Translations under genes and position numbers: made by a program
Shown here: positions 1 through 64,000 of the stretch, one piece after another
Layout: the number at the start of each line of letters is the position of its first letter
How positions within the stretch are numbered: position 1 is the first letter of the stretch
Notes under the pieces: model-generated
Told to the model about the DNA's origin: nothing
Databases searched by the model: none
Seen by the model: the letters and a program-made list of their open reading frames with translations, nothing else
NCBI GenBank assembly: GCA_963837955.1
Contig: CAWIPH010000002.1
Location: 3,584,001-3,648,000, forward strand
Reading direction: 5' to 3'
Source of the DNA: an uncultured Verrucomicrobiae bacterium
GTDB taxonomy: Bacteria; Verrucomicrobiota; Verrucomicrobiia; Chthoniobacterales; JAFAMB01
DNA length: 64,000 nucleotides

Positions 1-979
1 CACGGAAAACGATGTCAAAGAAGCCGCCCGTGCTTTTACCGGCTATCGAACAGACGGGCAGACACAGGAATTTCGTTTTGTTGCGAACCAGTTTGATTCC
101 TCTGCCAAAACTTTCATAGGGAGAACCGGCCCGTGGCGCGGCGATGAAATTATCGATATTATCCTCGCCCAACCGCAGTGCGCAAAATTCATCGCAGCCA
201 AGCTCTGGCGCTTCTTCACTTACGAGGATCCTGAGCCGGCGCTAATCGAGGCCTTGGCCAATAGATTTCGGGACGCTCGCTATGAGGTCCGGCCGCTGCT
301 AAAAACCATTTTTGCTTCAGAAGAATTTTATAGCGCCCGAGCACGGAATCCAGTCGTTAAATCACCGGTCCAATACATCGTTCAGGCGCGCAGGACGATC
401 GGCGTCTCAGCTCCAATGGGGGCGCCTTTGACTCTTATTTACCGGCAACTCGGTCAGCTCCCGTTTTACCCACCTAACGTAAAGGGGTGGGACGGCGGCA
501 AAAGCTGGATTAATACGACTACACTCGCGTACCGTTACGAGTTAGCCCGAGAGCTTGTATATGGAGTGCGCCCGGAACAGGTCGGCCTGCCGAAAGCGCC
601 TTCCAAGCCGTCCCCTAGCCCTACGGTGATGGCGAAGCAAATTCCCGTCTCCGCCCAAAAGCCTGCCAGTAGTAGTTCACCGACCAATTCACCAATCCCC
701 AAATCCACGGCTGCGGTGATTCCACCACCCGCTCCGACGCCCCCTTTTCAGTTAACCGGCGCTTTCCCGGTCGGCAGAATTCTTACTGCGGATGATCGGC
801 GTGACTCACGGCGCGCGCTCCAAAAATTGTGTCAGTACATTTTTCAGACCAATCCAAAACCGGAGTTCTTGGAGAAATTTGTTCAGATCGCCAATTCGAA
901 ACCACATCCACTCGATGATAACTCAATCCGAGATTTGGTAGTCTTGATGATGAGCACCCCTAACTACCAGGTATGTTAG
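1..979 (+). CDS. DUF1800 family protein (5'-truncated by the window edge)
   Basis: The frame is open from base 2 (TENDVKEAARAFTGY...) into ORF 254..979. It has the DUF1800-type motifs DVKEAARAFTG, KSPVQY, LGQLPFYPPNVKGWDGG..WI and C-terminal STPNYQVC. Confidence 0.85.
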   Translation, partial: TENDVKEAARAFTGYRTDGQTQEFRFVANQFDSSAKTFIGRTGPWRGDEIIDIILAQPQCAKFIAAKLWRFFTYEDPEPALIEALANRFRDARYEVRPLLKTIFASEEFYSARARNPVVKSPVQYIVQARRTIGVSAPMGAPLTLIYRQLGQLPFYPPNVKGWDGGKSWINTTTLAYRYELARELVYGVRPEQVGLPKAPSKPSPSPTVMAKQIPVSAQKPASSSSPTNSPIPKSTAAVIPPPAPTPPFQLTGAFPVGRILTADDRRDSRRALQKLCQYIFQTNPKPEFLEKFVQIANSKPHPLDDNSIRDLVVLMMSTPNYQVC

Positions 980-1163
980 CTAATTTTCGCAAGCGGTTGT
1001 AGTAGTCGTGAGCGCCAATGGGGCCAGCGCGTTGGAGCAGCACTCAGTTGCGCCCTGTCGACTTGCCTCAGTCGCCTGATTCAGAACCGACTCCCAGTTT
1101 CTATTTCGCGGAGCTGATTGAGACATCGCGCTTGTGCAAATCAGAGTGAATCGGCGCGGTCGC

Positions 1164-2477
1164 TTACTGACCAGCTGCTCCAAAAAAATGGGCGATTTCT
1201 TCCCACTCGATCGCGGTTTGCCGGCCCTGATCAAATTCCTGGATCATCCAATCGAAGGCTCTCCTGACTCGTGGATCGTCTTTGGCAAAACGGTCCTGCA
1301 GGCGCTGATGCGCTGCGAAAATGAGTCCGGCCAGACCAGAATCTTTAGTAAGTGACACCTCCAAGGGGCGGCCGAGTAATCGAGGCACGTCAAACGGCGC
1401 ATACATCCACCAGAATTTGTTGAGCCCGTCGGCGTGAATTCCGGCTCGCGTCCGGTGTGCATCCCGTCCGTAAAGCGGCGCCTTTTCCGGAATAGGTTGA
1501 CCAAGAGAAGTGTACAGCTCAGCTAGCTCGTTCAATGCCGTAAAATCCGGCTGTACTTCCGCGAAAAATCCCATGCCGATCAAATGCATCAGCACCAGCT
1601 CCAACGGCGCGTTGCCGGTCCTCTCTCCTTTACCCAAACAGGTCCCGTTGATCACTCCACAGCCATTTCGTATCGCGGCCAGACAATTAGCGGTAATTAA
1701 GCCCGTATCATTGTGAGGGTGGAACTCGAGATCGGCAGGCTCCAATCCTGCTTTGATTAATTCCTGAAAAAGTTTCGGTATACCTCGCGGAAGCGGAACG
1801 TCCTGATCGGGTAAGCCGAGCCCAAGGGTATCGCATAAGCGAAACTTGGGTCTAACGCTTTCCGGAAAACCGACGGATTTCTTCCGCACGGCGTCGACGA
1901 AGTAAAGGATAAAGTCGATTGAGGCGCGCGTTGCATCTTCAAGGTGCAGGCGCGGACGGATCCCGGTATCCAATACCATCTGCACCGCATCCAGATAGAG
2001 CGACGCCGCCTGGTTTCGTCCTCCCGGACTAAATTTATGAAATACGTGATAGTCAGAAATCGAAGCGAGAAGCCCCGATTCGCGTACGCCAAGGGACTGG
2101 ATCAGCCTTACGTCTTTGGTCGACGCCCGAATCCAGGTCGTTGGCTCTATCGGGTGACCACCCCGAAACATTTCTTGCACTTGCCGTAGCGCGTCCAGGT
2201 CGGAGCGGCGATAAACAAAAAACTCCGCTTGGCGAATGGCACCCGAATCCCGCGTGAATTGGCACAGGATTTCGTAGATTCGGATGCTCTGCTCCGTGGT
2301 AAGCGGCAATCCCCCCTGCTGCCCATCACGATGGGTAGTTTCTGTCACCCAAACTTGGGTCGGTAACCCTGGCGGGCGCGTCTGCCAGCTGTACTGAGGA
2401 AAAGTCTCCTTCGGAAACTGTTGTTCAAAATATTCGGGTCCCTGGTTGATCACCGGTGCCGAGGGTATCGCTGACAT
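1164..2477 (-). CDS. DRE-TIM metallolyase, Re-citrate synthase-like (LeuA/HMGL family)
   Basis: Motifs VWVTETTHRDGQQ, TWIRA, PRLHLEDATRA, CDTLGLG, HPHNDTG, GERTGNAPLE and TRAGIHADGL. The RDGQQ and RAGIHADGL pattern is that of clostridial/Syntrophus Re-citrate synthases. Confidence 0.75.
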   Translation of the reverse strand: MSAIPSAPVINQGPEYFEQQFPKETFPQYSWQTRPPGLPTQVWVTETTHRDGQQGGLPLTTEQSIRIYEILCQFTRDSGAIRQAEFFVYRRSDLDALRQVQEMFRGGHPIEPTTWIRASTKDVRLIQSLGVRESGLLASISDYHVFHKFSPGGRNQAASLYLDAVQMVLDTGIRPRLHLEDATRASIDFILYFVDAVRKKSVGFPESVRPKFRLCDTLGLGLPDQDVPLPRGIPKLFQELIKAGLEPADLEFHPHNDTGLITANCLAAIRNGCGVINGTCLGKGERTGNAPLELVLMHLIGMGFFAEVQPDFTALNELAELYTSLGQPIPEKAPLYGRDAHRTRAGIHADGLNKFWWMYAPFDVPRLLGRPLEVSLTKDSGLAGLIFAAHQRLQDRFAKDDPRVRRAFDWMIQEFDQGRQTAIEWEEIAHFFGAAGQ

Positions 2478-2513
2478 AAACCAGCGAAGTTCAGTCTCGC
2501 CTTGTCGTCAATG

Positions 2514-2529
2514 TTGATTCATAAATCAA
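2514..2529. promoter_or_regulatory. Palindromic operator candidate TTGATT-N4-AATCAA in the divergent promoter region
   Basis: Perfect 6-bp inverted repeat in the 70-bp gap between two divergent genes, one of which has an HTH domain. Confidence 0.55.
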
Positions 2530-2547
2530 TCTATCTTCCACTCCCCC

Positions 2548-3747
2548 ATGAAGATTCACTTAACCGCCGCTGAGGCAGCCGATTTTCTGAACGTCAGCAA
2601 AGCGACCCTTTACGCGTACGTCAGTCGCGGGCTCGTTCGATCAGAATATGGCGCCGATCAGCGTTCGCGTGTTTATCATCGCCTGGACCTCGAGAGATTA
2701 AAGCAGCGCAAAAGAATCAGGCAGGAACCCTCAGAGGAGATGTCGAGCGCTTTGCACTGGGGTAGTCCTCTGCTGGATTCCGGCCTCACGTTGATCACGG
2801 ACGGCCAAATGTTTTATCGCGGCAAAGAAGCAACCGCCTTGGCGTCCTCCCAAACTTTCCTGGAAGTCGCGACCTGGTTCTGGACTGGTAATAAGGGAGT
2901 ACCCAAGAGCAGCCGTCCGATGCACGCTCCAAAAGAAAAGCATAGAGAACCAATTCTTTCTTATCATGAAGGACTATTGCGAGCCGCGCTGACCGAACCT
3001 CTTGGGTATGATTTTTCGCCACCGAACCTGGTCGAAAATGGAATACACATCCTCTCCCTCTTTCTTCAAATATTAACCCGAAAGCCGAATCCCAGTGTGA
3101 GCCAAACGGCTCGCGAGCTGCGGAAAGCGTGGTGTCCTGGCAAGGCCTACGCCGAAAGAGTAATTGATGCGGCGCTTATTCTCTCGATCGATCACGAGCT
3201 GAACGTTTCATCTTTCACCGCTCGGGTCGTTTGTTCGGCGGGCACTAGCATCTACGAAGTCGTCAGCGCGGCGTTGTGCGCATTGCGGGGCAGCCGCCAC
3301 GGCGGCGCAATCGAGCGAGCGAGCAAATTACTAGTCGAGATGCAAGGGTCGTCCTCCGTTCGCGGGTTCCTCCTCCAGCGCATCCGAGCCGGTATCGAGA
3401 TACCGGGATTCGGGCATCCTCTTTATCCGGATGGAGATCCGCGAGCCGCCAAGCTGTTCGATTTACTTAATCAATACTTCGCGACCGACGCACGACCCTG
3501 GCTGGAGATAGTTACGAGCGCAGCCAAAGTACTGAAACGAAAACCAAATATTGATCTCGCTCTAGCAGCCTGCTCATTGAGCCTCCGTCTTCCACCGCAT
3601 GCGGCTTTTGCTCTTTTTGCTCTTGGAAGAACTGCCGGTTGGATTGCCCACGCCGCTGAGCAAACGCAAAGCGGAAAGCTCATTCGTCCGCGAGCACGCT
3701 ACAGCGGTCCGCTACCGGTAGACGAAAAGAACATCGATCTCCTCTAG
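2548..3747 (+). CDS. Helix-turn-helix (excisionase/MerR-like) - citrate synthase family fusion protein
   Basis: N-terminal LTAAEAADFLNVSKATLYAYVSRG HTH, followed by citrate synthase motifs DHELNVSSF, HGGA, GFGHPLY..GDPRA, PNID and RTAGWIAH. Confidence 0.88.
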   Translation: MKIHLTAAEAADFLNVSKATLYAYVSRGLVRSEYGADQRSRVYHRLDLERLKQRKRIRQEPSEEMSSALHWGSPLLDSGLTLITDGQMFYRGKEATALASSQTFLEVATWFWTGNKGVPKSSRPMHAPKEKHREPILSYHEGLLRAALTEPLGYDFSPPNLVENGIHILSLFLQILTRKPNPSVSQTARELRKAWCPGKAYAERVIDAALILSIDHELNVSSFTARVVCSAGTSIYEVVSAALCALRGSRHGGAIERASKLLVEMQGSSSVRGFLLQRIRAGIEIPGFGHPLYPDGDPRAAKLFDLLNQYFATDARPWLEIVTSAAKVLKRKPNIDLALAACSLSLRLPPHAAFALFALGRTAGWIAHAAEQTQSGKLIRPRARYSGPLPVDEKNIDLL

Positions 3748-3779
3748 GTGACCATCACCACCCGAATCGAAAGTAACTG

Positions 3780-4346
3780 TCAGAAGATCCAAGGGATCAT
3801 ACGTTTTGTCCGCGCCGCGTACTGTCGGTAATCCTCCCCAAAATTATTCATTAACACAGATTCCTCGACCGAAATGCGAATCGAGTAAGCCGTCAGGCAG
3901 CAAGCAACGATCACAACAAACCCGAGCCAGTTGAACGTCAGGCAGGCGATCCCGACCATCGCCAGCATCGCACCTGAATAAGAGGGGTGCCGGACTAAGC
4001 AATATGGGCCATCCTGAATAATTCGGTGGTCCTCCTGAATGCTGACATCCACGGTAAAGAACTTCCCCAAGTGGCGGATCGCCCACAATCTAAAGGCCAA
4101 GCCGGTAAGAATGAGCAGGTCGGCCAGAATAGCAATCCACAGCTTCTCCGGCCAGCGCAGAAAAGTGACTCTACGGGCCACGAAGAACCCAAATAAACAG
4201 CTGCCGACGATAAGAATCCAAACCCAGGAGAGGGTTCCCCGATCAGCGCTTTTTACTGATTGACGACCACGTCGTATCGCCAGCAAATAGAGCTCAAACG
4301 CCAAATAGGCAAAGCCAATAATCTTAGTGATCCAGGAGAAAATCAT
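3780..4346 (-). CDS. Isoprenylcysteine carboxyl methyltransferase (ICMT/PEMT) family membrane protein
   Basis: Hydrophobic protein with GPY..VRHPSYSG, RI.VEE and FGEDY..Y motifs. Start placed at ATG 4346. Confidence 0.85.
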   Translation of the reverse strand: MIFSWITKIIGFAYLAFELYLLAIRRGRQSVKSADRGTLSWVWILIVGSCLFGFFVARRVTFLRWPEKLWIAILADLLILTGLAFRLWAIRHLGKFFTVDVSIQEDHRIIQDGPYCLVRHPSYSGAMLAMVGIACLTFNWLGFVVIVACCLTAYSIRISVEESVLMNNFGEDYRQYAARTKRMIPWIF

Positions 4347-4469
4347 TGCGTTAGCAGACCTAGGGCCAAAACCTAACTCCCCAGCTCGTCGTGTGGCGAT
4401 TTCTTTTCGTGTATTTCCCCCAATCGATGTGTTTTCCACTGCCGGTCTGGCCGTTTCACCAACGCGATC

Positions 4470-4512
4470 TTCCAGATTCTAGATTCCAAATTCTAGATTC
4501 TAGGTCTCAGAT
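4470..4512. repeat. Degenerate heptamer tandem repeat (TAGATTC-like)
   Basis: ccagattctagattccaaattctagattctaggtctcagat. Similar 7-mer runs occur near 50691-50723. Confidence 0.5.
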
Positions 4513-4532
4513 ACTGCATTATAGTTCCTCTC

Positions 4533-7500
4533 TTGATGAATTCGATCGCTCCCCTTCAATCCGAAATCGAGCAGCGCGGACGCCAGATTTTTGCGCTCAT
4601 TGACAAGTTTCAGGGCAATTCTGCCGTCTTTCGCCGGAACGATTTCTATGGCCGGCTGATGGAGTGGTCGATGAAGGACGAAGCATTCAAGACGCAGATG
4701 TTCCGATTCGTCGACGTACTCCCCACCCTGACTTCGTCAACCGATGTAGTGAGGCACTTGGCAGAGTACCTGAAGGACTCGAAGACCTCGGTTTCGGGCC
4801 TCTTGCGCGGGGCGCTCACGGTTGGTCGCATCGCACCGGCCATCCCGGCAGCGGTCATCAAAAGCAACGTCACTGCGATGGCGAATATTTTCATCACCGG
4901 GACGGATGGGAAAACGGCGTTTCCAAACCTTCAGCAAATCTGGAAAGAGCGCGCCCGATTCACCGTGGATATTCTGGGCGAAGCCGTGGTTAGTGATCGG
5001 GAAGCAGACGAGTACGCCGGGCGCTACCGAGCCCTTCTCGATTTTCTGGCGGAGGCAACTCGTCATTGGAAGGCGGAAGAGCCGCTGGCCGCCACTGAGC
5101 CTCCTTTGGTGAACGTATCGGTAAAAATATCCGCTCTCTGCGCGCGCGTCCAAGCTACCGATCCCGCCCAAAGCATTCAAACAATTCTGCAACGGCTCCG
5201 GCCCATAGTCTCGCGGGCCCGCGAACTCGGCGCGTTTATCAACCTGGACATGGAACACTACGGCCTTAAGCAGTTGACCCTTGATCTCTTTAAACAGCTC
5301 GAAGAAGAATTTTCCGGGTATTCGCAGCTTGGGTTGGTGATTCAAGCGTATCTCCGAGATTCTTCAGCAGACGCCGAAGCATTGTTGGAATGGAGTCGAA
5401 GAACTGGACGTCGATTTACTGTCCGACTGGTAAAAGGAGCTTATTGGGATTTTGAAAAAGTGATTGCGGCTCAGCGGACCTGGAAAGTTCCCGTCTACCT
5501 GGCGAAATCCGAGACCGACGCGAACTACGAGAAGGTCACTCGGTTGCTTCTGGAGAATCAGGAAACGGTTTATCCGGCATTTGCTTCCCACAACGTCCGC
5601 AGCATTGCGCACGCGATGGTGTACGCGGAAAAGCTGGGTTTGCGGCCGGGCGATTACGAGTTTCAGATGTTATACGGCATGGCCACACCGATCCGGCGCG
5701 CTCTGGTTGAGCTTGGACATCGCGTTCGCGAATATTGTCCTATCGGCGAACTGGTCCCGGGTATGGCTTATCTCGTGCGGCGGCTTTTGGAGAACACTTC
5801 CAACGAAGGCTTTCTCCGAGCTAAATTCAGCGCGAACACGTCGATTACAAAACTACTGGAGGATCCGGCCGCTATCGTTGCAGAAGAACCGGAACGTACG
5901 GAACCGGCGTTTGTTCAACCGAGATTTGTCAATGAGCCTCCGCTTGATTTCGCGCTTGAAGCCGCCCGGAATAAGATGAGCGAGGCGATCGCAAAAGTGC
6001 GCCAGCAGTTGGGTCGATACTATCCGCTAATGATTGGGGGAAGGCCGGTGAAAACGGAAGGATCACTCAATTCCGTCAATCCTGCGCTCCCCAATCAAAT
6101 CGTAGGTTCGGTCGGGGCGGGCGGCAAGGAAGAGGTGGTGGCAGCAGTGCAGGCCGCCCGGACTGCGTTCCCGCGTTGGAGCCGGCTCTCTATGGAAGAA
6201 CGAGCCAACTTTCTGGATCGCGTCGCGGACCGCCTGCAGCAACGTCGACACGAACTCGCCGCCTGGCAGGTTTTTGAAGTTGGCAAAACTTGGATTGAGG
6301 CCGACGGCGATGTGATCGAAGCGATCGATTTCTGTCGTTTCTATGCGGAAGAAGCTCGCCGGCTAGGTCGAGGCCGGTTAACTCAGGATGTGGCCGGCGA
6401 AGTGAGCCTGGAGAGCTACATCCCCCGTGGGGTGAGCGCAATTATCGCCCCGTGGAACTTTCCTCTCGCCATCCTTTGTGGAATGACTGCTGCCGCGCTC
6501 GTTACGGGAAATACGGTCGTGATTAAGCCGGCTGAACAGTCGTCCGTTATCGGTGCGCTATTCATGGAGGTTCTGCAAGAGTCAGGTCTGCCGGACGGCG
6601 TCGCGAATCTATTGACCGGCACTGGAGAGGAGGTGGGCTCTTATCTCGTCGCCCATCCTGATATCGATCTCATCGCTTTCACCGGGTCGCGAGAAGTGGG
6701 AACGATGATTTGGCAAATCGCCGGTGTCACTCATCAGGGTCAACGCAACTTAAGGAAAGTGATTTGTGAAATGGGCGGAAAGAACGCGATGATCATCGAC
6801 AGTGATGCCGACCTCGATGAAGCAGTGCTTGGAATCGTTCATTCTGCCTTTGGTTTTCAGGGCCAAAAGTGTTCTGCTCTCTCCCGTTTGATTCCCGTCG
6901 GTAAAGCGACGGAGCGACTTTTGCCTAGGTTGGTTGAGGCCGCCGCAGCCCTGAGAATTGGCCTGCCGGAGGAACCAGGCACCGACATCGGTCCGGTAAT
7001 CGATGCAGCGGCCAAAAACAAGATCGAAACCTATCTGGCGCTCGGACGAAAAGAGCACCGGATCGCCTTTGAAGCGAAGCTTCCAGCAGATCTGTCAGGC
7101 TATTTTGTTCCGCCGACTATATTTACTCAGGTTCCGGTGGGTGCCCGACTGGCCCAGGAAGAGATTTTTGGACCAGTGCTTGCCGTGACCCCGGCACGCG
7201 ATTTAGACGAGGCCTTGGAATTCGCAAATTCTACCGAGTTTGCTCTAACCGGTGGGCTTTACTCCCGCAGTCCGCAAAATATCGAAAAGGTTCGTAGGTC
7301 TTTCAACGTAGGCAACCTTTACATCAATCGAGGCATAACCGGCGCTATTGTTGGTCGCCACCCTTTTGGCGGATTTCTGATGTCCGGCGGAGGTACGAAG
7401 GCCGGTGGACGCGATTACCTACTTCAATTCACTTTCCCGCGAGTGGTCACGGAAAACACCTTGCGCCGCGGCTTTGCTCCAGAAACCGATCTGGCAACTC

Positions 7501-7547
7501 AGACGGATGGAGCTGTGGGAAGTCGGAAGCTGGAGGTTCCCGCCTAG
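4533..7547 (+). CDS. putA: Bifunctional proline dehydrogenase / delta-1-pyrroline-5-carboxylate dehydrogenase (PutA without RHH domain)
   Basis: PRODH motifs VRLVKGAYWD, FASHN, EFQMLYGM and YLVRRLLEN. ALDH motifs PWNFP, EMGGKN, GQKCSA and EEIFGP. Confidence 0.95.
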   Translation: MMNSIAPLQSEIEQRGRQIFALIDKFQGNSAVFRRNDFYGRLMEWSMKDEAFKTQMFRFVDVLPTLTSSTDVVRHLAEYLKDSKTSVSGLLRGALTVGRIAPAIPAAVIKSNVTAMANIFITGTDGKTAFPNLQQIWKERARFTVDILGEAVVSDREADEYAGRYRALLDFLAEATRHWKAEEPLAATEPPLVNVSVKISALCARVQATDPAQSIQTILQRLRPIVSRARELGAFINLDMEHYGLKQLTLDLFKQLEEEFSGYSQLGLVIQAYLRDSSADAEALLEWSRRTGRRFTVRLVKGAYWDFEKVIAAQRTWKVPVYLAKSETDANYEKVTRLLLENQETVYPAFASHNVRSIAHAMVYAEKLGLRPGDYEFQMLYGMATPIRRALVELGHRVREYCPIGELVPGMAYLVRRLLENTSNEGFLRAKFSANTSITKLLEDPAAIVAEEPERTEPAFVQPRFVNEPPLDFALEAARNKMSEAIAKVRQQLGRYYPLMIGGRPVKTEGSLNSVNPALPNQIVGSVGAGGKEEVVAAVQAARTAFPRWSRLSMEERANFLDRVADRLQQRRHELAAWQVFEVGKTWIEADGDVIEAIDFCRFYAEEARRLGRGRLTQDVAGEVSLESYIPRGVSAIIAPWNFPLAILCGMTAAALVTGNTVVIKPAEQSSVIGALFMEVLQESGLPDGVANLLTGTGEEVGSYLVAHPDIDLIAFTGSREVGTMIWQIAGVTHQGQRNLRKVICEMGGKNAMIIDSDADLDEAVLGIVHSAFGFQGQKCSALSRLIPVGKATERLLPRLVEAAAALRIGLPEEPGTDIGPVIDAAAKNKIETYLALGRKEHRIAFEAKLPADLSGYFVPPTIFTQVPVGARLAQEEIFGPVLAVTPARDLDEALEFANSTEFALTGGLYSRSPQNIEKVRRSFNVGNLYINRGITGAIVGRHPFGGFLMSGGGTKAGGRDYLLQFTFPRVVTENTLRRGFAPETDLATQTDGAVGSRKLEVPA

Positions 7548-7574
7548 AGGCTGGCTATTCGGGGTTGGTTCAAG

Positions 7575-7982
7575 ATGGTTTACATGCGCAGTCGAGCATT
7601 TACCTCTACCTTGAGTTCGTTGCTGATACTGTTTGGTAGTTCATCGGTTATGGCCGATGTCTGCGACGACTATAGTCGTCTGGTCGATCAGCATATCGCC
7701 GCGGTTCGTTCGATCGGTCAGCAGGCGGAGGCTGCCAATGACGCGAAGAGTGCTGCTGACGTGATCCGACAATGTCAGGAAGAGAAGACGAATTGGCAAA
7801 GAGCGTTGGCGCCAATCAATCGCGAGCTCTCACAGCGATACCGCTCAAACATAGAGCCTGATCGGTGCCAGGATACGGATGAAAGGGCCTCCGCGTTTTT
7901 TCGAGAAGAGATCCTGGTTGATGCCAAAGTTGCGCAGCTAGCGGCCAAATACGGAACCCAGGAGTTGGGAGCTAATAAATAG
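7575..7982 (+). CDS. Hypothetical exported helical protein
   Basis: 135-aa ORF with a signal-peptide-like N-terminus, directly downstream of putA. Confidence 0.55.
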   Translation: MVYMRSRAFTSTLSSLLILFGSSSVMADVCDDYSRLVDQHIAAVRSIGQQAEAANDAKSAADVIRQCQEEKTNWQRALAPINRELSQRYRSNIEPDRCQDTDERASAFFREEILVDAKVAQLAAKYGTQELGANK

Positions 7983-8093
7983 CCATTAGCAAAGATCGAG
8001 ATGGCAAGGGCTCAGAGTCCGGAGCTTTGACGTGTCGTCCTACCACGCGTGGCTTAGCCAGACGAATGACCTTGCCGGTCTCGAACGGTATGC

Positions 8094-8711
8094 CTATTTG
8101 CCAGACGATATTTTATAGTCGCTCAACCGCGCGATCCCTCTTTCGGGGTACCGAAACAGCCAAAGCAGATGACCGGCCAGCGCAAGCTTCGCCAGGATAA
8201 ATCCACACGCGAGAACAAACAAAAGGCCCGGATCCAGTTCCGTTGCTCCAGCCTGATTGGCCCTAACCGCCTCGTAAATGAAAATAGCGTCGGCGACAAA
8301 TTTTACTGCGCCCAGAAGGTAAATTCTGGACACGATCATATCCAATGTCTGTTCGCGCCGTTCCGGGGCCATCCAGTAGTCACGATTGGGAATCTGTACA
8401 AAAGTTTCCGGTCTGGTTCTTACTAGCCGGATCGATATGAGCGCAGCGACGGCGATAGCGGCGGGAATAGCCCCTGAAATCAGGACGAAAATCCACTTGG
8501 GTCCCTCCGCCGCGAAATGCGTCCAGGAAGGAAAATGGGCGTGTACTCGTTCCGGCAATCGATGGTAAGCCCAGAATAACTCAACAAAACAGGTCGCGAG
8601 CGTCAGGATAAAAAGCAACGCGGCGAAGCGAGTCAACCGGCGGTGGACCTTCGGACTTTCATCCTGCACCAGAGTGTTTAGCAGCATGTGAGGGGGGAAC
8701 ACATAGTGCAC
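8094..8711 (-). CDS. DUF1648-like membrane protein
   Basis: LPERVHAHF motif, IPNRDYW and four hydrophobic segments. Start uncertain. Confidence 0.65.
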   Translation of the reverse strand: MHYVFPPHMLLNTLVQDESPKVHRRLTRFAALLFILTLATCFVELFWAYHRLPERVHAHFPSWTHFAAEGPKWIFVLISGAIPAAIAVAALISIRLVRTRPETFVQIPNRDYWMAPERREQTLDMIVSRIYLLGAVKFVADAIFIYEAVRANQAGATELDPGLLFVLACGFILAKLALAGHLLWLFRYPERGIARLSDYKISSGK

Positions 8712-9820
8712 TACATACTCTGCGTTCGTCGCTGCTTATTGCCCAGAGCGTTTCTTACCAGCAACAGTTCGCTGACATTTTCCGGAGTGAAAAGACCGAT
8801 CAGCCGGCCGGTATTGTCCACGACTGGAAGAGCCGGCGCGCCCGACTTTTGGACCAGTGCCAACGCGCTGTCGAAATTGGTGTTGGGCAAAACTGCAGGT
8901 AATCCGGTCGTCATGACATCGGTCACCGGTGTCTCTGGCCCGGAACGTCGCAAAGCCATTATGAGATTATTTTTTGTCAACAAGCCGGCGAATCCGCCAT
9001 TATCGTCGAGCACTGGGAACTCATGTTGTGACGTCCCCAGCAGCATGTCTATCGCTTCGTTTAACGTCGCTTTTTGATCTAGCGTGTCAAAGCGTGTGAC
9101 CATGGCACTCGAAACCGGCAAACCGGCTGTCATATATCGCATTTGGACGATGGCGGATTCGTTTTCCGCCCCCATATAGATAAAAATGGCAATCAGGATC
9201 AGCGGTATATAGCCCTTGAAGACAGCAATAACGCCCAACGTAAGAGCCAACCCCTGGCCGATTGTTGCGGCGATCTGGGTCGCTCGGATGTACTGCATTC
9301 GGGTAGCGAGCAAAGCCCGTAACACTCTGCCTCCGTCGAGTGGAAAGGCTGGGATCAGATTGAAAAAGAACATCAATACGTTGATCCAAACCAAATACCA
9401 AATTGGATCCATACTTTTTCGGTCAAAAACCGATTCAAGTGTGAGGTTGCCGGTACCAGCAAGAACCAAGATTAAGGCCACAGCGATCACGACGTTCACC
9501 AGAGGGCCGGCTAAAGCTACCACCAATTCCTGCCATGGTTTCTCCGGCATCCGCTCGAGCCGGGCCAAACCACCTAGCGGATGCAATGTAATGTCGACTG
9601 TTGCGATCCCGTAGGCTTTTGCGGCAAAGGCGTGACCCAACTCGTGCAGCAACACGCAAACAAAAACGGAGACCCAGATCAGCACCGCATTCAAGGCACC
9701 GTTGCGATCTCCGGTAGAAGAATAGATAAAGAGAAATCCTACTAGGAGCAGAATGAATGTTCCGACGTGAACTCGAATATCAATCCCGGCAATTCGTGCG
9801 ACCTTAAAGGACCATCTCAT
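8711..9820 (-). CDS. Site-2 protease (M50) with C-terminal CBS pair
   Basis: HELGH zinc motif, AGPLVN, NLIPAFPLDGGR and two CBS repeats. Confidence 0.92.
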   Translation of the reverse strand: MRWSFKVARIAGIDIRVHVGTFILLLVGFLFIYSSTGDRNGALNAVLIWVSVFVCVLLHELGHAFAAKAYGIATVDITLHPLGGLARLERMPEKPWQELVVALAGPLVNVVIAVALILVLAGTGNLTLESVFDRKSMDPIWYLVWINVLMFFFNLIPAFPLDGGRVLRALLATRMQYIRATQIAATIGQGLALTLGVIAVFKGYIPLILIAIFIYMGAENESAIVQMRYMTAGLPVSSAMVTRFDTLDQKATLNEAIDMLLGTSQHEFPVLDDNGGFAGLLTKNNLIMALRRSGPETPVTDVMTTGLPAVLPNTNFDSALALVQKSGAPALPVVDNTGRLIGLFTPENVSELLLVRNALGNKQRRTQSM

Positions 9821-9857
9821 CGGATTTTTGGTTAAATGCTATCGCTAATGTGCACCA

Positions 9858-10139
9858 ATGCGGGCCACACTTAAAGCACGGGTCGTTCCAAACGCGCGCC
9901 GGAGTGAGGTGGCCGGTTTTATGCAAGAGGAGGTCCGAGTCAAGATCCAGGCACCCGCCCACGAGGGAAAAGCGAATGCTGAACTGATTCGATTTCTATC
10001 GGAATTAATCGGTTGTGCGAAATCGAGCATCATAATCAAACGGGGAGAGAAAAGTCGCAATAAAGTAATCGAGATCGAGGGTGTAAGTCCCCAAGAAGTC
10101 TGGCGCAAATTGGGGATCAGGTTCGTTAGTGGCGACTAG
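9858..10139 (+). CDS. DUF167 (YggU-like) protein
   Basis: V.PNARRSEV, APAHEGKANAELIRFL and GEKSRNK motifs. Confidence 0.88.
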   Translation: MRATLKARVVPNARRSEVAGFMQEEVRVKIQAPAHEGKANAELIRFLSELIGCAKSSIIIKRGEKSRNKVIEIEGVSPQEVWRKLGIRFVSGD

Positions 10140-10312
10140 CCTGCTACTAACCAGGATCGGGAGGGCGCACAGCCCGTCCGACATAGCTCATCGGACGTCT
10201 TGGGCAATAAGATTGAGAACTCTGCGACTTCGGATCCTCGTGCGCGCGGATCGCGGGGATCCGACGTCGCAGAAGCGCATTGTCGTTGAGCGTGATGCAT
10301 CGAAAAGCTATG

Positions 10313-10414
10313 TCGGATAGGCCGCCTTCGTAAACTACGGCGCGCCCTAGAGACGAGTTGACCAAAGGCGCTGGAGTTGGCCGCGACGCAGGCTTTGCGG
10401 AGTCGGGCTGCGAT
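10313..10414. repeat. Interspersed repeat, inverted copy of the element at 31663-31766
   Basis: The reverse complement reads tcgcagcccgactccgcaaagcct...ctagggcgcgccg.agt.t.cgaaggcggcct, matching the 31663 copy. The ends are conserved and the middle differs. Confidence 0.75.
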
Positions 10415-10615
10415 CCCTCCCTGATATATGGCGACTGTGATAGGCAAAGCGGTGCTTTTAGACACGAATGGCTACACGCTTGGTTCCTGAGGCTGGCTTG
10501 TCCGCCGTAGTTTGTGGGTTTTGCGGGAACGAAGGAGGGAGCATCAGGCTACGTTTTCGCCACTCCCAAGGTCTTTGCTCGTTGGCCAAAGAATGCTAGC
10601 TTCCGAACTCTTCGT

Positions 10616-13348
10616 ATGAATTACAAGGAGACACTCAACTTGCCCAAAACCGATTTCCCGATGAAGGCCAACCTCGTCGCGCGGGAACCGGAACTTTTGG
10701 CCAAATGGCAGAATACCGGTGTCTATCGTCAGATCCAAGACCGAAGGAAAGACGCACCCCTTTTCGTTCTCCACGACGGCCCGCCGTTTGCCAATGGCGA
10801 CGTTCATATGGGCACAGCCCTGAACAAGGTCCTGAAAGATCTTATCGTGAAGAGCCGCTCAATGTTGGGCCTCCGGGCACCTTTCGTACCGGGTTGGGAT
10901 TGTCACGGTCTGCCGATCGAATTCAAGGTCGTCAAAGAATCGCGCGGACTCTCCCCCCTCGAGGTACGGCAACGATCTGAACAATACGCTCGAAAGTATG
11001 TCGAGATTCAACGGAACCAGTTTCGCCGCCTGGGCGTTTTCGGCGACTGGGAAAATCCGTACCTGACTCTCGACCCGCACTACGAGGCGGTGATCCTACA
11101 GATTTTTGCGGCTATCGTCGAAAAGGGGTTGGTCTACCAAAGCAAGAAGCCGGTCTATTGGAGTACCGGCGCACAGACCGCTTTGGCCGAGGCTGAGGTT
11201 GAGTATAGAGATCGGCGCGATCCTTCGATCTATGTTGGCTTTCCAGTGGTCTCCGGAAAATATGCTGGCCGCTGCTCTCTCGCGATCTGGACGACGACTC
11301 CCTGGACACTGCCTGCCAATCTGGCCGTAGCGGTGCATCCAACATTCACTTATGTAGTGCAAGAGTTCGCCCATCCGGACCACGAAGCTCGCAGAACGCT
11401 TTTACTCGCAAAAGAGCGCATGGCTGCGTTCACAGAAGCTACTGGTTGGGTCCCTGAAGGAAAACCCATCCAGGAACTCCTGGGAAGCGAGTTGGAGGGA
11501 ATCTCTTATCGCCATCCATTCCTCGACCGCGATGGCGAAATTCTGACCGCGGAATTCGTGACACTCGATGCGGGCACCGGATGCGTTCATATCGCTCCAG
11601 GTCACGGTGAAGACGACTATCAACTCGGTTTGAAGCATGGCCTCCCAATCCTTTCACCGGTGGATGATCATGGACGGTTTACTTCGGAGGTTGGAATTAC
11701 CGAGTGGACGGGAAAGTACGTTTTCGACGCAAATCCCGACGTCATTAAGCTGCTGAAGGAACTGGGCGCGCTCCTGGGGGAACAGACCTTCGAGCACTCT
11801 TATCCGCATTGCTGGCGTTCAAAAACCCCGGTTGTGTTCCGTGCTGTCGAACAGTTTTTCATTCGGATTGATCAGATCAAGGATGACGCATTGGCGGCGG
11901 TCGAGCGGGTCAAATGGCTGCCGAGCTGGGGTCGCAATCGGATGTATTCTACCGTGGAATCCCGCCCGGACTGGTGTATTTCCCGGCAACGAAGTTGGGG
12001 AGTGCCTCTCCCTGCATTCTATCGAAAAGGTAAACCGATCCTCGACGCGGACTGGATCCGGCGAGTGGCGGAATTGGTCCGCGAGCGGGGTTCAAACGTT
12101 TGGTACGCATTGAGTGACGAGGCGATCGCTCAACAATTAGGATTGCCGCCCGGATTAACCAGACGCAATGATACACTCGACGTTTGGATCGACTCCGGTG
12201 TTAGCCATGAGGCGGTATTAAAAACGCGCCCCGAGCTACGCTGGCCTGCGGATGTCTACATCGAAGCGACAGATCAACACCGCGGTTGGTTCCAGTCCTC
12301 TCTGCTGACCAGCGTGGCAATTCATGGAGAAGCTCCGTATCGGGAAGTGATCACTCATTCCTTTGTCGTCGACATGGAAAGCAAGCAGAAGCTCTCCAAG
12401 TCGCAGCAAGGTGCCTACGCGAAACCGACCGAAGCGGAATACTACGTTAATAAGTATGGCGCGGATATCGTTCGCCTTTGGGTCGCCAGTGTCAATTACA
12501 CTGATGAAGTTCCCTTTGGCGAAAAGATGTTCGAGCAGTTGACGGATACCTACCGCCGCATCCGGAATACGCTCCGTATCTTGTTGGCAAATCTCAGCGA
12601 TTTCGATTCGGAGAAGCATCGGTCCAGCCGGCTCACTTTAGTGGATCGATGGTTATTGACGCGCCTGCAGGAATTGACGCGCCAGTGCCGAGAGGCATAC
12701 GAGCGATATGAGTTTCACAAAGTTTACCATGCTCTCAACCAATTCTGCGCCATCGAATTGAGCAGTTTGTACGTCGATATCACGAAGGACCGCATGTATT
12801 GCGACGCCCCGGATTCCCCTCGGCGACGGGCCACGCAAAGTGTCATGCATACGGCCTTTGATCATCTCGTTCGGTTGTTGGCCCCGATCCTGGCTTTTAC
12901 GGCTGAGGAGGCCTGGTCCCATTTTGGCCGAGCGGATTCGGTCCACCTCGAGATTTTGCCGACGAGCGACAGTAAACTGATCGATTCGCAAGCTGTGGCC
13001 GACGTCGAAGCGTTGCTGCGGGCCCGGGCAGTGGTCGCCCAAGCACTTGAATCTGCCCGCCAGCAAAAACAAATCGGCAACAATCTGGAGGCCCAGGTGA
13101 AATTGACTCTGCCGATCGGCGATCGCGTTCATCGGTTGGACCATGAAGAGGTCGAGGAATTCCTTATCTTGAGCCATCTCGAAATCGTGACTCGCGAGGG
13201 CGATCCCATGGCAACAGCGTCGAAAACCAAACGCGTCCGTTGCGAACGCTGCTGGCGTCATCGCCCAATGGTGAACATGATCCCGGCTCATCCCGGACTC
13301 TGTGACCGCTGTGCGGCCGTGATTGACCAGATGGCGATCGAAAAATGA
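10616..13348 (+). CDS. ileS: Isoleucine--tRNA ligase (type 1)
   Basis: MNYKETLNLPKTDFPMKANL, HDGPPFANG.VHMGT, WDCHGLPIE, WTTTPWTLPAN, DWCISRQR.WG, KLSKS and C-terminal CERCW...CDRC zinc finger. Confidence 0.97.
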   Translation: MNYKETLNLPKTDFPMKANLVAREPELLAKWQNTGVYRQIQDRRKDAPLFVLHDGPPFANGDVHMGTALNKVLKDLIVKSRSMLGLRAPFVPGWDCHGLPIEFKVVKESRGLSPLEVRQRSEQYARKYVEIQRNQFRRLGVFGDWENPYLTLDPHYEAVILQIFAAIVEKGLVYQSKKPVYWSTGAQTALAEAEVEYRDRRDPSIYVGFPVVSGKYAGRCSLAIWTTTPWTLPANLAVAVHPTFTYVVQEFAHPDHEARRTLLLAKERMAAFTEATGWVPEGKPIQELLGSELEGISYRHPFLDRDGEILTAEFVTLDAGTGCVHIAPGHGEDDYQLGLKHGLPILSPVDDHGRFTSEVGITEWTGKYVFDANPDVIKLLKELGALLGEQTFEHSYPHCWRSKTPVVFRAVEQFFIRIDQIKDDALAAVERVKWLPSWGRNRMYSTVESRPDWCISRQRSWGVPLPAFYRKGKPILDADWIRRVAELVRERGSNVWYALSDEAIAQQLGLPPGLTRRNDTLDVWIDSGVSHEAVLKTRPELRWPADVYIEATDQHRGWFQSSLLTSVAIHGEAPYREVITHSFVVDMESKQKLSKSQQGAYAKPTEAEYYVNKYGADIVRLWVASVNYTDEVPFGEKMFEQLTDTYRRIRNTLRILLANLSDFDSEKHRSSRLTLVDRWLLTRLQELTRQCREAYERYEFHKVYHALNQFCAIELSSLYVDITKDRMYCDAPDSPRRRATQSVMHTAFDHLVRLLAPILAFTAEEAWSHFGRADSVHLEILPTSDSKLIDSQAVADVEALLRARAVVAQALESARQQKQIGNNLEAQVKLTLPIGDRVHRLDHEEVEEFLILSHLEIVTREGDPMATASKTKRVRCERCWRHRPMVNMIPAHPGLCDRCAAVIDQMAIEK

Positions 13349-13833
13349 AATTTTTGCTCCTGCTGAGCCCGCCGCTCATTTTGTTGGATCAGCTAACTAA
13401 ATGGTTTATCCAACAAGATATTCCCTACGGTGGCGAAGTGCCGATTATGCCGGGTTTTTTTAGCTTGGTACATGTCAGCAACACCGGAGCGGCATTTAGC
13501 TTACTCCAGGGAAATAATCTGTTTTTCATCATTCTGGCGCTATTGGCGCTTGCCGTTGTAATTTTTTTGCTCGTCCGCGATCAGTGGCAGACCGACCCCT
13601 CACGACGACTTCATTGGACGACCAAAATTTCTTTTGCCCTGCTAGCCGCAGGCATTCTCGGAAATCTCATCGATCGGTTATTCAAAGGGAGCGTGGTGGA
13701 CTTTCTCCACTTCTACATCCGCGATTACGCCTGGCCCTCCTTCAATGTGGCCGATAGCTGCATCTGTGTAGCCGCAGGCTTGCTTATTCTTACTTCATTT
13801 CGGAAGCAGCGACCTGTCGCTGAAAATTCGTAG
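13345..13833 (+). CDS. lspA: Lipoprotein signal peptidase II
   Basis: DQLTK, NTGAAFS, GNLIDR, VVDFL and FNVADS motifs. ATGA overlap with ileS. Confidence 0.96.
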   Translation: MKFLLLLSPPLILLDQLTKWFIQQDIPYGGEVPIMPGFFSLVHVSNTGAAFSLLQGNNLFFIILALLALAVVIFLLVRDQWQTDPSRRLHWTTKISFALLAAGILGNLIDRLFKGSVVDFLHFYIRDYAWPSFNVADSCICVAAGLLILTSFRKQRPVAENS

Positions 13834-13845
13834 GGTCGCCGCAGA

Positions 13846-13915
13846 CCCACGATTGGTAGGGCGAAAGCCTGGGGCGGTCTCAGCCGCGCCGGCTTGAGCC
13901 GTTCGTTTTTCTACC
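13846..13915. repeat. Diverged GTAG-type REP palindrome
   Basis: cccacgattggtagggcgaa...ttttctacc resembles the family at 25284, 51504 and 59038. It lies between convergent lspA and cca. Confidence 0.55.
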
Positions 13916-14080
13916 CAAAAATGTCGTTTGGCTCACGTTCGTACCGTCTTGGGTCGTGGACGGCACGGATCGCTCCCGCACCGGCTCAAACCCGGCGCCA
14001 ACCAGACAACGCAGTATCGATTGATTTCCCGGGCGCCGAGGTTTTCGCCCTACCAGCCAGGGGTGTCCTGCACGCAACAT

Positions 14081-15445
14081 TCAATTTCCCCCACCCTCCA
14101 CCGCTAATCGCTGCACCAAAGCTAGCGCTTCCGCCCGAGTTTGGATTTCCCCCTCGAGCTGGGCTGTCTGCACTCTCTCTAAAATCTGTCCGAATCGCGG
14201 TCCAGGAGAAAGGCCGAGCGCAATCAGATCATGACCATTCACCAGCGGCGGCGGTATCAATGGCTCTTTCTCGAATTCCTTTTCCTTCTGCAGAAGAAAC
14301 TGAAAGTTCTCTAGATCGCCGTGGCTGCTCAAGCAATCGACTCGGTGTAATTCAAGCTCCAGGCCAAAGTTTCCGCGAGCCATAAAACGACGAAGCTTCG
14401 CCGGACGCATCCTGGGGACATCTTTGAACATCATGTGGGTTCTAACCGCATCCGTTACAGTTTCGATTTCCTGACCAGAAAAGCGGAGCCGCTCCATCAC
14501 GGCCAAACTCATCGCGGCACCCACTTCGTCATGCCCATTGAACCGAATACGACCCTCTGCAGGATCGCACGTCTGGGTCGGCGGTTTCCCGATATCATGC
14601 AGCAACACCATTAAAGCCAGCAACCCGGGGGCATCCGATGGCAGAAATTCCAGCATCCTCCGGGTATGAACGAAAACGTCCCCTTCCGGATGAAATTGCG
14701 GAGGCTGTTCGCAGCCCTTTAGCGCAGCAACTTCCGGGAGGATCTGCTCGAGCAATCCGCTGGCATCCAAAAGATCGAATCCCCGCACGCGGTGAGGGTC
14801 AGCCAGGATTTTCATCAGTTCGTCCCGTATCCGTTCGGGACTTACTACGTGTATTTCTTTCGCATCCCGCCGAAGCGCACTCCAGGTTTCCGCTCCGATT
14901 TCAAATTGTAACGTCGCGGCAAAGCGCACCGCTCGAAGCATTCGGAGGCGATCTTCGGCAAAACGTAGCTGGGCATCCCCGATGGCTCGCACCAACTTTT
15001 TTTGCAAATCCTCACGCCCTCCGACGTAGTCGACTACTCTGTCGGCGATCGGGTCGTAGAACATCCCGTTGATCGTAAAGTCGCGTCTCTGGGCATCCTC
15101 CTCCGCGGAAGAGAAGGTCACCGTCTCGGGCCGTCGGCCATCCAAATAGGCACCATCAGATCGGAAAGTGGCGACTTCAAATTCCCACTCATTTTCCAGT
15201 ACTCGAATAACTCCAAACTTTGCGCCGACCGGAACGGTCCGAGCAAAAAGTTCCTGAACCCGCTCAGGACGGGCATCAGTCGCAACATCGATATCCTTTG
15301 GCCGAAAACCGAGGAGCGCGTCCCGAACGCAGCCGCCGGCAAAATAGGCTAGGTGACCGCGGTCGCGCAAACGTCGAACGACCGATGTCGCCACTTCCAC
15401 CAGCGGGGATGTGTCAAGCAGCTTCGGCAATCTCACTACCTCCAT
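14081..15445 (-). CDS. cca: CCA tRNA nucleotidyltransferase (class II) with HD domain
   Basis: GGCVRD, DIDVAT, RRDFTING, EDRLRMLRAVRF, ERIRDEL and LLHDIGK. The true start may be a few codons downstream. Confidence 0.9.
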   Translation of the reverse strand: MEVVRLPKLLDTSPLVEVATSVVRRLRDRGHLAYFAGGCVRDALLGFRPKDIDVATDARPERVQELFARTVPVGAKFGVIRVLENEWEFEVATFRSDGAYLDGRRPETVTFSSAEEDAQRRDFTINGMFYDPIADRVVDYVGGREDLQKKLVRAIGDAQLRFAEDRLRMLRAVRFAATLQFEIGAETWSALRRDAKEIHVVSPERIRDELMKILADPHRVRGFDLLDASGLLEQILPEVAALKGCEQPPQFHPEGDVFVHTRRMLEFLPSDAPGLLALMVLLHDIGKPPTQTCDPAEGRIRFNGHDEVGAAMSLAVMERLRFSGQEIETVTDAVRTHMMFKDVPRMRPAKLRRFMARGNFGLELELHRVDCLSSHGDLENFQFLLQKEKEFEKEPLIPPPLVNGHDLIALGLSPGPRFGQILERVQTAQLEGEIQTRAEALALVQRLAVEGGGN

Positions 15446-15572
15446 ACAGCAAACGCAAATCGGCGTTGGCTGCTTCGACGGCGGCCGACAACGGCAGTTC
15501 CAGTTCCATATAGATCTGAGTCAAGGCAACGAACCTCTCCTCTTCAGTTAGACGGATGTCTGGCATGTTCAT
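15414..15572 (-). CDS. Unannotated 52-aa small protein (MNMPDIRLTEEERFVALTQIYMELELPLSAAVEAANADLRLLYGGSEIAEAA)
   Basis: AGGAGG SD 5 nt before ATG 15572. Amphipathic helical composition. The end overlaps the cca start region. Confidence 0.65.
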   Translation of the reverse strand: MNMPDIRLTEEERFVALTQIYMELELPLSAAVEAANADLRLLYGGSEIAEAA

Positions 15573-15608
15573 TTATTCCTCCTATTCTCCGCCGCCCCGC
15601 CGGTTCAC

Positions 15609-15644
15609 AAAAAAAAACCACCGCCGGGATTCAGCGGTGGGTTT
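15609..15644 (-). terminator. Intrinsic terminator in the 5' leader of the small ORF/cca (attenuator-like)
   Basis: The minus strand reads CCACCGCT-GAATCCC-GGCGGTGG followed by 9 T, about 36 nt upstream of ATG 15572. Confidence 0.8.
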
Positions 15645-15685
15645 GTCGAAAAGTCTCTAGTTTTCTAGTCGTTTCTGAGCTTACT

Positions 15686-15790
15686 CCCTCACCGCTTATC
15701 GGTAGCGTCGCCACGCGGCGCAACCGAAATACGCCACATCGTCCCCGAGGCGCATTTAAGGTTCTTGGTTTGGTGAGGAATCACAAGCAT
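15686..15790 (-). promoter_or_regulatory. Putative antiterminator plus leader-peptide region
   Basis: AGCGGTGAGGG (15696-15686) is complementary to the terminator 5' arm CCCACCGCT. Short ORFs 15755-15696 (MRLGDDVAYFGCAAWRRYR) and 15790-15689 both stop at this segment. Confidence 0.55.
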
Positions 15791-15997
15791 GGTCCACTTT
15801 TATAGAACAGACCGCAGCCGCCCGCAATAAAAAACTTTTCCAATTGCTGTTATAAGATTTTTTCTCACAGAAAACCAGGCTGGAATAATGAGGTTGCCGT
15901 CGGGCAGAGTCCGACGTAGCATCGGAACATTGTTTAAAGGTCTTCGAATTGCCTGGAAGTGCGCGGTGTCGCTACTTCGACTTCCAGACCGGACCCT

Positions 15998-16210
15998 ATG
16001 GAACCCAAGCCCGCAGCTGATTTTGCGAACAGTGGGAAGCGAACTACCAGCGTGCGCCTGGAGCATCTGGAACGCCTCGAGACCGTCGTTCGTGAATTCG
16101 GGTTCAAAGACCGGAGCCACTTTTTTCAGCTCTGCACGGATGCACTTCTGCGCGCTCATCACAGCGGACAACGCCTAGACTGGCCGCCGCGTTTCGTGAC
16201 TCGCGATTAG
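15998..16210 (+). CDS. Small putative ribbon-helix-helix (CopG-like) protein
   Basis: 70 aa. The pattern KRTTSVRL (strand) - EHLERLETVVREFG (helix) - DRSHFFQLC (helix) resembles an RHH fold. Confidence 0.5.
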   Translation: MEPKPAADFANSGKRTTSVRLEHLERLETVVREFGFKDRSHFFQLCTDALLRAHHSGQRLDWPPRFVTRD

Positions 16211-16464
16211 TGCGGCGTTGCCTGATCCCGCCGTCGCTATGCGCGGCCTTATCCCTTGGCGGGCGCGCCGTAGCACGAAGGTTGCGTCCTGGCTAAGGCC
16301 AAAACGATGGCTTCGGCCACAACGATTGTGAAAGGTGAGAAGTGATTGGTGAATGGTGGGAGATCTCTGCCGAGAATTTGCCGATAGGAATCCACCACCC
16401 TATCACCGATCACCAACGACACTCTCTTGACGAGGGTTTGGATTGGGCCACGATGACCCCACCT

Positions 16465-17742
16465 ATGGAGAGAGCCGCACTTTGTTCGCTACCATTTGGA
16501 CCACACCGCCCAGCCGCAAAATTCGCCTCGTTGCTTTTCGCCCCGATATTCATTTTTTGTTCCTTCGCCCAAGCACAAGATCAATCAGGTAAAGCCCCCG
16601 AAGATGACGAATGGGCCGCAACCTGGGGTTGCGCCCCGGCGTTTCCCATCGGACAGGAGCTGGCCAATCAGACGCTTCGCCAGTTTGTCAGAATTAGCGT
16701 AGGAGGCGAACGTGTGCGGATCCGCTTGTCCAATGAAACCGGGACGCAGCCGTTAGTCATTGGAGCGGCACATTTGGCTATTGCTGGGCCGGAGAAGGGA
16801 AGTATCGATCCTTCATCGGATCATGTGCTGACTTTCAACGGTAGCCCAACGATCACCGTACCTCCGGGAGCGCCGGTGCTCAGCGATCCGCTGGATTTCG
16901 AAGTCCGGCCCCTTACGATGCTCGCAGTCAGTCTCTACATAACCCGTGATACGGGCGGCTCGGTGATTCATCCGCTGGGTGGTGCGACGGCTTATCTTTC
17001 CCAATCTGGCGATCAGAGTGGCGCAACGACAATCGCCGACGCTACGACAGTAACCGAACGATATTTTCTGACCCGAATCGAAGTGAACTCACCCAACAAT
17101 GCTGGAACGATCGTCGCCTTAGGCGATTCGATTACTGACGGACGCGGATCGACAGTGGATGCTAACCGGCGCTGGCCCGATCGGTTAGCCGAACGTTTGC
17201 ATGAGCAGGGTCAAGAGCTCGGCGTGGTGAACGCAGGTATCGCCGGGAATCGAATATTGCATGATCTTCCGGAAATGATTTGTGGTCCCAGCAGTCTTTC
17301 GCGCTTCGACCGAGATGTGTTAAGCGTACCGGCCGTAAAATTTGTGATCGTTCTTCAAGGAGTGACTGACATCGGCCATCCCGTGGCCAATGCCCTTCCC
17401 GAACAAGCGGTCAGCTCAGAACAGGTTATCGGCGGCCTAAAACAATTGATTGCTCGCGCACGTGCGCGCCACCTCAAGATTTTTGGAGCCACCCTCCTGC
17501 CAGAGGAGGGTGATGTCTTGCACAACGAGGAAGGTGAAGCGAAACGCAAAGCGGTAAATGAATGGATCCGCACTAGTAAGGCTTTTGATGGTGTCATTGA
17601 CTTCGAAGCTGCGGTCCGCGACCCGGATCATCCGGCACGACTCCGTGCTGAATACGATTCGGGTGATCACGGACATCTCAACGACGCCGGCTATCGAGCG
17701 ATGGCGGATTCCATCGATCTGAAGTTGTTTGCCAAACCGTAG
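16465..17742 (+). CDS. Exported SGNH/GDSL hydrolase
   Basis: Signal-peptide-like segment, RVRIRLSN, ALGDSITDG, VVNAGIAGNR, RFDRDVL and DSGDHGHLN. Start uncertain (16453 or 16465). Confidence 0.9.
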   Translation: MERAALCSLPFGPHRPAAKFASLLFAPIFIFCSFAQAQDQSGKAPEDDEWAATWGCAPAFPIGQELANQTLRQFVRISVGGERVRIRLSNETGTQPLVIGAAHLAIAGPEKGSIDPSSDHVLTFNGSPTITVPPGAPVLSDPLDFEVRPLTMLAVSLYITRDTGGSVIHPLGGATAYLSQSGDQSGATTIADATTVTERYFLTRIEVNSPNNAGTIVALGDSITDGRGSTVDANRRWPDRLAERLHEQGQELGVVNAGIAGNRILHDLPEMICGPSSLSRFDRDVLSVPAVKFVIVLQGVTDIGHPVANALPEQAVSSEQVIGGLKQLIARARARHLKIFGATLLPEEGDVLHNEEGEAKRKAVNEWIRTSKAFDGVIDFEAAVRDPDHPARLRAEYDSGDHGHLNDAGYRAMADSIDLKLFAKP

Positions 17743-17846
17743 TCCGGATCCTTCGAGCGCTCGACCATAAGCGCACCGAATTGCCGAGGCTGGAGCATCC
17801 CCATTACCATTGCGCGTAGTCCAGATCCTTGGGCTCCGAATCGAGA
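17738..17846. repeat. Inverted partial copies of the 89-bp repeat at 37937-38142
   Basis: cgtagtccggatcct...gcgcaccgaattgccgaggctggagcatcc matches the reverse complement of the 37937 unit. Confidence 0.7.
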
Positions 17847-17922
17847 TCTTGTGTTTTTCGACCCGGTCACTATTTTACGGTTCCTATCGACCCAGCCGTC
17901 GAGGGGTACCAATTGCCCTTAA

Positions 17923-17996
17923 GCGCTCTTAGCTCAGATGGATAGAGCAAGCGATTTCTAATCGCTCGGTCACAGGTTCGAGTCCTGTAGAGCGCG
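17923..17996 (+). tRNA. tRNA-Arg (anticodon UCU), CCA not encoded
   Basis: Acceptor stem GCGCTCT/AGAGCGC, D-arm GCTC/GAGC, anticodon stem AGCGA-TTTCTAA-TCGCT and T-arm ACAGG-TTCGAGT-CCTGT. Confidence 0.96.
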
Positions 17997-18215
17997 CTTG
18001 TATATGTGGTGGCATATAATCTTCCCCTTAGTCCAAGTCTTGGCGTCAGATCCCAATTCTCTAATCCGAAAACTTGTCGTCTTTGCGTGAGATTTCGGTC
18101 GTCTTTGCTTGATTGTATTCCGTGTTCTGATTCCGCCGAGCAGGCGTGTCCGACGAAGCATCCACCAGGTGGTGATACGATTTTTGACTAACTTCGCGAA
18201 GTCGGAAGCTCAGCC

Positions 18216-19310
18216 CTACCGTATACTCTCGTCGGTATTCGGATCGAACAGGTGAATTAACTCGCTCGCTACGGTGAGCGTTAGCTTCTCGCCGGCTACC
18301 CGTCCCCACTGTTCGTTGATCTGCGCGATGATCTTTTTCTCTTCGCCGATGTTGATTTGGAGGATTGAGGTCGCTCCTTGGGGCTCGACTACCTCGACGA
18401 TGCCTTTGATGACGTTCTTGGTCGCGCTGTCAGGGTTTCTCTCGATCAACAGGTGTTCCGGACGAACTCCCACCCAGACATCTTTGATCCCTTTCCGGGT
18501 CGCAGCAGCAGCGCGATCCTTTGATAACAGTAAGCGGAAATTTTCTCCGGCGGAAACCGATCCATCCGCTGCAACCTGCCCACGCAAAAAATTCATCGAT
18601 GGGCTGCCAATGAAACCCGCCACATACCGGTTAATCGGCACATTGTACAGATCCTTGGGCGTTCCAACCTGCTGGACTAATCCTTTGGACATGACCACGA
18701 TCCGGTCACCCATGCTCAACGCCTCAACCTGGTCGTGCGTGACGTAAAATGTCGTTACGCCCAGACGCCGTTGGAGCTTAATGATCTCGGCCCGCATCTC
18801 GACCCGAAGCTTGGCGTCTATGTTAGATAACGGTTCGTCCATCAAGAAAACCTTTGGCTCTCGCACGATCGCACGCCCAAGCGCCACTCGCTGACGTTCA
18901 CCTCCGGATAGCTCCTTGGGTTTGCGCTCAAGCAAATGCTCGATACCCAGGATTTTTGCCGCCGAATGAACTCGTTCGGCCACACGCTCTTTGGGAAACT
19001 TCCGTAACCGCAGGCCGAAAGACATGTTGCCGAATACGTTCATATGCGGAAACAGAGCGTAGTTCTGGAAAACCATGGCGACGTCGCGTTCTCGCGGGAT
19101 CATTCCGACAACGTTCTTTCCGCCAATCTTGATCTCGCCACCGGTTACTGTCTCCAGACCAGCGATCATCCGCATCGTCGTGGTCTTGCCGCATCCGGAA
19201 GGTCCGACCAGGACGACGAATTCGCCCTCGGTGGTGGTGAGATTGAAATCCTGAACGGCGAGAACTTCGCCGTACCGCTTCATCACTTTAGATAACTCGA
19301 CTATAGCCAC
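18216..19310 (-). CDS. Carbohydrate ABC transporter ATP-binding protein (MalK/UgpC family)
   Basis: [35 protein letters not shown] and a C-terminal TOBE region. Confidence 0.95.
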   Translation of the reverse strand: MAIVELSKVMKRYGEVLAVQDFNLTTTEGEFVVLVGPSGCGKTTTMRMIAGLETVTGGEIKIGGKNVVGMIPRERDVAMVFQNYALFPHMNVFGNMSFGLRLRKFPKERVAERVHSAAKILGIEHLLERKPKELSGGERQRVALGRAIVREPKVFLMDEPLSNIDAKLRVEMRAEIIKLQRRLGVTTFYVTHDQVEALSMGDRIVVMSKGLVQQVGTPKDLYNVPINRYVAGFIGSPSMNFLRGQVAADGSVSAGENFRLLLSKDRAAAATRKGIKDVWVGVRPEHLLIERNPDSATKNVIKGIVEVVEPQGATSILQINIGEEKKIIAQINEQWGRVAGEKLTLTVASELIHLFDPNTDESIR

Positions 19311-19346
19311 AGTTACTCCACTAACGTTGTTGGACTGAGAACAAGT

Positions 19347-20210
19347 TTATCCTTTCACTGCACCGAATGAGAGGCCACGCGCAAGATAACGCTGAACGAA
19401 GAATGACATAATCACCGGAGGCGCTATGGCCAAGATCGTATTGACGGCAGCGAAGTTAAAATCGACTCCCCTCGTACTCCGAGAAGCTAAAATGAATGCG
19501 GGCATGGTAGCCGCGTGCTGGGAAGTAACAGCCGAAGCAAACAATGCCTCGTTCCAGCAAAAAGCGAAAACGATAAAGGCCGTCACGATCAATCCATCCA
19601 GCGAGAGTGGTAAAGCGATCATCCAAAAGATCTGCCAGAGGGAAGCCCCTTCGATCCTCGCTGCCTCCTCGACCTCTTTGCTGACGTCGCGAAAAATATC
19701 ACGCATAATGACCACGCAAAAAGCCAGGTTAAAGGTGGAATAGAGAAGGATGAGTCCTGTCCAGGTATCGATCATGCCAATCTGAGCGAGCATAATGTAA
19801 AAGGGCGTTAACACCACGACGGGCGGTAGCACGCGCTGCGATAAAAACCAGAGCGTGATGTCCTTGCTCTTCATTCTTCCAAATTCAAAGCGAGCAAGAC
19901 TGTAAGCGGCCGGCGTGCCGATCAGGAGAACCAACAAGGTCGTCCCGACGCCAACCAAGGCGCTGCTGAACAAACAGTTAAGAGCCTGTGGATCGCCAAG
20001 CACCTCCTTCCACGCGTCGAGCGTCGGCGTAAACTGCAGGAACGGAATAATCGCTCCTGGTGTAAAGATATCTGCATGCGTTTTGAGGGAGTTGTCGATG
20101 GCCCAGAGGAACGGTACTGCGACCCAAACTGCCGCCAAGCAGGCGATGGCCATGGCCAGAATTTTTGAACCCCATCTTGAATTAGTCCAAAGCAGATTTT
20201 CCATAAGCAA
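19347..20210 (-). CDS. Carbohydrate ABC transporter permease (MalG-like)
   Basis: EAA loop EEAARIEGAS and multiple TM segments. Confidence 0.92.
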   Translation of the reverse strand: MLMENLLWTNSRWGSKILAMAIACLAAVWVAVPFLWAIDNSLKTHADIFTPGAIIPFLQFTPTLDAWKEVLGDPQALNCLFSSALVGVGTTLLVLLIGTPAAYSLARFEFGRMKSKDITLWFLSQRVLPPVVVLTPFYIMLAQIGMIDTWTGLILLYSTFNLAFCVVIMRDIFRDVSKEVEEAARIEGASLWQIFWMIALPLSLDGLIVTAFIVFAFCWNEALFASAVTSQHAATMPAFILASRSTRGVDFNFAAVNTILAIAPPVIMSFFVQRYLARGLSFGAVKG

Positions 20211-20229
20211 TCCGAGTCATTTTTACTTT

Positions 20230-21123
20230 CTATTCGATCCGTCTGCGCATCTGTTTGAAGAAATAGCTAATCACGACAGATGCCAGAATCAGGTAGATGA
20301 TTCCCATCGCCGATCCCCGGCCGAAATCGGTAAACTGAATTGTCGTCAGATCCGCCATGATACTAAAAAGCTGCGTACTCGTTCCGGGACCACCGCTGGT
20401 TAACGCGTAGGGTAACCCAAAAGACTTCAGCCCTTCGATCACCCGCAAAAGAATGGCTATCGTCAGAACCGGCCAAGCTAACGGCACCGCCACATGACGA
20501 AAAACCTGCCAATGGCTGGAAGACTCCAACATCGCCGCGTCGTAGATATCGTTCGGAATAGCAGACAAAGTTGCCAACGACATCAAAAACACGAACGGCG
20601 TCCAAATCCAGATATCTAGGATCATGGCCGCAGCTAGTCCTCCGGACGCAGTAGAAAGCCAATCGATGTGGATTCCGAGGGAGGCTAGGAGCGCACTGAT
20701 CAAACCACCCTGGTCGGTGAAAAGCGTGACGCCGAGATACCCAATCGCAACTTCCATGGTGAACAGCGGCGCGGTAAGTACCGGTCGAAAAAAGCTTTTC
20801 CCCGGTAGCCCGATCGTAATGAGCCAAGCCAGGATAAATCCGCCACAAACTTCAATCGGGACGGTGATCCCGACGAAGAGCACGGTGATGAAGATTGCAT
20901 ACCAAAACCCGCTGTCGGTTAAGAGACGGGCGTAATTGTCGAACCCGACGTAGCTCGTGATCCCTTCACCAAGCACATAGTTGGCGAAACTGTAATGGAC
21001 CGCTGCTAAGATCGGGAAGAAGGTCAGCCCGATGACCCAAATAACCGCCGGAGCGAGCAAGGCGTACTTGAATCCTCGTTCCGCCTTGCTCTGAACTGAT
21101 GCTGTCGCCTCCATCGAACCCAT
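20230..21123 (-). CDS. Carbohydrate ABC transporter permease (MalF-like)
   Basis: VGFDNY, W.WTPF, IYDAAMLE and LTSGGPG motifs. Confidence 0.92.
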   Translation of the reverse strand: MGSMEATASVQSKAERGFKYALLAPAVIWVIGLTFFPILAAVHYSFANYVLGEGITSYVGFDNYARLLTDSGFWYAIFITVLFVGITVPIEVCGGFILAWLITIGLPGKSFFRPVLTAPLFTMEVAIGYLGVTLFTDQGGLISALLASLGIHIDWLSTASGGLAAAMILDIWIWTPFVFLMSLATLSAIPNDIYDAAMLESSSHWQVFRHVAVPLAWPVLTIAILLRVIEGLKSFGLPYALTSGGPGTSTQLFSIMADLTTIQFTDFGRGSAMGIIYLILASVVISYFFKQMRRRIE

Positions 21124-21156
21124 TTTGCGCCTGCCGATTCCTAGCCAGCCAGCTGA

Positions 21157-22836
21157 CTAGGCGAACGATTCCGCGTACAATTTCTTCTGCTTGTCGCGTC
21201 CGTACCGCTCGGTAATTCGCTCCCAGGCCTTAGCGCAGTCATCGAGCGCAGCCTTTGGTTGAGTTTGACCAGCCAAGACAGCAGAGATACGGACGTCTAG
21301 CTCATGCCAATATTCAGCAGCTCCCGGAATGCGCAGGTACGATTCCTGCACCGGCGATGAGAGATTCTTGTAGTAGGCGTCCAGATATCTTTTGGCCTCG
21401 TCCGCATCCCATCCTTGCGCCACCCACTCTTCGACACTGCCAGAGCCAACCGGCGGGAAGTACTCAAACTTCATCCCTGGTTGGACGCCAGTAAATCCAT
21501 GAGTGCAGTTGTATATTGCATTCTTCTTGGTCGCCATAAACGCAAGAAAGTCATAAGTGACTTCCTTTTTCTTGGAGAAGCGCGAGATAACACAATGCCA
21601 GGTCCCGCCGTTGACATTCCCGACCGAGTTTAGGTCGAACTTATCCCATTTACCTTTGATCGGATCGTAAGCCTCGGTTGTTCCTGGAATAGTCGTTGCG
21701 CCAACCTTACCTTGGACCTTCGACTCCTTCGGATCCTGAGCAAAGGTTGGAAGATCGCCCCAGGTCGGTTCCATGACCGCGTGCCCGGACAAGAACAAGG
21801 CCCAGCCCTGACCCAAGGTCCAGCTGATTGCTTCTTTCGGCCCGCACGGCAGAAACTTCACGTAATCTTCCAGAGCGCGGAGATGGCCCTCGGAGTTAAT
21901 CAGGGGCTTGAACGTCTCCGGATGGAACCAGAAGTATTTGTTATTCGGCGAACAGACGTAAGGGGCCGCCAAGGTCAAGAAGTGGAAGAAGCCCTGCTCA
22001 TTGACTTTGGCGTGCAACGCAATTCCCCAATCGTCCTTGCCGTCACCATTCCAATCCCACCCGGTAAAGAAGGTCGCAACATCGAGCATCTCCTTCGACG
22101 TCTTCGGCGGGTTCGGAAAGTCGTAACCTAGCTTATCCTTGAACTTCTGCTGATTCTCCGCCTTGTCGAAAACGTCCCTGCGATAATATAGGATCTGACA
22201 ATCACCATCGAACAAAACTCCGTAGATCTTGCCCTGCCACGTATAAAGACCCTTCATGGCCGGTATCCAGTCGTCCGGGGTCCAGTAAGGATACTTTGGA
22301 TCCTTCAGGAACGGTTCAACCTCGATAATGTAAGGTTCTTTCGGCACAAAAAAGTCGCCATAGAACCAAGCGCCGGTCATGTAGGCATCGTATTTATGCG
22401 TTGTTTGTAGATCCGAGAAGATCTGCTGATGAAGGGTATCAATCGGGACCTCAGCCACATTGACCTTGCCGCCAGTTTCCTCTTCCCATTTCGGCACCCA
22501 GTACTTAAGGCCATCGCCAACCGTGGCTTTCAGAACCATGATATTAATGGTCTGGCCTTTGTAGGGCTTCGTCTTGAGAAACGCGATGCGCTCATTCGTT
22601 ATCGGTGATTCATTCGGATAGTCGGGCGACGAATCGACTAAATTACTATCCGCTGCGTATGCTCGGGAAGTCATTATCCGGCTCAACAAAGCCGCTGATA
22701 TTCCCAGCTTAGCCGCCTGGGCGATGAAATGCCGTCGACTGATTCTGCCTGCTAAAAATCCGGCAGCCAATTCTTGAAAATGCTCTCTCGAGCTGTCTTG
22801 GGACATAGATTTTGCAAACCTAATGATGTTTCCCAA
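21157..22836 (-). CDS. ABC transporter extracellular solute-binding protein with twin-arginine signal
   Basis: ISRRHFIAQAAKLG...AYA Tat-type signal and SBP_bac_1-like body (DGDCQILYYRRD). Start may be at MSQDSS. Confidence 0.88.
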   Translation of the reverse strand: MGNIIRFAKSMSQDSSREHFQELAAGFLAGRISRRHFIAQAAKLGISAALLSRIMTSRAYAADSNLVDSSPDYPNESPITNERIAFLKTKPYKGQTINIMVLKATVGDGLKYWVPKWEEETGGKVNVAEVPIDTLHQQIFSDLQTTHKYDAYMTGAWFYGDFFVPKEPYIIEVEPFLKDPKYPYWTPDDWIPAMKGLYTWQGKIYGVLFDGDCQILYYRRDVFDKAENQQKFKDKLGYDFPNPPKTSKEMLDVATFFTGWDWNGDGKDDWGIALHAKVNEQGFFHFLTLAAPYVCSPNNKYFWFHPETFKPLINSEGHLRALEDYVKFLPCGPKEAISWTLGQGWALFLSGHAVMEPTWGDLPTFAQDPKESKVQGKVGATTIPGTTEAYDPIKGKWDKFDLNSVGNVNGGTWHCVISRFSKKKEVTYDFLAFMATKKNAIYNCTHGFTGVQPGMKFEYFPPVGSGSVEEWVAQGWDADEAKRYLDAYYKNLSSPVQESYLRIPGAAEYWHELDVRISAVLAGQTQPKAALDDCAKAWERITERYGRDKQKKLYAESFA

Positions 22837-23145
22837 AGAACTCTTCCGGTCGATCCAGCGGATCTCGCACAGTCGTTAGATCTGTGCCCCAACGTTATGA
22901 ACATCCGTCGGGCCGAATGGAAAAGTGGAATGGGGGGATTTCTTTAAAGATAGTGAAATAATGTCTCTGTCGTCAAGTAGGGCCAGGCGATTTCCGGAGT
23001 ATTAATACGGGTTTCGAGGCGAAAAGGAGTTCGGAAGTTACAGAATGAAAGCGCAACTGATCTAGGAGAGCCGCGCTTTCGACTGATCAGGATGTGAAAT
23101 CCCTGGATCCTGCCCAAATTCTATGCTCCTAACTGACTCTCTTCT

Positions 23146-23574
23146 CTAGCTAGGCCTATTCGCAAACATCGCCCGGTTCGTTTCGTTGGTCAGGGCCATA
23201 AGGGTGAGAACTCCGAGGACCGTTCCGAACGGGCTGAAGCAGCATTCGACGCACGCCATCACGAAACAAAACCAATAATTCTTTCGGCGACGCAGAGCGA
23301 ATCCCGCGGCCAGGACACTGCTCGCAAAAAGGAACCCAGCAACCATGAATGCCAGGCCCATCACGATAAACAAAACGCCAATGATTTCCACAGAGCCAGC
23401 CGAGTTTTTCGGTGGAGCAACCAGCATGGAAAATCCCACCGCTACGTGAATAATCGGAAAACAGGAGAAAAGATACGAGAGCCCACCAAGCGCAAAATGG
23501 GCGATTGCGAGAGCGTCCACGTACTTTTCGCCTTCAGGAAATTTGGATGGCAGTGGCGGTAAGTTCTGCGTCAC
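23146..23574 (-). CDS. Hypothetical membrane protein
   Basis: Three hydrophobic segments and a PFGTVLGV motif. Confidence 0.65.
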   Translation of the reverse strand: MTQNLPPLPSKFPEGEKYVDALAIAHFALGGLSYLFSCFPIIHVAVGFSMLVAPPKNSAGSVEIIGVLFIVMGLAFMVAGFLFASSVLAAGFALRRRKNYWFCFVMACVECCFSPFGTVLGVLTLMALTNETNRAMFANRPS

Positions 23575-23772
23575 GGAGTATAGAGGAGTACGAGAAATAC
23601 CGGAAGTTCACGAGTCCGAAAATCGCTTTGAGAGACAGGAATGTGACTCTAATTCGGGTTCCTTGGCCGTACAGATCGGCGAAATCGCGTTTATTCTACA
23701 ACTTCTGAACCCTCTCCCTTGTACTTTTCCTACTTCTTGAGTTCCCTCCCTTTTGTTCCAAATTACCCTTCG

Positions 23773-24288
23773 ATGAGCAAGCTGCTTAAGTATCTCACTT
23801 TCTGCGTCGCCCTTGTTGCCTGCGGTGTTGCGTATGGAGGGAGCGCGGAATCAAACGTCCGTATCGAGTTTATAAGACCAGAGAACTACACAGACGTATC
23901 CTTTCGCTCGATGACTCCAGCCAGCGCCCGTGAACGGTTGATCCGCGAATTGTCGCGTACGATTCAGGACGCAGGGACCAAATCTCTGGCTGGATACCAA
24001 CTCGATGTCCGGATCTTGGACGTCCACATGGCCGGGCGGGAAGCGTTTGAGGCACCCGGAATCAATTCCGATTTACGGATTCGTAACCGGACGACCCCAC
24101 CCAAGGTTTCGCTCGAATTTCAGGTGAAGGATCGTTCCGGGAAGGTAGTGGCTAAAGGCTCAGAAAAGTTAATCGATCCGAACTACCAATGGAACGTCAG
24201 TTATCAAGGTACTGACGAGCTGTATTCCGAAAAGTATCTACTTCGCACCTGGATCAGCAGTTTACCGCAGAAGATCCATCGAACATAA
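23773..24288 (+). CDS. DUF3016-like exported protein
   Basis: Signal peptide, F..PENYTD, ILDVHMAG, E.L.D..Y and EK.LL..W motifs. Confidence 0.75.
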   Translation: MSKLLKYLTFCVALVACGVAYGGSAESNVRIEFIRPENYTDVSFRSMTPASARERLIRELSRTIQDAGTKSLAGYQLDVRILDVHMAGREAFEAPGINSDLRIRNRTTPPKVSLEFQVKDRSGKVVAKGSEKLIDPNYQWNVSYQGTDELYSEKYLLRTWISSLPQKIHRT

Positions 24289-24349
24289 GGCGCGAGCTAG
24301 CCGGAGATGGGCAGGGTCCCGCGCTTGTCGGACCGAACTTGCTTTTAGG

Positions 24350-24496
24350 TCAAGGGACGCTCTCCCGACATTGGTAAGCCTTCTTGGCGGGCGAACCAAG
24401 AAATACCACGATAGCCGGGCCCACGGAGGACGTACGTTCAGGTTCCTGACCGCTGCCTACCCCATTGCGGATTCGCCCAAAGGAGAAACCAAATGA
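24350..24496 (+). pseudogene. 3' remnant of an ArsR/HTH regulator of the type normally upstream of SRPBCC genes
   Basis: The frame reads ...LPTL...KKYHDSRAHGGRTFRFLTAAYP...* and its TGA overlaps the SRPBCC ATG (ATGA). No start codon or HTH remains. Confidence 0.55.
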
Positions 24497-25266
24497 AACC
24501 AAAGCAAGAAACCCGACAACATGAAACGATAACTGAAATCCACGCAGGGGTGGACCAAGTCTGGAAAGCAATCACGGATGCCTCTCAAGTTCAGATCTGG
24601 TACGCGCCAGAGGCCAGGATCGATCTGCGGACGGGCGGCGAATACTTTGTTTCCTGGGGCGAAGGGGCCGGTGCAACCGGACAAATCGAAGTGCTCGAAC
24701 CACCGAAGCATTTGCGGGTCGTCGCGGAGCGCGACTCGACCATGAACACTGAGGAACCGGAAAAAAGCATAAAGACCTCACCCGTCCGGGTTGCCATCGA
24801 TTTCTATCTCGAATCGCATAGCGACACGACGGTGTTACGGCTTGTGCACTCCGGCTTTCTTCCTTCGACTGACTGGGATGCAGAATATCATGGTACGCGC
24901 AAGGGTTGGCCAATCATGTTGCGGATTCTGCGGTACAGCTTGGAGCATTTCGGGGGCGCCCCGGGACGCCAAAGTTGGCTCTACACCGCTTCTACTGTTC
25001 CCCTGAACGACGCGTGGGAAGCCTTCACCCAATCCATTGCGTCGGAGGCAATTAAATTCGTGGTACCTCGCGAAGAAATTTGTGCCACTTGGGCGGAAAT
25101 GGGAGACGGATTGGTTTACGCGTCATTTGGGGAGAACGGCGGCCGAACAGGGATTAATCTCTTTGTCGTTCTATACAATGAAGCAACCCCGCGAATCGGA
25201 GAAGCCGCTGCTTATTGGCGAGGTCGCTTGGCAACGATTTTCCCAGACACTTCGATCGAGCAATAG
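24493..25266 (+). CDS. SRPBCC (AHSA1/START-like) domain protein
   Basis: VWKAITD, IDLRTGG, EPPKHL, TVLRLVHSGF and GW motifs. GGAG SD upstream. Confidence 0.85.
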   Translation: MKPKQETRQHETITEIHAGVDQVWKAITDASQVQIWYAPEARIDLRTGGEYFVSWGEGAGATGQIEVLEPPKHLRVVAERDSTMNTEEPEKSIKTSPVRVAIDFYLESHSDTTVLRLVHSGFLPSTDWDAEYHGTRKGWPIMLRILRYSLEHFGGAPGRQSWLYTASTVPLNDAWEAFTQSIASEAIKFVVPREEICATWAEMGDGLVYASFGENGGRTGINLFVVLYNEATPRIGEAAAYWRGRLATIFPDTSIEQ

Positions 25267-25283
25267 CTTTCGTCCTCGCCCGC

Positions 25284-25498
25284 CCTGGCTCAAATAAATT
25301 TCGCCCTAGCGGCGCTGGATCAACGCCCACGATCGGTAGGGCGAACGCTTTTGCGTGAGCCACTCAGGGTTTCCGCCTCAAATAAACTTTCGCCCTACCA
25401 ACGCTGGATCAACGCCTACGATCGGCAGGGCGAACGCTTTTGCGTGAGCCGCTCAAGGGGTTCCCGGCTCAAATAAATTTTCGCCCTACCGGCGCTGG
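25284..25498. repeat. Tandem GTAG-type REP cluster (about 2.5 units of about 89 bp)
   Basis: Unit ggtagggcgaacgcttttgcgtgagcc...ggctcaaataaattttcgccctacc-ggcgctggatcaacgcccacgatc, between convergent genes. Confidence 0.88.
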
Positions 25499-25519
25499 GC
25501 TAGCTACGAGGACGAAATT

Positions 25520-26575
25520 CTAAATAGCTTCGGCGATTGCCCGGCCAACCTGCTCGGTCGTGGCCTCACCACCAATATCGCGCGTTCGCGGGCCCTGACT
25601 AAGAACGGCTTCAATCGCGTTTAGAACCGCAGCCCCTGCTTCAGGATGACCTAGATGATCGAGCATCATGGCGCCGCTCCAGATCTGGCCGATCGGATTG
25701 GCGATTCCTTTGCCGGCGATGTCCGGCGCAGAACCGTGAACCGGTTCGAACATCGACGGAAATTCTCGTTCCGGATTCAGGTTAGCCGAAGGCGCGATGC
25801 CGATGGTACCGGTAACCGCTGGTCCAAGATCGCTCAAGATGTCGCCGAATAGATTGGAACCAACAACCACATCGAACCAGTCCGGGTGGCTGACGAAGTG
25901 TGCAGTGAGAATGTCAATGTGATATTGATCCACGCGAATCTCAGGATAATCGGATGAAACCGCCTTCACCCGTTCATCCCAAAACGGCATGGTCACCGTA
26001 ATGCCGTTGCTCTTTGTGGCAGAGGTCAGGTGCTTTTTCGGTCTCTTCTTGGCCAGCTCGAATGCGGAGCGCAGAATGCGATCGACACCACGTCGGGTAA
26101 AAATCGACTGCTGCGTCACGATCTCGTCCTCGGTCCCTTCGTAAATGCGTCCACCAACCGATGAGTACTCGCCTTCGTTATTCTCGCGTACGATCAGAAA
26201 ATCAATGTCGCCCGGTAGGCGGTTCTTCAGCGGGGATTCAATGCCGGGCATCAATCGAACCGGGCGCAGGTTAGCATACTGGCGGAAATGACGCCGAATC
26301 GGAATGAGTAAACCCCACAGGGACACATGATCTGGTACCGGAGGAAAACCGACCGCTCCCAGAAAAATCGCATCGTGATGGCGGATCTGGTCCAGCCCGT
26401 CTGCAGGCATCATCCTTCCCGTCTTCTGATAGAACTCACAACTCCAGGGCAGATGATCCCACTCGAACTCGATGCCGAACTTGCGGCCCGCCGCGTTTAG
26501 AACACGGATACCTTCCGGAACAACTTCCTGACCGATACCGTCCCCCGGAATGGTTGCGATGTGATAACTCTTCAT
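25520..26575 (-). CDS. Tartrate dehydrogenase / decarboxylating D-malate dehydrogenase (DmlA/TtuC family)
   Basis: IPGDGIG.EV, DHVSLWGLL, RENNEGEYS, TSATKSNG, SNLFGDILSDL and SMFEPVHGSAPDIAG. Confidence 0.92.
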   Translation of the reverse strand: MKSYHIATIPGDGIGQEVVPEGIRVLNAAGRKFGIEFEWDHLPWSCEFYQKTGRMMPADGLDQIRHHDAIFLGAVGFPPVPDHVSLWGLLIPIRRHFRQYANLRPVRLMPGIESPLKNRLPGDIDFLIVRENNEGEYSSVGGRIYEGTEDEIVTQQSIFTRRGVDRILRSAFELAKKRPKKHLTSATKSNGITVTMPFWDERVKAVSSDYPEIRVDQYHIDILTAHFVSHPDWFDVVVGSNLFGDILSDLGPAVTGTIGIAPSANLNPEREFPSMFEPVHGSAPDIAGKGIANPIGQIWSGAMMLDHLGHPEAGAAVLNAIEAVLSQGPRTRDIGGEATTEQVGRAIAEAI

Positions 26576-26664
26576 TGGTCTGCGAACCTCGTTTTACAAT
26601 CCACGACTTGCAACGGTCGCCCCGGATTCGAAGGAGCCAAGGTTGGGAGAGGCGTTGCTTGCAA

Positions 26665-27921
26665 CTATTCCTGATGAAGCCGATCCGGGTGGCTCAGTGC
26701 ATCGGAGCGTAAAGGGACCATTTTTTGGTTTCCCAGCCGAGCCAAGAAGAATGCCAGTGGATTGAGAGCAATAGAAATCAGAGCACCAGCCACAATCAAG
26801 CTTTGCCCTTTTTGCGGTAGAAGATGAAGGCGAGTTCCTAAGCTAGCCAGAATAAAGGAGAATTCGCCGATTTGGGACAGGCTCGCCCCAATGGTGAGAG
26901 CCGTCCCAAGCGGGTAACGGAGAGCGAGCACGAGTCCGACGGATACCAAAGACTTTCCCAATACGATAACGGCGACTATCGCGAATATATGCAGCGGCTC
27001 CCTAACAAGGATGGCAGGATTGAAAAGCATTCCGACTGCTACAAAGAAGAGCACCGCAAAAGCGCTCTGCAGAGGACGTAGCTCGCGAGCGACACGCTGA
27101 CTCAGGTCCGACTCGCTGATCACCACGCCGGCAAAAAAGGCGCCTAGCGCAAACGACACTTCGAAAATCTCAGCCGAACCGTAGGCCACACCCAGAGCAA
27201 TGGCTGCTACGGAAAGAAGAAATAGCTCTTCCGAGCCGGAGTGGTCGACTAGCTTCAATAACCACGGGAACACTCGTTTCCCGGCTAGGAGCATCAACCC
27301 AACGAATAGTGCGATCTTCCCGAGTCTTAGCGCGAGCGTGAAGATCAGGTTATTGCCACCCGCACCTAGGTCGTTGTCTTGATGCACGCCACCGCCAAGG
27401 GCATTGGCAAAGAAAGGGAGCACCACGAGAACCACTACCATGACTAAGTCCTCGACTACCAGCCAACCCACGGCGATGCGGCTGGTATCCGAATTGGCCG
27501 TTCCCTGTGCCTCCTGGGCTCGCAAGAGTACGACCGTACTTGCAACGGAAAGCGAAAGCCCAAGTACCAACCCTGCGCCAAGATTCCAGTGCCAGAGAAA
27601 AGCCAAAACTATCCCCATTCCGGTGGTTACCGCCATCTGCAGAATGGCGCCGGGCAGAGCGATAGCCCGGACGGCGATAAGGTCACGCACCGAAAAGTGC
27701 ATCCCGACACCGAACATGAGGAGAATCACCCCTATTTCGGCTAACTGCGGCGCGAGATGAACGTCCGCAACAAAGCCCGGGGTAAACGGCCCCACCAATA
27801 TGCCGGCGACAAGATATCCAACCAGAGGAGGCAAACGGAGGCGCGCAGCTATCAGGCCGCCGAACAAGGCGTATACTAAGCCAACGGCGAGCGTGGAGAT
27901 GAGCGGAAGTGCGTGGGGCAT
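26665..27921 (-). CDS. CPA2 cation:proton antiporter, YbaL/RosB-like (no C-terminal RCK domain)
   Basis: GPFTPGFVAD, LAEIGVILLMFGVG.HFS, VEDL and QIGEFSFIL. Confidence 0.88.
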   Translation of the reverse strand: MPHALPLISTLAVGLVYALFGGLIAARLRLPPLVGYLVAGILVGPFTPGFVADVHLAPQLAEIGVILLMFGVGMHFSVRDLIAVRAIALPGAILQMAVTTGMGIVLAFLWHWNLGAGLVLGLSLSVASTVVLLRAQEAQGTANSDTSRIAVGWLVVEDLVMVVVLVVLPFFANALGGGVHQDNDLGAGGNNLIFTLALRLGKIALFVGLMLLAGKRVFPWLLKLVDHSGSEELFLLSVAAIALGVAYGSAEIFEVSFALGAFFAGVVISESDLSQRVARELRPLQSAFAVLFFVAVGMLFNPAILVREPLHIFAIVAVIVLGKSLVSVGLVLALRYPLGTALTIGASLSQIGEFSFILASLGTRLHLLPQKGQSLIVAGALISIALNPLAFFLARLGNQKMVPLRSDALSHPDRLHQE

Positions 27922-28037
27922 CGGGCTTAGAGGCGATCTACAGGATCGGCAAATTTGCGTGGAATGGGATGAATTCCTGCTTGGCTATGACCCAGTTACT
28001 ATTTATTTGTTCGGCTTCGGGCAACTGCATTACGCAA

Positions 28038-30377
28038 CTATTTTAGCGCGGATCGCAGTCGGAGAGCGTTGCTCACCACAGACAAAGAGCTAAAGCTCAT
28101 TGCTGCGCCCGCAATCATCGGACTCAGGAGAAGTCCAAAGAACGGATAGAGGATCCCCGCCGCAATCGGAACGCCGAGCAGATTATAGATAAAGGCGAAG
28201 AATAGATTTTGCCGGATATTGCGCATGACCGCTTTGCTCAACTGCAGAGCCTTTGCGATGCCTCTCAAGTCTCCTTTTACGATGGTTAATCCGGCGCTTT
28301 GGATCGCCACATCCGCTCCAGTTCCCATCGCAATACCGACATCGGCCGCTGCCAGGGCCGGCGCGTCGTTAATACCATCACCGGCCATGGCCACCTTCGC
28401 TCCTCGTGCTCTGAGTTCTTGAACAAGTCGCAGTTTGTCTTCCGGCCGTAGACCGGCCCTAACCTCATCAATTCGAAGTTCTTCGGCGACAACTTTCGCT
28501 GTCTGTGGGTTATCTCCGGTCGCCATTACCACTTTGATGCCCATCGCATGGAGCTGCTGAATGGCAGCTGGCGTTGTGTCCTTTATTGGATCGGCTATTC
28601 CGATGACTCCGACGGCAACACCATCGATCGCGACCCAGACGAAACTTCGCGCCTGCGCGCTTAGCTGGTTAGCCCGATCAGTCAGTTCTTTCGATCCAGT
28701 GACATCGTTCTGCTGCATGAATGCCTGGTTGCCGACCAGGACCTTCTTACCATCTATTTTTGCCTGAAGACCGGCACCGGTTATCGAGAGGAAGTCTTCC
28801 ACTTTTCTCTGAGGTATACCTCTTTTGTTGGCCTCAGAAACCACAGCTCTAGCCAACGGATGTTCGCTTTGAGATTCCGCTGATGCCGCGACCGCAAGCA
28901 GACTATTTTCGTCTAGTCCCGCACCTGGAACAATGTCGGTGACTGTCGGCCGGCCTGCAGTCAATGTGCCGGTCTTGTCAACAATAAGATGGGTAACCTT
29001 TTCGGCGATTTCGATAGCTTCGGCGTTCCGGACGAGAATGCCTAGCTGCGCACCGCGACCGACCCCGACCATGATTGACATTGGTGTCGCGAGACCTAGC
29101 GCACATGGGCAAGCAATGATCAATACGGCTACCGCATTCACTACTGCGTAGGCCAGCGAAGGTGGAGGGCCCCAAACGGCCCAAGCCGCTGCGGTAAGCA
29201 ACGCAACGAGGACAACAGCAGGCACGAACAGGCCAGAGACTCGATCGGCGACCCTTTGAATGGGTGCCCGGCTGCGCTGCGCTTCCGCAACCATGTGGAC
29301 AATCTGAGAGAGCACGGTCTCCGATCCAACTTTCTCGACCCGCATCACAAAGCTGCCGGTTTGGTTTACGGTTGCACCGATCACCCGTTCGCCCGCCTCT
29401 TTTTCAACAGGCATCGGCTCTCCTGTTATCATTGATTCGTCGATTAAGCTGGATCCTTCCTCTATTACTCCATCGGTAGGAATCTTCTCACCAGGCCGCA
29501 CTCGAACGAGATCTCCCGGTTGCAGGGCATCAACCGGGGTTTCTTCCTCTTCCCCTTTAGCATTCAACCGGTGGGCCGACTTGGCGGCGAGCCCCAAAAG
29601 AGATTGAATGGCTTTGCCGGTTTGACTCCGGGCCCGCCCCTCAAGCCATTGACCAAACAGAACGAGGACCGTGATAACAGCCGCAGATTCGAAGTAGAGA
29701 TCTATCTCTCCGTCATGCTTGAATGAGTCGGGAAACAGGTCCGGAAAAATAGTAGCAATCGCGCTGTAAAGGTATGCTGTGCCAACACCAATCCCAATCA
29801 AGGTGAACATGTTCGGACTTCGATTGACGAGGGAACGCCACGCGCGCACAAAGAAAATGCCGCCACACCAAAAGACGATGATAGTCGCCAGAACCAGTTG
29901 AATCCACTGGTTGATCCTCGGTGGCACCAGTTGATCCACGTTCAAACCCGGGACCATTTTGCCAACTGCCAGGAAAAGCAGCGGCATCACTAATATCAGA
30001 CTCAGCCAGAACTTTGCCGCAAGAGATCGGACTTCCCTATCCTCTTCCTGCTCGTCACCAATGCCGCTCTTTGGCTCAAGCGGCATTCCGCAAATTGGAC
30101 AATCACCCGGACGATCTCGCTCGATCTCAGGATGCATTGGACAGGTGTAGATGGTTTTGCGGGCCGGCGAACGATAAGCGGGGTTAGGTTCCAGTCGCAT
30201 GCCACACTTGGGGCAGTCTCCGGGTTCATCCGACTCGACTCCTGGGCACATCGCACAGAAATACGCCTTGCGTGGACTATGCGCCGGATGATCTGTGTGC
30301 ATACTCTGATGAACTTCGTGATCCTGGCGACGGCGTCCGTCCCGCTGACAGTCATGGGAATCCTTTGGGACCGCCAT
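28038..30377 (-). CDS. copA: Cu(I)-translocating P1B-type ATPase with two N-terminal heavy-metal-binding (CPMHP-type) motifs
   Basis: [32 protein letters not shown] and YN...MSFSS. AGGAGG SD before ATG 30377. Confidence 0.93.
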
Positions 30378-30387
30378 AATCTCCTCC

Positions 30388-30678
30388 TTAACGCAGGAAC
30401 CGCGACAAGACACGATGAACTTCCGCGAGCAGCTCCGCGCGGTTCATTGGTTGGGCTTTAGGATGAACACTGCCTTTGCTCTGCCCGACGACACAGGTCT
30501 CCAGATGGTTGGTTAATAGCTCCAACCCGAGCGCGTCCAGCGCGGATCGGACCGCAGATATTTGATTCAGAATATCCACGCAGTACCGGTCTTCTTCGAT
30601 CATACGTTGAATCCCGCTGACTTGACCGGTAATGCGCTTGACCCGGCTAAGGATTTTACCACGGACTTCGTTCTTCAT
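30388..30678 (-). CDS. csoR: CsoR/RcnR family metal-sensing repressor
   Basis: [32 protein letters not shown]...HLETC with C-H-C ligands. Immediately upstream of copA. Confidence 0.92.
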
Positions 30679-30685
30679 TACTACA

Positions 30686-30712
30686 TACATATACCCTGTA
30701 TAGGTATATGTA
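30686..30712. promoter_or_regulatory. CsoR operator candidate
   Basis: Perfect 10-bp inverted repeat TACATATACC-N7-GGTATATGTA with a TACC...GGTA core, just upstream of csoR. Confidence 0.75.
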
Positions 30713-30770
30713 AAATGAAACCATGTCTGTTGGGACGGACACTTTTTCTTAGCCTCTACCCAGCCCGCCC

Positions 30771-31141
30771 CCGCGCATGCGCATTAACCTAGGGAAGAGA
30801 TGTGTGCCGAGAAAACTCGTCCCGGCTTGTCCGCCGTAGCCCGGATGCCGGGCCACCAGCAAAGCGACTGCGCGAGGCGAAGGAGGGAGGGACTCAATGA
30901 AAGTAGCCCAGTACGAAGTGCTGGGGTGGCGTTCAAAAAACGACCCGTCCCGGAGGGGACGATCGACGGCTCCTTACGCTGGTGAAGCCGCATATGAGAG
31001 GACCGGGGACCCAAAACACTTCTATCGTCCCTTTTTTTGCATTATTTCCCAGCACTTCGTACTGGGCTACTTTCATTAAGTCCCTCCCGGGACGAGTCTT
31101 CCGCGCATGCTTCTAAGCCCTATGTTGACGCGCATGCGCGG
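30771..31141. repeat. Long nested palindromic element (REPIN/MITE-like), copy 1
   Basis: Outer IR ccgcgcatgcgc/gcgcatgcgcgg and inner IR atgaaagtagcccagtacgaagtgctggg/cccagcacttcgtactgggctactttcat. Confidence 0.85.
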
Positions 31142-31238
31142 CAAAGGCGGACGTAGCCGGGAGCAACACGCCCTACCTGCTTGGGTTTTCGATCTCGAGT
31201 TCGATCAACTCTAGAATCTCGTAACCTAGACCCCTGCT

Positions 31239-31583
31239 CTATTGAGCGTTTGCTCCCAAAAGCCACACCCGAACCCCATCGCGCTCAGCATCCGGGACCC
31301 GCTGCAAGATCTCTCGGGACGGTTGGGTAAGCGAATGACATGAAATTGCCATCACATCCTCTCCTTTCCCTACCGGAACGCCTGTCATGGCGAGGGGCGC
31401 AAGTTCTTCGGCCATGCGTCGCGCTTCCTGGCTTAACGAATCCTCGTCCTCCGGATCAGCAGCCTCTTTTTTCGCTGACGCGATCGGCACCTCTACTAAA
31501 ACGAGTATCTTTCTGCCGGTTTTCGAGCCCGAATGCTTGTGATGAGGTTCGAGCGTAACGTGAAAGTAAAGGGCTTCGGCCAT
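31239..31583 (-). CDS. Hypothetical protein
   Basis: Protein-like 114-aa ORF from MAEALYFHV filling the gap between repeats. Confidence 0.55.
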   Translation of the reverse strand: MAEALYFHVTLEPHHKHSGSKTGRKILVLVEVPIASAKKEAADPEDEDSLSQEARRMAEELAPLAMTGVPVGKGEDVMAISCHSLTQPSREILQRVPDAERDGVRVWLLGANAQ

Positions 31584-31662
31584 CTCGCAATTTATCAACC
31601 TTTTCGGGAACAGCGAATTGACACTAATGGACACGAATTAAGAGTTCGTTATTCGTGGGTAT

Positions 31663-31851
31663 TCGCAGCCCGACTCCGCAAAGCCTATGTCGCGGCCGGC
31701 TCTGTGATGTGCCTTAAATGCATTGCTAGGGCGCGCCGAAGTCTGCGAAGGCGGCCTGTCCCGCCGTAGCTCGCAGACCACCTTCGCTCTCCAAACTACG
31801 GCGTTTTCGCGGTTGTTATCGGTCGCGCCATAACGGAGCGAAGGAGGATCC
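31663..31851. repeat. Composite interspersed repeat (copy of the 10313-10414 element plus ccgccgtagc...gcgaaggagg units)
   Basis: Direct sequence comparison with 10313-10414 and 10498-10540. Confidence 0.7.
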
Positions 31852-31878
31852 ATTCGTGGTTAAGAACAAAGCGGGTCC

Positions 31879-33069
31879 TCAAGGCTCCTTGCCCACTAAA
31901 CGGTTGTATTTCCCGAGAATTTCGCGCAGACGGTCGTGAGGCAGAGCGTAGATGGTATTGTCATTAATTCCGCGCATCGTTTTCGCTGCGACCAGCGCAT
32001 TGATAATCGCCTCCTCCGTCGCTTCCACAGTGGCTGCAAGCAAAGGATCAAGATCATCGTTTGCCAGGGTGGACCAGTGCTGGCGGCCCTCGCTACGCGC
32101 GGGCACAGCGGTAGAAAAGGCAATAAACAGATCACCCGACGAGTTAGTGCTGACGCCGCCAGTGCGCGCCACACCGAGCGCTGCGCGTTTGGCCAATCGT
32201 TTCAATTGCTGCGGCAGCAAGGGCGCATTGGTCGCAATGACCACCAGAATCGAACCCTCCCTCTTGGAATTCCTATGGATTACCGGTTGCAGATCGGTAA
32301 TCTCCTTTCCGACCGGAACGCCAGCCACCATCAGGTTCTCCCGACTGCCGAAATTTGCCTGAACCAACACACCCACACAAAAACCGTCGGCGCTCTTCAC
32401 CAGCACGCGGGAGGCGGTGCCGATGCCTGCCTTAAACCCAAAAGCGCGCATGCCCGTTCCTCCACCAACGTTACCTTCAGCTACCGCGCCGCTCTTGGCG
32501 CCATCCAGGGCATGGAAAACATCCTCCTTTTTCACATGGAAACCGTTGATGTCATTAAGTTCGCCGTCCCAAGTTTCGCCAACCACCGGCAGGCTGAAAT
32601 ATTGCGTGTTTGGAAATTTCCTGTTACCCCAATCCACGATCGCGTCATGTACCACACCAACGCTATGCGTGTTGGTCAGCAGCACCGGACCTTCCAAGAA
32701 ACCCGATTCCTCAACCCATTCGCTACCAGTCATTTCTCCGTTGCCGTTAAAGGAAAACATTGCCGCAGGGACCGGCGTATTACTGTTATCTTTTCCGAGC
32801 GGCAGAATGGCGGTGACACCGGTGCGAACGGGGCCTTGGCCAACGACCAGTTTGCCCTCGCCTTCAACCAGAGTCGTGTGGCCCACCTCGACGCCGTGCA
32901 CATCCGTGATCGCATTGAGCTCGCCGGGCGTGCCCTCGAAAGGAATTCCTAGGTCGCGCGCTCGGATTACTCCGGTGGCGACGTAGGCGACCGCGGCGAC
33001 AGAGTGAAAACAACACAGCGCAACAATCACCGCCCCTCGGCCGAAGGTACTAGCCCGTTTAAGTGTCAT
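31879..33069 (-). CDS. P1/S58 (DmpA-like) aminopeptidase with signal peptide
   Basis: RARDLGI, NAITDV.GVEVGH, NGNGEMTG, EGNVGGGTGM, GS autocleavage site (EGSI) and SGDLF. Confidence 0.92.
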   Translation of the reverse strand: MTLKRASTFGRGAVIVALCCFHSVAAVAYVATGVIRARDLGIPFEGTPGELNAITDVHGVEVGHTTLVEGEGKLVVGQGPVRTGVTAILPLGKDNSNTPVPAAMFSFNGNGEMTGSEWVEESGFLEGPVLLTNTHSVGVVHDAIVDWGNRKFPNTQYFSLPVVGETWDGELNDINGFHVKKEDVFHALDGAKSGAVAEGNVGGGTGMRAFGFKAGIGTASRVLVKSADGFCVGVLVQANFGSRENLMVAGVPVGKEITDLQPVIHRNSKREGSILVVIATNAPLLPQQLKRLAKRAALGVARTGGVSTNSSGDLFIAFSTAVPARSEGRQHWSTLANDDLDPLLAATVEATEEAIINALVAAKTMRGINDNTIYALPHDRLREILGKYNRLVGKEP

Positions 33070-33177
33070 TTAGAGAAAGAGGCACCATATTTTTAAACAG
33101 AAGGAAGCAAAGGCTCGAGTTCACGTTTCTTGAACCTCACCAAAACATACCGAGATTCTGGGAGAAGAATCTTGTCC

Positions 33178-33654
33178 ATGGCAGAGATTAGCATCCGGTC
33201 AGCCGAATCCGCTGAAGAGATCGGCATCGTGCGAACATTGTTCGAGGAGTACGCTGCTTGGCTCGGATTTTCTCTTTGTTTCCAAGATTTCGATCAAGAA
33301 CTGGCGAACCTTCCCGGAAAGTATGCACCTCCTTCGGGTCGCCTGGTTCTGGCATGGTCTGGTTCCACGCCCGTTGGCTGCGGCGCATTGCGCTCCACCG
33401 ATCCGCTGATTTGCGAGATGAAGCGTCTTTACATCCGTCCCGAATTTCGCGGGCACGGCCTTGGCCGAAAAGTCGCAGAACACCTCATCCACGAAGCCAC
33501 CATTATTGGCTACTCGCTCATGCGGCTAGATACGATTCCAACAAAGATGGCAAAAGCCGGTAGTCTATATCATGCTCTTGGGTTCTACGAGATTCCGGCT
33601 TACTATCACAATCCGCACCGGGATGTCCGTTATCTGGAGCGACGGTTGCAGTAA
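33178..33654 (+). CDS. GNAT family N-acetyltransferase
   Basis: FQDFDQELANLPGKY, CEMKRLY, RGHGLG and LY..LGF. Confidence 0.9.
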   Translation: MAEISIRSAESAEEIGIVRTLFEEYAAWLGFSLCFQDFDQELANLPGKYAPPSGRLVLAWSGSTPVGCGALRSTDPLICEMKRLYIRPEFRGHGLGRKVAEHLIHEATIIGYSLMRLDTIPTKMAKAGSLYHALGFYEIPAYYHNPHRDVRYLERRLQ

Positions 33655-33791
33655 AGGATTCAGGCCCATTGCGATTTTTCGACCGAATAGGGTTTAGTCG
33701 GGCTCTAGATGCGCCTCCTGGGACCACCTTGCCAGGACACTCCCATTCGCGTCAAACACAAGAGACCCGATCATGATCGCGCAGCTCCGTC

Positions 33792-34110
33792 GGGGTGCTA
33801 AAGAAAATCAGTCCGGGCTTGTCCGCCGTAGCCCGGATGCCAGGCCACCAGCAAAGCGACTGCGCGAGGCGAAGGAGGGAGGGACCCGATGAAAGTAGCC
33901 CAGTCCGAAGTGCTGGGGATGGTGCGAAAGACAAGTCCGTCCCGTCAGGGACGATCGAAACCGTTGGTTCTTTGCCTCGCATGCGACTTCGCGAGCACAA
34001 GCAGACATCGATCGTCCCGTTCGGGACGGGTCGCTTTTTTGAACACCAACCCAGCACTTCGTACTGGGCTAGTTTCATTCTGCCCTCCGGGACTAGTTTT
34101 CTTTAGCCCC
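33792..34110. repeat. Long nested palindromic element (REPIN/MITE-like), copy 2
   Basis: Same arms and same about 60-bp insert (cttgtccgccgtagc...gcgaaggagg) as 30771-31141. Confidence 0.85.
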
Positions 34111-34325
34111 GCCCAGCTTACGGCGGGATAGCAGATCGGGAAGTAGTCTAGACTTTGCTTCCTTTGCTAACTTCTGTTCAAAAAAATCTTCGGAAGCTAT
34201 GCGATCTTCTGCGAGACACGGGTGCGTCGTCTTAGGGGAGAAGCCTCTACGAGCGCCGGGGACAAGCGGCTATGTCTTGTTTTCTCCTCCATGCTGCCGA
34301 CTTCCGACTTCCGGCACTGCAAGAC

Positions 34326-34381
34326 TCAAACGGTCGTATCAAACAAATGTTTCACTTGACTGTTTCAAACAGTTGTTTGAA
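34326..34381. promoter_or_regulatory. TetR-type operator array
   Basis: Perfect TTCAAAC-AGTT-GTTTGAA (34364-34381) plus two degenerate TCAAAC-N4-GT.T.A copies upstream, overlapping a TTGACT hexamer. Confidence 0.65.
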
Positions 34382-34426
34382 TATGGTCGCGTGGTAACTC
34401 GAGAACGACGCAGTCAAATCGAAACA

Positions 34427-35065
34427 ATGGAGGTCGGCGAGGAAAATACCCGCGACAAGATTCTCAATGCCGCCGGCGAAATCTTCGCCGAGTACGGATT
34501 TGAAGGCGCCACCATTCGGGCGATCACCGAACGGGCCGAGGTCAACGTGGCCGCAGTAAACTACCATTTTCGAGACAAAGCTGAACTTTACAACCGCGTT
34601 GTCGTGGACGCCTGCTCCGCCAGCGCGGCTTTGCATGACGTGATGGCTGAGGCCGCCGATTCACCTGAAGAAAGGTTGCACAGTCTGATCTGTCATTTCC
34701 TCGAGTACATGCTCGGCCCGGACCGGCCGGCTTGGAAGCGACGATTAATGGCCCGCGAGATGGCCAACCCGACTACTGCGCTCGATGAGCTCGTCGAAAA
34801 GAATATCCGGCCGTTACGAGATGATTTCCTGATGCCCACTCTGCGGGAACTCACTGACGGCCGCTTCAATCGACGGCAGCTGAGCCTACTCGGTTCAAGT
34901 GTCATGGGTCAATGTCTCTACTTCCATCAGTCCCGGCCAATTATCGAGCGGCTAAATCCCGATTTCAAAATCGGTAAGGCCGAAATCGAAGAGATAGCCG
35001 ACCACATTGCCCGCTTTTCGCTAGCTGCCATTGCCGAACTGACTCGCCAGGCACGCCGTTCTTAA
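34427..35065 (+). CDS. TetR family regulator (CecR/YbiH-like, DUF1956 C-terminus)
   Basis: TRDKILNAAGEIFAEYGFEGATIRAI...VNYHFRDKAELY, REMANPT and SVMGQC. Confidence 0.9.
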   Translation: MEVGEENTRDKILNAAGEIFAEYGFEGATIRAITERAEVNVAAVNYHFRDKAELYNRVVVDACSASAALHDVMAEAADSPEERLHSLICHFLEYMLGPDRPAWKRRLMAREMANPTTALDELVEKNIRPLRDDFLMPTLRELTDGRFNRRQLSLLGSSVMGQCLYFHQSRPIIERLNPDFKIGKAEIEEIADHIARFSLAAIAELTRQARRS

Positions 35066-35083
35066 CCTGACCCATTGAGCCCC

Positions 35084-36295
35084 ATGAGCGCTTCCTCCGC
35101 TACGACATCGCCTCCTCATCCCAAAGCCGCGAATCCGGTTCGACCGCCGGCGGCCGGGCCGGTCCCTCCTGCAAATACGGCGAATCCGACGCGGTCCGGT
35201 CGTCGTCTCGTCGTTCTTTGCGCCGTTGGCGCACTACTCTTGGGCGGAGGCACCTTTTGGTACATCAGCAACGCTGGCTATGAAACGACCGACGATGCGA
35301 CCATCGAGGGGCACGTGATCCAAGTTAGCCCAAAACTTTCGACCCATGTTAAAGCCGTCCATTTTGACGATAACTACCAAGTCAAGAAGGGTGATCTGTT
35401 AATCGAATTGGATTCCCGCGACTATGAAGTCAGTCTGGCTGGCGCCATGGCTAGCCTGGCGTCGGCCCAAAGCAGACTGACGGAAGCAGAAGCGCAGCAA
35501 ACCGTAGCCCAAGCAGGCCTCGGACAGGCAACAGCAGATCTGGCCAGTGCTCAGGCAACCGCGGACAATGACGAATCGGACCTCAAACGGAACGAACATC
35601 TGTTCCAGACTCATGTGATCGATCGACGTGAGTATGACGCTTCGGTCGCTCAGGCCAAAAGCGCTGCCGCCAATGTGGAGTCCGCCACAAAAAAAATCGC
35701 TTCCCAGGAGGCTCAAGTTCGACTGACTTCTGCTCAGTATGTCACCGCCTCTTCTACAGAGAGACAGGCGGAAGCCCAACTGCGGCAGGCGCAGTTACAA
35801 TTATCCTATACCCAGATCTTCGCTCCTTTTGACGGCCGAGTAACTAAGAAGAGTGTAGAGCCGGGCAACTATGTCCAACCAGGTCAAACCCTCTTTTCAC
35901 TCGTTCCGCCCGACGTCTGGGTAGTTGCCAATTTCAAAGAGACTCAGCTGAAGCAAATGAAAGTTGGGCAGCCGGTTTCCGTGCGGGTTGATGCGATTCC
36001 CGGTCGTGATTTCAGCGCCCACGTCGAAAGCTTTCAGATCGGTACTGGTAGCCGATTCACTTTGTTGCCGCCGGAAAATGCGACCGGAAATTTTGTGAAG
36101 GTCGTGCAACGTGTGCCGGTGAAGATCGTCTTCGACGAACCGTTGGCAGATCTCGATCGGCTCTGGCCGGGTGAATCGGTCGAACCGAAGGTTAATGTCC
36201 ACGATAACTCTGCCAAACGCGGTCAACGCGCTGAGCCGCTTCCGCCGGCCATACTCGGTGCCGCCAACGATCCTGTTGCGATCGCGGAGAAATGA
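35084..36295 (+). CDS. HlyD/EmrA family efflux membrane fusion protein
   Basis: TDDA, I.APFDG, WVVANFKETQL and LLPPENATGNFVKVVQRVPV. Confidence 0.93.
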   Translation: MSASSATTSPPHPKAANPVRPPAAGPVPPANTANPTRSGRRLVVLCAVGALLLGGGTFWYISNAGYETTDDATIEGHVIQVSPKLSTHVKAVHFDDNYQVKKGDLLIELDSRDYEVSLAGAMASLASAQSRLTEAEAQQTVAQAGLGQATADLASAQATADNDESDLKRNEHLFQTHVIDRREYDASVAQAKSAAANVESATKKIASQEAQVRLTSAQYVTASSTERQAEAQLRQAQLQLSYTQIFAPFDGRVTKKSVEPGNYVQPGQTLFSLVPPDVWVVANFKETQLKQMKVGQPVSVRVDAIPGRDFSAHVESFQIGTGSRFTLLPPENATGNFVKVVQRVPVKIVFDEPLADLDRLWPGESVEPKVNVHDNSAKRGQRAEPLPPAILGAANDPVAIAEK

Positions 36296-36346
36296 GCCCA
36301 TTCGCGCTAATCGACTCCGGAAGGAAACAATTCGGCAAACGAGCAC

Positions 36347-37936
36347 ATGAGTCACGCAATCACGCCAAGCGGACGTTCGATAAATCCATGGTGGATCGGA
36401 TTGACGCTGACCATCGCCACCTTCATGGAGCTGCTGGATACCAGCATTGCGAACGTCTCGCTCCCGCACATCGCGGGCGGTCTCGGAACCAGTCTCGACG
36501 AAGCAACTTGGGTCCTGACCAGTTACCTGGTAGCCAACGCCGTCGTTCTTCCACTGAGCGCCTGGTTGAGTCGCGTCTTCGGTCGAAAGAACTACTACAT
36601 GACTTGCGTCGCCCTATTCACGCTCAGCTCGTTCTTTTGCGGGATAGCTCCGAACCTCGGTACCTTGATTTTTTGCCGGGTGCTGCAGGGAATTGCTGGC
36701 GGCGGCCTAGCTCCCTCGGAACAGTCCATGCTGGTGGATGCCTTCCCGCCAGCCAAACGCGCAGCGGCCTTTGGGCTCTACAGTATGGCTATCGTGCTGG
36801 CTCCGGCTCTTGGACCGACTCTCGGTGGGTGGATAACAGATAATTCCTCCTGGCGCTGGGTCTTCCTCATTAACATTCCGGTCGGCTTCCTGTCGCTTTT
36901 CCTGACAAGCCGGCTAGTCACCGATCCGCCCGCATTTACCGAAGAGCGCCGCCGGATCAAGGCTTCCGGTAAGGCTCAGGTCGATTACCTTGGAATTCTG
37001 TTGTTCGCGGTCGGCTTCGGGTTTCTAGAGGTCGTCCTCGATAAGGGTCAAGAGGATGATTGGTTCAGCAGCCCATTCATCACCACATTCACAGTGATCA
37101 GTGTGATTGCGCTGATCGTTGCCGTTATTTGGGAGCTTCACCACAAAGATCCGGTGGTCGATTTGACGCTATTGGGAAATCGAAACTTCGCACTGGCTTG
37201 CATACTGTTTTTCTTGTTCGGATTTATCCTGTTCTGCAGCACCGTGCTGATGCCTCAACTCTTGCAAACGCTGGACAACTACGACGCTACTACGGCCGGA
37301 ATGGCGCTGACTCCTGGAGCTCTGGTTATTGTGGCCATGGCACCGTTCGTCGTACGACTCACCCCGATCGTCGGAGCGAAACGGCTTATTTTGATTGGGT
37401 TCTTCTTCTTGGCGGTGGCGGTGTGGCATTTGGGGAATCTCAGTCTGACCGCCGACTATTGGGTCTTCGCCCAAGCGCGCATGCTGCAAGGATTTGGGCT
37501 CGGATTTCTGATCGTCCCGATCACGCAGGTCGCCTATTCCTATCTTCCGCTAGAGAAGAACAATAAGGCGAGCAGTCTCACGAATCTATTTCGCAACGAG
37601 GGCGCCAGTTTTGGTATCACGTTTGCAAACACCATGTTGGCACAGCGCGGCCAATTTCATCAAAGTGTACTTGCGCAGCACCTAACTCCCGACAACTCAA
37701 TTTACCGCGATTGGCTGCAACGAGTAACCAGCGCATTCATGCATGCCGGATATTCGGCCGTGGAGGCAGCGAACCGAGCTGAGGCCCAATTGTATAGCGT
37801 TTTAAATCAGCAGGCGTCGCTACTCTCCTACCTTGATTCGTTTGTCGGCCTGATCGTCGCAGCCTGCGCCGGCCTGGCTTTCGCGTTGGTCATCAAGAAT
37901 TTCAGGCCGCCCGGTAAACCCGCGGACGCGCATTGA
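36347..37936 (+). CDS. DHA2 MFS efflux permease (EmrB/QacA family)
   Basis: LDTSIANVSLPHIAG, WVLTSYLVAN, GPTLGGWITDN.SWRWVF.INIP and KGQEDDWF. Confidence 0.93.
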   Translation: MSHAITPSGRSINPWWIGLTLTIATFMELLDTSIANVSLPHIAGGLGTSLDEATWVLTSYLVANAVVLPLSAWLSRVFGRKNYYMTCVALFTLSSFFCGIAPNLGTLIFCRVLQGIAGGGLAPSEQSMLVDAFPPAKRAAAFGLYSMAIVLAPALGPTLGGWITDNSSWRWVFLINIPVGFLSLFLTSRLVTDPPAFTEERRRIKASGKAQVDYLGILLFAVGFGFLEVVLDKGQEDDWFSSPFITTFTVISVIALIVAVIWELHHKDPVVDLTLLGNRNFALACILFFLFGFILFCSTVLMPQLLQTLDNYDATTAGMALTPGALVIVAMAPFVVRLTPIVGAKRLILIGFFFLAVAVWHLGNLSLTADYWVFAQARMLQGFGLGFLIVPITQVAYSYLPLEKNNKASSLTNLFRNEGASFGITFANTMLAQRGQFHQSVLAQHLTPDNSIYRDWLQRVTSAFMHAGYSAVEAANRAEAQLYSVLNQQASLLSYLDSFVGLIVAACAGLAFALVIKNFRPPGKPADAH

Positions 37937-38142
37937 GGTAGGGCGGATGCTCCAGCCTCCGCAATGCGGTGCGCGATTGGTCGAGCACTCGATGCCGGAG
38001 CCACAGGATCCGGACTACGCTCAACGGTAGGGCGGATGCTCCAGCCTCCGCAATGCGATGTGTGATTGGCCAAGCGCTCGATTCCGGAGCCAGAGGATCC
38101 GGACTACGCTCGATGGTGGGCGGAGTCGGGTTTCGCCCTACC
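37937..38142. repeat. Tandem 89-bp GTAG-headed repeat (2 units plus a partial)
   Basis: Units start at 37937, 38026 and 38115 (ggtagggcggatgctccagcctccgc...ggatccggactacgctc) and end in ttcgccctacc. Between convergent genes. Confidence 0.85.
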
Positions 38143-38240
38143 AATCAGGGATTACCAACCAGGGATGATTACTACGTCGGCAGCGGTCCCGAAAATATCC
38201 GAACGATGTGGTAAAGTATCGAACGCGCGGGAGCGCGTCC

Positions 38241-39668
38241 CTACCCTCCGAAATTCACAACTAGGGTCTTTGGCTCGGTCATCTCCTCCATGGCATACTT
38301 CACGCCTTCACGGCCGAAGCCGCTCAGCTTTACTCCTCCATAAGGCATGTTCTCCACCCGATAGGTCGGCACCTGGTTAATGAGCACGGCCGCTACTTCG
38401 AGTGATTCGTACGCTTGGTGAGCGAGTTTCAGATCACGCGTAAACACCCCGGTTTGCATCCCCCATTGTGAATGATTCACTTTGGCGATCGCGTCGGCGA
38501 AGTCATCGTACGGTTCAAGCACAACAACCGGAGCGAATGCTTCTTCGCAGCTAATCGGTTGATCTTCCGGCACCTGCTCCAGGACAATCGGTCCGACACA
38601 CTGACCATCGATCGTCTTTTCCGTGGCCAGTTTCGCACCTGCCGCAACCGCTTGATCAACCCACTTGGAAACCTTTTGCACCGCCTCCGGCGCAATCATC
38701 GGACCAATCACCGTCTCGCGACCGCGCGGATCGCCGGTTTTCACTTTGTCTCTTACGTAACCGAGGAAAGCATCTCGAAATGCTCCATAGATTCGGCTCT
38801 GCACGTAAACCCTTTGCACGCTAATGCAAGATTGACCGGCATAGCCAAAAGCGCCGTTGGCAATCGGCGCAATCTTGCTTTCCCACTCGGCATCCGTGTG
38901 AACGATGGCAGCTGCGTTACCGCCAAGTTCCAGGCAAACTTTTTTGGTATTACATTTTTCTTTAATCTTCCAACCGACGGCAGCGCTGCCGGTGAACGAA
39001 ACCATTTTAACCCGTTCGTCGGTATAGTAAGGTTCCATCAGACCGACATCGAAAGGCACGATATTGACTAACCCAGCCGGAACACCGGCTTCCTGTAGCG
39101 ATTCAGCCAGAAGGAAAGCGGTAAGCACCGTCCGCGGCGACGGTTTAATAACGATAGAATTACCCGCGGCTAGGGCCGGAGCCACCTTGTGAGCAACGAG
39201 ATTGAGCGGAAAATTGAACGGCGTAATTCCAAAGATCACTCCAATCGGGAAGCGGCGCACTGAACCGGCATGCTTTTTCCCCCATTCACTTCCGTCCATC
39301 GCGATGAGTTCACCATGGGACTGGCGGCATTCCGAGGATGCAAAGAGAAAAGTGTGTTGAGCACGCGCCACCTCTGCCTCGGCCAGAGTAACCGGTTTGC
39401 CCGCTTCTTGAATCAACAGGTCGACAAATTCCTGGTTCCGGCGCTTGATAACAGCGGCGACTTCGCTGAGGAAGAGCGCTCGTGCCGCCGGAGTTAATTC
39501 GCGGTTGCGCAAAAAGGCTTCATGCGCGGATTGAAACGCCTGTTCTACTTGTTCGGGACGCGCCTGAAAGTAGCTGCCGATCAGCTCATGCGTATAGGGG
39601 TTCCTCACTTCGCATGATTGGGTGGAACTGACCCAATCGCCCCCGATTAAAAATGCTTTGGGAGTCAT
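38241..39668 (-). CDS. Aldehyde dehydrogenase (GapN/lactaldehyde-dehydrogenase-like, not IolA/MmsA)
   Basis: ITPFNFPLNLVAHK, FTGSAAVG, LELGGN, AGQSCISVQR, EEAFAP and MPYGGVK.SG.GREG. 15 bp after the last iol transporter gene. Confidence 0.88.
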   Translation of the reverse strand: MTPKAFLIGGDWVSSTQSCEVRNPYTHELIGSYFQARPEQVEQAFQSAHEAFLRNRELTPAARALFLSEVAAVIKRRNQEFVDLLIQEAGKPVTLAEAEVARAQHTFLFASSECRQSHGELIAMDGSEWGKKHAGSVRRFPIGVIFGITPFNFPLNLVAHKVAPALAAGNSIVIKPSPRTVLTAFLLAESLQEAGVPAGLVNIVPFDVGLMEPYYTDERVKMVSFTGSAAVGWKIKEKCNTKKVCLELGGNAAAIVHTDAEWESKIAPIANGAFGYAGQSCISVQRVYVQSRIYGAFRDAFLGYVRDKVKTGDPRGRETVIGPMIAPEAVQKVSKWVDQAVAAGAKLATEKTIDGQCVGPIVLEQVPEDQPISCEEAFAPVVVLEPYDDFADAIAKVNHSQWGMQTGVFTRDLKLAHQAYESLEVAAVLINQVPTYRVENMPYGGVKLSGFGREGVKYAMEEMTEPKTLVVNFGG

Positions 39669-39683
39669 AACAGCAATTTCTTT

Positions 39684-40529
39684 CTAATCATCTTTCGCTT
39701 CCAGATCCTCAGCGATTCTGTGCTCCAGTTCGCTCGTCGGTCCGGTATCTCGTTTCGCAATAAGATCGAGCTCAACGGCAAGTTCGTCTAATTCCTCTCC
39801 GCCTGCCATCATTTGCAATAATTTTTCGCGGTGGGTATCGGCCTTGCGGAAGGTCCCGTAGCTCCGGCCACGATTGAGGACGGTAAAGGTGTCACCGACC
39901 GCCCACGCATGGTGCACGTTATGGGTGATGAAGATGACGCCGATCCCTTTGGCCTTGGATTGAACGGTATACTTCAAAACAACCGCAGCCTCTTTCACGC
40001 CAAGCGCCGAAGTCGGTTCGTCCAGGATCAGCACCTTCGCACCAAAATAGACGGCGCGGGCGATCGCTACCGCCTGCCGTTCTCCGCCCGATAAAGTCCC
40101 GACCGCTTGGTCCGGGTCGCGCAGCCGGATCCCGATCTTTCTTAACTCTTCGGCTGTGATCTTTTCCGCGCTGGCGGAATCGAATACCTGGACTGGCCCG
40201 AAACTCTTTTTCGGTTCGCGTCCGAGGAAAAAGTTTCGGGTGATGCTCATTAACGGCAGCATCGCCAAATCTTGGAACACCGTAGCGATGCCAAGGTCAA
40301 GCGCTTGCCTTGGAGAATCCAATTCTACCCGGCTGTTCAGAAAACGGAACTCACCGCGGGTTGGCCGATGGACACCCGAAAGTATCTTGATCAAAGTCGA
40401 CTTTCCTGCGCCGTTGTCGCCAAGTAAGCAGTGCACTTCGCCCGGGAACAACTTGAACGAGATATCCTGAAGCGCCGTTACCTTTCCAAAAACCTTGTCG
40501 ATCCCGTGCAACTCAATGATCGGTTCCAT
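39684..40529 (-). CDS. Sugar/inositol ABC transporter ATP-binding protein
   Basis: [23 protein letters not shown] and DEPTSALG. Confidence 0.92.
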
Positions 40530-40570
40530 TAGTTTCGCCGTTGTTTGGGAATTAACCATAACCGGGTGCC

Positions 40571-41557
40571 TCAATTCGAACGTAGGGCCTGATGTCGTAG
40601 ATAGCTATTCAACAACACTGCAGCCAATAGCATCCCGCCCAACACCGCTCTGAACCAATCCGTGCTGATCCCGGTGTAGAAGATCCCTTGCTGAACCATG
40701 CCAAGGATCAACGCGCCGATCGTAGCCCCGAAGACCGATCCGTAGCCCCCGGTGAGAAGACATCCACCGATCACCGCGGCGGCAATTGACTCCAGTTCCT
40801 TCTGTTCACCTCGCAACACGTCTGCTGAACCCGTGTTCAACACTTGGATTACCGCCAGGAGCGTGGCAGAGGCGGCGGTCATCATGAACAGGGAAATTTT
40901 GACGCGAGCAACTGGTACGCCTACGTTGCGTGCGGCCAGCGCGTCCCCGCCAGAAGCGAAAATCCAGTTTCCATACGGGGTTTTGAACAGCACCCAACCC
41001 AGAACTATGGTGAGGACAATCCACCACCAGATGGAAATCGGTAATCCGAGTGGGCGCCCCGTGAAGATGATAGCGAGCAGATCGCCCTCGATATAGGCTC
41101 GCAGGCCGGATGCTCGAGTGAAGTTAGTAAATAGGAGGGTCAAGCCAATCGTAAATCCTCGTAATAGGTAGAGTGATGCCAGGGTAATAATAAATGAGGG
41201 AAGGCGAGTTTTCACAACCAGCCAACCGTTCACGTAGCCGATCAGCAAAGAGAACGAGAAAGCTAGTATAATTCCGAGCCAGAGTGGCCAGCCAAATTGA
41301 CTAACCGGAATAGCGATAATCATTCCAGCTGCGCCGATCATTGAGCCCACTGAGAGATCAAACTCACCGGCTATCATCAACAGCGACACCGCAGTAGCCA
41401 AAATCCCCAGCTGTGCCGAGACCTCAAGATAGTTGATCGTTCCTTGGGCCGACAAAAATCCCTGCTGACCTGCGACCGTGGCAAATAGAGCAAAGATGGC
41501 GATGGCCGCAATGCACGCCCCGAGCTCGGGCCGAACAAGCATTTTTCGCAGATTCAC
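40571..41557 (-). CDS. Sugar/inositol ABC transporter permease (RbsC-like)
   Basis: [17 protein letters not shown] and [19 protein letters not shown]. Confidence 0.92.
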
Positions 41558-41576
41558 AGCGCGCCTTCCAGTTTAA

Positions 41577-41790
41577 GAATGGAGTATTGGAGTGTTGGAG
41601 TAATGGAGTAAGGCGTGGCTGCTGGCGAGGTAGATCATGTTGGATTCATCGATGACCAGCGTTTCGATCCTGGCGCAGTGCGGGACGGCAGTCCCTTCCA
41701 TCGAAACCTCGTTTGCGTCCCGGAGGCTCTCTCCATCATCGCACGACTCCAACATTCCATCACTCCATTACTCCATCTCGATCACTCCTC
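41577..41790. repeat. Inverted octamer arrays (TGGAGTNN)4 ... (ACTCCANN)4 forming a long hairpin
   Basis: 41580-41611 tggagtat-tggagtgt-tggagtaa-tggagtaa and 41746-41777 actccaac-attccatc-actccatt-actccatc. Confidence 0.75.
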
Positions 41791-41799
41791 CGCTCTATC

Positions 41800-42747
41800 C
41801 TAGCGAATCCCTTTCTTACTGAGATCGATCACCTGTTTAGCGGTTTCAGCTGTCACAAAACCCGGACCCGTTAACACAGTTTCATTCGCCGGCAAAAGCC
41901 CGTATTTGATGTAGTTTGCCATGATTACGACCGCCAAATAACCCTGTAGATACTGCTGTTGATCGATCGCGAAGTCCATCTGCTTCTTGTCAATTGCTTG
42001 CAGGACAGTCGCCGACAAATCGAAAGTGCCGAACTTAACTTTCCCGACCATCCCTGCGCTCTCCAGCGCTTGCAGAGCCGGTTCGGAACCGGTTGGACCC
42101 AGCGCGAGAATTCCTTCGACGTCAGGATTCTTCTGCAGGTAACTGGCTACCGCATTGCGAGCTTCGGTGAAGTCCATTTTGACAGCAAGTACCTCGGCGT
42201 TGGTACCAAGTCCTTCCGAGAATCCTTTCGCGCGCAAGTCCAGTGCAACATTTCCGACCTCTTGGTTGATCACAACCGCCTTTTTCACGCCCTGTGCCTT
42301 CATCCGGGCGCCGGCTCCTTTGCCAGCAATTTCTTCTTCTTGTCCGACGTGCAGGAGACAACCCAGCTTCTTCGAGACATCCGAGCCGGAATTAATCGAA
42401 ATAACTGGAATCTTCGCAGCAACTGCCGCTTGGATTGACTTTCCCAAGGCGTCTGCATCCGGGATTGACACAATCAGACCATCAGGCTTAGAAGCGATGG
42501 CGGCGTCGATCAACTGTGACATGGCGACCATGTCGAATTTTTCAGGTGCACGGTATTCGACGTCGCTACTCGTTTCCTTAGCGGCCGCCACGACACCATT
42601 CTTCACGACTAACCAGAATGAATCAGATACTTGACCATGGGTAACTACAATAATCTTCGGTTTCTTCTGGGCCTGAGCCGAGAGAGGGATCGCCAGGGCG
42701 GCGACGGCAAATACCGCGAGTAAACGCAGTTTAGTTAGTTTAATCAT
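41800..42747 (-). CDS. Sugar/inositol ABC transporter substrate-binding protein
   Basis: Signal peptide, VTHGQ.SD.FW.VVKNG and FAIDQQQYLQGY (periplasmic binding protein type I). Confidence 0.92.
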   Translation of the reverse strand: MIKLTKLRLLAVFAVAALAIPLSAQAQKKPKIIVVTHGQVSDSFWLVVKNGVVAAAKETSSDVEYRAPEKFDMVAMSQLIDAAIASKPDGLIVSIPDADALGKSIQAAVAAKIPVISINSGSDVSKKLGCLLHVGQEEEIAGKGAGARMKAQGVKKAVVINQEVGNVALDLRAKGFSEGLGTNAEVLAVKMDFTEARNAVASYLQKNPDVEGILALGPTGSEPALQALESAGMVGKVKFGTFDLSATVLQAIDKKQMDFAIDQQQYLQGYLAVVIMANYIKYGLLPANETVLTGPGFVTAETAKQVIDLSKKGIR

Positions 42748-42790
42748 TATGTTGGGGGGTTGGGGTTGGGGAATAAATCAGTGAGGCGCA

Positions 42791-43588
42791 TTAGACAGCT
42801 TCCGCCAAAGATGTTTCAGGCGACGGACCAGCCAGGCGATAGGGAATCTCTCGCGCGGCAAAGGCTTCCAAGAAATGAGCCGGGATACCTGGATCAGTAA
42901 TGATCATCGCAATTTCGTCGAGCCGCGCGTAGGTCGCCAGGCAAGCGTGTCCGAACTTTGACCCATCGGATAGCACGTAAGATTCGTCAGCGGAGCGAAT
43001 CATCGCGCGTTTCACCTCAGCATCTAACGGATTCGGCGTGCTGTGTCCGTGAGCGATGGTTGTACCGGAAGATCCCAGGAAAGCTCGGTCGGCATGATAA
43101 CTTTCCAGAGTTTGAACTGCCGTTGGACCAATCAGCGCTAGACTATGATTACGAACTTGTCCGCCCACCAGGAGCAACTCGTATCCGGCCCGGGAAAGCT
43201 CGAGCGCTACGGGCACTGAACTTGTAAGCACGTAGAGCGATTGGAATTTGCCGACTAGTGCTGACGCCAACGAGAGCGTAGTGCTACCTGCATCTATGAT
43301 GATGGTGTCACCCTCGTGAATGTATTCCAGCGCGGCCCGGGCGATCGCTTCTTTCTGTTCGGCCTGCAAATTCACTTTCTCCATGAAAGAGATGTTGAAT
43401 CGACTTCTGTGCGAAAAGACGGCGCCTCCATAGGTTCGCTGCAGAAGTCCCTGCTCTTCGAGCTCGGTTAGATCCTTGCGAATGGTGACCTGACTGACTG
43501 CGAAGCGCTCGGACAGGTCTTCGACCCGGACGCTTCCAGCTTCCTCCAACGAAAGGAGGATCTTGCGACGTCTCGCTTCGGCAGTCAT
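42791..43588 (-). CDS. DeoR/GlpR family regulator (IolR-like)
   Basis: VSQVTIRKDL..LE..GLL.RTYGGA, IDAGSTT and D.SKFG. Confidence 0.92.
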   Translation of the reverse strand: MTAEARRRKILLSLEEAGSVRVEDLSERFAVSQVTIRKDLTELEEQGLLQRTYGGAVFSHRSRFNISFMEKVNLQAEQKEAIARAALEYIHEGDTIIIDAGSTTLSLASALVGKFQSLYVLTSSVPVALELSRAGYELLLVGGQVRNHSLALIGPTAVQTLESYHADRAFLGSSGTTIAHGHSTPNPLDAEVKRAMIRSADESYVLSDGSKFGHACLATYARLDEIAMIITDPGIPAHFLEAFAAREIPYRLAGPSPETSLAEAV

Positions 43589-43622
43589 TCCAAATTCGTC
43601 CACGGTTAGCGCGTTGTATTAG

Positions 43623-44441
43623 TTACTTGGCCCCAATCGGAACGGTGATGGGGTTTCCACTCCAATTCGTCGCAACCCAGTCGTACTCCGGGTCATTGAC
43701 CGCCGAGATGCGCCGAACATCACCGGCCAAAAAATTCAGATAGTAAGCGTTGGTGCCCGGAGCTTTTACCACTGGGTGGTATCCTTCGTGCACTAACACC
43801 AAATCGCCGTTCTGTACCGGTATTGCGATATCGAGGTCGGTACCGCGAGTATAAATGCGCTGAATCGCAAATCCGTTACTTGGTTGAAACCGGTAGTAGT
43901 AAGTTTCCTCGTGATAGGACGAGTGATCCCGCGTGTCGTGTCGATGCGGAGGAAAGCTCGACCAGTTGCCGCTCGGCGTATGAATCTCAAAGGCGGTTAG
44001 TCTTTCGGTCAGCTGATCCGAGTCCGCCAGCGTGCTCACGCTGCGTTTGGCGTTAGCGTCACCGCGGATGCCGACCGAAATTTCGGAGCGCCCGATAACT
44101 CGTGTCGGAAGTCGCCCTTCCGCCGGCGCACCACCTATCGCTAACTCAGCCGGCTCGGTGGCCTTGACCGAAAACTGCGTTTGCGGCGGTAGATAAAAAA
44201 TGTCAGTAGGACCGGCGAAAACGCTGGCCCGCTCGAACGGATGATCCCTTTTGCCAAAAGAGCAAAATCCCTTTCCGGATAACGGCACAACAATTACTTC
44301 ATTAGCGCCGGTATTTAGTTCCACACTGTTCCCGGGGTCGAGCGCTTCCACCCGAAACGAAAGATACTTCCAACCTGCCGTTTCTGGCGTGATGTCGATT
44401 CGGGTCCGGCTGGTTAAATCGGGTCGGTAATGCCGTTTCAT
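43623..44441 (-). CDS. iolB: 5-deoxy-glucuronate isomerase
   Basis: ITPETAGW.Y, TPSGNWSSFPPHRHD, EETYYYR, GYHP and YYLN.LAG. ATGA overlap with the upstream gene. Confidence 0.92.
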   Translation of the reverse strand: MKRHYRPDLTSRTRIDITPETAGWKYLSFRVEALDPGNSVELNTGANEVIVVPLSGKGFCSFGKRDHPFERASVFAGPTDIFYLPPQTQFSVKATEPAELAIGGAPAEGRLPTRVIGRSEISVGIRGDANAKRSVSTLADSDQLTERLTAFEIHTPSGNWSSFPPHRHDTRDHSSYHEETYYYRFQPSNGFAIQRIYTRGTDLDIAIPVQNGDLVLVHEGYHPVVKAPGTNAYYLNFLAGDVRRISAVNDPEYDWVATNWSGNPITVPIGAK

Positions 44442-45454
44442 GTAGTAATCTCCGAAAGCTTCACGGACCGCTTTTCTCTCCAACTACGGGTTGCCGCGAT
44501 AGCTAATCGCAGCGTTTCCAATGCGTCCTCTGCGCCGGGGGTCGGCGGTTGGCCATTCTGGAGAGCCTTGAAGAAAGCTTCTATTTCGAGCCGGTAGCCG
44601 GCAGCGAAACGATCCGGGAAATTTTCGAAGTGATCAAAGCTCGCCGCGAAGTTGCGCGAGAAAACGGCTGGAGTTTTCTGAACTGCTTCGACCACCACTT
44701 TTCCTTCCGCTCCAGCGATCTCGGTTCGGATATCATAACCCCAATTGGAGCGGCGGGACGTCTCGACTACCCCAAAGGCGCCATTAGCGAAACGCAAGAA
44801 TGCTACCGCCGTATCGGCGTCGTCTGCCTCGGCAAACCGGGAGTCGATTAAGACGGTGCCCCAGGCGTGAACCTCCTCGACTTCGCCCACCAGAAAGCGG
44901 GCCAGATCAAGATCGTGGACAGCCATGTCGAGAAAAAGTCCGCCGCTTTGCCGAAGAAACTTCAGACTGGGCGGATAGGTATCGCGGCTAAGCGCTCGAA
45001 ACGTTTCGATCCGACCGAGTTCACCGGCATCGATCCGCTTTTTGGCGGCCACGTATCCCGGATCGTACCGGCGCATAAACCCAAGTTGCACTTGCGCTTT
45101 AGACTCGCGGACGAGTTCGACCACTCGTTTTGTTTCGGCCAGGTCCAAGGCGATCGGCTTTTCGCTGAAGACCGCTTTACCGGCGCGTATCGCCAATTCG
45201 ATTAACCGAGCATGTGTGTCGGTCGGAGTTACAATCACGACCGCGTCAACCGAGGGATGGTTGATTGCCTCTTCAATTTCGGTGGTAGCGATCTCAGCGC
45301 CGGAAAGCCGTTTGCCGGATTCGGCTGATTCCAGATTCGGGTCAGCCACGACGACTACTTGGACATCCGACAAGCCGCCGAGATTCCGGAGGTGTGTTTC
45401 GCCCATCCGACCAACGCCAAGGAAAGCAACCCCAATAGTAGAGCTGGTTTTCAT
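44438..45454 (-). CDS. iolG: Inositol dehydrogenase (Gfo/Idh/MocA), paralog 2
   Basis: GVGRMG, TPTDTH, EKPIA, GFMRRYD, SGGLFLDMAVHDLD and GYDIRTE. Confidence 0.85.
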   Translation of the reverse strand: MKTSSTIGVAFLGVGRMGETHLRNLGGLSDVQVVVVADPNLESAESGKRLSGAEIATTEIEEAINHPSVDAVVIVTPTDTHARLIELAIRAGKAVFSEKPIALDLAETKRVVELVRESKAQVQLGFMRRYDPGYVAAKKRIDAGELGRIETFRALSRDTYPPSLKFLRQSGGLFLDMAVHDLDLARFLVGEVEEVHAWGTVLIDSRFAEADDADTAVAFLRFANGAFGVVETSRRSNWGYDIRTEIAGAEGKVVVEAVQKTPAVFSRNFAASFDHFENFPDRFAAGYRLEIEAFFKALQNGQPPTPGAEDALETLRLAIAATRSWREKRSVKLSEITT

Positions 45455-45565
45455 TCTAAAGTCCTCCTGGACTCGAAAATCTTCGTGCGCGCCGCCGGAG
45501 GAGGTCTGACGCAAGCCTTCGAAGAGTTTCCTTACGTGCCTGGCCAATCATCGCTCTCATCGTGG

Positions 45566-46576
45566 CTAACCAATCTCTTGCAGCTGGACGAGCCGGCCAA
45601 GCTTTTGGCTTTGGGTTGCGGCTAATCCGATCCGCAATGCACCGATTGCATCTGCAGCGCCGGGACTCGGACTTGTCCGTTCTAAGACCGCGGTAAAAAA
45701 AGATTCTAATTCGGCCCGAAACGCATCCCCGAACCGATCCATGAAGAAATGATGATGATCTTGCTCCGAACCACCTTCCCTGAAAAAGCGTAACGGAGTT
45801 TTTCGTTCCGCCTGCACGACTAGTTTACCCCTCTCGCCAAATACTTCTGTCACGATGTCGTAGCCGTAAACCGCACGCCGCGAATTCTCGATCACTCCCA
45901 GGGCTCCATTTTTGAAACGCAAGATTGTTGTTGCGGTATCGACGTCGCCTAACTCTGCGGCATCCTGGCTGAAGCGAGCGACTCCGACCGCAAAGACGGA
46001 CTCCACTTCACCGACCAAGAAGCGGGCGAGATCGAAGTCATGGATCGCTTGATCCAAAAAAAGCCCTCCGCTTTTCGCGAGGTATTCTTTTGGTGGCGGC
46101 CCCGGGTCACGACCCACCGCCCGAAACTGGTCAATGCGGCCTAATAATCCCTGTTCAATTCTTTTCCGCGCTTCCGCGTAGCCTGAATCAAATCGTCTTT
46201 GGAATCCGATTTGAAATGGAACGCCGCTCTCTTTGACGATTGCGAGGGCTCGCTTGGTCCGCTCCAGGTCAAGCGCAACCGGCTTCTCGCAGAAGATCGC
46301 TTTGTTTTTGCGTGCGCTCTCTTCAATTAACTCCGCGTGACTATCCGTCGGAGTGCATATGACGACTGCGTCCACCTCACGTGAAGATAAAATCTCGGCA
46401 GTCTGATCGGTGGCCGTCGCACCCGGTATGGCCGCAGCCATTTTGCGGGCGGCCTCCAGACGCGGATCGCAGACCGCAACCACTTGAACCCGGGGATCGG
46501 CAATCAAACTCTTACTATGTTCTTGACCGATTCGCCCGGCGCCTAGCAAAGCCACCCGGAGTTTTGCGTCGCTCAT
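45566..46576 (-). CDS. iolG: Inositol 2-dehydrogenase (Gfo/Idh/MocA), paralog 1
   Basis: GAGRIG, CEKPVA, GFQRRFD, RDPGPP, SGGLFLDQAIHDFD and NSRRAVYGYD. Confidence 0.88.
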   Translation of the reverse strand: MSDAKLRVALLGAGRIGQEHSKSLIADPRVQVVAVCDPRLEAARKMAAAIPGATATDQTAEILSSREVDAVVICTPTDSHAELIEESARKNKAIFCEKPVALDLERTKRALAIVKESGVPFQIGFQRRFDSGYAEARKRIEQGLLGRIDQFRAVGRDPGPPPKEYLAKSGGLFLDQAIHDFDLARFLVGEVESVFAVGVARFSQDAAELGDVDTATTILRFKNGALGVIENSRRAVYGYDIVTEVFGERGKLVVQAERKTPLRFFREGGSEQDHHHFFMDRFGDAFRAELESFFTAVLERTSPSPGAADAIGALRIGLAATQSQKLGRLVQLQEIG

Positions 46577-47499
46577 CGTGCTTGTTTTCTTTTGATTTGC
46601 TCCGCTACGCGCCGGGCCGACAACTGGTATTTATCGAGTAGAAACTCGTTCGGGGCGGATTCGCCCCACTCGTCTTGCATTCCGAGACGAAATACCCGCC
46701 GCGGCGAGTACTCCGAAAGTATTTCGGTGACCAAACCGCCCAGACCACCCAGACGGCTATGCTCTTCCACCGTGAACACCAGATCAAATTTCTCACAAAC
46801 TCTTAAGAGATCCTCGTACCGTAGCGGCTTGATCGAAGGAACATGGAGAACAGCAGCTGAAATCCCTTCTTTCTCGAGCTCCTGCGCCGCCTCGAGGCAC
46901 CGAGAGGATTGCGGCCCGGTGGAGATCATCAACAGATCGGATCCGTCGCGCAGCTGGTGCACTGCTCCGGGTTCAAACCGATAATCCGGTCCAAAAACGG
47001 CCGGACTCGGATCACGAGTCAGACGCAGATAAACCGGTCCAACATAGTCGCTCGCCCAGTGAATCATCGCCGCGCATTCGAATTCATCGGCGGGCGCAAG
47101 CACCGTCATTCCCGGCATCGCCCGCATGATGGCCAGATCCTCGACGTCCTGGTGAGTCTTCCCGGTGAATCCGGTCAGTAAGCCGGAGTAGGCTGCACCT
47201 ATCTTTACGTTCGCATGGGTTTGCGCCACCAACATCCGGACCGGGTCAAGCGCGCGATGCGTGAAGAAAATCGTAAATGACGACAGCCAGGGAACAAATC
47301 CAAGCGCTGCCATCCCGACGGCAGTGCCTACCATATTCTGTTCGGCGATCCCCATTTCCAGAAAACGGTCAGGGTGCGCTTGCGCAAATTTGTCCGCTTT
47401 AGTCGAGTTCGCCAAGTCGGCGTCCAAGACCACGATCGATTCATTTTGTCGCGCGAGTTCGCTGAGAGTCTCGCCGAACACATCCCGAAGCGCTTTCAC
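46573..47499 (-). CDS. Transketolase, C-terminal (pyrimidine-binding) subunit
   Basis: LDADLA.ST, GIAEQNM, G.THQ..ED, GPVYLRL and TVEEH...GGLG. GTG start overlaps the N-subunit stop. Confidence 0.9.
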   Translation of the reverse strand: MKALRDVFGETLSELARQNESIVVLDADLANSTKADKFAQAHPDRFLEMGIAEQNMVGTAVGMAALGFVPWLSSFTIFFTHRALDPVRMLVAQTHANVKIGAAYSGLLTGFTGKTHQDVEDLAIMRAMPGMTVLAPADEFECAAMIHWASDYVGPVYLRLTRDPSPAVFGPDYRFEPGAVHQLRDGSDLLMISTGPQSSRCLEAAQELEKEGISAAVLHVPSIKPLRYEDLLRVCEKFDLVFTVEEHSRLGGLGGLVTEILSEYSPRRVFRLGMQDEWGESAPNEFLLDKYQLSARRVAEQIKRKQAR

Positions 47500-48374
47500 T
47501 TGGTTACCTCCTTTATCCCAAGCTCTCGCCGCGCAATTTCGAGTTCGTTGCTGTTCGCCACCTTTGAGTGCCATTCAAATTTTCCTTCCGTAAATGAGAG
47601 TCCCTTCCCTTTGGCAGTGTGAGCCAGAATCATCGTTGGTTGGCCAACTCGTCCCCGAGACTTCGAATCCTGTAGCACCGGAATAATCTCGCCAAAGTTG
47701 TGGCCGTCGATCTCAACCACGTTCCAACCGAGTCCTTTAAAGACCATTGGAAGATCGGCTCCAGACCAGGGATCTCGGCGATCCGCACGCCCGACCGCGC
47801 CAGCCTCGTTCAACCACCCAAACTGCTGTAGTCCGTTCGAGTCGAGAATCGCGGTAAGGTTTGCGACTTTGTATCGCGGTGCGATATGCAGCGCTTCCCA
47901 AACCATTCCTTCCTGGAGCTCACCGTCACCGATCATGACGAACGTTTGAAAACCAAGGCCTTTCCTCTGAGCGGCGATGGCAAAGCCAAGTCCGACAGAT
48001 AAACCCATCCCGAGCGAACCGGTCGAAGTCTCTAGCCCCGGTAATTTGGTCATATCCGGATGCCCCTGGAGCCGTGAATTTCCCTTATCGAACGTCTTCA
48101 GTTCTTCGACTGGAAAGTAGCCCCTGAGCGCCATCGCAGTGTAGAGGCCGATCGCGGCGTGACCCTTCGAAAGAATGAATCGGTCTCGATCCGGCCACTT
48201 CGGCTCGTCCGGCCGAACCGCCATAACTCGAAAAAAGAGCGCTATGAGTAAATCCATAGCTGACATCGGCCCCCCGACATGACCCGCTCCACTGGCAGAC
48301 ACAGTTTGCAGGACGTGCCAGCGGCCTTGTCGGGCTAACGATTCGAGTTCAGAAAAATCGGTGGGGTTAGTCAT
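47496..48374 (-). CDS. Transketolase, N-terminal (ThDP-binding) subunit
   Basis: GHVGG.MS, DRDRFILSKGH, LQGHP, STGSLG.GLS, GDGELQEG..WEA, DGHN and T.KGKG. Confidence 0.92.
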   Translation of the reverse strand: MTNPTDFSELESLARQGRWHVLQTVSASGAGHVGGPMSAMDLLIALFFRVMAVRPDEPKWPDRDRFILSKGHAAIGLYTAMALRGYFPVEELKTFDKGNSRLQGHPDMTKLPGLETSTGSLGMGLSVGLGFAIAAQRKGLGFQTFVMIGDGELQEGMVWEALHIAPRYKVANLTAILDSNGLQQFGWLNEAGAVGRADRRDPWSGADLPMVFKGLGWNVVEIDGHNFGEIIPVLQDSKSRGRVGQPTMILAHTAKGKGLSFTEGKFEWHSKVANSNELEIARRELGIKEVTK

Positions 48375-48450
48375 AACAGCATATTTTCAGGGTTGGTGCA
48401 TTTGTAACGTCGGCGTTGTTCCAGTTGACCGGAGCGGTAGCGATTCTCAT
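48367..48450 (-). pseudogene. iolE: Deletion scar of 2-keto-myo-inositol dehydratase (iolE): only the first about 15 codons remain
   Basis: The ATG overlaps the iolD stop (ATGA) and encodes MRIATAPVNWNNADV, the IolE N-terminal motif type (IAPxxWxNxD). It then runs out within 84 bp. Confidence 0.7.
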
Positions 48451-50339
48451 GCAATGATCGGGCGCTGATTCTTCGTCGCTGCTTCGTACAACTCGCGTGT
48501 CTTCCGCGTTTTCTCGAGCTCGCTCACCTCGGCCACCGGCACATCCCACCAAGTTCCCATTCCAGGCATGCGAGATTCGGGATCGACCGGCACGACGACG
48601 ACCGCGATGCGATCCGATTGCCGCGCCTGGACCAGCGCTTCCTTCACTTCTGCTGCCGTGGTCGCATAGAACGCCCGAGCACCCATCGATTCAGCATGCT
48701 TCGGGAAATCAATCGGAACATATGAGCCAGTCGGAGCCGCATTCCCGTTACCGCGAAATCGTAATTCGTTTCCGAAATCGGACACACCGACAGCTCGCTG
48801 AAGTCCGAGTATGCATTGATAACCATGGTTATCGACCAGCACGATCGTGATCCGGATACCTTCGGCCACGGCCGTCACAATTTCGGAATTCATCATGAGA
48901 TAAGAGCCGTCGCCCACCATCACGACAACCTCCCGCTCCGGATCAGCGAGTTTGGCGCCAAGACCACCGGCAATTTCGTAGCCCATGCATGAATAGCCGT
49001 ACTCCAAATGATAGGCCTTTGGATCCTCTGGTCGCCAGAGCCGGAGAAGCTCTCCGGGCAATCCGCCGGCCGCACAGACGACGGTGGCTTTTCCACCGAA
49101 GCTCTCGTTAACCAGTCCAATTACGGCGGTCTCTGCCAGCTTCCCGGGAGCATCTGTCTTGACCGTGCGGAGATCGGTCACCACCGCATCCCATTCCCTC
49201 TTTTGTGCGTGGACCTGGTCCCGGTAATCTGGCGACGTACCAGTATATCCGCTCTCTTTGAGAGCGCGATGCAAAGCAGCCACCGCACGCTTCGCGTCCG
49301 CCACGATCGGAAGGGCGTGCAATTTATGCACGTCCATCGGCGCAACGTTTATTCCAATGAAATGGACAGCCGGATTTTGAAAAGCTGATTTGGAAGCGGT
49401 AGTAAAGTCGCTTAACCGCGTTCCCAGGTTGATGATCAAATCGGCCTCATAGGCAAGTCGATTAGCTGCGGTTGAACCGTTCGATCCGATCGGACCAGCA
49501 TTCATTGGATGATTCCAATTTAGGACACCTTTCCCTGCCTGCGTCTCGGTGACCGGAATTCCAAACTCTTCGGCAAATCGCCGCAGTTCTTCGGTCGCCT
49601 CCGAGTAGATGGTGCCACCGCCCGAAATAATCAGTGGCTTTTTCGCCGACTTAATCAGCAGCGCCGCGGCCTCAAGAAGTTCCGGTTCCGGCACGGGTCG
49701 TCGCACGTGCCAGGTGCGTTCTTCAAAAAGCCCAACCGGATAATCATATGCTTCCGTTTGTACGTCTTCGGGTAACGCAATCGTGACTGCTCCGGTTTCG
49801 GCCGGATCGGTCAAAACTCGGAATGCTTCAGGCAAGCTGCCGATGAGTTGCTCGGGGCGGCTGATTCGATCAAAGAACCGGGAAACCGGTCGAAATGCAT
49901 CATTCACACTGACATCGCGTTCAGAAGGATGCTCGAGTTGCTGCAACACCGGATCGGGAATGCGGTTAGCGAAGTAGTCACTCGGCAATAGCAAGACCGG
50001 CAACCGATTCACGGTGGCGGCGGCCGCACCGGTTACCATGTTCGTGGCGCCCGGACCTATCGAAGTTGTACACGCGAAAGTGGCCAGACGATTGCGTTGT
50101 TTGGCGTAGGCCGCTGCCAGATGCACCATGGCTTGCTCATTCTGGGGCCGATAAAACCGGAGGCCTTCAGCGCCCGCTAATTCGGCCAAACCCTGGCCTA
50201 ACCCGCCAACATTGCCGTGACCGAAGATTCCCCAAAAGCCTTCAATGAATCGATGACGTTTCCCATCGCGTTCCACGAACTGGTTAGCGACGAAGCGGAC
50301 GAGGGCCTGACCGGCGGTGAGTCGAGTTACGCGATCCAT
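48447..50339 (-). CDS. iolD: 3D-(3,5/4)-trihydroxycyclohexane-1,2-dione acylhydrolase
   Basis: RLTAGQAL, GIFGHGNV, NEQAM, TSIGPGATNMVT, PDPVLQQ, AAGGLPG.L..LW, YHLEYGYSCMGYE and WWDVPV. Confidence 0.96.
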   Translation of the reverse strand: MDRVTRLTAGQALVRFVANQFVERDGKRHRFIEGFWGIFGHGNVGGLGQGLAELAGAEGLRFYRPQNEQAMVHLAAAYAKQRNRLATFACTTSIGPGATNMVTGAAAATVNRLPVLLLPSDYFANRIPDPVLQQLEHPSERDVSVNDAFRPVSRFFDRISRPEQLIGSLPEAFRVLTDPAETGAVTIALPEDVQTEAYDYPVGLFEERTWHVRRPVPEPELLEAAALLIKSAKKPLIISGGGTIYSEATEELRRFAEEFGIPVTETQAGKGVLNWNHPMNAGPIGSNGSTAANRLAYEADLIINLGTRLSDFTTASKSAFQNPAVHFIGINVAPMDVHKLHALPIVADAKRAVAALHRALKESGYTGTSPDYRDQVHAQKREWDAVVTDLRTVKTDAPGKLAETAVIGLVNESFGGKATVVCAAGGLPGELLRLWRPEDPKAYHLEYGYSCMGYEIAGGLGAKLADPEREVVVMVGDGSYLMMNSEIVTAVAEGIRITIVLVDNHGYQCILGLQRAVGVSDFGNELRFRGNGNAAPTGSYVPIDFPKHAESMGARAFYATTAAEVKEALVQARQSDRIAVVVVPVDPESRMPGMGTWWDVPVAEVSELEKTRKTRELYEAATKNQRPIIA

Positions 50340-50450
50340 AATTGGACATCCTTATCGAAAAGCCTGCAGGGGGGCTTGTTGAGATCTCGGTTAGACCTCC
50401 GAGAAGGGCTCTGTTCTGGGGATGAGTGGAGAGAACTCATGGGGTGCACA

Positions 50451-50499
50451 TCTTTCGTTTTCTTTCGTTCTGATATAGAAACGAAACTCGGCCAGTCAA
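50451..50499 (-). promoter_or_regulatory. Putative iol promoter/operator
   Basis: Inverted repeat TTTCGTT-N10-AACGAAA (50463-50486) plus tandem TCTTTCGTT, next to a minus-strand TTGACT hexamer (50499-50494). Confidence 0.5.
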
Positions 50500-50730
50500 G
50501 TAGATTTCCGCAAAAATCTGCTCCAACTCCAAGACAAGAAAGGATGGATTCACCATCTCGACGGCCGAAATCTGTTTCGACCGAGAGCGAACACCGACTT
50601 TTGATCTGAAACGAGGTTCTCAGGAGCGAGTTTGCCGGCGCTGCTAGCAAATTGGCGGAAAAAGAGCGGTAATGAACGTCCTCTAGCCGCATTCTAAATT
50701 CCAAATCCCAGACTCTAGACTCCGTCCCCG

Positions 50731-51417
50731 TCACACCTCCACACTCTGACCAGGCTCGAGAATGTGGATCTTCGCTCCTTTACCTTCAGCCAACCGAGCA
50801 AACTCTTTCGGGTCGCCGAATAGAGGCGGAAAGGTGCCATAATGAATCGGTACGACGGCTTTAGGGCGCAGGAATTCTACGGCTTTCGCGGCATCTTTCG
50901 GCCCCATCACGAAATGTTCGCCGATGGGCAAGAATGCGAGATCGATCGGGACATCGTCTCCGATCAGTTTCAGGTCGGAGAATAGCGCCGTATCGCCGGC
51001 GTGAAACACTACCTTATCCGCGGTCCGAATGATGACTCCGGCCGGTTCTCCAAGATAGATGGGGTTTCCGTCTTCTGCCATCACACTAGAGCTATGGATC
51101 GCCGGAGTGAACTTAACTGCTCCAAAGGGATACTTGCACCAACCCCCGTGGTTTTGCGCAGATACCTGGGCTCCTTGGTTCCCTAACCACAATGCCAATT
51201 CATAGGTGGATATCACGAGTGCGCCGGTTCGTTTGGCGATAGAAAGGGTATCACCTACGTGATCGCCGTGACCATGCGTGACCAGGATAAAATCAGGATC
51301 CAAGTCCTCCGCCTTTACCGCAGCCTTTGGATTCCCCGTCAAAAATGGATCGATCGCGATACGCGTATTATCAAATTCCAAGTAAACGGCGGCGTGCCCG
51401 AGAAAGGTCGCTTTCAT
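50731..51417 (-). CDS. Metallo-beta-lactamase-fold metal-dependent hydrolase (UPF0173-like)
   Basis: LGHA, IDPFL.GNP, THGHGDH, HSSS, HAGDT, LPIG and PIHY.TF. Confidence 0.9.
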   Translation of the reverse strand: MKATFLGHAAVYLEFDNTRIAIDPFLTGNPKAAVKAEDLDPDFILVTHGHGDHVGDTLSIAKRTGALVISTYELALWLGNQGAQVSAQNHGGWCKYPFGAVKFTPAIHSSSVMAEDGNPIYLGEPAGVIIRTADKVVFHAGDTALFSDLKLIGDDVPIDLAFLPIGEHFVMGPKDAAKAVEFLRPKAVVPIHYGTFPPLFGDPKEFARLAEGKGAKIHILEPGQSVEV

Positions 51418-51503
51418 GTACTTCACTAAGCGAAATAAACGCCTGAGCAAGCCGGAGATCATCATCGATCAGAATCCCCTCGGAGCCGACGAACATTGAC
51501 GTG

Positions 51504-51858
51504 AACGCCCACAATCGGTAGGGCGAACGCTTTTGCGTGAGCCGCTCAGAGGTTCCCGGCTCAAATAAATTTTCGCCCTACCGGCGCTGGATCAACGCCC
51601 ACGATCGGTAGGGCGAACGCTTTGCGTGAGCCGCTCAGGCGTTCCCGGCTCAAATAAATTTTTGCCCTACCGGCGCTGGAACAATGCCCACGATCGGTAG
51701 GCGCCTGGATCAACGCCCACGATCGGTAGGGCGAACGCTCTTGCGTGAGCCGCTCAGGCGTTCCCGGCTCAAATAAATTTTCGCCCTACCGGCGCTCGAT
51801 CAACACCCACGACCGGATAGGGTGAACGCTTTTGCGTGAGCCGCTCAGGGGTCTCCGG
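51504..51858. repeat. Tandem GTAG-type REP cluster (about 4 units of 89-90 bp, one internally deleted)
   Basis: ggtagggcgaa...ttcgccctacc units start at 51517, 51607, (51696 partial), 51725 and about 51815. Confidence 0.9.
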
Positions 51859-51872
51859 CCCGTCGGTCGATC

Positions 51873-53900
51873 TCAGCGACCCCGCGCGATTGAATGCGCG
51901 AGGTCTACGAAGAGGCGCATTGCAGCGAAGTTAGCAACCGCTTCTTTACTCACTGCTCGATCGAGCGGTAGGCCCTGGAACAGGCGTTTGACCGGCACCT
52001 CGAGTTTTTTTCCGTTCAGAGTGTGAGGAATCTCACTTACCGCGAATATTTCGTCCGGAACGTATCTTGGCGATAAATCATGTCGAATCTGATCTGATAT
52101 TTTCTGACGGAGCGCATCGTCAAGTTGTATCCCCTGCCGCAACACGACGAATAGCAATAGTTTATCGACACAATTGCTCTCTCCCAGCTGATATCCGGTC
52201 GTGTCGATCACCAAAGATTCCACTATCTCCGGCAATGCTTCGACTACCTGATAAAACTCGCTTGTTCCCATCCGCACACCTCCCCGATTCAGAGTTGAGT
52301 CGGATCGGCCATAAATAATGCACTGACCATCAGCTTCGCTGATCTCAATCCAATCTCCGTGTCTCCAGATACCAGGATAATGATCAAAATAGCTCGACCT
52401 GAAACGATGCCCGTCCGGGTCATTCCAGAAAAAGACCGGCATGCAAGGGAAGGGCGCGGTAATCACCAGTTCTCCGACGGCGTCTTTAATGGAGCGTCCT
52501 CCATCATCCCAAGCTTCGATCTTCGCACCTAATCCGCGGCACTGGAGCCTGCCTCTTTGCACCGGTAACGAGGGATTGGACAGGAGAAAAGCTGTGCAGA
52601 CATCTGTGCCACCGCTAACCGATCCAAGCCAGACATTTGGTTTCACTTGCTGGTATACCCAGTCAAAACCCTCAGGCGGGAGTGGCGCTCCGGTCGATCC
52701 GATAGCCCGGAGCTTCGAGAGTCCAAGTTGGCGTCCCGGTTGCAGACCGGCTTTTGCGCACGCCAAAAGGAACGGCGCGCTGGTTCCGAAGTAATCAATC
52801 GCTTCTTCGTCCACAAAGCGCCAGAGAACCGACAGATCCGGGTATTTCGGACTTCCGTCATAAAGAACCACGCAAGTCTGCAAAGCCAATCCGGAGATGA
52901 GGAAATTCCACATCATCCAGCCGGCGGTTGTGTACCAAAAATATCGGTCACCTTTCCGCAGATCGAGGTGGAGCGACAATGCCTTGAGATGCTCCAGCAG
53001 CATGCCCCCATGACCATGGACAATCGGCTTCGGAATTCCGGTCGTTCCGGACGAACACAGGATCCAAAGCGGATGATCGAATGAGACCGGTTCGAAATTG
53101 AGGACCGGCTCAGGCTCGGTCTCTCTGAGCCAATTAGTCCAGGTCTCCGATGGAAGCGTCAGTTTGGGCAAATCGGATTCCTGCTCTGAATCAACGGAAA
53201 GGAGAACGACCCGCTCTAACGAAGGCAGCTGACGAACAATTTCGCTTACTACCTCTCGACGATCATAGCATTTCCCACCGTAGTAATAGCCGATGGTGGC
53301 CAACAGCAATTTCGGCTCAATCTGCCGGAGCCTTTCCACAACTCCGTTGCTCGACAATTCGGGTGGGGAATTAGCCCAAATCGCGCCCAGGCTCGCGCAA
53401 GCCAGGCAAGCGATCACGGTCTCTGGACGATTTGGAAGAAAGCCGGCGACGCGATCGCCTTTTCGGACGCCCGCGACACGTAACGCCTTGGCTGCTCTGG
53501 CCACCGCGCCGGCTATTTCTGATCCCGTGAGTTCTTGGCGCTCAAAACCCTGTTGGGATTCGCCACGAAAGAGGATAGCCGGATTCGATCCGGTCTTCCT
53601 TAGCGAGTCGACCAGGTATTCCGCGTAGTTGAGCGTTGCTCCCGGAAACCACTTCGCTCCGTAGGGGCTATTGCCAATTAGCAGATCACTAGGCTCGGTA
53701 TTAAATCGGACACCAAAAAAGTCGGCGATCGAACGCCAGAACGGCCCGATCTCAGTGATCGACCAATGATAGAGATCATCGTAGGTCGGAAAAACTCTAC
53801 CACAGCTTTCGGCTAACCAAGTTTGGTAGCGAAGCAAATTGCTGCTGATCCGAAGAGCTTCCGGTGGTCGCCAAAGGATGTCCGATGCAGTCGGATTCAT
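51873..53900 (-). CDS. Acetoacetate--CoA ligase (acetoacetyl-CoA synthetase)
   Basis: WFPGATLNYAE, SSGTTG.PK.IVHGHGG, WMMWNF, SGGTD, WRHGD, GRSDSTLN..GVRMGT.E and GKKLEVPVK. Confidence 0.92.
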   Translation of the reverse strand: MNPTASDILWRPPEALRISSNLLRYQTWLAESCGRVFPTYDDLYHWSITEIGPFWRSIADFFGVRFNTEPSDLLIGNSPYGAKWFPGATLNYAEYLVDSLRKTGSNPAILFRGESQQGFERQELTGSEIAGAVARAAKALRVAGVRKGDRVAGFLPNRPETVIACLACASLGAIWANSPPELSSNGVVERLRQIEPKLLLATIGYYYGGKCYDRREVVSEIVRQLPSLERVVLLSVDSEQESDLPKLTLPSETWTNWLRETEPEPVLNFEPVSFDHPLWILCSSGTTGIPKPIVHGHGGMLLEHLKALSLHLDLRKGDRYFWYTTAGWMMWNFLISGLALQTCVVLYDGSPKYPDLSVLWRFVDEEAIDYFGTSAPFLLACAKAGLQPGRQLGLSKLRAIGSTGAPLPPEGFDWVYQQVKPNVWLGSVSGGTDVCTAFLLSNPSLPVQRGRLQCRGLGAKIEAWDDGGRSIKDAVGELVITAPFPCMPVFFWNDPDGHRFRSSYFDHYPGIWRHGDWIEISEADGQCIIYGRSDSTLNRGGVRMGTSEFYQVVEALPEIVESLVIDTTGYQLGESNCVDKLLLFVVLRQGIQLDDALRQKISDQIRHDLSPRYVPDEIFAVSEIPHTLNGKKLEVPVKRLFQGLPLDRAVSKEAVANFAAMRLFVDLAHSIARGR

Positions 53901-54156
53901 GAGGTGTGTCGCGCCAGTCTGCAGCGTCTTTAACGAACATCCTAGCCGAAACATCCCAGAAATTCCAGATTCCGGAGGAGTACGAGTGGCTAGAGAATGA
54001 CAGCCGATGAGCGACCTACGGTTCCAACACGTTGGAGGACTTGCAGATACTTGCCCGATCTTGAGCGGGCCGGTTTGAGGTTGTAATCGGACAACGCTTC
54101 GTAGTAGCACTGGCGGAAATGGAGCTGATCCTCATATCCCTGCTGTTCTTGGTGCG

Positions 54157-54606
54157 ATGACCTCCACTCCTATGATCAAAGCCACTGGTAAACCAGGGAA
54201 ATTGGAATTAACGGCCAACGGAGCCCCGGTCACGTCGTTGCGAGATGATGAAATGTCCTTCCAGCTGGGCGAAAAGATTTTTACCATTACCCGCAAAGGA
54301 GTCGTCGGTCCGAAATTCGAATTGTGGTCAGGGAACAATCTAACTGTTTCACTCAAACAAATACCTTTCCTAAATCGATATTCCGTGACCTATGCAGGTC
54401 AGGTATGGACCCTGAAGGCCATGGGATTCACCGAGAAGAATTACCGCCTCTACCGAGACGCGGAACAAGTCGGCAGAGTTTCAACAAGCTATTTTAATCC
54501 CTACAAGGAGATTCTCATCGACCTGCCGGGCGAACTTCCGATGGAAGCGCAGGCGTTTGTCATGTGGTTGATTTTGCGGAACTGGAGCGACACTAGCAGC
54601 GGCTAA
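54157..54606 (+). CDS. Hypothetical protein (beta-rich, tubby/LURP-one-like by appearance)
   Basis: 149-aa ORF with a beta-strand pattern and a C-terminal hydrophobic helix. Confidence 0.55.
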   Translation: MTSTPMIKATGKPGKLELTANGAPVTSLRDDEMSFQLGEKIFTITRKGVVGPKFELWSGNNLTVSLKQIPFLNRYSVTYAGQVWTLKAMGFTEKNYRLYRDAEQVGRVSTSYFNPYKEILIDLPGELPMEAQAFVMWLILRNWSDTSSG

Positions 54607-54672
54607 GGCTCTTCACCCAAAAGACTCAAAACGCGGCATTCAGCAGCCTACTGGTCAAATCGGCAGGTCGCG

Positions 54673-55614
54673 TCAGTTCGGATCTGAGAGTCGTCGTCTG
54701 AGGAGCTCGCTGTTGCGTCGACCAATGACTTCCCGTGCCCGCTCGGGAGACCAAGCGTAAAATCCTTTGCCCGAGCGCAGCCCAACGTCTCCGGCTACAA
54801 CGCGCGAACGCATTAGTTCCAAAACGTCCTCGTCTTTGGCGAGTTCTGGCATCAAGTGCGAGGCTATCGCCAGAAAAGTATCCAGACCGCCAAGATCAGC
54901 AGTTTCTATCGGCCCGACTGTCGTGTACCGGCGACCGAGAGATGCCTTCATCACCGTATCGACTGCTTCCGGCGTAGCTGCCCCGGAACGGACTATAGCA
55001 AGCGCCTCACGGAGGATCGCATACTGCAGGCGATTACCGATAAACCCGGGAATTTCCTTTTCGACCAACACCGGCTCGGCTCGAATTGCGCGCAGCAGCC
55101 CAATTGTTCGCTCGACGACCTCCCGCGATGTGCGCTGGGATGGCACCACCTCTACCAAAGGAACCCCATGAGGCGGATTCCAGAAATGTGCAACGATGAA
55201 ACGTTCGGGATGCACCAGAGATTCCGAAAGCTTCGAAGGCATGAAACCCGAGGTATTGCTGGCCAGGATCGCCTGCTTTTCCATCACGGTCTCTAGTTCC
55301 CGATAAAGCGTCTGCTTGATCTCGAGCACCTCTGGGACGGCTTCAACAATGAATTCAGCGTCCTTGAGTTCGGCGAGGTTAGAAACCGGTTTCACCCGAG
55401 TCGATGTCTCCGTCCCTGAAAGGCAAGTCAAACCCGCTGTGCGCAATTCTTCGCAGATCTCAGCGATTCGTTCTCTGGCCTCTTTGAGCCGCTTCTCATC
55501 TTGGTCGAACAGAGCAACCTTGTGACCGGCGGCTACAAACACTGCCGCGATACCTGAACCCATCAGGCCCGTACCGACAACGCCAACAAGAGAGATCTGC
55601 GCAGAATACTCCAT
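54673..55614 (-). CDS. 3-hydroxyacyl-CoA dehydrogenase family protein
   Basis: GTGLMGSGIA, EAVPE, ASNTS, HFWNPPH..PLVEV and GFIGNRLQ. Confidence 0.88.
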   Translation of the reverse strand: MEYSAQISLVGVVGTGLMGSGIAAVFVAAGHKVALFDQDEKRLKEARERIAEICEELRTAGLTCLSGTETSTRVKPVSNLAELKDAEFIVEAVPEVLEIKQTLYRELETVMEKQAILASNTSGFMPSKLSESLVHPERFIVAHFWNPPHGVPLVEVVPSQRTSREVVERTIGLLRAIRAEPVLVEKEIPGFIGNRLQYAILREALAIVRSGAATPEAVDTVMKASLGRRYTTVGPIETADLGGLDTFLAIASHLMPELAKDEDVLELMRSRVVAGDVGLRSGKGFYAWSPERAREVIGRRNSELLRRRLSDPN

Positions 55615-55712
55615 AAGGAAATCCGAAAGAAGGTAAGATGAAGGCAGCCTATTTTCGCTCCGGCTGAAGTCAACCGTCGACACCAATTCATCGGGCTGAT
55701 GGATTCGCGCGG

Positions 55713-56150
55713 TCAGCCACGGCGCCGGCCGAGGACAAATACACCATCCCGATAATGGAAACCCTGGCGGAGGAAAATAATGACCGTGGAGGTGAAGACG
55801 ATTGGAGCTGGCCAGATCGTCAGCCAAAGCAGCGGCTCTGCGCTGTAGGCAGCCTTAACTACACCCAAAGCCACGAGCACAGAGCAGACGATCCAAACAC
55901 ACGCCTCGATGGTAAGACTACCGCACTGAGCTGCTGACCTGCCTTTTTTGCTGCAATAGCCAATGACTTCGGCGGGAGCGGTCCTTGATCGTACCTCGCG
56001 TTTTTGCCTTTGTCGCTGATTCCAGAGGACCGAAAAAGGCTTAATCAGAGACAAATCATTCCTTTCCGATTCAGGACCCGCTTGGAACAACCTTCGGAGC
56101 CCCGCTTTCGCCCCTTCGGCATCTAATATTAGGCTGATGTAGGAGTTCAT
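55713..56150 (-). CDS. Hypothetical membrane protein
   Basis: 145-aa ORF with two C-terminal hydrophobic segments. No recognised family. Confidence 0.4.
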   Translation of the reverse strand: MNSYISLILDAEGAKAGLRRLFQAGPESERNDLSLIKPFSVLWNQRQRQKREVRSRTAPAEVIGYCSKKGRSAAQCGSLTIEACVWIVCSVLVALGVVKAAYSAEPLLWLTIWPAPIVFTSTVIIFLRQGFHYRDGVFVLGRRRG

Positions 56151-56449
56151 TTTGTGGGTGTCGCATTTCTAAGAGTGCGCCCGCTAAAGCAGTCCTACCT
56201 GATTACACGTAGGGCTCCCAATTGAACGCTGCGAGGAACGTATTCCGGGGGAGTGACAACACTATGTCAGTAGACCTGGATTTGATCCCTCTCCTCTGAA
56301 AGTCTCTAAAAGTGCCGGTTCCCGTACGACGTAAATTGGCCTCATCGTTTTCTGGTTGACGCAGAGATGATCACGCTATTGCGGGAAGACTTTGACCTCC
56401 GTTTTGACATCGCCTGCGAAACGGTTTTCACGTAATCTCCGAATTCCCT

Positions 56450-57838
56450 ATGTCCGATGCTCCTGTTACTCCCCCTTCCGGATTGACTCAGGAAAGGAAC
56501 ATCCTGAATCGAATCACCGCGTTTTTCGTGTACCTGTTCGAACGGATAACGCCCGATCCATATATTTTTGCGGTTGTCCTAACTATCGTGACCGCTCTGC
56601 TTGCTGCAGCGCTCGCACCGAAAGGCTCTGCGCCGGAAATTCTTAGCGGGTGGTACACCGGGCTGTTCGAGATACTCGCGTTCGCTTTTCAGATGGTCCT
56701 GGTCTTGGTCACGGGCTACGCTCTCTCCAATTCTCGTCCGGTTCGCCGGTTTCTCGACTGGCTGGCTTCTCTGCCGAAAAGTCGAAGCGCTGCCATCGTC
56801 CTAACGATCGTAGCGGTGATGATCACCAGTTTCGTAAATTGGGGCTGCGGTCTGGTCGTCGCCGGTCTGCTTTCTCGCGAAATCGCTAAGCGGATGCGCA
56901 TCGACTTCGGCTGGCTCGTTGCCGGCGCATATAGCGGGTGGATCATTTGGGCGAGCGGGTTCTCCAGTTCGATCGCGTTAGCCCAAGCGACGCCTGGCTC
57001 AGCGTTGAATCTAGTGCAAAAGGTAACCGGCCAGATCATACCACTTGGTGACATGATTTTTGCGCCCTTCAATTGGGTGCCCGTAGTTGTTCTACTCATT
57101 CTGCTGCCACTTCTTTATTGGGCGATTCAGCCCACGGAGCGAGACACCGTAGCGGCTGACTCCGAAAGGCTGAAGGCAGAAGACATTATAGCTCCCTCGA
57201 GCCAGGAGAATCCGACCATCGCGCGCCGTTTAGAGCACGCCTGGATTTTGAATTTAATTCTAGTCGGAGCCGGGATAGCGGTCCTGGCAATCAACTGGTC
57301 CAAAACCGGCCCTACGCTCGATATAAATTCAGTGATATTTCTTTTTTTACTGGCTGGATTGCTGCTGCACTGGACTCCAATCAACTATGTCCAGGCCGTT
57401 AACCAAGCTGCGCGAGTGACCGGTCCGTTAATTCTTCAATATCCCCTTTACGGTGGGATCATGGGAATCATGAAAGCGACCGGATTAGCGGATGTGATTG
57501 CGAAAGCTTTTGTTAGTTTTTCCTCCGCCCACACTCTTCCTTTTTGGAACTTCATAGCTTCGATCATCATCAGTCTTTTCATCCCAAGTGGCGGCGGACA
57601 TTGGGCCGTCCAAGGCACGTTCACCGTGAAAGCTGCGGCTGAATTGCACGCGTCGCAGGCAGCGACCGCCATGGCTGTTGCCATGGGTGAACAAGTGGCA
57701 AACATGATCCAACCGTTCTGGGCCCTTCCGGTACTCGCTATCGCCGGCATTAGTCTACGCCGCGTAATGGGATTTACCGTAATGTCGTTTTTGATCGGTG
57801 CGGTGGTGTTCGGGTTGGCGCTGTTGCTGTTGGTTTGA
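56450..57838 (+). CDS. atoE: Short-chain fatty acid transporter (AtoE family)
   Basis: PDPYIFA, FAFQM.L.LVTG, NWG.GLV, QYPLYGGIMG, PSGGG.WAVQ and NMIQPFWALP. Confidence 0.9.
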   Translation: MSDAPVTPPSGLTQERNILNRITAFFVYLFERITPDPYIFAVVLTIVTALLAAALAPKGSAPEILSGWYTGLFEILAFAFQMVLVLVTGYALSNSRPVRRFLDWLASLPKSRSAAIVLTIVAVMITSFVNWGCGLVVAGLLSREIAKRMRIDFGWLVAGAYSGWIIWASGFSSSIALAQATPGSALNLVQKVTGQIIPLGDMIFAPFNWVPVVVLLILLPLLYWAIQPTERDTVAADSERLKAEDIIAPSSQENPTIARRLEHAWILNLILVGAGIAVLAINWSKTGPTLDINSVIFLFLLAGLLLHWTPINYVQAVNQAARVTGPLILQYPLYGGIMGIMKATGLADVIAKAFVSFSSAHTLPFWNFIASIIISLFIPSGGGHWAVQGTFTVKAAAELHASQAATAMAVAMGEQVANMIQPFWALPVLAIAGISLRRVMGFTVMSFLIGAVVFGLALLLLV

Positions 57839-57839
57839 G

Positions 57840-58219
57840 GTTCTACAGGAGGACGCGGAGAAAGATTTTTGAACAAAGAGATCGCTAAGGTCTCAGAGAG
57901 TAGTCTGGTTCGAATAGTCCTCTGCGGCGGAAGAGTTTCAACTCTACGGTATCACAAAGGTGCTCGCCGCCGAAGATTCTCGTCGTCCTCGTGCTCGTCG
58001 TCGTCCTCGAATTGTGTCTTACCCGTCATAGGGCGAAAAACGGGCGGCAAAGTAGCCTGATGCTCAAGCCTCAGGAAACTGACGCGCTGCCAGCCTGGGG
58101 TTCGACCGAACTTTTACGGACGCATTGCGCGCAGGGACCTGAGGCTGGCGCATCAGGTACACTCTGAGACCTTCGCGATCTCTTTGTTTAAAATCTTTCT
58201 TCGCGTCCTCCTGTAGAAC
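57840..58219. repeat. MITE-like element with about 63-bp imperfect terminal inverted repeats
   Basis: gttctacaggaggacgcg...aacaaagagatcgc.aaggtctcagag (57840-57902) pairs with 58158-58219. There is an internal second IR and a ctcgtcgtc run. Confidence 0.8.
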
Positions 58220-58231
58220 TCGCGTCCCGAT

Positions 58232-58999
58232 TCACGTCGCGTGGAATCCGCCGTCGACCTGCAGTGCGAGCGCGTTCAACATACCGGCGCTGTCGCTCAG
58301 CAAGAAGCAGATCACGGACGCGATATCGCTACATTCCGCAAAACGATTGAGAGGTATACGTTGTAACATGGGTCCGCCCTTGGCCGGATCGCTCCAGGCG
58401 CGTTTACCCATCTCAGTCATTACCACAGTCGGGTTGACCGAATTAACCCGGACGCCGTATTCACCTAACTCTACCGCCATTACTTTTGTTAACTGATCCA
58501 ATCCGGCTTTGGACGTGCAATAGGCAGCGTGATCCGGTAGCGCTTGAAATGCCGCCATGCTCGAAACGTTGACGATGGCACCGGCTACACCGCGTCTGAT
58601 CATCTGCTTGGCAATCACCTGGCTCACGATGACAATGGCTCGGAGATTTACCGCCATGGTTGCGTCCCAGGCCTCTGGAGTCGTCTCCAGAAACGGCTGC
58701 AAAACCGCGATGGCAGCGTTGTTCACTAACAGATCGATGTCGCCCGCTTGCTCCGCAGCCCGTTTGGCGGCCACCGCATCGCCCAAGTCCGCAATGATAG
58801 TCTCGCAGCCTATCTCGTCCTGCAGGCTTTTCAGATCAGTTTCCGTACGACTGACGGCAACTACTTCGGCGTGATACTTAGCTAACATTACCGCCGTGTC
58901 ACGACCAATGCCCTTTCCTGCTCCGGTCACCAGCACCCGGCGATTTTTGAAATCAATGTTTACGGTAGAGGCCTCGAGGGACATCCCCGACTTTAACAT
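58232..58999 (-). CDS. SDR oxidoreductase, L-xylulose reductase (DCXR)-like
   Basis: TGAGKGIG, NNAA, YCTSK and the DCXR-type segment VNPTVVMT.MG...WSDP.K...ML.RIPL..FAE. Confidence 0.85.
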   Translation of the reverse strand: MLKSGMSLEASTVNIDFKNRRVLVTGAGKGIGRDTAVMLAKYHAEVVAVSRTETDLKSLQDEIGCETIIADLGDAVAAKRAAEQAGDIDLLVNNAAIAVLQPFLETTPEAWDATMAVNLRAIVIVSQVIAKQMIRRGVAGAIVNVSSMAAFQALPDHAAYCTSKAGLDQLTKVMAVELGEYGVRVNSVNPTVVMTEMGKRAWSDPAKGGPMLQRIPLNRFAECSDIASVICFLLSDSAGMLNALALQVDGGFHAT

Positions 59000-59037
59000 G
59001 AATTTCTCGTTGTCCAGAAAGATTCGGGCTGCGCGTT

Positions 59038-59147
59038 AGCTCGCCAAATACTCAGCGCTGGAACAATGCCCACGATCAGTAGGGCGAACGCTTTGGCCTG
59101 AGCCGCTCAGGGGTTCCCGGCTCAAATAAATTTTCGCCCTACCGGCG
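59038..59147. repeat. GTAG-type REP (about 1 unit)
   Basis: gtagggcgaacgc...ggctcaaataaattttcgccctacc, same family as 25284 and 51504. Confidence 0.85.
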
Positions 59148-59162
59148 CCCGAAGTTGCGCGA

Positions 59163-60143
59163 TCACACCGCAAAAAAGAAGCGCACGATATGAAAAAAAA
59201 TCGGCGCGGAAAACGACAACGAGTCTAACCGGTCCAATGCACCGCCATGTCCAGCGATCGCCCGGCCCCAATCTTTAGCTCCCAGACTTCGTTTAACCGC
59301 AGAAAGAACAAGGCCTCCGGCAAAACCGGCAACGACGATGAGCAGGGAGAAAGCAAATGCTTGGATCGGATTAAAAGGAGTGATCCACCACAGGAGACCG
59401 CCACACAGCGTAGCGCCGAGTCCGCCCCAAACTAAACCCTCCACAGTTTTGGAAGGACTGATCGTCCGCGCAATCGGTGTCCGACCAAACAGCTTGCCGA
59501 AGACATATTGGAGGACGTCGCTCACCTGGGTGACGAAAACCAAGAAAAATAGCAGCAGCCCGTTCTGTCTGGGGTAATTCGGAATCGTCAACAAAAACAG
59601 CGCCGGGGCGTGGCTGACACAATATACGGTCAGGATCAGACCCCATTGGGTCTTGGCGATCCGCTCTAGAAAATGCGACGTGTCTTGGCGAAGCACCGGA
59701 AAGATTGGAAGGATCAGGAAGCTGTAGACCGGCACCATAATCGCGAATAGCCCATACCAGTGCAACGCGATCAGCAAATACTGGAAAGGCAGCACGAGCA
59801 AGAACGCTACCGCCATTGCCATGTGGTCGCCGGTTTCAGTTATGGAGAGGGTGAGGAACTCCCGCAGCGCAAGAAAGGAACCAACCGCGAACAGAATTAC
59901 CGTGGCAGCCGATCCGAGCACAAACGAGAGAGCAAAAAGGGAAACCAGAATCCACCATGTGTTCAACCGGGCGACTAAGTTATCCAGAACGGCCTTGGTT
60001 TTTGGCTCCTGCCGATTCGGCAAAAAAGAACATAAGAAACGAGTGATCGCGGTGGCTAGGACCAGCAGCGTAAAAACAATGATAACTACTAGTCCGAATT
60101 TATCACCGGCGTTCGCGAGCAAGTCCGTGATCGCCTTGTTCAT
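59163..60143 (-). CDS. Phosphatidate cytidylyltransferase family protein (YnbB-like)
   Basis: SDVLQYVFGKLFG, ISPSKTVEG, SAVKR..G.KDWG..I.GHGG.LDRLDS. Confidence 0.9.
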   Translation of the reverse strand: MNKAITDLLANAGDKFGLVVIIVFTLLVLATAITRFLCSFLPNRQEPKTKAVLDNLVARLNTWWILVSLFALSFVLGSAATVILFAVGSFLALREFLTLSITETGDHMAMAVAFLLVLPFQYLLIALHWYGLFAIMVPVYSFLILPIFPVLRQDTSHFLERIAKTQWGLILTVYCVSHAPALFLLTIPNYPRQNGLLLFFLVFVTQVSDVLQYVFGKLFGRTPIARTISPSKTVEGLVWGGLGATLCGGLLWWITPFNPIQAFAFSLLIVVAGFAGGLVLSAVKRSLGAKDWGRAIAGHGGALDRLDSLSFSAPIFFHIVRFFFAV

Positions 60144-60407
60144 TTCGAACAAATGGAAGCGAACGAATAGGACGTCGCATCGATAAAAATAAACATCCAA
60201 TCGATTACACTGATACTTTCCGATCTACGGCTCAGCGCACCAATGAGTGACCGAAATGTCACGAAAAAGTAACAGTCCCGGGCGCTCACTTTCCGGAATA
60301 GCGGTTTATCGTGTCCAAGTTTCGGAGGTGAACCACCATCTGCGGACGAAAGAGCTCTTTATAACCGTGGCTGGCGGCGACCTTCAAAGACTAAACCCTC
60401 TAAAACT

Positions 60408-61478
60408 ATGTACAGAAGTACAAATGGATTCACGCCCTTCAAGGGCCTCAAAAAACTGGCGATCGCCTCGGTGATCGTTGCATCCGCCCTGTGCGCTGAA
60501 GCGCAAGTTGCGAACCTTCCGTATACCGTATCGCTTTTCGCGGCTGCGCCCGTTGGCCTAAGTAATCCGGATTCCATCACCATTGCGAATGGAAAGATCT
60601 ACGTTGTTTACGCGAACGGCACGCAGCCAGACGGTAGCGGCGGCTTTAGTTCCATCGTGGAATACACCCTGGACGGCGTAATGCAGCGCACCTTTAACGT
60701 ACTGGGGAAGGCCGACGGACTGAAGTTTAATCCCTTTACTCGTAAGCTTTGGGCGTTGCGGGACGAGGATTCCAATCCAGCCCTGACGACCATCGATCCA
60801 ATATCCGGAGAAGAAATCGACTATACTTACTCTCAGACGCCACCTCACGGCGGCGGCTATGATGACGTCGTCTTCTTCAAAGAAGATGAAACGTTCATCA
60901 GCGCTTCGAATCCCAATCCTCTCCAACCGCCGACACCGACTACACCAAACGGCCAAAATATTTTCCCTTCCATTGTCAAAGCGCACCTCTCCGGAAATCA
61001 GGTTTCTGCGCAACCCGTCCTGCAAGGTGACGCATCACTCATCGATATTGCGACAGGCCAGAAAGTTGTTGCCCAGCAGTCTGATCCGGACTCGCTGAAG
61101 GTCGATGCCGCAAACGACCTGGTCCTCTCCAGCCAAGCGGATGGCGACCTAATTTTTATCAACCATCCCGGAGCCAAGGACCAAGCTGGCCTACGCCTGC
61201 ACCTGAGCAACGGTACCGCCAACCAGATCACGGTTGATGACACTGTTTTCCCGACCACCCCGTCCGGAACCATTCTGGTCGTCGATACAAAGGCGGGCGC
61301 AGTTTATGCAGTAACGAGCGACGCGTTCCAACCGGGTGGAGCTTACTCGGCGAGTGACAGCGATGGCATTCTTGGCAAGGTGGATCTCAGTACCGGATTA
61401 GTAACTCCTATCGTCACCGGTATGCAGTCCCCACATGGCGCTCTGTTCATCCCGAAATCGCAAGACGACGTTCATTGA
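60408..61478 (+). CDS. Exported hypothetical protein (probable beta-propeller)
   Basis: Signal peptide ending AEAQ, with repeated PDS/DG/DD blade-like motifs and terminal SPHG. Confidence 0.7.
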   Translation: MYRSTNGFTPFKGLKKLAIASVIVASALCAEAQVANLPYTVSLFAAAPVGLSNPDSITIANGKIYVVYANGTQPDGSGGFSSIVEYTLDGVMQRTFNVLGKADGLKFNPFTRKLWALRDEDSNPALTTIDPISGEEIDYTYSQTPPHGGGYDDVVFFKEDETFISASNPNPLQPPTPTTPNGQNIFPSIVKAHLSGNQVSAQPVLQGDASLIDIATGQKVVAQQSDPDSLKVDAANDLVLSSQADGDLIFINHPGAKDQAGLRLHLSNGTANQITVDDTVFPTTPSGTILVVDTKAGAVYAVTSDAFQPGGAYSASDSDGILGKVDLSTGLVTPIVTGMQSPHGALFIPKSQDDVH

Positions 61479-61659
61479 TTCACGATCAGGCGACAGACAG
61501 GTGACAATAGTTCTTGAGGAAGCGGAGGTGGCAGCGTTTGCCGCGCTACTACAGAACAATTGAGCCTGGATTTCGCATGAGGAGAAAAATCTACCGCGGT
61601 GGCAGCTTGAACTCTCAAGCTGCCCGCGGAACAAAGACCAGACACCCCTTCGTGCCTCT

Positions 61660-64000
61660 CTAGTCCGCTTCAAGTAAATTGGAAATCTCTTCCAGGGTAA
61701 GCCCGGTCATCAACGGCTCTTCGCTCTCGACGGTCGCATCGATGATTTCGCGCTTTTTGTTTTGCAAGGCCAAGATCTTCTCTTCGACGGAGTCTCGGGC
61801 AATGAGCTTGTAGGAAGTGACCACCCGTTCTTGTCCGATCCGATGCGCGCGATCGGTGGCTTGATCTTCGACGGCCGGATTCCACCAAGGATCGAAATGA
61901 AATACGGTGTCGGCGGCCGCCAAATTCAAGCCGACCCCGCCTGCCTTCAAACTAATCAAGAAAACGGGGATGTCCGACCGGTTTTGGAATTGGTCCACCA
62001 CTGCGGCCCGATCTTTCGTTGATCCATCAAGATAGCAATACGGAATATCTAAACTATCGAGCTCCGGCCGGATCAACTTCAGCATGGTGACAAACTGGCT
62101 AAAGATTAGTACCCGATGGCCTCCGTCGATCGCTTCCTCCAGCAGCTCCAATAAAAGATCGAGCTTAGCGGACCGAGCCTCGGACTCGCGACCAAGCAAG
62201 CGTACATCACAGCATGCTTGCCTGAGTCGCAACAGCGTGGTCAGCATGGTCATTCGGGCTTGATTACTACCCTTCTCTTTCGCCAAGAGATCCAGCTTCC
62301 TCCGGCCTTCTGCCTGCAGCTTCGCGTAGAGCTCCCTTTGTTCGTCGGAAAGATCGCAAAAAGCGGTCTGTTCCAATTTTGCCGGAAGATCCTGAAGCAC
62401 ATCTCTCTTCAGCCGGCGAAGCATGACCGGTCGTAGGCGCTTGGCCAGTCGTTGCCGCTCCGGTTCTGACCCGCGATTGATGGGGAGTTCGTAACGTTCC
62501 CGGAACTCTTCCCGTGAACCCAGATACCCGGGCAGCACGAAATTCATAATCGACCAAAGATCGCGCACGGAATTTTCCACCGGAGTTCCGGTGAGAACAA
62601 ATCGCTGTTCGCCTCGCAAGGCCGTAGCGGCCTGTGCGTTCTGAGTGTTTGGATTTTTGATGTGAGTGGCCTCATCCAAAATAATCGCGCCAAAATGAAA
62701 AGGCCGATAGAAATCAATGTCTCGCCGCAGGAGCGGATAGCTGGTCACCACCAAATCGTGTTGCGGAATCAAAGGAAAGCGCGAGCTGCGGTCGGATCCG
62801 TCAATCGAAAGCACTTTCAACTCGGGAACAAATCGCTCGACTTCCCGTCGCCAGTTGAAAAGGAGTGAGGCCGGACAGACAACCAGCGATGGAGTCGCCG
62901 CAGTGCGCAAATAGGCCAAAATCTGCAAGGTTTTTCCGAGCCCCATTTCGTCGGCCAAGATTCCTCCGAGCTGGTTCTCGCGAAGGAAATGTAGCCAATA
63001 AACTCCTTCCTTCTGATAGGGGCGTAAGATCGCGTCCAAGCTTCCCAGAGATACCGGCGTTAGCGGTTTCAGCTGTTTCTGCGCCGCCGTCCAATCTTGC
63101 CAACCATGATCGCCAACAACCCGGGCGCCGGCTTCACTGGCGGCAGCGTCAAGAAATCCTGCTTGACTGCGGGGAATGCGGTATCGCCCCGGCTGCGTTT
63201 GATGCGGATCGCAATCCCGAAGCACAGCTTCAATTTCCGCGATGTCGTCGGGGTTAAAAACAGCCGATGTGCCGTCGCGCAATTTAGTCGAGTTCTGGCC
63301 GGACTGGAGCAGGCGTTGAATCTCCGCATTCGAAAAACGATCCCCGCGGGTCGATTCCAACGAGTATGAGAGTTCAAACCAATCTACTCCGGAAGCCAGG
63401 ATCTCGAACCGAGGGGAGATGTGTTCGACGCCGCGGGTCACGTTCGCGAACTGACTCCCAATTGAGACCTTCCAACTTTTCTGCAAATGCGGCAGTACTC
63501 GTGCGAAAAAACCCAGGATCGCATTTTGTCCTTTTAACGTAAAATCACCGGTCGGAGCGGGACCTTGAAATCCGGCCAGGCGAATTTCGTCTAAGCATCG
63601 TTTCTCAAATTGCGGATTGCGGGACGCCCTGCCTTCTACCGACTCGTAAACGAAGTTCTCCGATGAGGCGGACGCGCCCATCGTGATCATCCGTTTGCCA
63701 TACAAGAATTGCAGTTTCGCCTTCAGAAAGTTGAGTGAGCCTTCAAACGTCGCGAACACCTCGGGCACGCCCGGTCTGATCGGCGCAGGAGCAGCGATCG
63801 AGTCAACCGCGAAGAACGACTTCAAGGCCGACAATTCGTGGGCTAGGAAATTGTCGCCCTGTTCCGGAGACAAAGTGATCGCCTCACGCAATATCTGTAA
63901 ATACGATGCTGGGAGTCCCGGCGAAATGGGTCGAAATTTTTTCCCGATCCAACCCCAAGCGGAAAGCGGCCCGCTCAGCACTGAGACGTCCGGTCCCAAA
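61660..64000 (-). CDS. SNF2-family helicase/ATPase (5' end beyond the window)
   Basis: LRPYQ, LADEMGLGKT, DEA..IKN, LTGTPVEN, FSQF, SLKAGGVGLNL and QATDRAHRIGQ. Confidence 0.94.
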   Translation of the reverse strand, partial: LGPDVSVLSGPLSAWGWIGKKFRPISPGLPASYLQILREAITLSPEQGDNFLAHELSALKSFFAVDSIAAPAPIRPGVPEVFATFEGSLNFLKAKLQFLYGKRMITMGASASSENFVYESVEGRASRNPQFEKRCLDEIRLAGFQGPAPTGDFTLKGQNAILGFFARVLPHLQKSWKVSIGSQFANVTRGVEHISPRFEILASGVDWFELSYSLESTRGDRFSNAEIQRLLQSGQNSTKLRDGTSAVFNPDDIAEIEAVLRDCDPHQTQPGRYRIPRSQAGFLDAAASEAGARVVGDHGWQDWTAAQKQLKPLTPVSLGSLDAILRPYQKEGVYWLHFLRENQLGGILADEMGLGKTLQILAYLRTAATPSLVVCPASLLFNWRREVERFVPELKVLSIDGSDRSSRFPLIPQHDLVVTSYPLLRRDIDFYRPFHFGAIILDEATHIKNPNTQNAQAATALRGEQRFVLTGTPVENSVRDLWSIMNFVLPGYLGSREEFRERYELPINRGSEPERQRLAKRLRPVMLRRLKRDVLQDLPAKLEQTAFCDLSDEQRELYAKLQAEGRRKLDLLAKEKGSNQARMTMLTTLLRLRQACCDVRLLGRESEARSAKLDLLLELLEEAIDGGHRVLIFSQFVTMLKLIRPELDSLDIPYCYLDGSTKDRAAVVDQFQNRSDIPVFLISLKAGGVGLNLAAADTVFHFDPWWNPAVEDQATDRAHRIGQERVVTSYKLIARDSVEEKILALQNKKREIIDATVESEEPLMTGLTLEEISNLLEAD

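Follow-up and report, generated by a model that had tools for sequence, protein, structure and literature searches.

A DNA site between two divergent genes suggests an unstudied metabolite-sensing switch for a predicted spare citrate-making enzyme

Two genes lie head to head in the window, the 64,000-nucleotide stretch of DNA analysed here from an uncultured Verrucomicrobiae bacterium (contig CAWIPH010000002.1, positions 3,584,001 to 3,648,000), with 70 bp separating the start codons of ORF 1164-2477 on the reverse strand and ORF 2548-3747 on the forward strand (Table 1). ORF coordinates and Pfam domains agree with a preliminary description of the locus, which had seen two unrelated citrate-synthase families facing each other across this distance. 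GC content (0.55) and GC3 (0.56–0.58) at the pair are similar to those of the neighbouring genes, and a recent foreign origin was rejected on this match. Decay to a pseudogene was also rejected, as synonymous changes exceed non-synonymous ones relative to three close orthologues, with the greatest synonymous excess in the HTH.

Table 1 Features of the divergent gene pair, in positions of the window.
Feature	Positions	Strand	Basis
DRE-TIM acetyl-CoA condensing enzyme, 437 aa; branch of 2-phosphinomethylmalate synthase (PMS); predicted accessory citrate synthase	1164..2477	-	profile search, alignments, trees
HTH_17 + citrate-synthase-fold fusion, 399 aa; predicted one-component transcription regulator	2548..3747	+	profiles, model, residue conservation
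HTH_17 (Xis/MerR-like) DNA-binding domain, residues 1-60; recognition segment T-L-Y-x-Y-V-S-R-G nearly invariant	2548..2727	+	
Citrate-synthase fold, residues 72-382; H216, H251, H290, R299, D336, R361, R380 kept; Pro at 294	2761..3693	+	
Candidate operator, inverted repeat TTGATT-N4-AATCAA; family consensus TTGAT-N6-ATCAA	2514..2529	strand-neutral	
TTGACG, probable -35 box of enzyme gene; 2 bp from operator; alternatively third half-site	2506..2511	-	
Weak putative -10 box, 17 bp from -35, 5 bp ahead of ATG	2483..2488	-	

The only Pfam family matched by the enzyme is HMGL-like/DRE-TIM (E 7.9e-30); none of the NCBIfam models scores above its cut-off. It displays the DRE-TIM fold, the RDG motif, the catalytic Glu and the HxH metal ligands. 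The four motifs RDGQQ, TWIRA, HLEDATRA and RAGIHADGL are all present in its translation as first described. They are not diagnostic of Re-citrate synthase, since all four also occur in 2-phosphinomethylmalate synthase (PMS), where HLEDTTRS takes the place of HLEDATRA. PMS is an enzyme of phosphinothricin biosynthesis whose pathway substrate is phosphinopyruvate, not oxaloacetate. The closest characterised relative of the enzyme is Streptomyces PMS (Swiss-Prot Q9LCB4, S. hygroscopicus), with 59% identity over 419 residues against about 36–38% to clostridial-type proxies carrying Re-citrate synthase motifs, a comparison (59% versus 38%) that weakens its earlier naming as a Re-citrate synthase. 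In two quick DRE-TIM trees, each having long outgroup branches, enzyme and PMS share a separate branch with a long stem (SH-aLRT 100), sister to the clostridial-type Re-citrate synthases, and the enzyme falls outside the clostridial/Syntrophus clade, which unnamed proxies alone represented. It also lies outside the tight PMS subgroup, and PMS differs from the fusion-linked enzymes at 26 otherwise fixed positions. Nested and sister placements relative to PMS are both compatible with an AU test (p 0.149) on a quick tree with long outgroup branches from which 16 of 42 rows were left out. PMS/PmmS proteins of S. hygroscopicus, S. viridochromogenes and K. phosalacinea belong to the same branch and have the pocket and metal-ligand motifs of the enzyme. 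They differ from it in serving the phosphinothricin pathway, while no PEP mutase was found over cut-off in the host genome (95% complete; best TIGR02320 score 124 bits against a cut-off of 320, from a prpB-like gene beside prpC). Phosphinate biosynthesis by the host was rejected on this result.

The Re-citrate synthases CKL_0973 of Clostridium kluyveri and SYN_02536 of Syntrophus aciditrophicus have the DRE-TIM fold plus N-terminal extension seen in the enzyme, and share with it RDGQQ, WIRA, SDYH, R-x-H-x-ED-x-TR, R-x-CDT, GERTGN and RAG(I/V)HADG (by eye, PMC12016533 Table S1). The enzyme departs from the clostridial type through ETTH for DTTF, HPHND for HGHND and a KFWWMY motif. The pocket motifs WIRA, SDYH, R-x-H-x-ED and R-x-CDT, located by eye against the same table and in a proxy alignment, are not diagnostic of Re-citrate synthase because PMS has them too. 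The top NCBIfam and PDB matches of the enzyme are homocitrate synthases, as would suit an isopropylmalate, homocitrate or citramalate synthase, but all score far under cut-off (149 bits against 463). The host has its own LeuA and CimA, from which the enzyme stands apart at 22–25% identity, and the pocket residues W115, R176/H178 and R213/C215 match clostridial Re-type enzymes and PMS, unlike LeuA or CimA. With scores below the family cut-offs, a different grouping and different pocket residues, these three identities were rejected as extremely improbable, in keeping with the original reading. The host genome encodes two full-length COX1 oxidases and can therefore probably respire oxygen. The appeal of the proposed extension of Re-type enzymes to an aerobe is weakened, since the branch, given the 59% identity to S. 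hygroscopicus PMS, already includes a characterised aerobe member.

The fusion comprises an HTH_17 domain (residues 5–55) and a Citrate_synt domain (residues 72–382, 197 bits), and the two Pfam matches bear out its description as an HTH joined to a Si-type fold. Its predicted structure covers the whole fold (pLDDT 88), and its best Foldseek matches are citrate synthases (TM about 0.67–0.74). Its scores fall far under every citrate synthase cut-off. In the HTH recognition segment Tyr-22, Ser-26 and Arg-27 are found in all 64 fusions compared. The seven scored active-site residues, which we take to be catalytic and oxaloacetate/citrate-binding positions, are kept in 62–64 of the 64 (catalytic His in 64, catalytic Asp in 63), and the His/His/Asp motifs reported earlier correspond to H251, H290 and D336. 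Position 294, four after the second His and presumably the CoA-anchoring basic residue of Si enzymes, is Pro here and in 52/64 fusions versus Lys or Arg in 18/18 Si enzymes. Other positions near the CoA site that are fixed in Si enzymes also vary in fusions, namely 334 (Asn in 34/64), 254 and 249–250. Measured against a Si-citrate synthase, the fusion retains the fold and the catalytic and oxaloacetate residues and lacks the CoA-anchoring residue. Of the three ligands first proposed (oxaloacetate, acyl-CoA and citrate) acyl-CoA thus appears the least likely, and the pocket residues argue, with some confidence, for citrate or oxaloacetate.

Retention of the seven residues, H251 and D336 included, together with the completeness of the predicted fold, would also suit a bifunctional trigger enzyme of a kind comparable to PutA and BirA, in which DNA binding follows the catalytic state of a working citrate synthase (or citryl-CoA lyase). 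The catalytic His and Asp of citrate synthase contact bound citrate, so their conservation fits a citrate sensor as well. The relaxed CoA-site positions and the low family scores speak against a trigger enzyme, which we consider quite improbable. So does the Caulobacter pair CitB/CitC (CCNA_03757/03758), in which, according to the portion of PMC7083601 consulted, CitB complements E. coli gltA and the adjacent CitC does not. CitC is probably the fusion orthologue and CitB its Si partner, an assignment that fits the primer-encoded N-termini; the Caulobacter pair is thus citrate-synthase-like and adjacent, but its partner is Si-type where that of the present locus is Re-type. The Caulobacter supplementary files searched contained no citB/citC expression table.

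The pairing of fusion and enzyme gene is conserved, as the regulator proposal of the preliminary description had implied. It is retained at 19/22 relatives' loci and at 43/80 best loci, counts in which kin among the fusion loci are non-independent, as they are in the site counts below. The 43 loci span several phyla (Verrucomicrobiota and Chloroflexota, with single records from Spirochaetota, Bacteroidota and Cyanobacteriota), and the pair occurs additionally on two Deinococcus plasmids. Deinococcus wulumuqiensis is a species with the Re-type pair. No HTH lies near 27 of the 80 enzyme loci. The co-location of the two genes far exceeds chance. Neighbour clustering of the 80 loci revealed no third gene conserved beyond single lineages, nor did phosphonate or sulfur genes recur in it. 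A housekeeping Si enzyme is encoded in every pair-bearing genome among the 14 checked, and the host carries two further Si-type synthases, to which the Re-type enzyme is predicted to be accessory.

The intergenic region contains a conserved site, TTGAT-N6-ATCAA, 2 bp from TTGACG, which is probably the -35 box for transcription of the enzyme gene. The inverted repeat at 2514–2529 does not figure in the preliminary description. The -35/-10 assignment is based on cross-species spacing, a sigma-70 consensus promoter scan of positions 800–4500 having called no site, and the position of the -10 box would imply a leaderless enzyme-gene transcript. The full site occurs once in the host genome (best score 43.7 bits, next 14.1, in a genome-wide scan), and a wider regulon is not supported since there is no second full site. 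The bare inverted repeat is no commoner than other spacings (11 occurrences versus 4–15); it is unspecific, and specificity resides in the full site only. A site within 2 mismatches of 15 is present at 41/43 fusion loci, a figure that is partly circular because the consensus was derived from fusion loci, and at 0/8 short-HTH loci, 4/27 loci without HTH and 0/30 further fusion-less loci. Five genomes have the site without an adjoining fusion, four of them with a full fusion elsewhere. When 37 family genomes were searched both ways, a 14-base pattern was found exactly once in 21/23 genomes having the enzyme gene and in none of the 14 without it; the reversed-pattern control matched in 1/41. Presence or absence of the site follows that of the pair.

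A metagenome scan by the site alone recovered a divergent fusion-type HTH at 34/113 evaluable matches and at 17/18 of the top-scoring ones; many of the 79 matches without fusion resemble chance matches in coding DNA. The survey of divergent partners that had been called for at the outset gave mostly Si-type citrate synthases (24 of 35), with 6 Re-type and 5 other genes. Non-synthase genes facing some site-bearing fusions encode a family III CoA-transferase, a DUF2332 protein, a glyoxalase-fold protein and a DinB-like protein. The inverted repeat persists when the partner gene changes. In all 13 full-length Si-type partners Glu replaces the catalytic Asp, so their identity as ordinary citrate synthases is uncertain. 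At 8 loci the Re-type gene, and at 3 a Si-type gene, adjoins an HTH of this type that stands alone, which amounts to a second Si/Re swap; Ktedonobacteria are among the bearers of such a stand-alone HTH. At these stand-alone loci the ATCAA half-sites form 10-bp-phased direct repeats and no inverted repeat, a sign that the HTH may read ATCAA.

The conserved DNA might instead be just a compact bidirectional promoter, or be bound by a different regulator, leaving the fusion without control of its partner. TTGAC resembles a -35 box, and S. coelicolor MtrA shifted the sco5831/sco5832 intergenic probe, with a predicted site starting TTGAC, in the portion of PMC12323332 consulted. This explanation is nevertheless very improbable, because the inverted repeat is single-copy in each genome and confined to the cassette, gives way to direct repeats upon loss of the citrate-synthase body and is retained across partner changes. 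A further possibility keeps the fusion as regulator and has the cassette handle an analogue of oxaloacetate or citrate (phosphino-, phosphono- or sulfinopyruvate, or a similar inhibitor), sensed by the fusion and condensed or removed by the partner. The 59% identity to PMS with its branch-specific motifs, the housekeeping Si enzyme in every pair-bearing genome checked, the Glu-bearing Si partners and the alternative partners, which suggest detoxification, are compatible with it. The departure of PMS at the 26 positions, the failure to find a PEP mutase or recurring phosphonate or sulfur neighbours, the 30/35 site-first partners that are citrate-synthase types and the citrate synthase function of Caulobacter CitB in E. 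coli count against it, and an analogue-handling cassette seems unlikely. The Si/Re swap, together with the lack of a detected PEP mutase, makes it probable that the enzyme produces citrate.

The conserved pairing, the co-occurring site that tracks the fusion and the partner swaps under that site support well, by comparison, the original proposal that the fusion regulates the divergent gene. As in enzyme-derived one-component regulators, a DNA-binding domain is placed on an enzyme fold and a co-occurring conserved site lies at the divergent promoter. MocR/GabR (aminotransferase fold) and BzdR (shikimate kinase fold) are such regulators, and likewise carry an HTH on a whole enzyme fold as ligand sensor, divergent from their target. 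The fusion is unlike them in its HTH_17 class and citrate-synthase sensor fold, and homology is not expected. In Bacillus subtilis a minor citrate synthase, citA, is divergent from its own regulator gene citR, the same layout as here, but CitR is LysR-type and not a citrate-synthase fusion; our literature search found no paper on citR-citA. One of sco5831/sco5832 is presumably an HTH-citrate-synthase fusion, and this citrate-synthase-like pair has a common intergenic region, with a Si-type partner in place of the Re-type. The consulted portions of PMC7083601 and PMC12323332 treat the CitB/CitC and sco pairs as putative enzymes and name no HTH. Clostridial-type Re-citrate synthase loci have the fusion or site beside them in 0/18 cases. 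The literature search found no paper describing an HTH-citrate-synthase fusion as a regulator and no data on binding, ligands or activity of any family member, and the portions consulted of PMC12723261, PMC11475020, PMC9739823, PMC8981147 and PMC3971608 hold nothing on a regulator role.

The locus is therefore best read, with fair rather than high confidence, as a two-gene regulated cassette formed by a fusion regulator and a divergent accessory Re-face citrate synthase. The fusion very probably binds DNA. Its citrate-synthase body would dimerise and sense a metabolite, placing two HTH heads on TTGAT-N6-ATCAA, by the enzyme -35 box and just before the regulator's own start; autorepression is likely. 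Citrate or oxaloacetate, more than acyl-CoA, would be the most likely occupant of the pocket, and opening and closing of the citrate synthase hinge would shift the HTH heads; activation and repression of the partner are both compatible with this model. The regulated product, most likely a metal-dependent accessory Re-face citrate synthase, would support the housekeeping Si enzyme at low citrate or on oxaloacetate build-up. Points counted against the cassette model are the PMS substrate, the kept catalytic residues, the non-synthase partners, the Glu-bearing Si partners, the HTH-less loci, the fusion-less site-first matches and the partial circularity of the 41/43 count.

More tentatively, and with somewhat less than even likelihood, the fusions may constitute a widespread regulator family in which the citrate-synthase fold serves as citrate sensor on one near-fixed operator across phyla, with the target twice exchanged from Si- to Re-type. 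In aerobes the Re-type branch would then provide a back-up citrate synthase under regulation, PMS would have been recruited from this branch, and loss of the sensor body would have left a small HTH on phased direct repeats of the same half-site. If true, the citrate synthase label on thousands of proteins would stand for transcription factors, and the number of citrate synthase paralogues in Caulobacter, Streptomyces and soil genomes would be read differently. 13C flux work takes Re stereochemistry as a mark of anaerobes, and its interpretation would be affected by a citrate synthase of Re type in cells that respire oxygen. Such an enzyme would also give PMS a primary-metabolic origin, and the fusion could find use as a biosensor for citrate or oxaloacetate.

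The enzyme gene and the gene for the helix-turn-helix-citrate synthase fusion diverge across 70 bp, both as the preliminary description had stated, and an inverted repeat lies between them.

Features of the divergent locus and its intergenic site
Feature	Position	Strand or placement	Basis
DRE-TIM protein (the enzyme), 437 aa	1164-2477	-	ORF and domain match
HTH_17 + citrate-synthase protein (the fusion), 399 aa	2548-3747	+	ORF and domain matches
Inverted repeat TTGATT-N4-AATCAA	2514-2529	between the two genes	sequence

The closest relatives carrying taxon labels belong to Chthoniobacterales/Verrucomicrobiota. The enzyme gene is present in 22 of the 36 genomes from its family and in 0 of 24 genomes of the order's other families, and the fusion is divergent from it at 19 of the 22 loci; at the other three the gene lacks its 5' end at a contig edge, is present as a 3' fragment alone, or is separated from the fusion, which lies at another place in the same genome. 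Three of the 19 paired fusions carry frameshifts. Frameshifted fusion genes or lone C-terminal fragments in some family members (loci L013, L014, L018; genomes G031, G035) may reflect assembly errors or decay. Of 266 genome loci the best 80 were compared, some of them shared with the relatives' set: the fusion is present at 43, a short stand-alone HTH at 8 and, in the stored flank, neither of these at 27, while 2 are too short. The pair also resides on two Deinococcus plasmids, while no fusion lies within 1.5 kb at 12 more loci of the enzyme's own branch or at 18 clostridial-type loci.

The intergenic site is a conserved element of the pair. A matrix built on 37 distinct sites scores it at 43.7 bits, the next best place in the genome reaching 14.1. 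When up to 2 of 15 positions may differ, 41/43 fusion loci have the site (a partly circular count), as do 0/8 short-HTH loci, 4/27 no-HTH loci and 0/30 further loci without the fusion (12 own-branch, 18 clostridial-type); for three of the four no-HTH loci with the site, a full fusion is encoded elsewhere in the genome. Two tests are less circular than the 41/43 count. Of 37 family genomes, 23 have the enzyme gene, and a single copy of a 14-base pattern is present in 21 of these, the two exceptions holding 3' parts of the gene alone; none of the 14 genomes lacking the gene has the pattern. The reversed pattern, as control, matched 1 of 41 genomes. A metagenome scan by pattern alone gave at least 120 matches, 113 evaluable, and among those listed a divergent fusion-type HTH stands at 34 of the 113 and at 17 of the 18 with a matrix score of at least 40; many of the remainder resemble chance coding matches. 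A second TTGATT-N4-AATCAA repeat in the same genome (G000:C2:2548948-2548971) has no adjoining TTGAC, and at locus L180 a Tn5-type transposase gene lies directly downstream of a high-scoring candidate operator.

Reading towards the enzyme gene, TTGACG follows the repeat after 2 bp. TAnnnT is placed 16-18 bp past TTGAC at 15/34 HTH-linked versus 2/79 other listed metagenome matches, and ATG/GTG lies 33-37 bp from TTGAC at 21 of 30 synthase-linked loci, reading frame ignored. TTGAC thus appears to behave as the -35 box of the enzyme gene. The corresponding distance in the window is 34 and a ribosome-binding site is not evident, which implies a putatively leaderless message.

The partner facing the HTH varies. 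At 35 site-first HTH loci among the matches listed, partners are Si-type (24), Re-type (6) or other (5, one resembling the GltA start by eye), and in all 13 full-length Si-type partners (L111, L120, L125-L184) the catalytic Asp is replaced by Glu. Among 20 plasmid hits, the partners at eleven loci are Si-type (two), Re-type (two), family III CoA-transferase (three), DUF2332 (two), DinB-like by eye (one) and a porin (one); the site is recognisable at 10 of them and missing at the porin locus, whose fusion has also lost its active-site motifs. This fusion (L121, Cupriavidus plasmid) faces the porin together with an MFS transporter and is possibly a re-tuned sensor. Some Chloroflexota, mostly Ktedonobacteria, encode a ~95-aa HTH with the fusion's recognition segment and no synthase body, facing a Re-type gene at 8 loci and a Si-type gene at 3 (L040, L042, L044-L046, L054, L062, L064, L303-L305). 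Here the ATCAA half-sites are direct repeats in 10-bp phase, a pattern found at 7/8 short-HTH, 0/43 fusion and 2/27 other loci. At several of these loci the HTH is followed by a conserved ~300-aa gene without Pfam match. We infer that ATCAA is the sequence read by the HTH, that the dimeric synthase body would impose the inverted arrangement, and that Si-type and Re-type enzymes may be interchangeable targets. This interchangeability is the strongest ground for citrate synthesis by the Re-type protein.

The fusion is confidently modelled (pLDDT 88, pTM 0.77); residues 64-75 form a flexible linker, and citrate synthases are the structures that match the model best. Seven residues equivalent to citrate/oxaloacetate ligands and the catalytic His/Asp are retained in 62-64 of 64 fusions. 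In contrast, position 294 is Pro in 52/64 fusions versus Lys/Arg in 18/18 Si enzymes, and Asn334 is retained in 34/64 versus 18/18; we take both positions to be CoA anchors. Since the citrate cage is whole and the CoA site relaxed, the residues point to citrate or oxaloacetate as ligand, with little turnover. Against three close orthologues, purifying selection is stronger on the HTH than on the synthase body. Of the two Caulobacter proteins, CitB complements E. coli gltA and CitC does not (PMC7083601; bioRxiv 10.1101/799742); the N-termini encoded by the printed forward primers indirectly fit CitB to the Si partner and CitC to the fusion. In S. coelicolor, MtrA shifted the intergenic region common to sco5831 and sco5832 (PMC12323332).

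Compared by eye with Table S1 of PMC12016533, the enzyme has the same pocket motifs as the Re-citrate synthases from C. kluyveri and Syntrophus. Its identity is 36-38% to unnamed proteins bearing these motifs versus 22-25% to LeuA and CimA. Contrary to the initial interpretation, phosphinomethylmalate synthase (PMS) is a far nearer relative, with 248/419 residues identical to Swiss-Prot Q9LCB4 and 234/417 to K. phosalacinea Pms. The Re-citrate-synthase motifs first noted are present, but fit PMS too. In quick trees the query group joins PMS (SH-aLRT 100) separately from the clostridial type, and PMS may be either nested or sister there (p-AU 0.149). PMS has reportedly been likened biochemically to Re-citrate synthase. 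No PEP mutase passes the cut-off in the genome (95% complete), which makes a role in phosphinate synthesis unlikely here. The enzyme, placed outside the clostridial clade by these trees, probably functions as a Re-type citrate synthase. In proteins P0440 and P0474 a PMS-like enzyme is joined to an AMP-binding (adenylation) domain and, in one of them, to a carrier-protein domain as well; they may mark biosynthetic clusters for phosphinate or citrate-like building blocks. A branch beside the query group (P0292, P0293, P0295, P0323, P0353) lacks the RDG motif, has partly lost the HxH metal site and possibly comprises pseudo-enzymes. Clostridial/Syntrophus-type homologues in the P0252, P0255 and P0268 clusters carry the NCBI label 'histone-lysine N-methyltransferase', and P0252 (~600 aa) has a Cache/PDC-like sensor domain at its C-terminal end.

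The following circuit is a prediction in its DNA binding, its ligand, its direction of control and its enzyme activity alike. Most likely, a fusion dimer would occupy the inverted repeat, damp the promoter of its own gene, whose ATG lies 18 bp from the repeat, and gate the neighbouring -35 depending on whether citrate or oxaloacetate is bound, so that a spare citrate synthase would be switched on when flux through the main enzyme falls short. The main rival is the identical circuit tuned to an oxaloacetate analogue. An enzyme fold as sensor is a principle already known; a literature search, with most subscription papers outside it, returned no report of an HTH-citrate synthase fusion as regulator and no naming of the conserved site.

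The citrate-sensing circuit would operate in a 5.6-Mb genome that has its own LeuA, CimA and HMG-CoA lyase. Two more Si-type citrate synthases make the enzyme accessory; one adjoins a sucD-like gene and the other belongs to a prp-like cluster (neighbours named by eye). The genome holds two full-length COX1 genes, and therefore the host is probably able to respire oxygen. The cassette is flanked by converging genes for an ICMT-family methyltransferase (3780-4439, -) and a DUF1800 protein (2-979, +) with a Pro/Ser-rich stretch. PutA (4533-7547, +) is of the ordinary bifunctional type, passing PRK11904 and falling far under the trifunctional model's cut-off, and beyond the closest loci neither the ICMT gene nor putA recurs as a neighbour.

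Follow-up and report, generated by a model that had tools for sequence, protein, structure and literature searches.

In the sulfo-TK pathway for sulfoquinovose, a 6-deoxy-6-sulfofructose transketolase (TK) is encoded inside the catabolic cluster; its donor is a non-phosphorylated C6 ketose with an anionic C6 group, from which the C2 unit passes to glyceraldehyde 3-phosphate. D-Apiose catabolism also has a pathway-specific enzyme, the split apulose-4-phosphate transketolase, encoded in a sugar catabolic operon. The canonical catabolism of myo-inositol, as in Bacillus subtilis, runs through IolG-IolE-IolD-IolB-IolC-IolJ-IolA (Yoshida et al. 2008, in PMC9007349). A fusion of IolC to DUF2090 was presented as the common aldolase for the 6-phosphate of 5-dehydro-2-deoxy-D-gluconate (DKG) by Price et al. 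2022 (PMC9007349), in whose set of 26 inositol utilisers 16 had the fusion and two had IolJ. Since these known aldolases cover 18 of the 26, eight utilisers are left unexplained (PMC9007349).

The operon described here occupies positions 38241 to 50339 of the window, by which we mean the whole 64 000-nucleotide stretch analysed, from an uncultured Verrucomicrobiae bacterium (GCA_963837955.1, CAWIPH010000002.1:3584001-3648000). The host is a soil Verrucomicrobium. Gene identities were assigned from Pfam and NCBIfam profile matches and agree with the order given in the initial annotation, with all genes on the minus strand: iolD, a 72-nt iolE remnant, tktN, tktC, two iolG genes, iolB, deoR, three ABC transporter genes and an aldehyde dehydrogenase (ALDH) gene. 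Three upper enzymes of the canonical Iol pathway are present, with scores over the cut-offs: IolD (48447-50339), a ThDP-dependent ring-opening hydrolase (TIGR04377, 905.5 bits, cut-off 715), the inositol 2-dehydrogenase IolG at 45566-46576 (TIGR04380, 388 bits, cut-off 355) and again at 44438-45547 (359.6 bits, same cut-off), and the 5-deoxy-glucuronate isomerase IolB at 43623-44441 (TIGR04378, 266.5 bits, cut-off 205). Because the family match of the second IolG begins at residue 38, its true start probably lies further in; the orthologue in the congener G327 has 338 aa. As established by family membership, IolG is predicted to oxidise inositol, IolD to open the ring to 5-deoxy-D-glucuronate and IolB to isomerise this to the ketose DKG. 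A DeoR-family regulator (42791-43603; PF08220 and PF00455) is followed by an ABC importer (39684-42747) made up of a substrate-binding protein (41800-42747; closest model the rhizopine-binding protein, 355 bits, under its cut-off of 420), a permease (40571-41557; PF02653) and an ATPase (39684-40574; PF00005).

As was first read, the operon has neither a PfkB kinase nor a class II aldolase nor MmsA. It encodes instead a split TK, with a ThDP/diphosphate-binding subunit, tktN (47496-48374; PF00456, 157.9 bits; best solved relative 6yak, a split TK N chain), and a pyrimidine-binding plus C-terminal subunit, tktC (46573-47499; PF02779, 132.5 bits; PF02780, 85.5 bits), and an NAD(P)-dependent ALDH (38241-39668; PF00171, 452 bits), which we consider a putative D-malate-semialdehyde dehydrogenase. 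This ALDH scores 201 bits against the MmsA model TIGR01722 (cut-off 448), and its nearest family models, lactaldehyde dehydrogenase (409 bits) and sulfoacetaldehyde dehydrogenase (372 bits), are also under cut-off. The three 4-bp start/stop overlaps listed in the initial annotation are real (GTGA at 47496-47499, ATGA at 46573-46576 and at 44438-44441), and a fourth was found (TTGA at 40571-40574). Since the first of these reads GTGA, the tktC start codon is GTG, not ATG. Placed between iolD/iolE on one side and iolG/iolB on the other, with these 4-nt overlaps, the two TK genes appear coupled to the iol genes, which favours the route set out below.

We propose that the operon probably serves to import and degrade myo-inositol, possibly along with related cyclitols, with an ATP-free lower half in which the TK splits DKG and D-malate is formed. 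The split TK would take DKG, which has a free C1 hydroxyl and the D-threo C3/C4 configuration, as ketol donor and hand its C2 unit to an aldose phosphate, for example glyceraldehyde 3-phosphate to give xylulose 5-phosphate. This would leave (R)-3-hydroxy-4-oxobutanoate, that is D-malate semialdehyde, which the operon ALDH, or a GabD-type enzyme in other lineages, could oxidise to D-malate. That IolB is kept beside the TK agrees with a requirement for the ketose, and the route would spend no ATP, as against IolC, IolJ and IolA. D-malate might be converted to pyruvate and CO2 by a TtuC/DmlA-type tartrate/D-malate dehydrogenase, for which a candidate is encoded in the window outside the operon (25520-26575, minus strand; TIGR02089, 585 bits, cut-off 470; 54% identity to the product of the gene between tktC and ALDH in locus L133), or alternatively to oxaloacetate by a YdiJ-like FAD/Fe-S D-2-hydroxyacid dehydrogenase (C2:2522019-2524946). 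These are two unrelated D-2-hydroxyacid enzymes, not foreseen in the initial annotation. A literature search found no published description of a TK-based inositol lower pathway, and the initial annotation likewise knew of none.

The best solved relative of the split TK is that of Carboxydothermus hydrogenoformans (6yaj/6yak; 272 and 244 bits). In alignment to 6yak, tktN keeps the GDGE, SKGH and GHP motifs, its GDGE metal motif and conserved His motifs aligning also with human TK, and in tktC the cofactor-activating Glu (E53, within MGIAEQN) shows no variation and corresponds to Glu55 in the C chain of the C. hydrogenoformans enzyme (PMC7661550). All TK cofactor-binding motifs are thus kept, as they would be if the protein were an ordinary pentose-phosphate enzyme that happens to lie in the operon; what makes that explanation hardly credible is its substrate pocket, together with its phylogeny and distribution. 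The pocket of tktC reads Y104…G-F111-T112-G-K114-T-H116-Q (alignments to 6yaj and human TK), and the clade pattern Y…G[FLY]TGKTHQ holds in all orthologues, compared with H…GEDGxTHQ in canonical enzymes; the altered positions align with the canonical His and Asp, and a Lys is gained. The canonical pocket is H…GEDG(P/A)(S/T)HQ, where the His and the Asp are residues 461 and 469 of the E. coli enzyme. The clade carries an Asp-to-Thr/Val change at this Asp, a position that engineers mutate deliberately; D469 is described as a specificity determinant of TK (PMC7661550). The housekeeping TK of the same genome retains FTHDAMGDGEDGPTHQ in its pocket. Since the canonical pocket is absent, the operon TK appears to be a specialised member and not a standard EC 2.2.1.1 enzyme. 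The initial annotation had considered that it might cluster with housekeeping enzymes, but it formed a separate clade in a quick tree (SH-aLRT 100). The genome also has two full-length TKs, one of them inside a Tal-Pgi/G6PD/6PGL (pentose-phosphate) operon, so the operon TK is an accessory enzyme.

Residues R5, S32 and R162 of tktC align with the phosphate-binding Arg/Ser/Arg of human TK, presumably R358, S385 and R520 of the E. coli enzyme, and are invariant in the orthologue alignment, which argues for a phosphorylated co-substrate. This bears on the idea that the TK splits DKG mainly as a lyase, releasing free glycolaldehyde, with the ALDHs and the FAD/Fe-S enzyme serving the steps from glycolaldehyde to glycolate to glyoxylate, beside or instead of the C4 branch. 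Such a scheme could make use of the two tandem GabD-type ALDH genes of seven Verrucomicrobial TK modules, which could match two aldehydes, and the YdiJ-like protein has the FAD_binding_4/FAD-oxidase_C fold of glycolate oxidase subunits. Nonetheless we find it very doubtful: besides the invariant phosphate-binding-type residues, known TKs release free glycolaldehyde only as a slow side reaction, and we know of no action of TtuC-type enzymes on glycolate.

The lack of IolC in the operon extends to the genome, where a profile search gave no match over the cut-off of 300 bits (best match 186 bits, fructokinase-like) and no IolC-DUF2090 fusion, the sole DUF2090 gene sitting in the pentose-phosphate operon. 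Five class II aldolases are encoded elsewhere, none near iol genes, and a true MmsA (682 bits) is on another contig (C1).

The 'iolE scar' of the initial annotation is a real deletion. Its remnant, a 27-codon mini-ORF (48367-48450, minus strand; sequence and alignment to G327), has an ATG overlapping the iolD stop (ATGA) and a TAA that falls 4 nt beyond the tktN ATG, and the 72 nt separating iolD from tktN correspond to approximately the first 44 and last 28 nt of iolE. G327 has an intact iolE (975 nt, 324 aa) at the same spot, of which ∼900 nt are missing in the window by alignment. The scar is spanned gap-free by contigs from four DNA runs of one study, which may include the source sample. 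With the operon copy deleted, an IolE paralogue encoded at another place in the genome must perform the dehydratase step, and two intact IolE-like genes are present, scoring 223 and 199 bits, both below the IolE cut-off of 290. The deletion could also mean that the operon is decaying in this strain and does not support growth on inositol, as could the absence of the GFO/Zn-ADH gene pair that lies upstream of iolD in G327 and the state of a second iol locus, in which iolE is broken and several genes are truncated. This would concern the strain and not the route, and we regard it as quite improbable, given that the remaining eleven genes are intact, the overlaps and coupling junctions have survived the deletion and the two IolE-like genes are available.

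The distribution of the TK was surveyed in 201 genomes of the order, 23 of them from the window's family (f1). Of the genomes of the order, 25 have iolD, 18 the TK orthologue and seven iolC; the family counts were 18, 17 and 0, respectively. Of the 18 iolD genomes in the family, 17 carry this TK and none iolC, whilst the TK is absent from the five family genomes without iolD, and the iolD-iolE-tktN-tktC-iolG-(iolG)-iolB arrangement recurs. All seven iolD genomes outside the family carry a fused IolC-aldolase plus MmsA (NF047869, 1010 bits; MmsA, 683-723 bits), where the TK clusters have a GabD-type ALDH (NF008415, 820-847 bits) and a YdiJ-like protein instead. The 176 surveyed genomes without iolD have neither the TK nor iolC, which again speaks against an ordinary pentose-phosphate enzyme. 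The family pattern may be a single evolutionary event, kin not being independent. In the order the TK tracks iolD and is complementary to iolC. The ALDH type of the window is missing from the majority of the family's TK clusters and confined to the genus and a few Actinomycetota.

Members of the clade were found in iol clusters of Verrucomicrobiota, Chloroflexota, Actinomycetota and Thermaceae, where ALDHs of the succinate-semialdehyde type and dehydrogenases of the D-malate type are frequent neighbours. Among 80 TK loci, five have a TtuC-type gene (above the TIGR02089 cut-off) within the TK operon, and 11 have YdiJ-like genes. Three Actinomycetota have the order tktN-tktC-ttuC-aldH, their ALDHs being 39-41% identical to that of the window, and two loci have iolD-iolE-ttuC-tktN-tktC-iolG-iolB-SSADH, one labelled Thermaceae and the other from an uncultured bacterium with a TK that clusters with those of Thermaceae. 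These recurring neighbours, with a GabD-type ALDH replacing MmsA and dehydrogenases of the TtuC/DmlA and YdiJ types, fit the needs of the predicted products.

Support for the reading that the split TK and ALDH would take over from IolC and the aldolase comes from comparative genomics, where the checks suggested in the initial annotation turned out mostly favourable, although it does not extend to the strict replacement that the initial annotation implied. Where the 10-kb flanks are complete (42 loci), 26 loci have iolD or iolB and three have iolC-aldolase, no iolC over the cut-off was found in five Chloroflexota/Steroidobacteraceae TK carriers, and the TK and iolC never occur together in a sample of 201 Chloroflexota genomes. 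Mutual exclusivity fails in the Actinomycetota, where all four TK genomes tested have iolC and, in Angustibacter, a canonical iolC-iolB-iolG-mmsA module adjoins the TK module; it also fails in three Verrucomicrobial loci with both routes and in one genome of the order (G338), with both on one contig.

This coexistence would be expected if the TK acted in cyclitol catabolism on some other ketose, made by GFO-type dehydrogenases and TIM-barrel enzymes from another cyclitol, aminocyclitol or sugar, and DKG went to a kinase and an aldolase that have escaped recognition. In 16 of the 42 full-flank loci, GFO and TIM-barrel genes accompany the TK and neither iolD nor iolB lies within 10 kb, iolD was not seen in 12 of the 17 Chloroflexota with a high-scoring TK, a DegT-type aminotransferase gene follows iolB in one locus (L115), and two orphan PfkB kinase/class II aldolase pairs in the source genome could in principle replace IolC/IolJ. 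In the Chloroflexota sample, 25 of 34 iolD genomes lack iolC and 20 have neither it nor the TK. However, the PfkB kinases of the two pairs reach 86-102 bits where the IolC cut-off is 300 and are encoded at a distance from the iol genes, the TK is translationally coupled to these genes and, within the family, is restricted to iolD genomes, and to our knowledge the IolG-E-D-B sequence yields no further acyclic ketose. We therefore judge this explanation unlikely, if the most substantial of those considered, and on balance favour a widespread lower half of inositol catabolism that needs no kinase and is present in at least four phyla, in which the TK clade would split DKG, sending a C2 unit to the pentose-phosphate pool and leaving D-malate semialdehyde, which would be converted via D-malate into either pyruvate or oxaloacetate.

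In soil and gut, inositol and the cyclitols derived from phytate are major sources of carbon, and their use is predicted from genomes by way of IolC/IolJ; the TK route, if true, would alter pathway annotation for many uncultured soil lineages and fill part of the gap for inositol utilisers with neither enzyme. It would also add a natural TK with a carboxylate-bearing, non-phosphorylated donor. D-malate, and with it the widespread enzymes of the TtuC/DmlA and YdiJ types, would have a source in normal physiology, which would account for bacteria retaining D-malate-specific dehydrogenases.

Compared with the canonical Iol pathway, the window operon shares the upper half (IolG, IolD and IolB, in relatives also IolE) as well as a DeoR regulator and an ABC importer of the sugar type, but lacks IolC, IolJ, the DUF2090 fusion and MmsA and has the split TK and a non-acylating ALDH. 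The canonical products are DHAP and acetyl-CoA, whereas the route predicted here would give, free of ATP cost, a pentose phosphate and D-malate. The IolC-DUF2090 fusion, the form found in the seven iolD genomes of the order outside the family, addresses the same problem, the fate of DKG, by kinase-dependent aldol cleavage into C3 + C3, whereas a ThDP-dependent C2 + C4 cleavage is proposed here. The two-chain architecture and cofactor ligands are shared with the C. hydrogenoformans split TK (6yaj/6yak; PMC7661550), which keeps the canonical pocket H…GEDGASHQ where the window enzyme has Y…GFTGKTHQ. Turning to the dedicated enzymes, the D-apiose TK is likewise a split, pathway-specific TK in a sugar operon, but with a phosphorylated donor and in a pathway without a cyclitol link. 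By description, the sulfo-TK pathway resembles the proposed route in its dedicated in-cluster TK and its non-phosphorylated, anionic six-carbon ketose donor, and differs in having a sulfonate in place of the carboxylate and two TK rounds, ending in sulfoacetaldehyde.

The inositol operon, at window positions 38241-50339, comprises eleven intact genes on the minus strand, in the order iolD, tktN, tktC, iolG, iolG, iolB, a DeoR regulator, the binding protein, permease and ATPase of a sugar-type ABC importer, and an aldehyde dehydrogenase (ALDH). IolD, both IolG proteins and IolB exceeded their NCBIfam equivalog cut-offs. The gene order given in the initial annotation was thus borne out by family matches, as were its three 4-nt start/stop overlaps, at tktN/tktC (GTGA), tktC/iolG (ATGA) and iolG/iolB (ATGA); a fourth was found at permease/ATPase (TTGA). 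The iolE scar it had claimed is also a true one: the 72-nt iolD-tktN gap aligns to the ends of the 975-nt iolE present at the same spot in a congener (G327), retaining approximately 44 nt of the gene's start and 28 nt of its end as a 27-codon mini-ORF that still overlaps iolD and tktN. The scar was bridged gaplessly by contigs from four DNA runs of one study, which may include the source sample. In scans of 37500-52000 for promoters and terminators, sites were no more numerous than in shuffled sequences, so the scans are uninformative on the operon limits. Relative to the congener, ∼2.3 kb upstream of iolD (a GFO-type oxidoreductase and a Zn-alcohol dehydrogenase) is absent at 50619-50731, and another ∼3 kb is absent between acetoacetate-CoA ligase and MBL hydrolase genes. 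A 135-aa ORF at 50327-50734 had no family match.

The product of IolB, 5-dehydro-2-deoxy-D-gluconate, is a ketose whose C1 hydroxyl is free and which, viewed from its ketose end, has a fructose-like C3/C4 configuration. In the canonical pathway its phosphate is cleaved by the IolJ aldolase to yield DHAP. C2-C3 cleavage by the split transketolase TktN-TktC would leave OHC-CHOH-CH2-COOH in the (R) configuration, and oxidation of this C4 aldehyde-acid would give D-malate.

A search of the rest of the source genome (5.62 Mb in two contigs, 54% G+C) for iolC and iolJ, proposed as a check on this route, returned no IolC kinase over cut-off (the best match, fructokinase-like, scored 186 bits against 300) and no IolC-DUF2090 kinase-aldolase fusion. 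The names carried by near-identical metagenome proteins assign the genome to Verrucomicrobiota, Chthoniobacterales. The IolA-type dehydrogenase MmsA is encoded on contig C1, and two unassigned PfkB/class II aldolase pairs both lie away from iol genes. The single DUF2090 gene was considered as a split IolJ and rejected, being located in a Tal-Pgi/6PGD/G6PD/6PGL operon, a few genes from a full-length transketolase. This pentose-phosphate operon (L187, G000:C2:3418926-3430149) also carries a 919-aa transaldolase-PGI fusion, and its standalone DUF2090 protein may be a class I-like aldolase that works in central metabolism. Since the genome further encodes another full-length transketolase and another split pair, a distant one, the operon transketolase is an accessory enzyme, not the housekeeping one. 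An unusual gene combination was seen at G000:C2:4581958-4586945 (L177): a DeoR regulator, a class II ketose-bisphosphate aldolase, a PfkB kinase and the E1-alpha and E1-beta subunits of a 2-oxoacid/acetoin-type dehydrogenase. A second iol locus outside the window (L017, C2:2224001-2244000) has three iolG-like genes, an SDR gene, iolD, iolB, an IolE-like gene and broken genes, with no kinase, aldolase or MmsA at this locus. One iolE copy there is broken by three TGA and two TAA codons, a levoglucosan-dehydrogenase-like gene is in two pieces, and an ABC ATPase and permease are truncated; these could be decay or assembly indels.

The mutual exclusivity of transketolase and iolC that had been predicted was surveyed in 201 Chthoniobacterales genomes, the source genome included, with TktN orthologues defined by E ≤ 1e-80 and at least 63% identity, and IolC by E ≤ 1e-60. 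IolD was over cut-off in 25 genomes, a TktN orthologue was found in 18 and IolC in seven. Of the 23 genomes in the window's family, 18 have iolD, 17 the transketolase and none IolC; the lone iolD genome lacking the transketolase is 81% complete. Outside the family, each of the seven genomes with iolD also has IolC; G338, one of these, adds tktN-tktC on the same contig, its tktC having been located by tblastn. None of the 176 iolD-less genomes of the sample has a transketolase orthologue or IolC. Because these genomes are kin, the pattern may reflect few events. The transketolase family became visible only in this order-level search, a 300-genome sample of the phylum having yielded no orthologue from beyond the order (at best 47% identity).

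In the two canonical clusters of this order that were annotated, MmsA (683-723 bits) is encoded together with a kinase-aldolase fusion (NF047869, 1010 bits). The family's own transketolase clusters are of two types. Type 1 is the window's form, iolD-iolE-tktN-tktC-iolG-(iolG)-iolB. Type 2 has a gene for a 976-aa protein directly 3' of tktC, which was rejected as a kinase-aldolase and is a YdiJ-like FAD/Fe-S D-2-hydroxyacid dehydrogenase, and, after iolD-iolB, a succinate-semialdehyde dehydrogenase of GabD type (NF008415, 820-847 bits against a cut-off of 828). The YdiJ-like gene of the source genome is 79% identical to the clustered one. FumC and a response regulator flank several clusters, and were set aside as synteny because fumarase acts on L-malate.

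A TktC profile search of species-representative genomes gave more than 565 relatives, of which the best 80 loci, from Verrucomicrobiota, Chloroflexota, Actinomycetota, Thermaceae, Gemmatimonadota and one Steroidobacteraceae MAG, were annotated by tblastn with the reference proteins of this analysis; 42 have full 10-kb flanks. IolD or iolB is present in 41 of the 80 loci (26 of the 42 with full flanks), a kinase-aldolase in 3 (3), MmsA in 5 (5), a GabD-type ALDH in 18 (15), an ALDH like the window's in 5 (5) and a YdiJ-like gene in 11 (8). In five of the best 80, the operon includes a TtuC/DmlA-type gene that exceeds the TIGR02089 cut-off: three Actinomycetota loci read tktN-tktC-ttuC-aldH, and two read iolD-iolE-ttuC-tktN-tktC-iolG-iolB-SSADH, one labelled Thermaceae and the other from an uncultured bacterium grouping with Thermaceae in the tree. 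The window has its own TtuC/DmlA-type tartrate/D-malate dehydrogenase (25520-26575, 585 bits). It lies 11.7 kb from the operon ALDH, alone next to a CPA2 transporter and a copper P-type ATPase.

The proposed mechanism is supported by these neighbours in two respects. The ALDHs that recur beside the transketolase, GabD-type or lactaldehyde-dehydrogenase-like, match a semialdehyde acid of four carbons rather than the three-carbon one of MmsA, and two unrelated enzyme families fit a D-2-hydroxy acid; no such enzyme would be needed for L-malate. The window's type of ALDH occurs only in this genus and in some Actinomycetota. Two tandem GabD-type genes occur in the Verrucomicrobial modules L100, L102, L104, L106, L107, L109 and L146, in three of which a canonical iolD-iolB-mmsA-iolC/aldolase cluster comes immediately after. 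In a Chloroflexia locus (L115), the genes after iolD-tktN-tktC-iolB encode a DegT-type aminotransferase, a LacI regulator and an SBP_bac_6 binding protein (11751-13040, 15316-16353), neighbours that hint at an aminocyclitol substrate.

The nearest solved structure to the operon enzyme is the split transketolase of Carboxydothermus hydrogenoformans. Cofactor ligands are conserved, as are the Arg, Ser and Arg aligned to phosphate-binding residues of human transketolase, consistent with a phosphorylated acceptor. The pocket reads Y…GFTGKTHQ, against the canonical H…GEDG(P/A)(S/T)HQ kept by the genome's own transketolase. Among the best 80 loci, the Tyr is invariant, the Lys is present in 79 (Met in L160), and the position of the canonical Asp is taken by Thr, in most Actinomycetota by Val. 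In PMC7661550, mutagenesis singles out D469 (E. coli numbering) as determining specificity. Loss of an acidic residue and gain of a Lys in the pocket are consistent with a carboxylate near the reaction centre.

A quick IQ-TREE phylogeny of 92 TktC rows separates the 82 relatives, as one clade, from 10 other split transketolases (SH-aLRT 100). Nested in this clade, a group of 71 rows (SH-aLRT 99) contains all 43 iolD/iolB-linked rows; none of the 11 basal rows is iol-linked, and eight have the motif [KR]TGKTHQ. This sister group (L136, L137, L138, L149, L150, L168, L171 and L173) nowhere adjoins iol genes; the neighbours in L150 are a peptide/opine-type ABC importer and genes for class-III aminotransferases, an SDR and a TIM-barrel enzyme. 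The sequences from Thermaceae and Steroidobacteraceae branch among those of Verrucomicrobia, next to the source genome, which suggests transfer.

Exclusivity with iolC held in the window's family but is not general. IolC was over cut-off in all four Actinomycetota genomes tested, in Angustibacter the transketolase module directly adjoins a canonical iolC-iolB-iolG-mmsA one, and both routes occur in G338 and three Verrucomicrobial loci. Cultured bacteria with both routes include Angustibacter, Terrabacter terrigena, Kineosporia aurantiaca and Tessaracoccus bendigoensis. No IolC was over cut-off in four Chloroflexota carriers, one Steroidobacteraceae carrier or a 1.6-Mb Thermaceae MAG. Among 201 Chloroflexota genomes, iolD was found in 34 and IolC in 10 (nine with iolD), and 17, of which five have iolD, encode a high-scoring transketolase (E ≤ 1e-100); IolC and the transketolase never co-occurred. 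No iolD was seen in 12 of the 17 transketolase genomes, and neither gene in 20 of the 34 iolD genomes. From these counts and the coexisting routes, the transketolase clade probably also serves other substrates; further kinase-free routes probably exist.

The claimed route from transketolase and ALDH to D-malate is therefore supported by gene context, although strict replacement of iolC fails in some carriers. Given several independent lines of such context, we regard a transketolase-based lower inositol route as moderately probable. A full-text literature search, covering journals available without subscription, found no transketolase step in inositol catabolism; the Propionibacterium freudenreichii transketolase of PMC7736159 is the housekeeping enzyme. 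The IolC-DUF2090 aldolase is described by Price et al. 2022 (PMC9007349), who report it in 16 of 26 inositol utilisers and IolJ in two. The proposed transketolase-based route would be a new form of the known inositol pathway.
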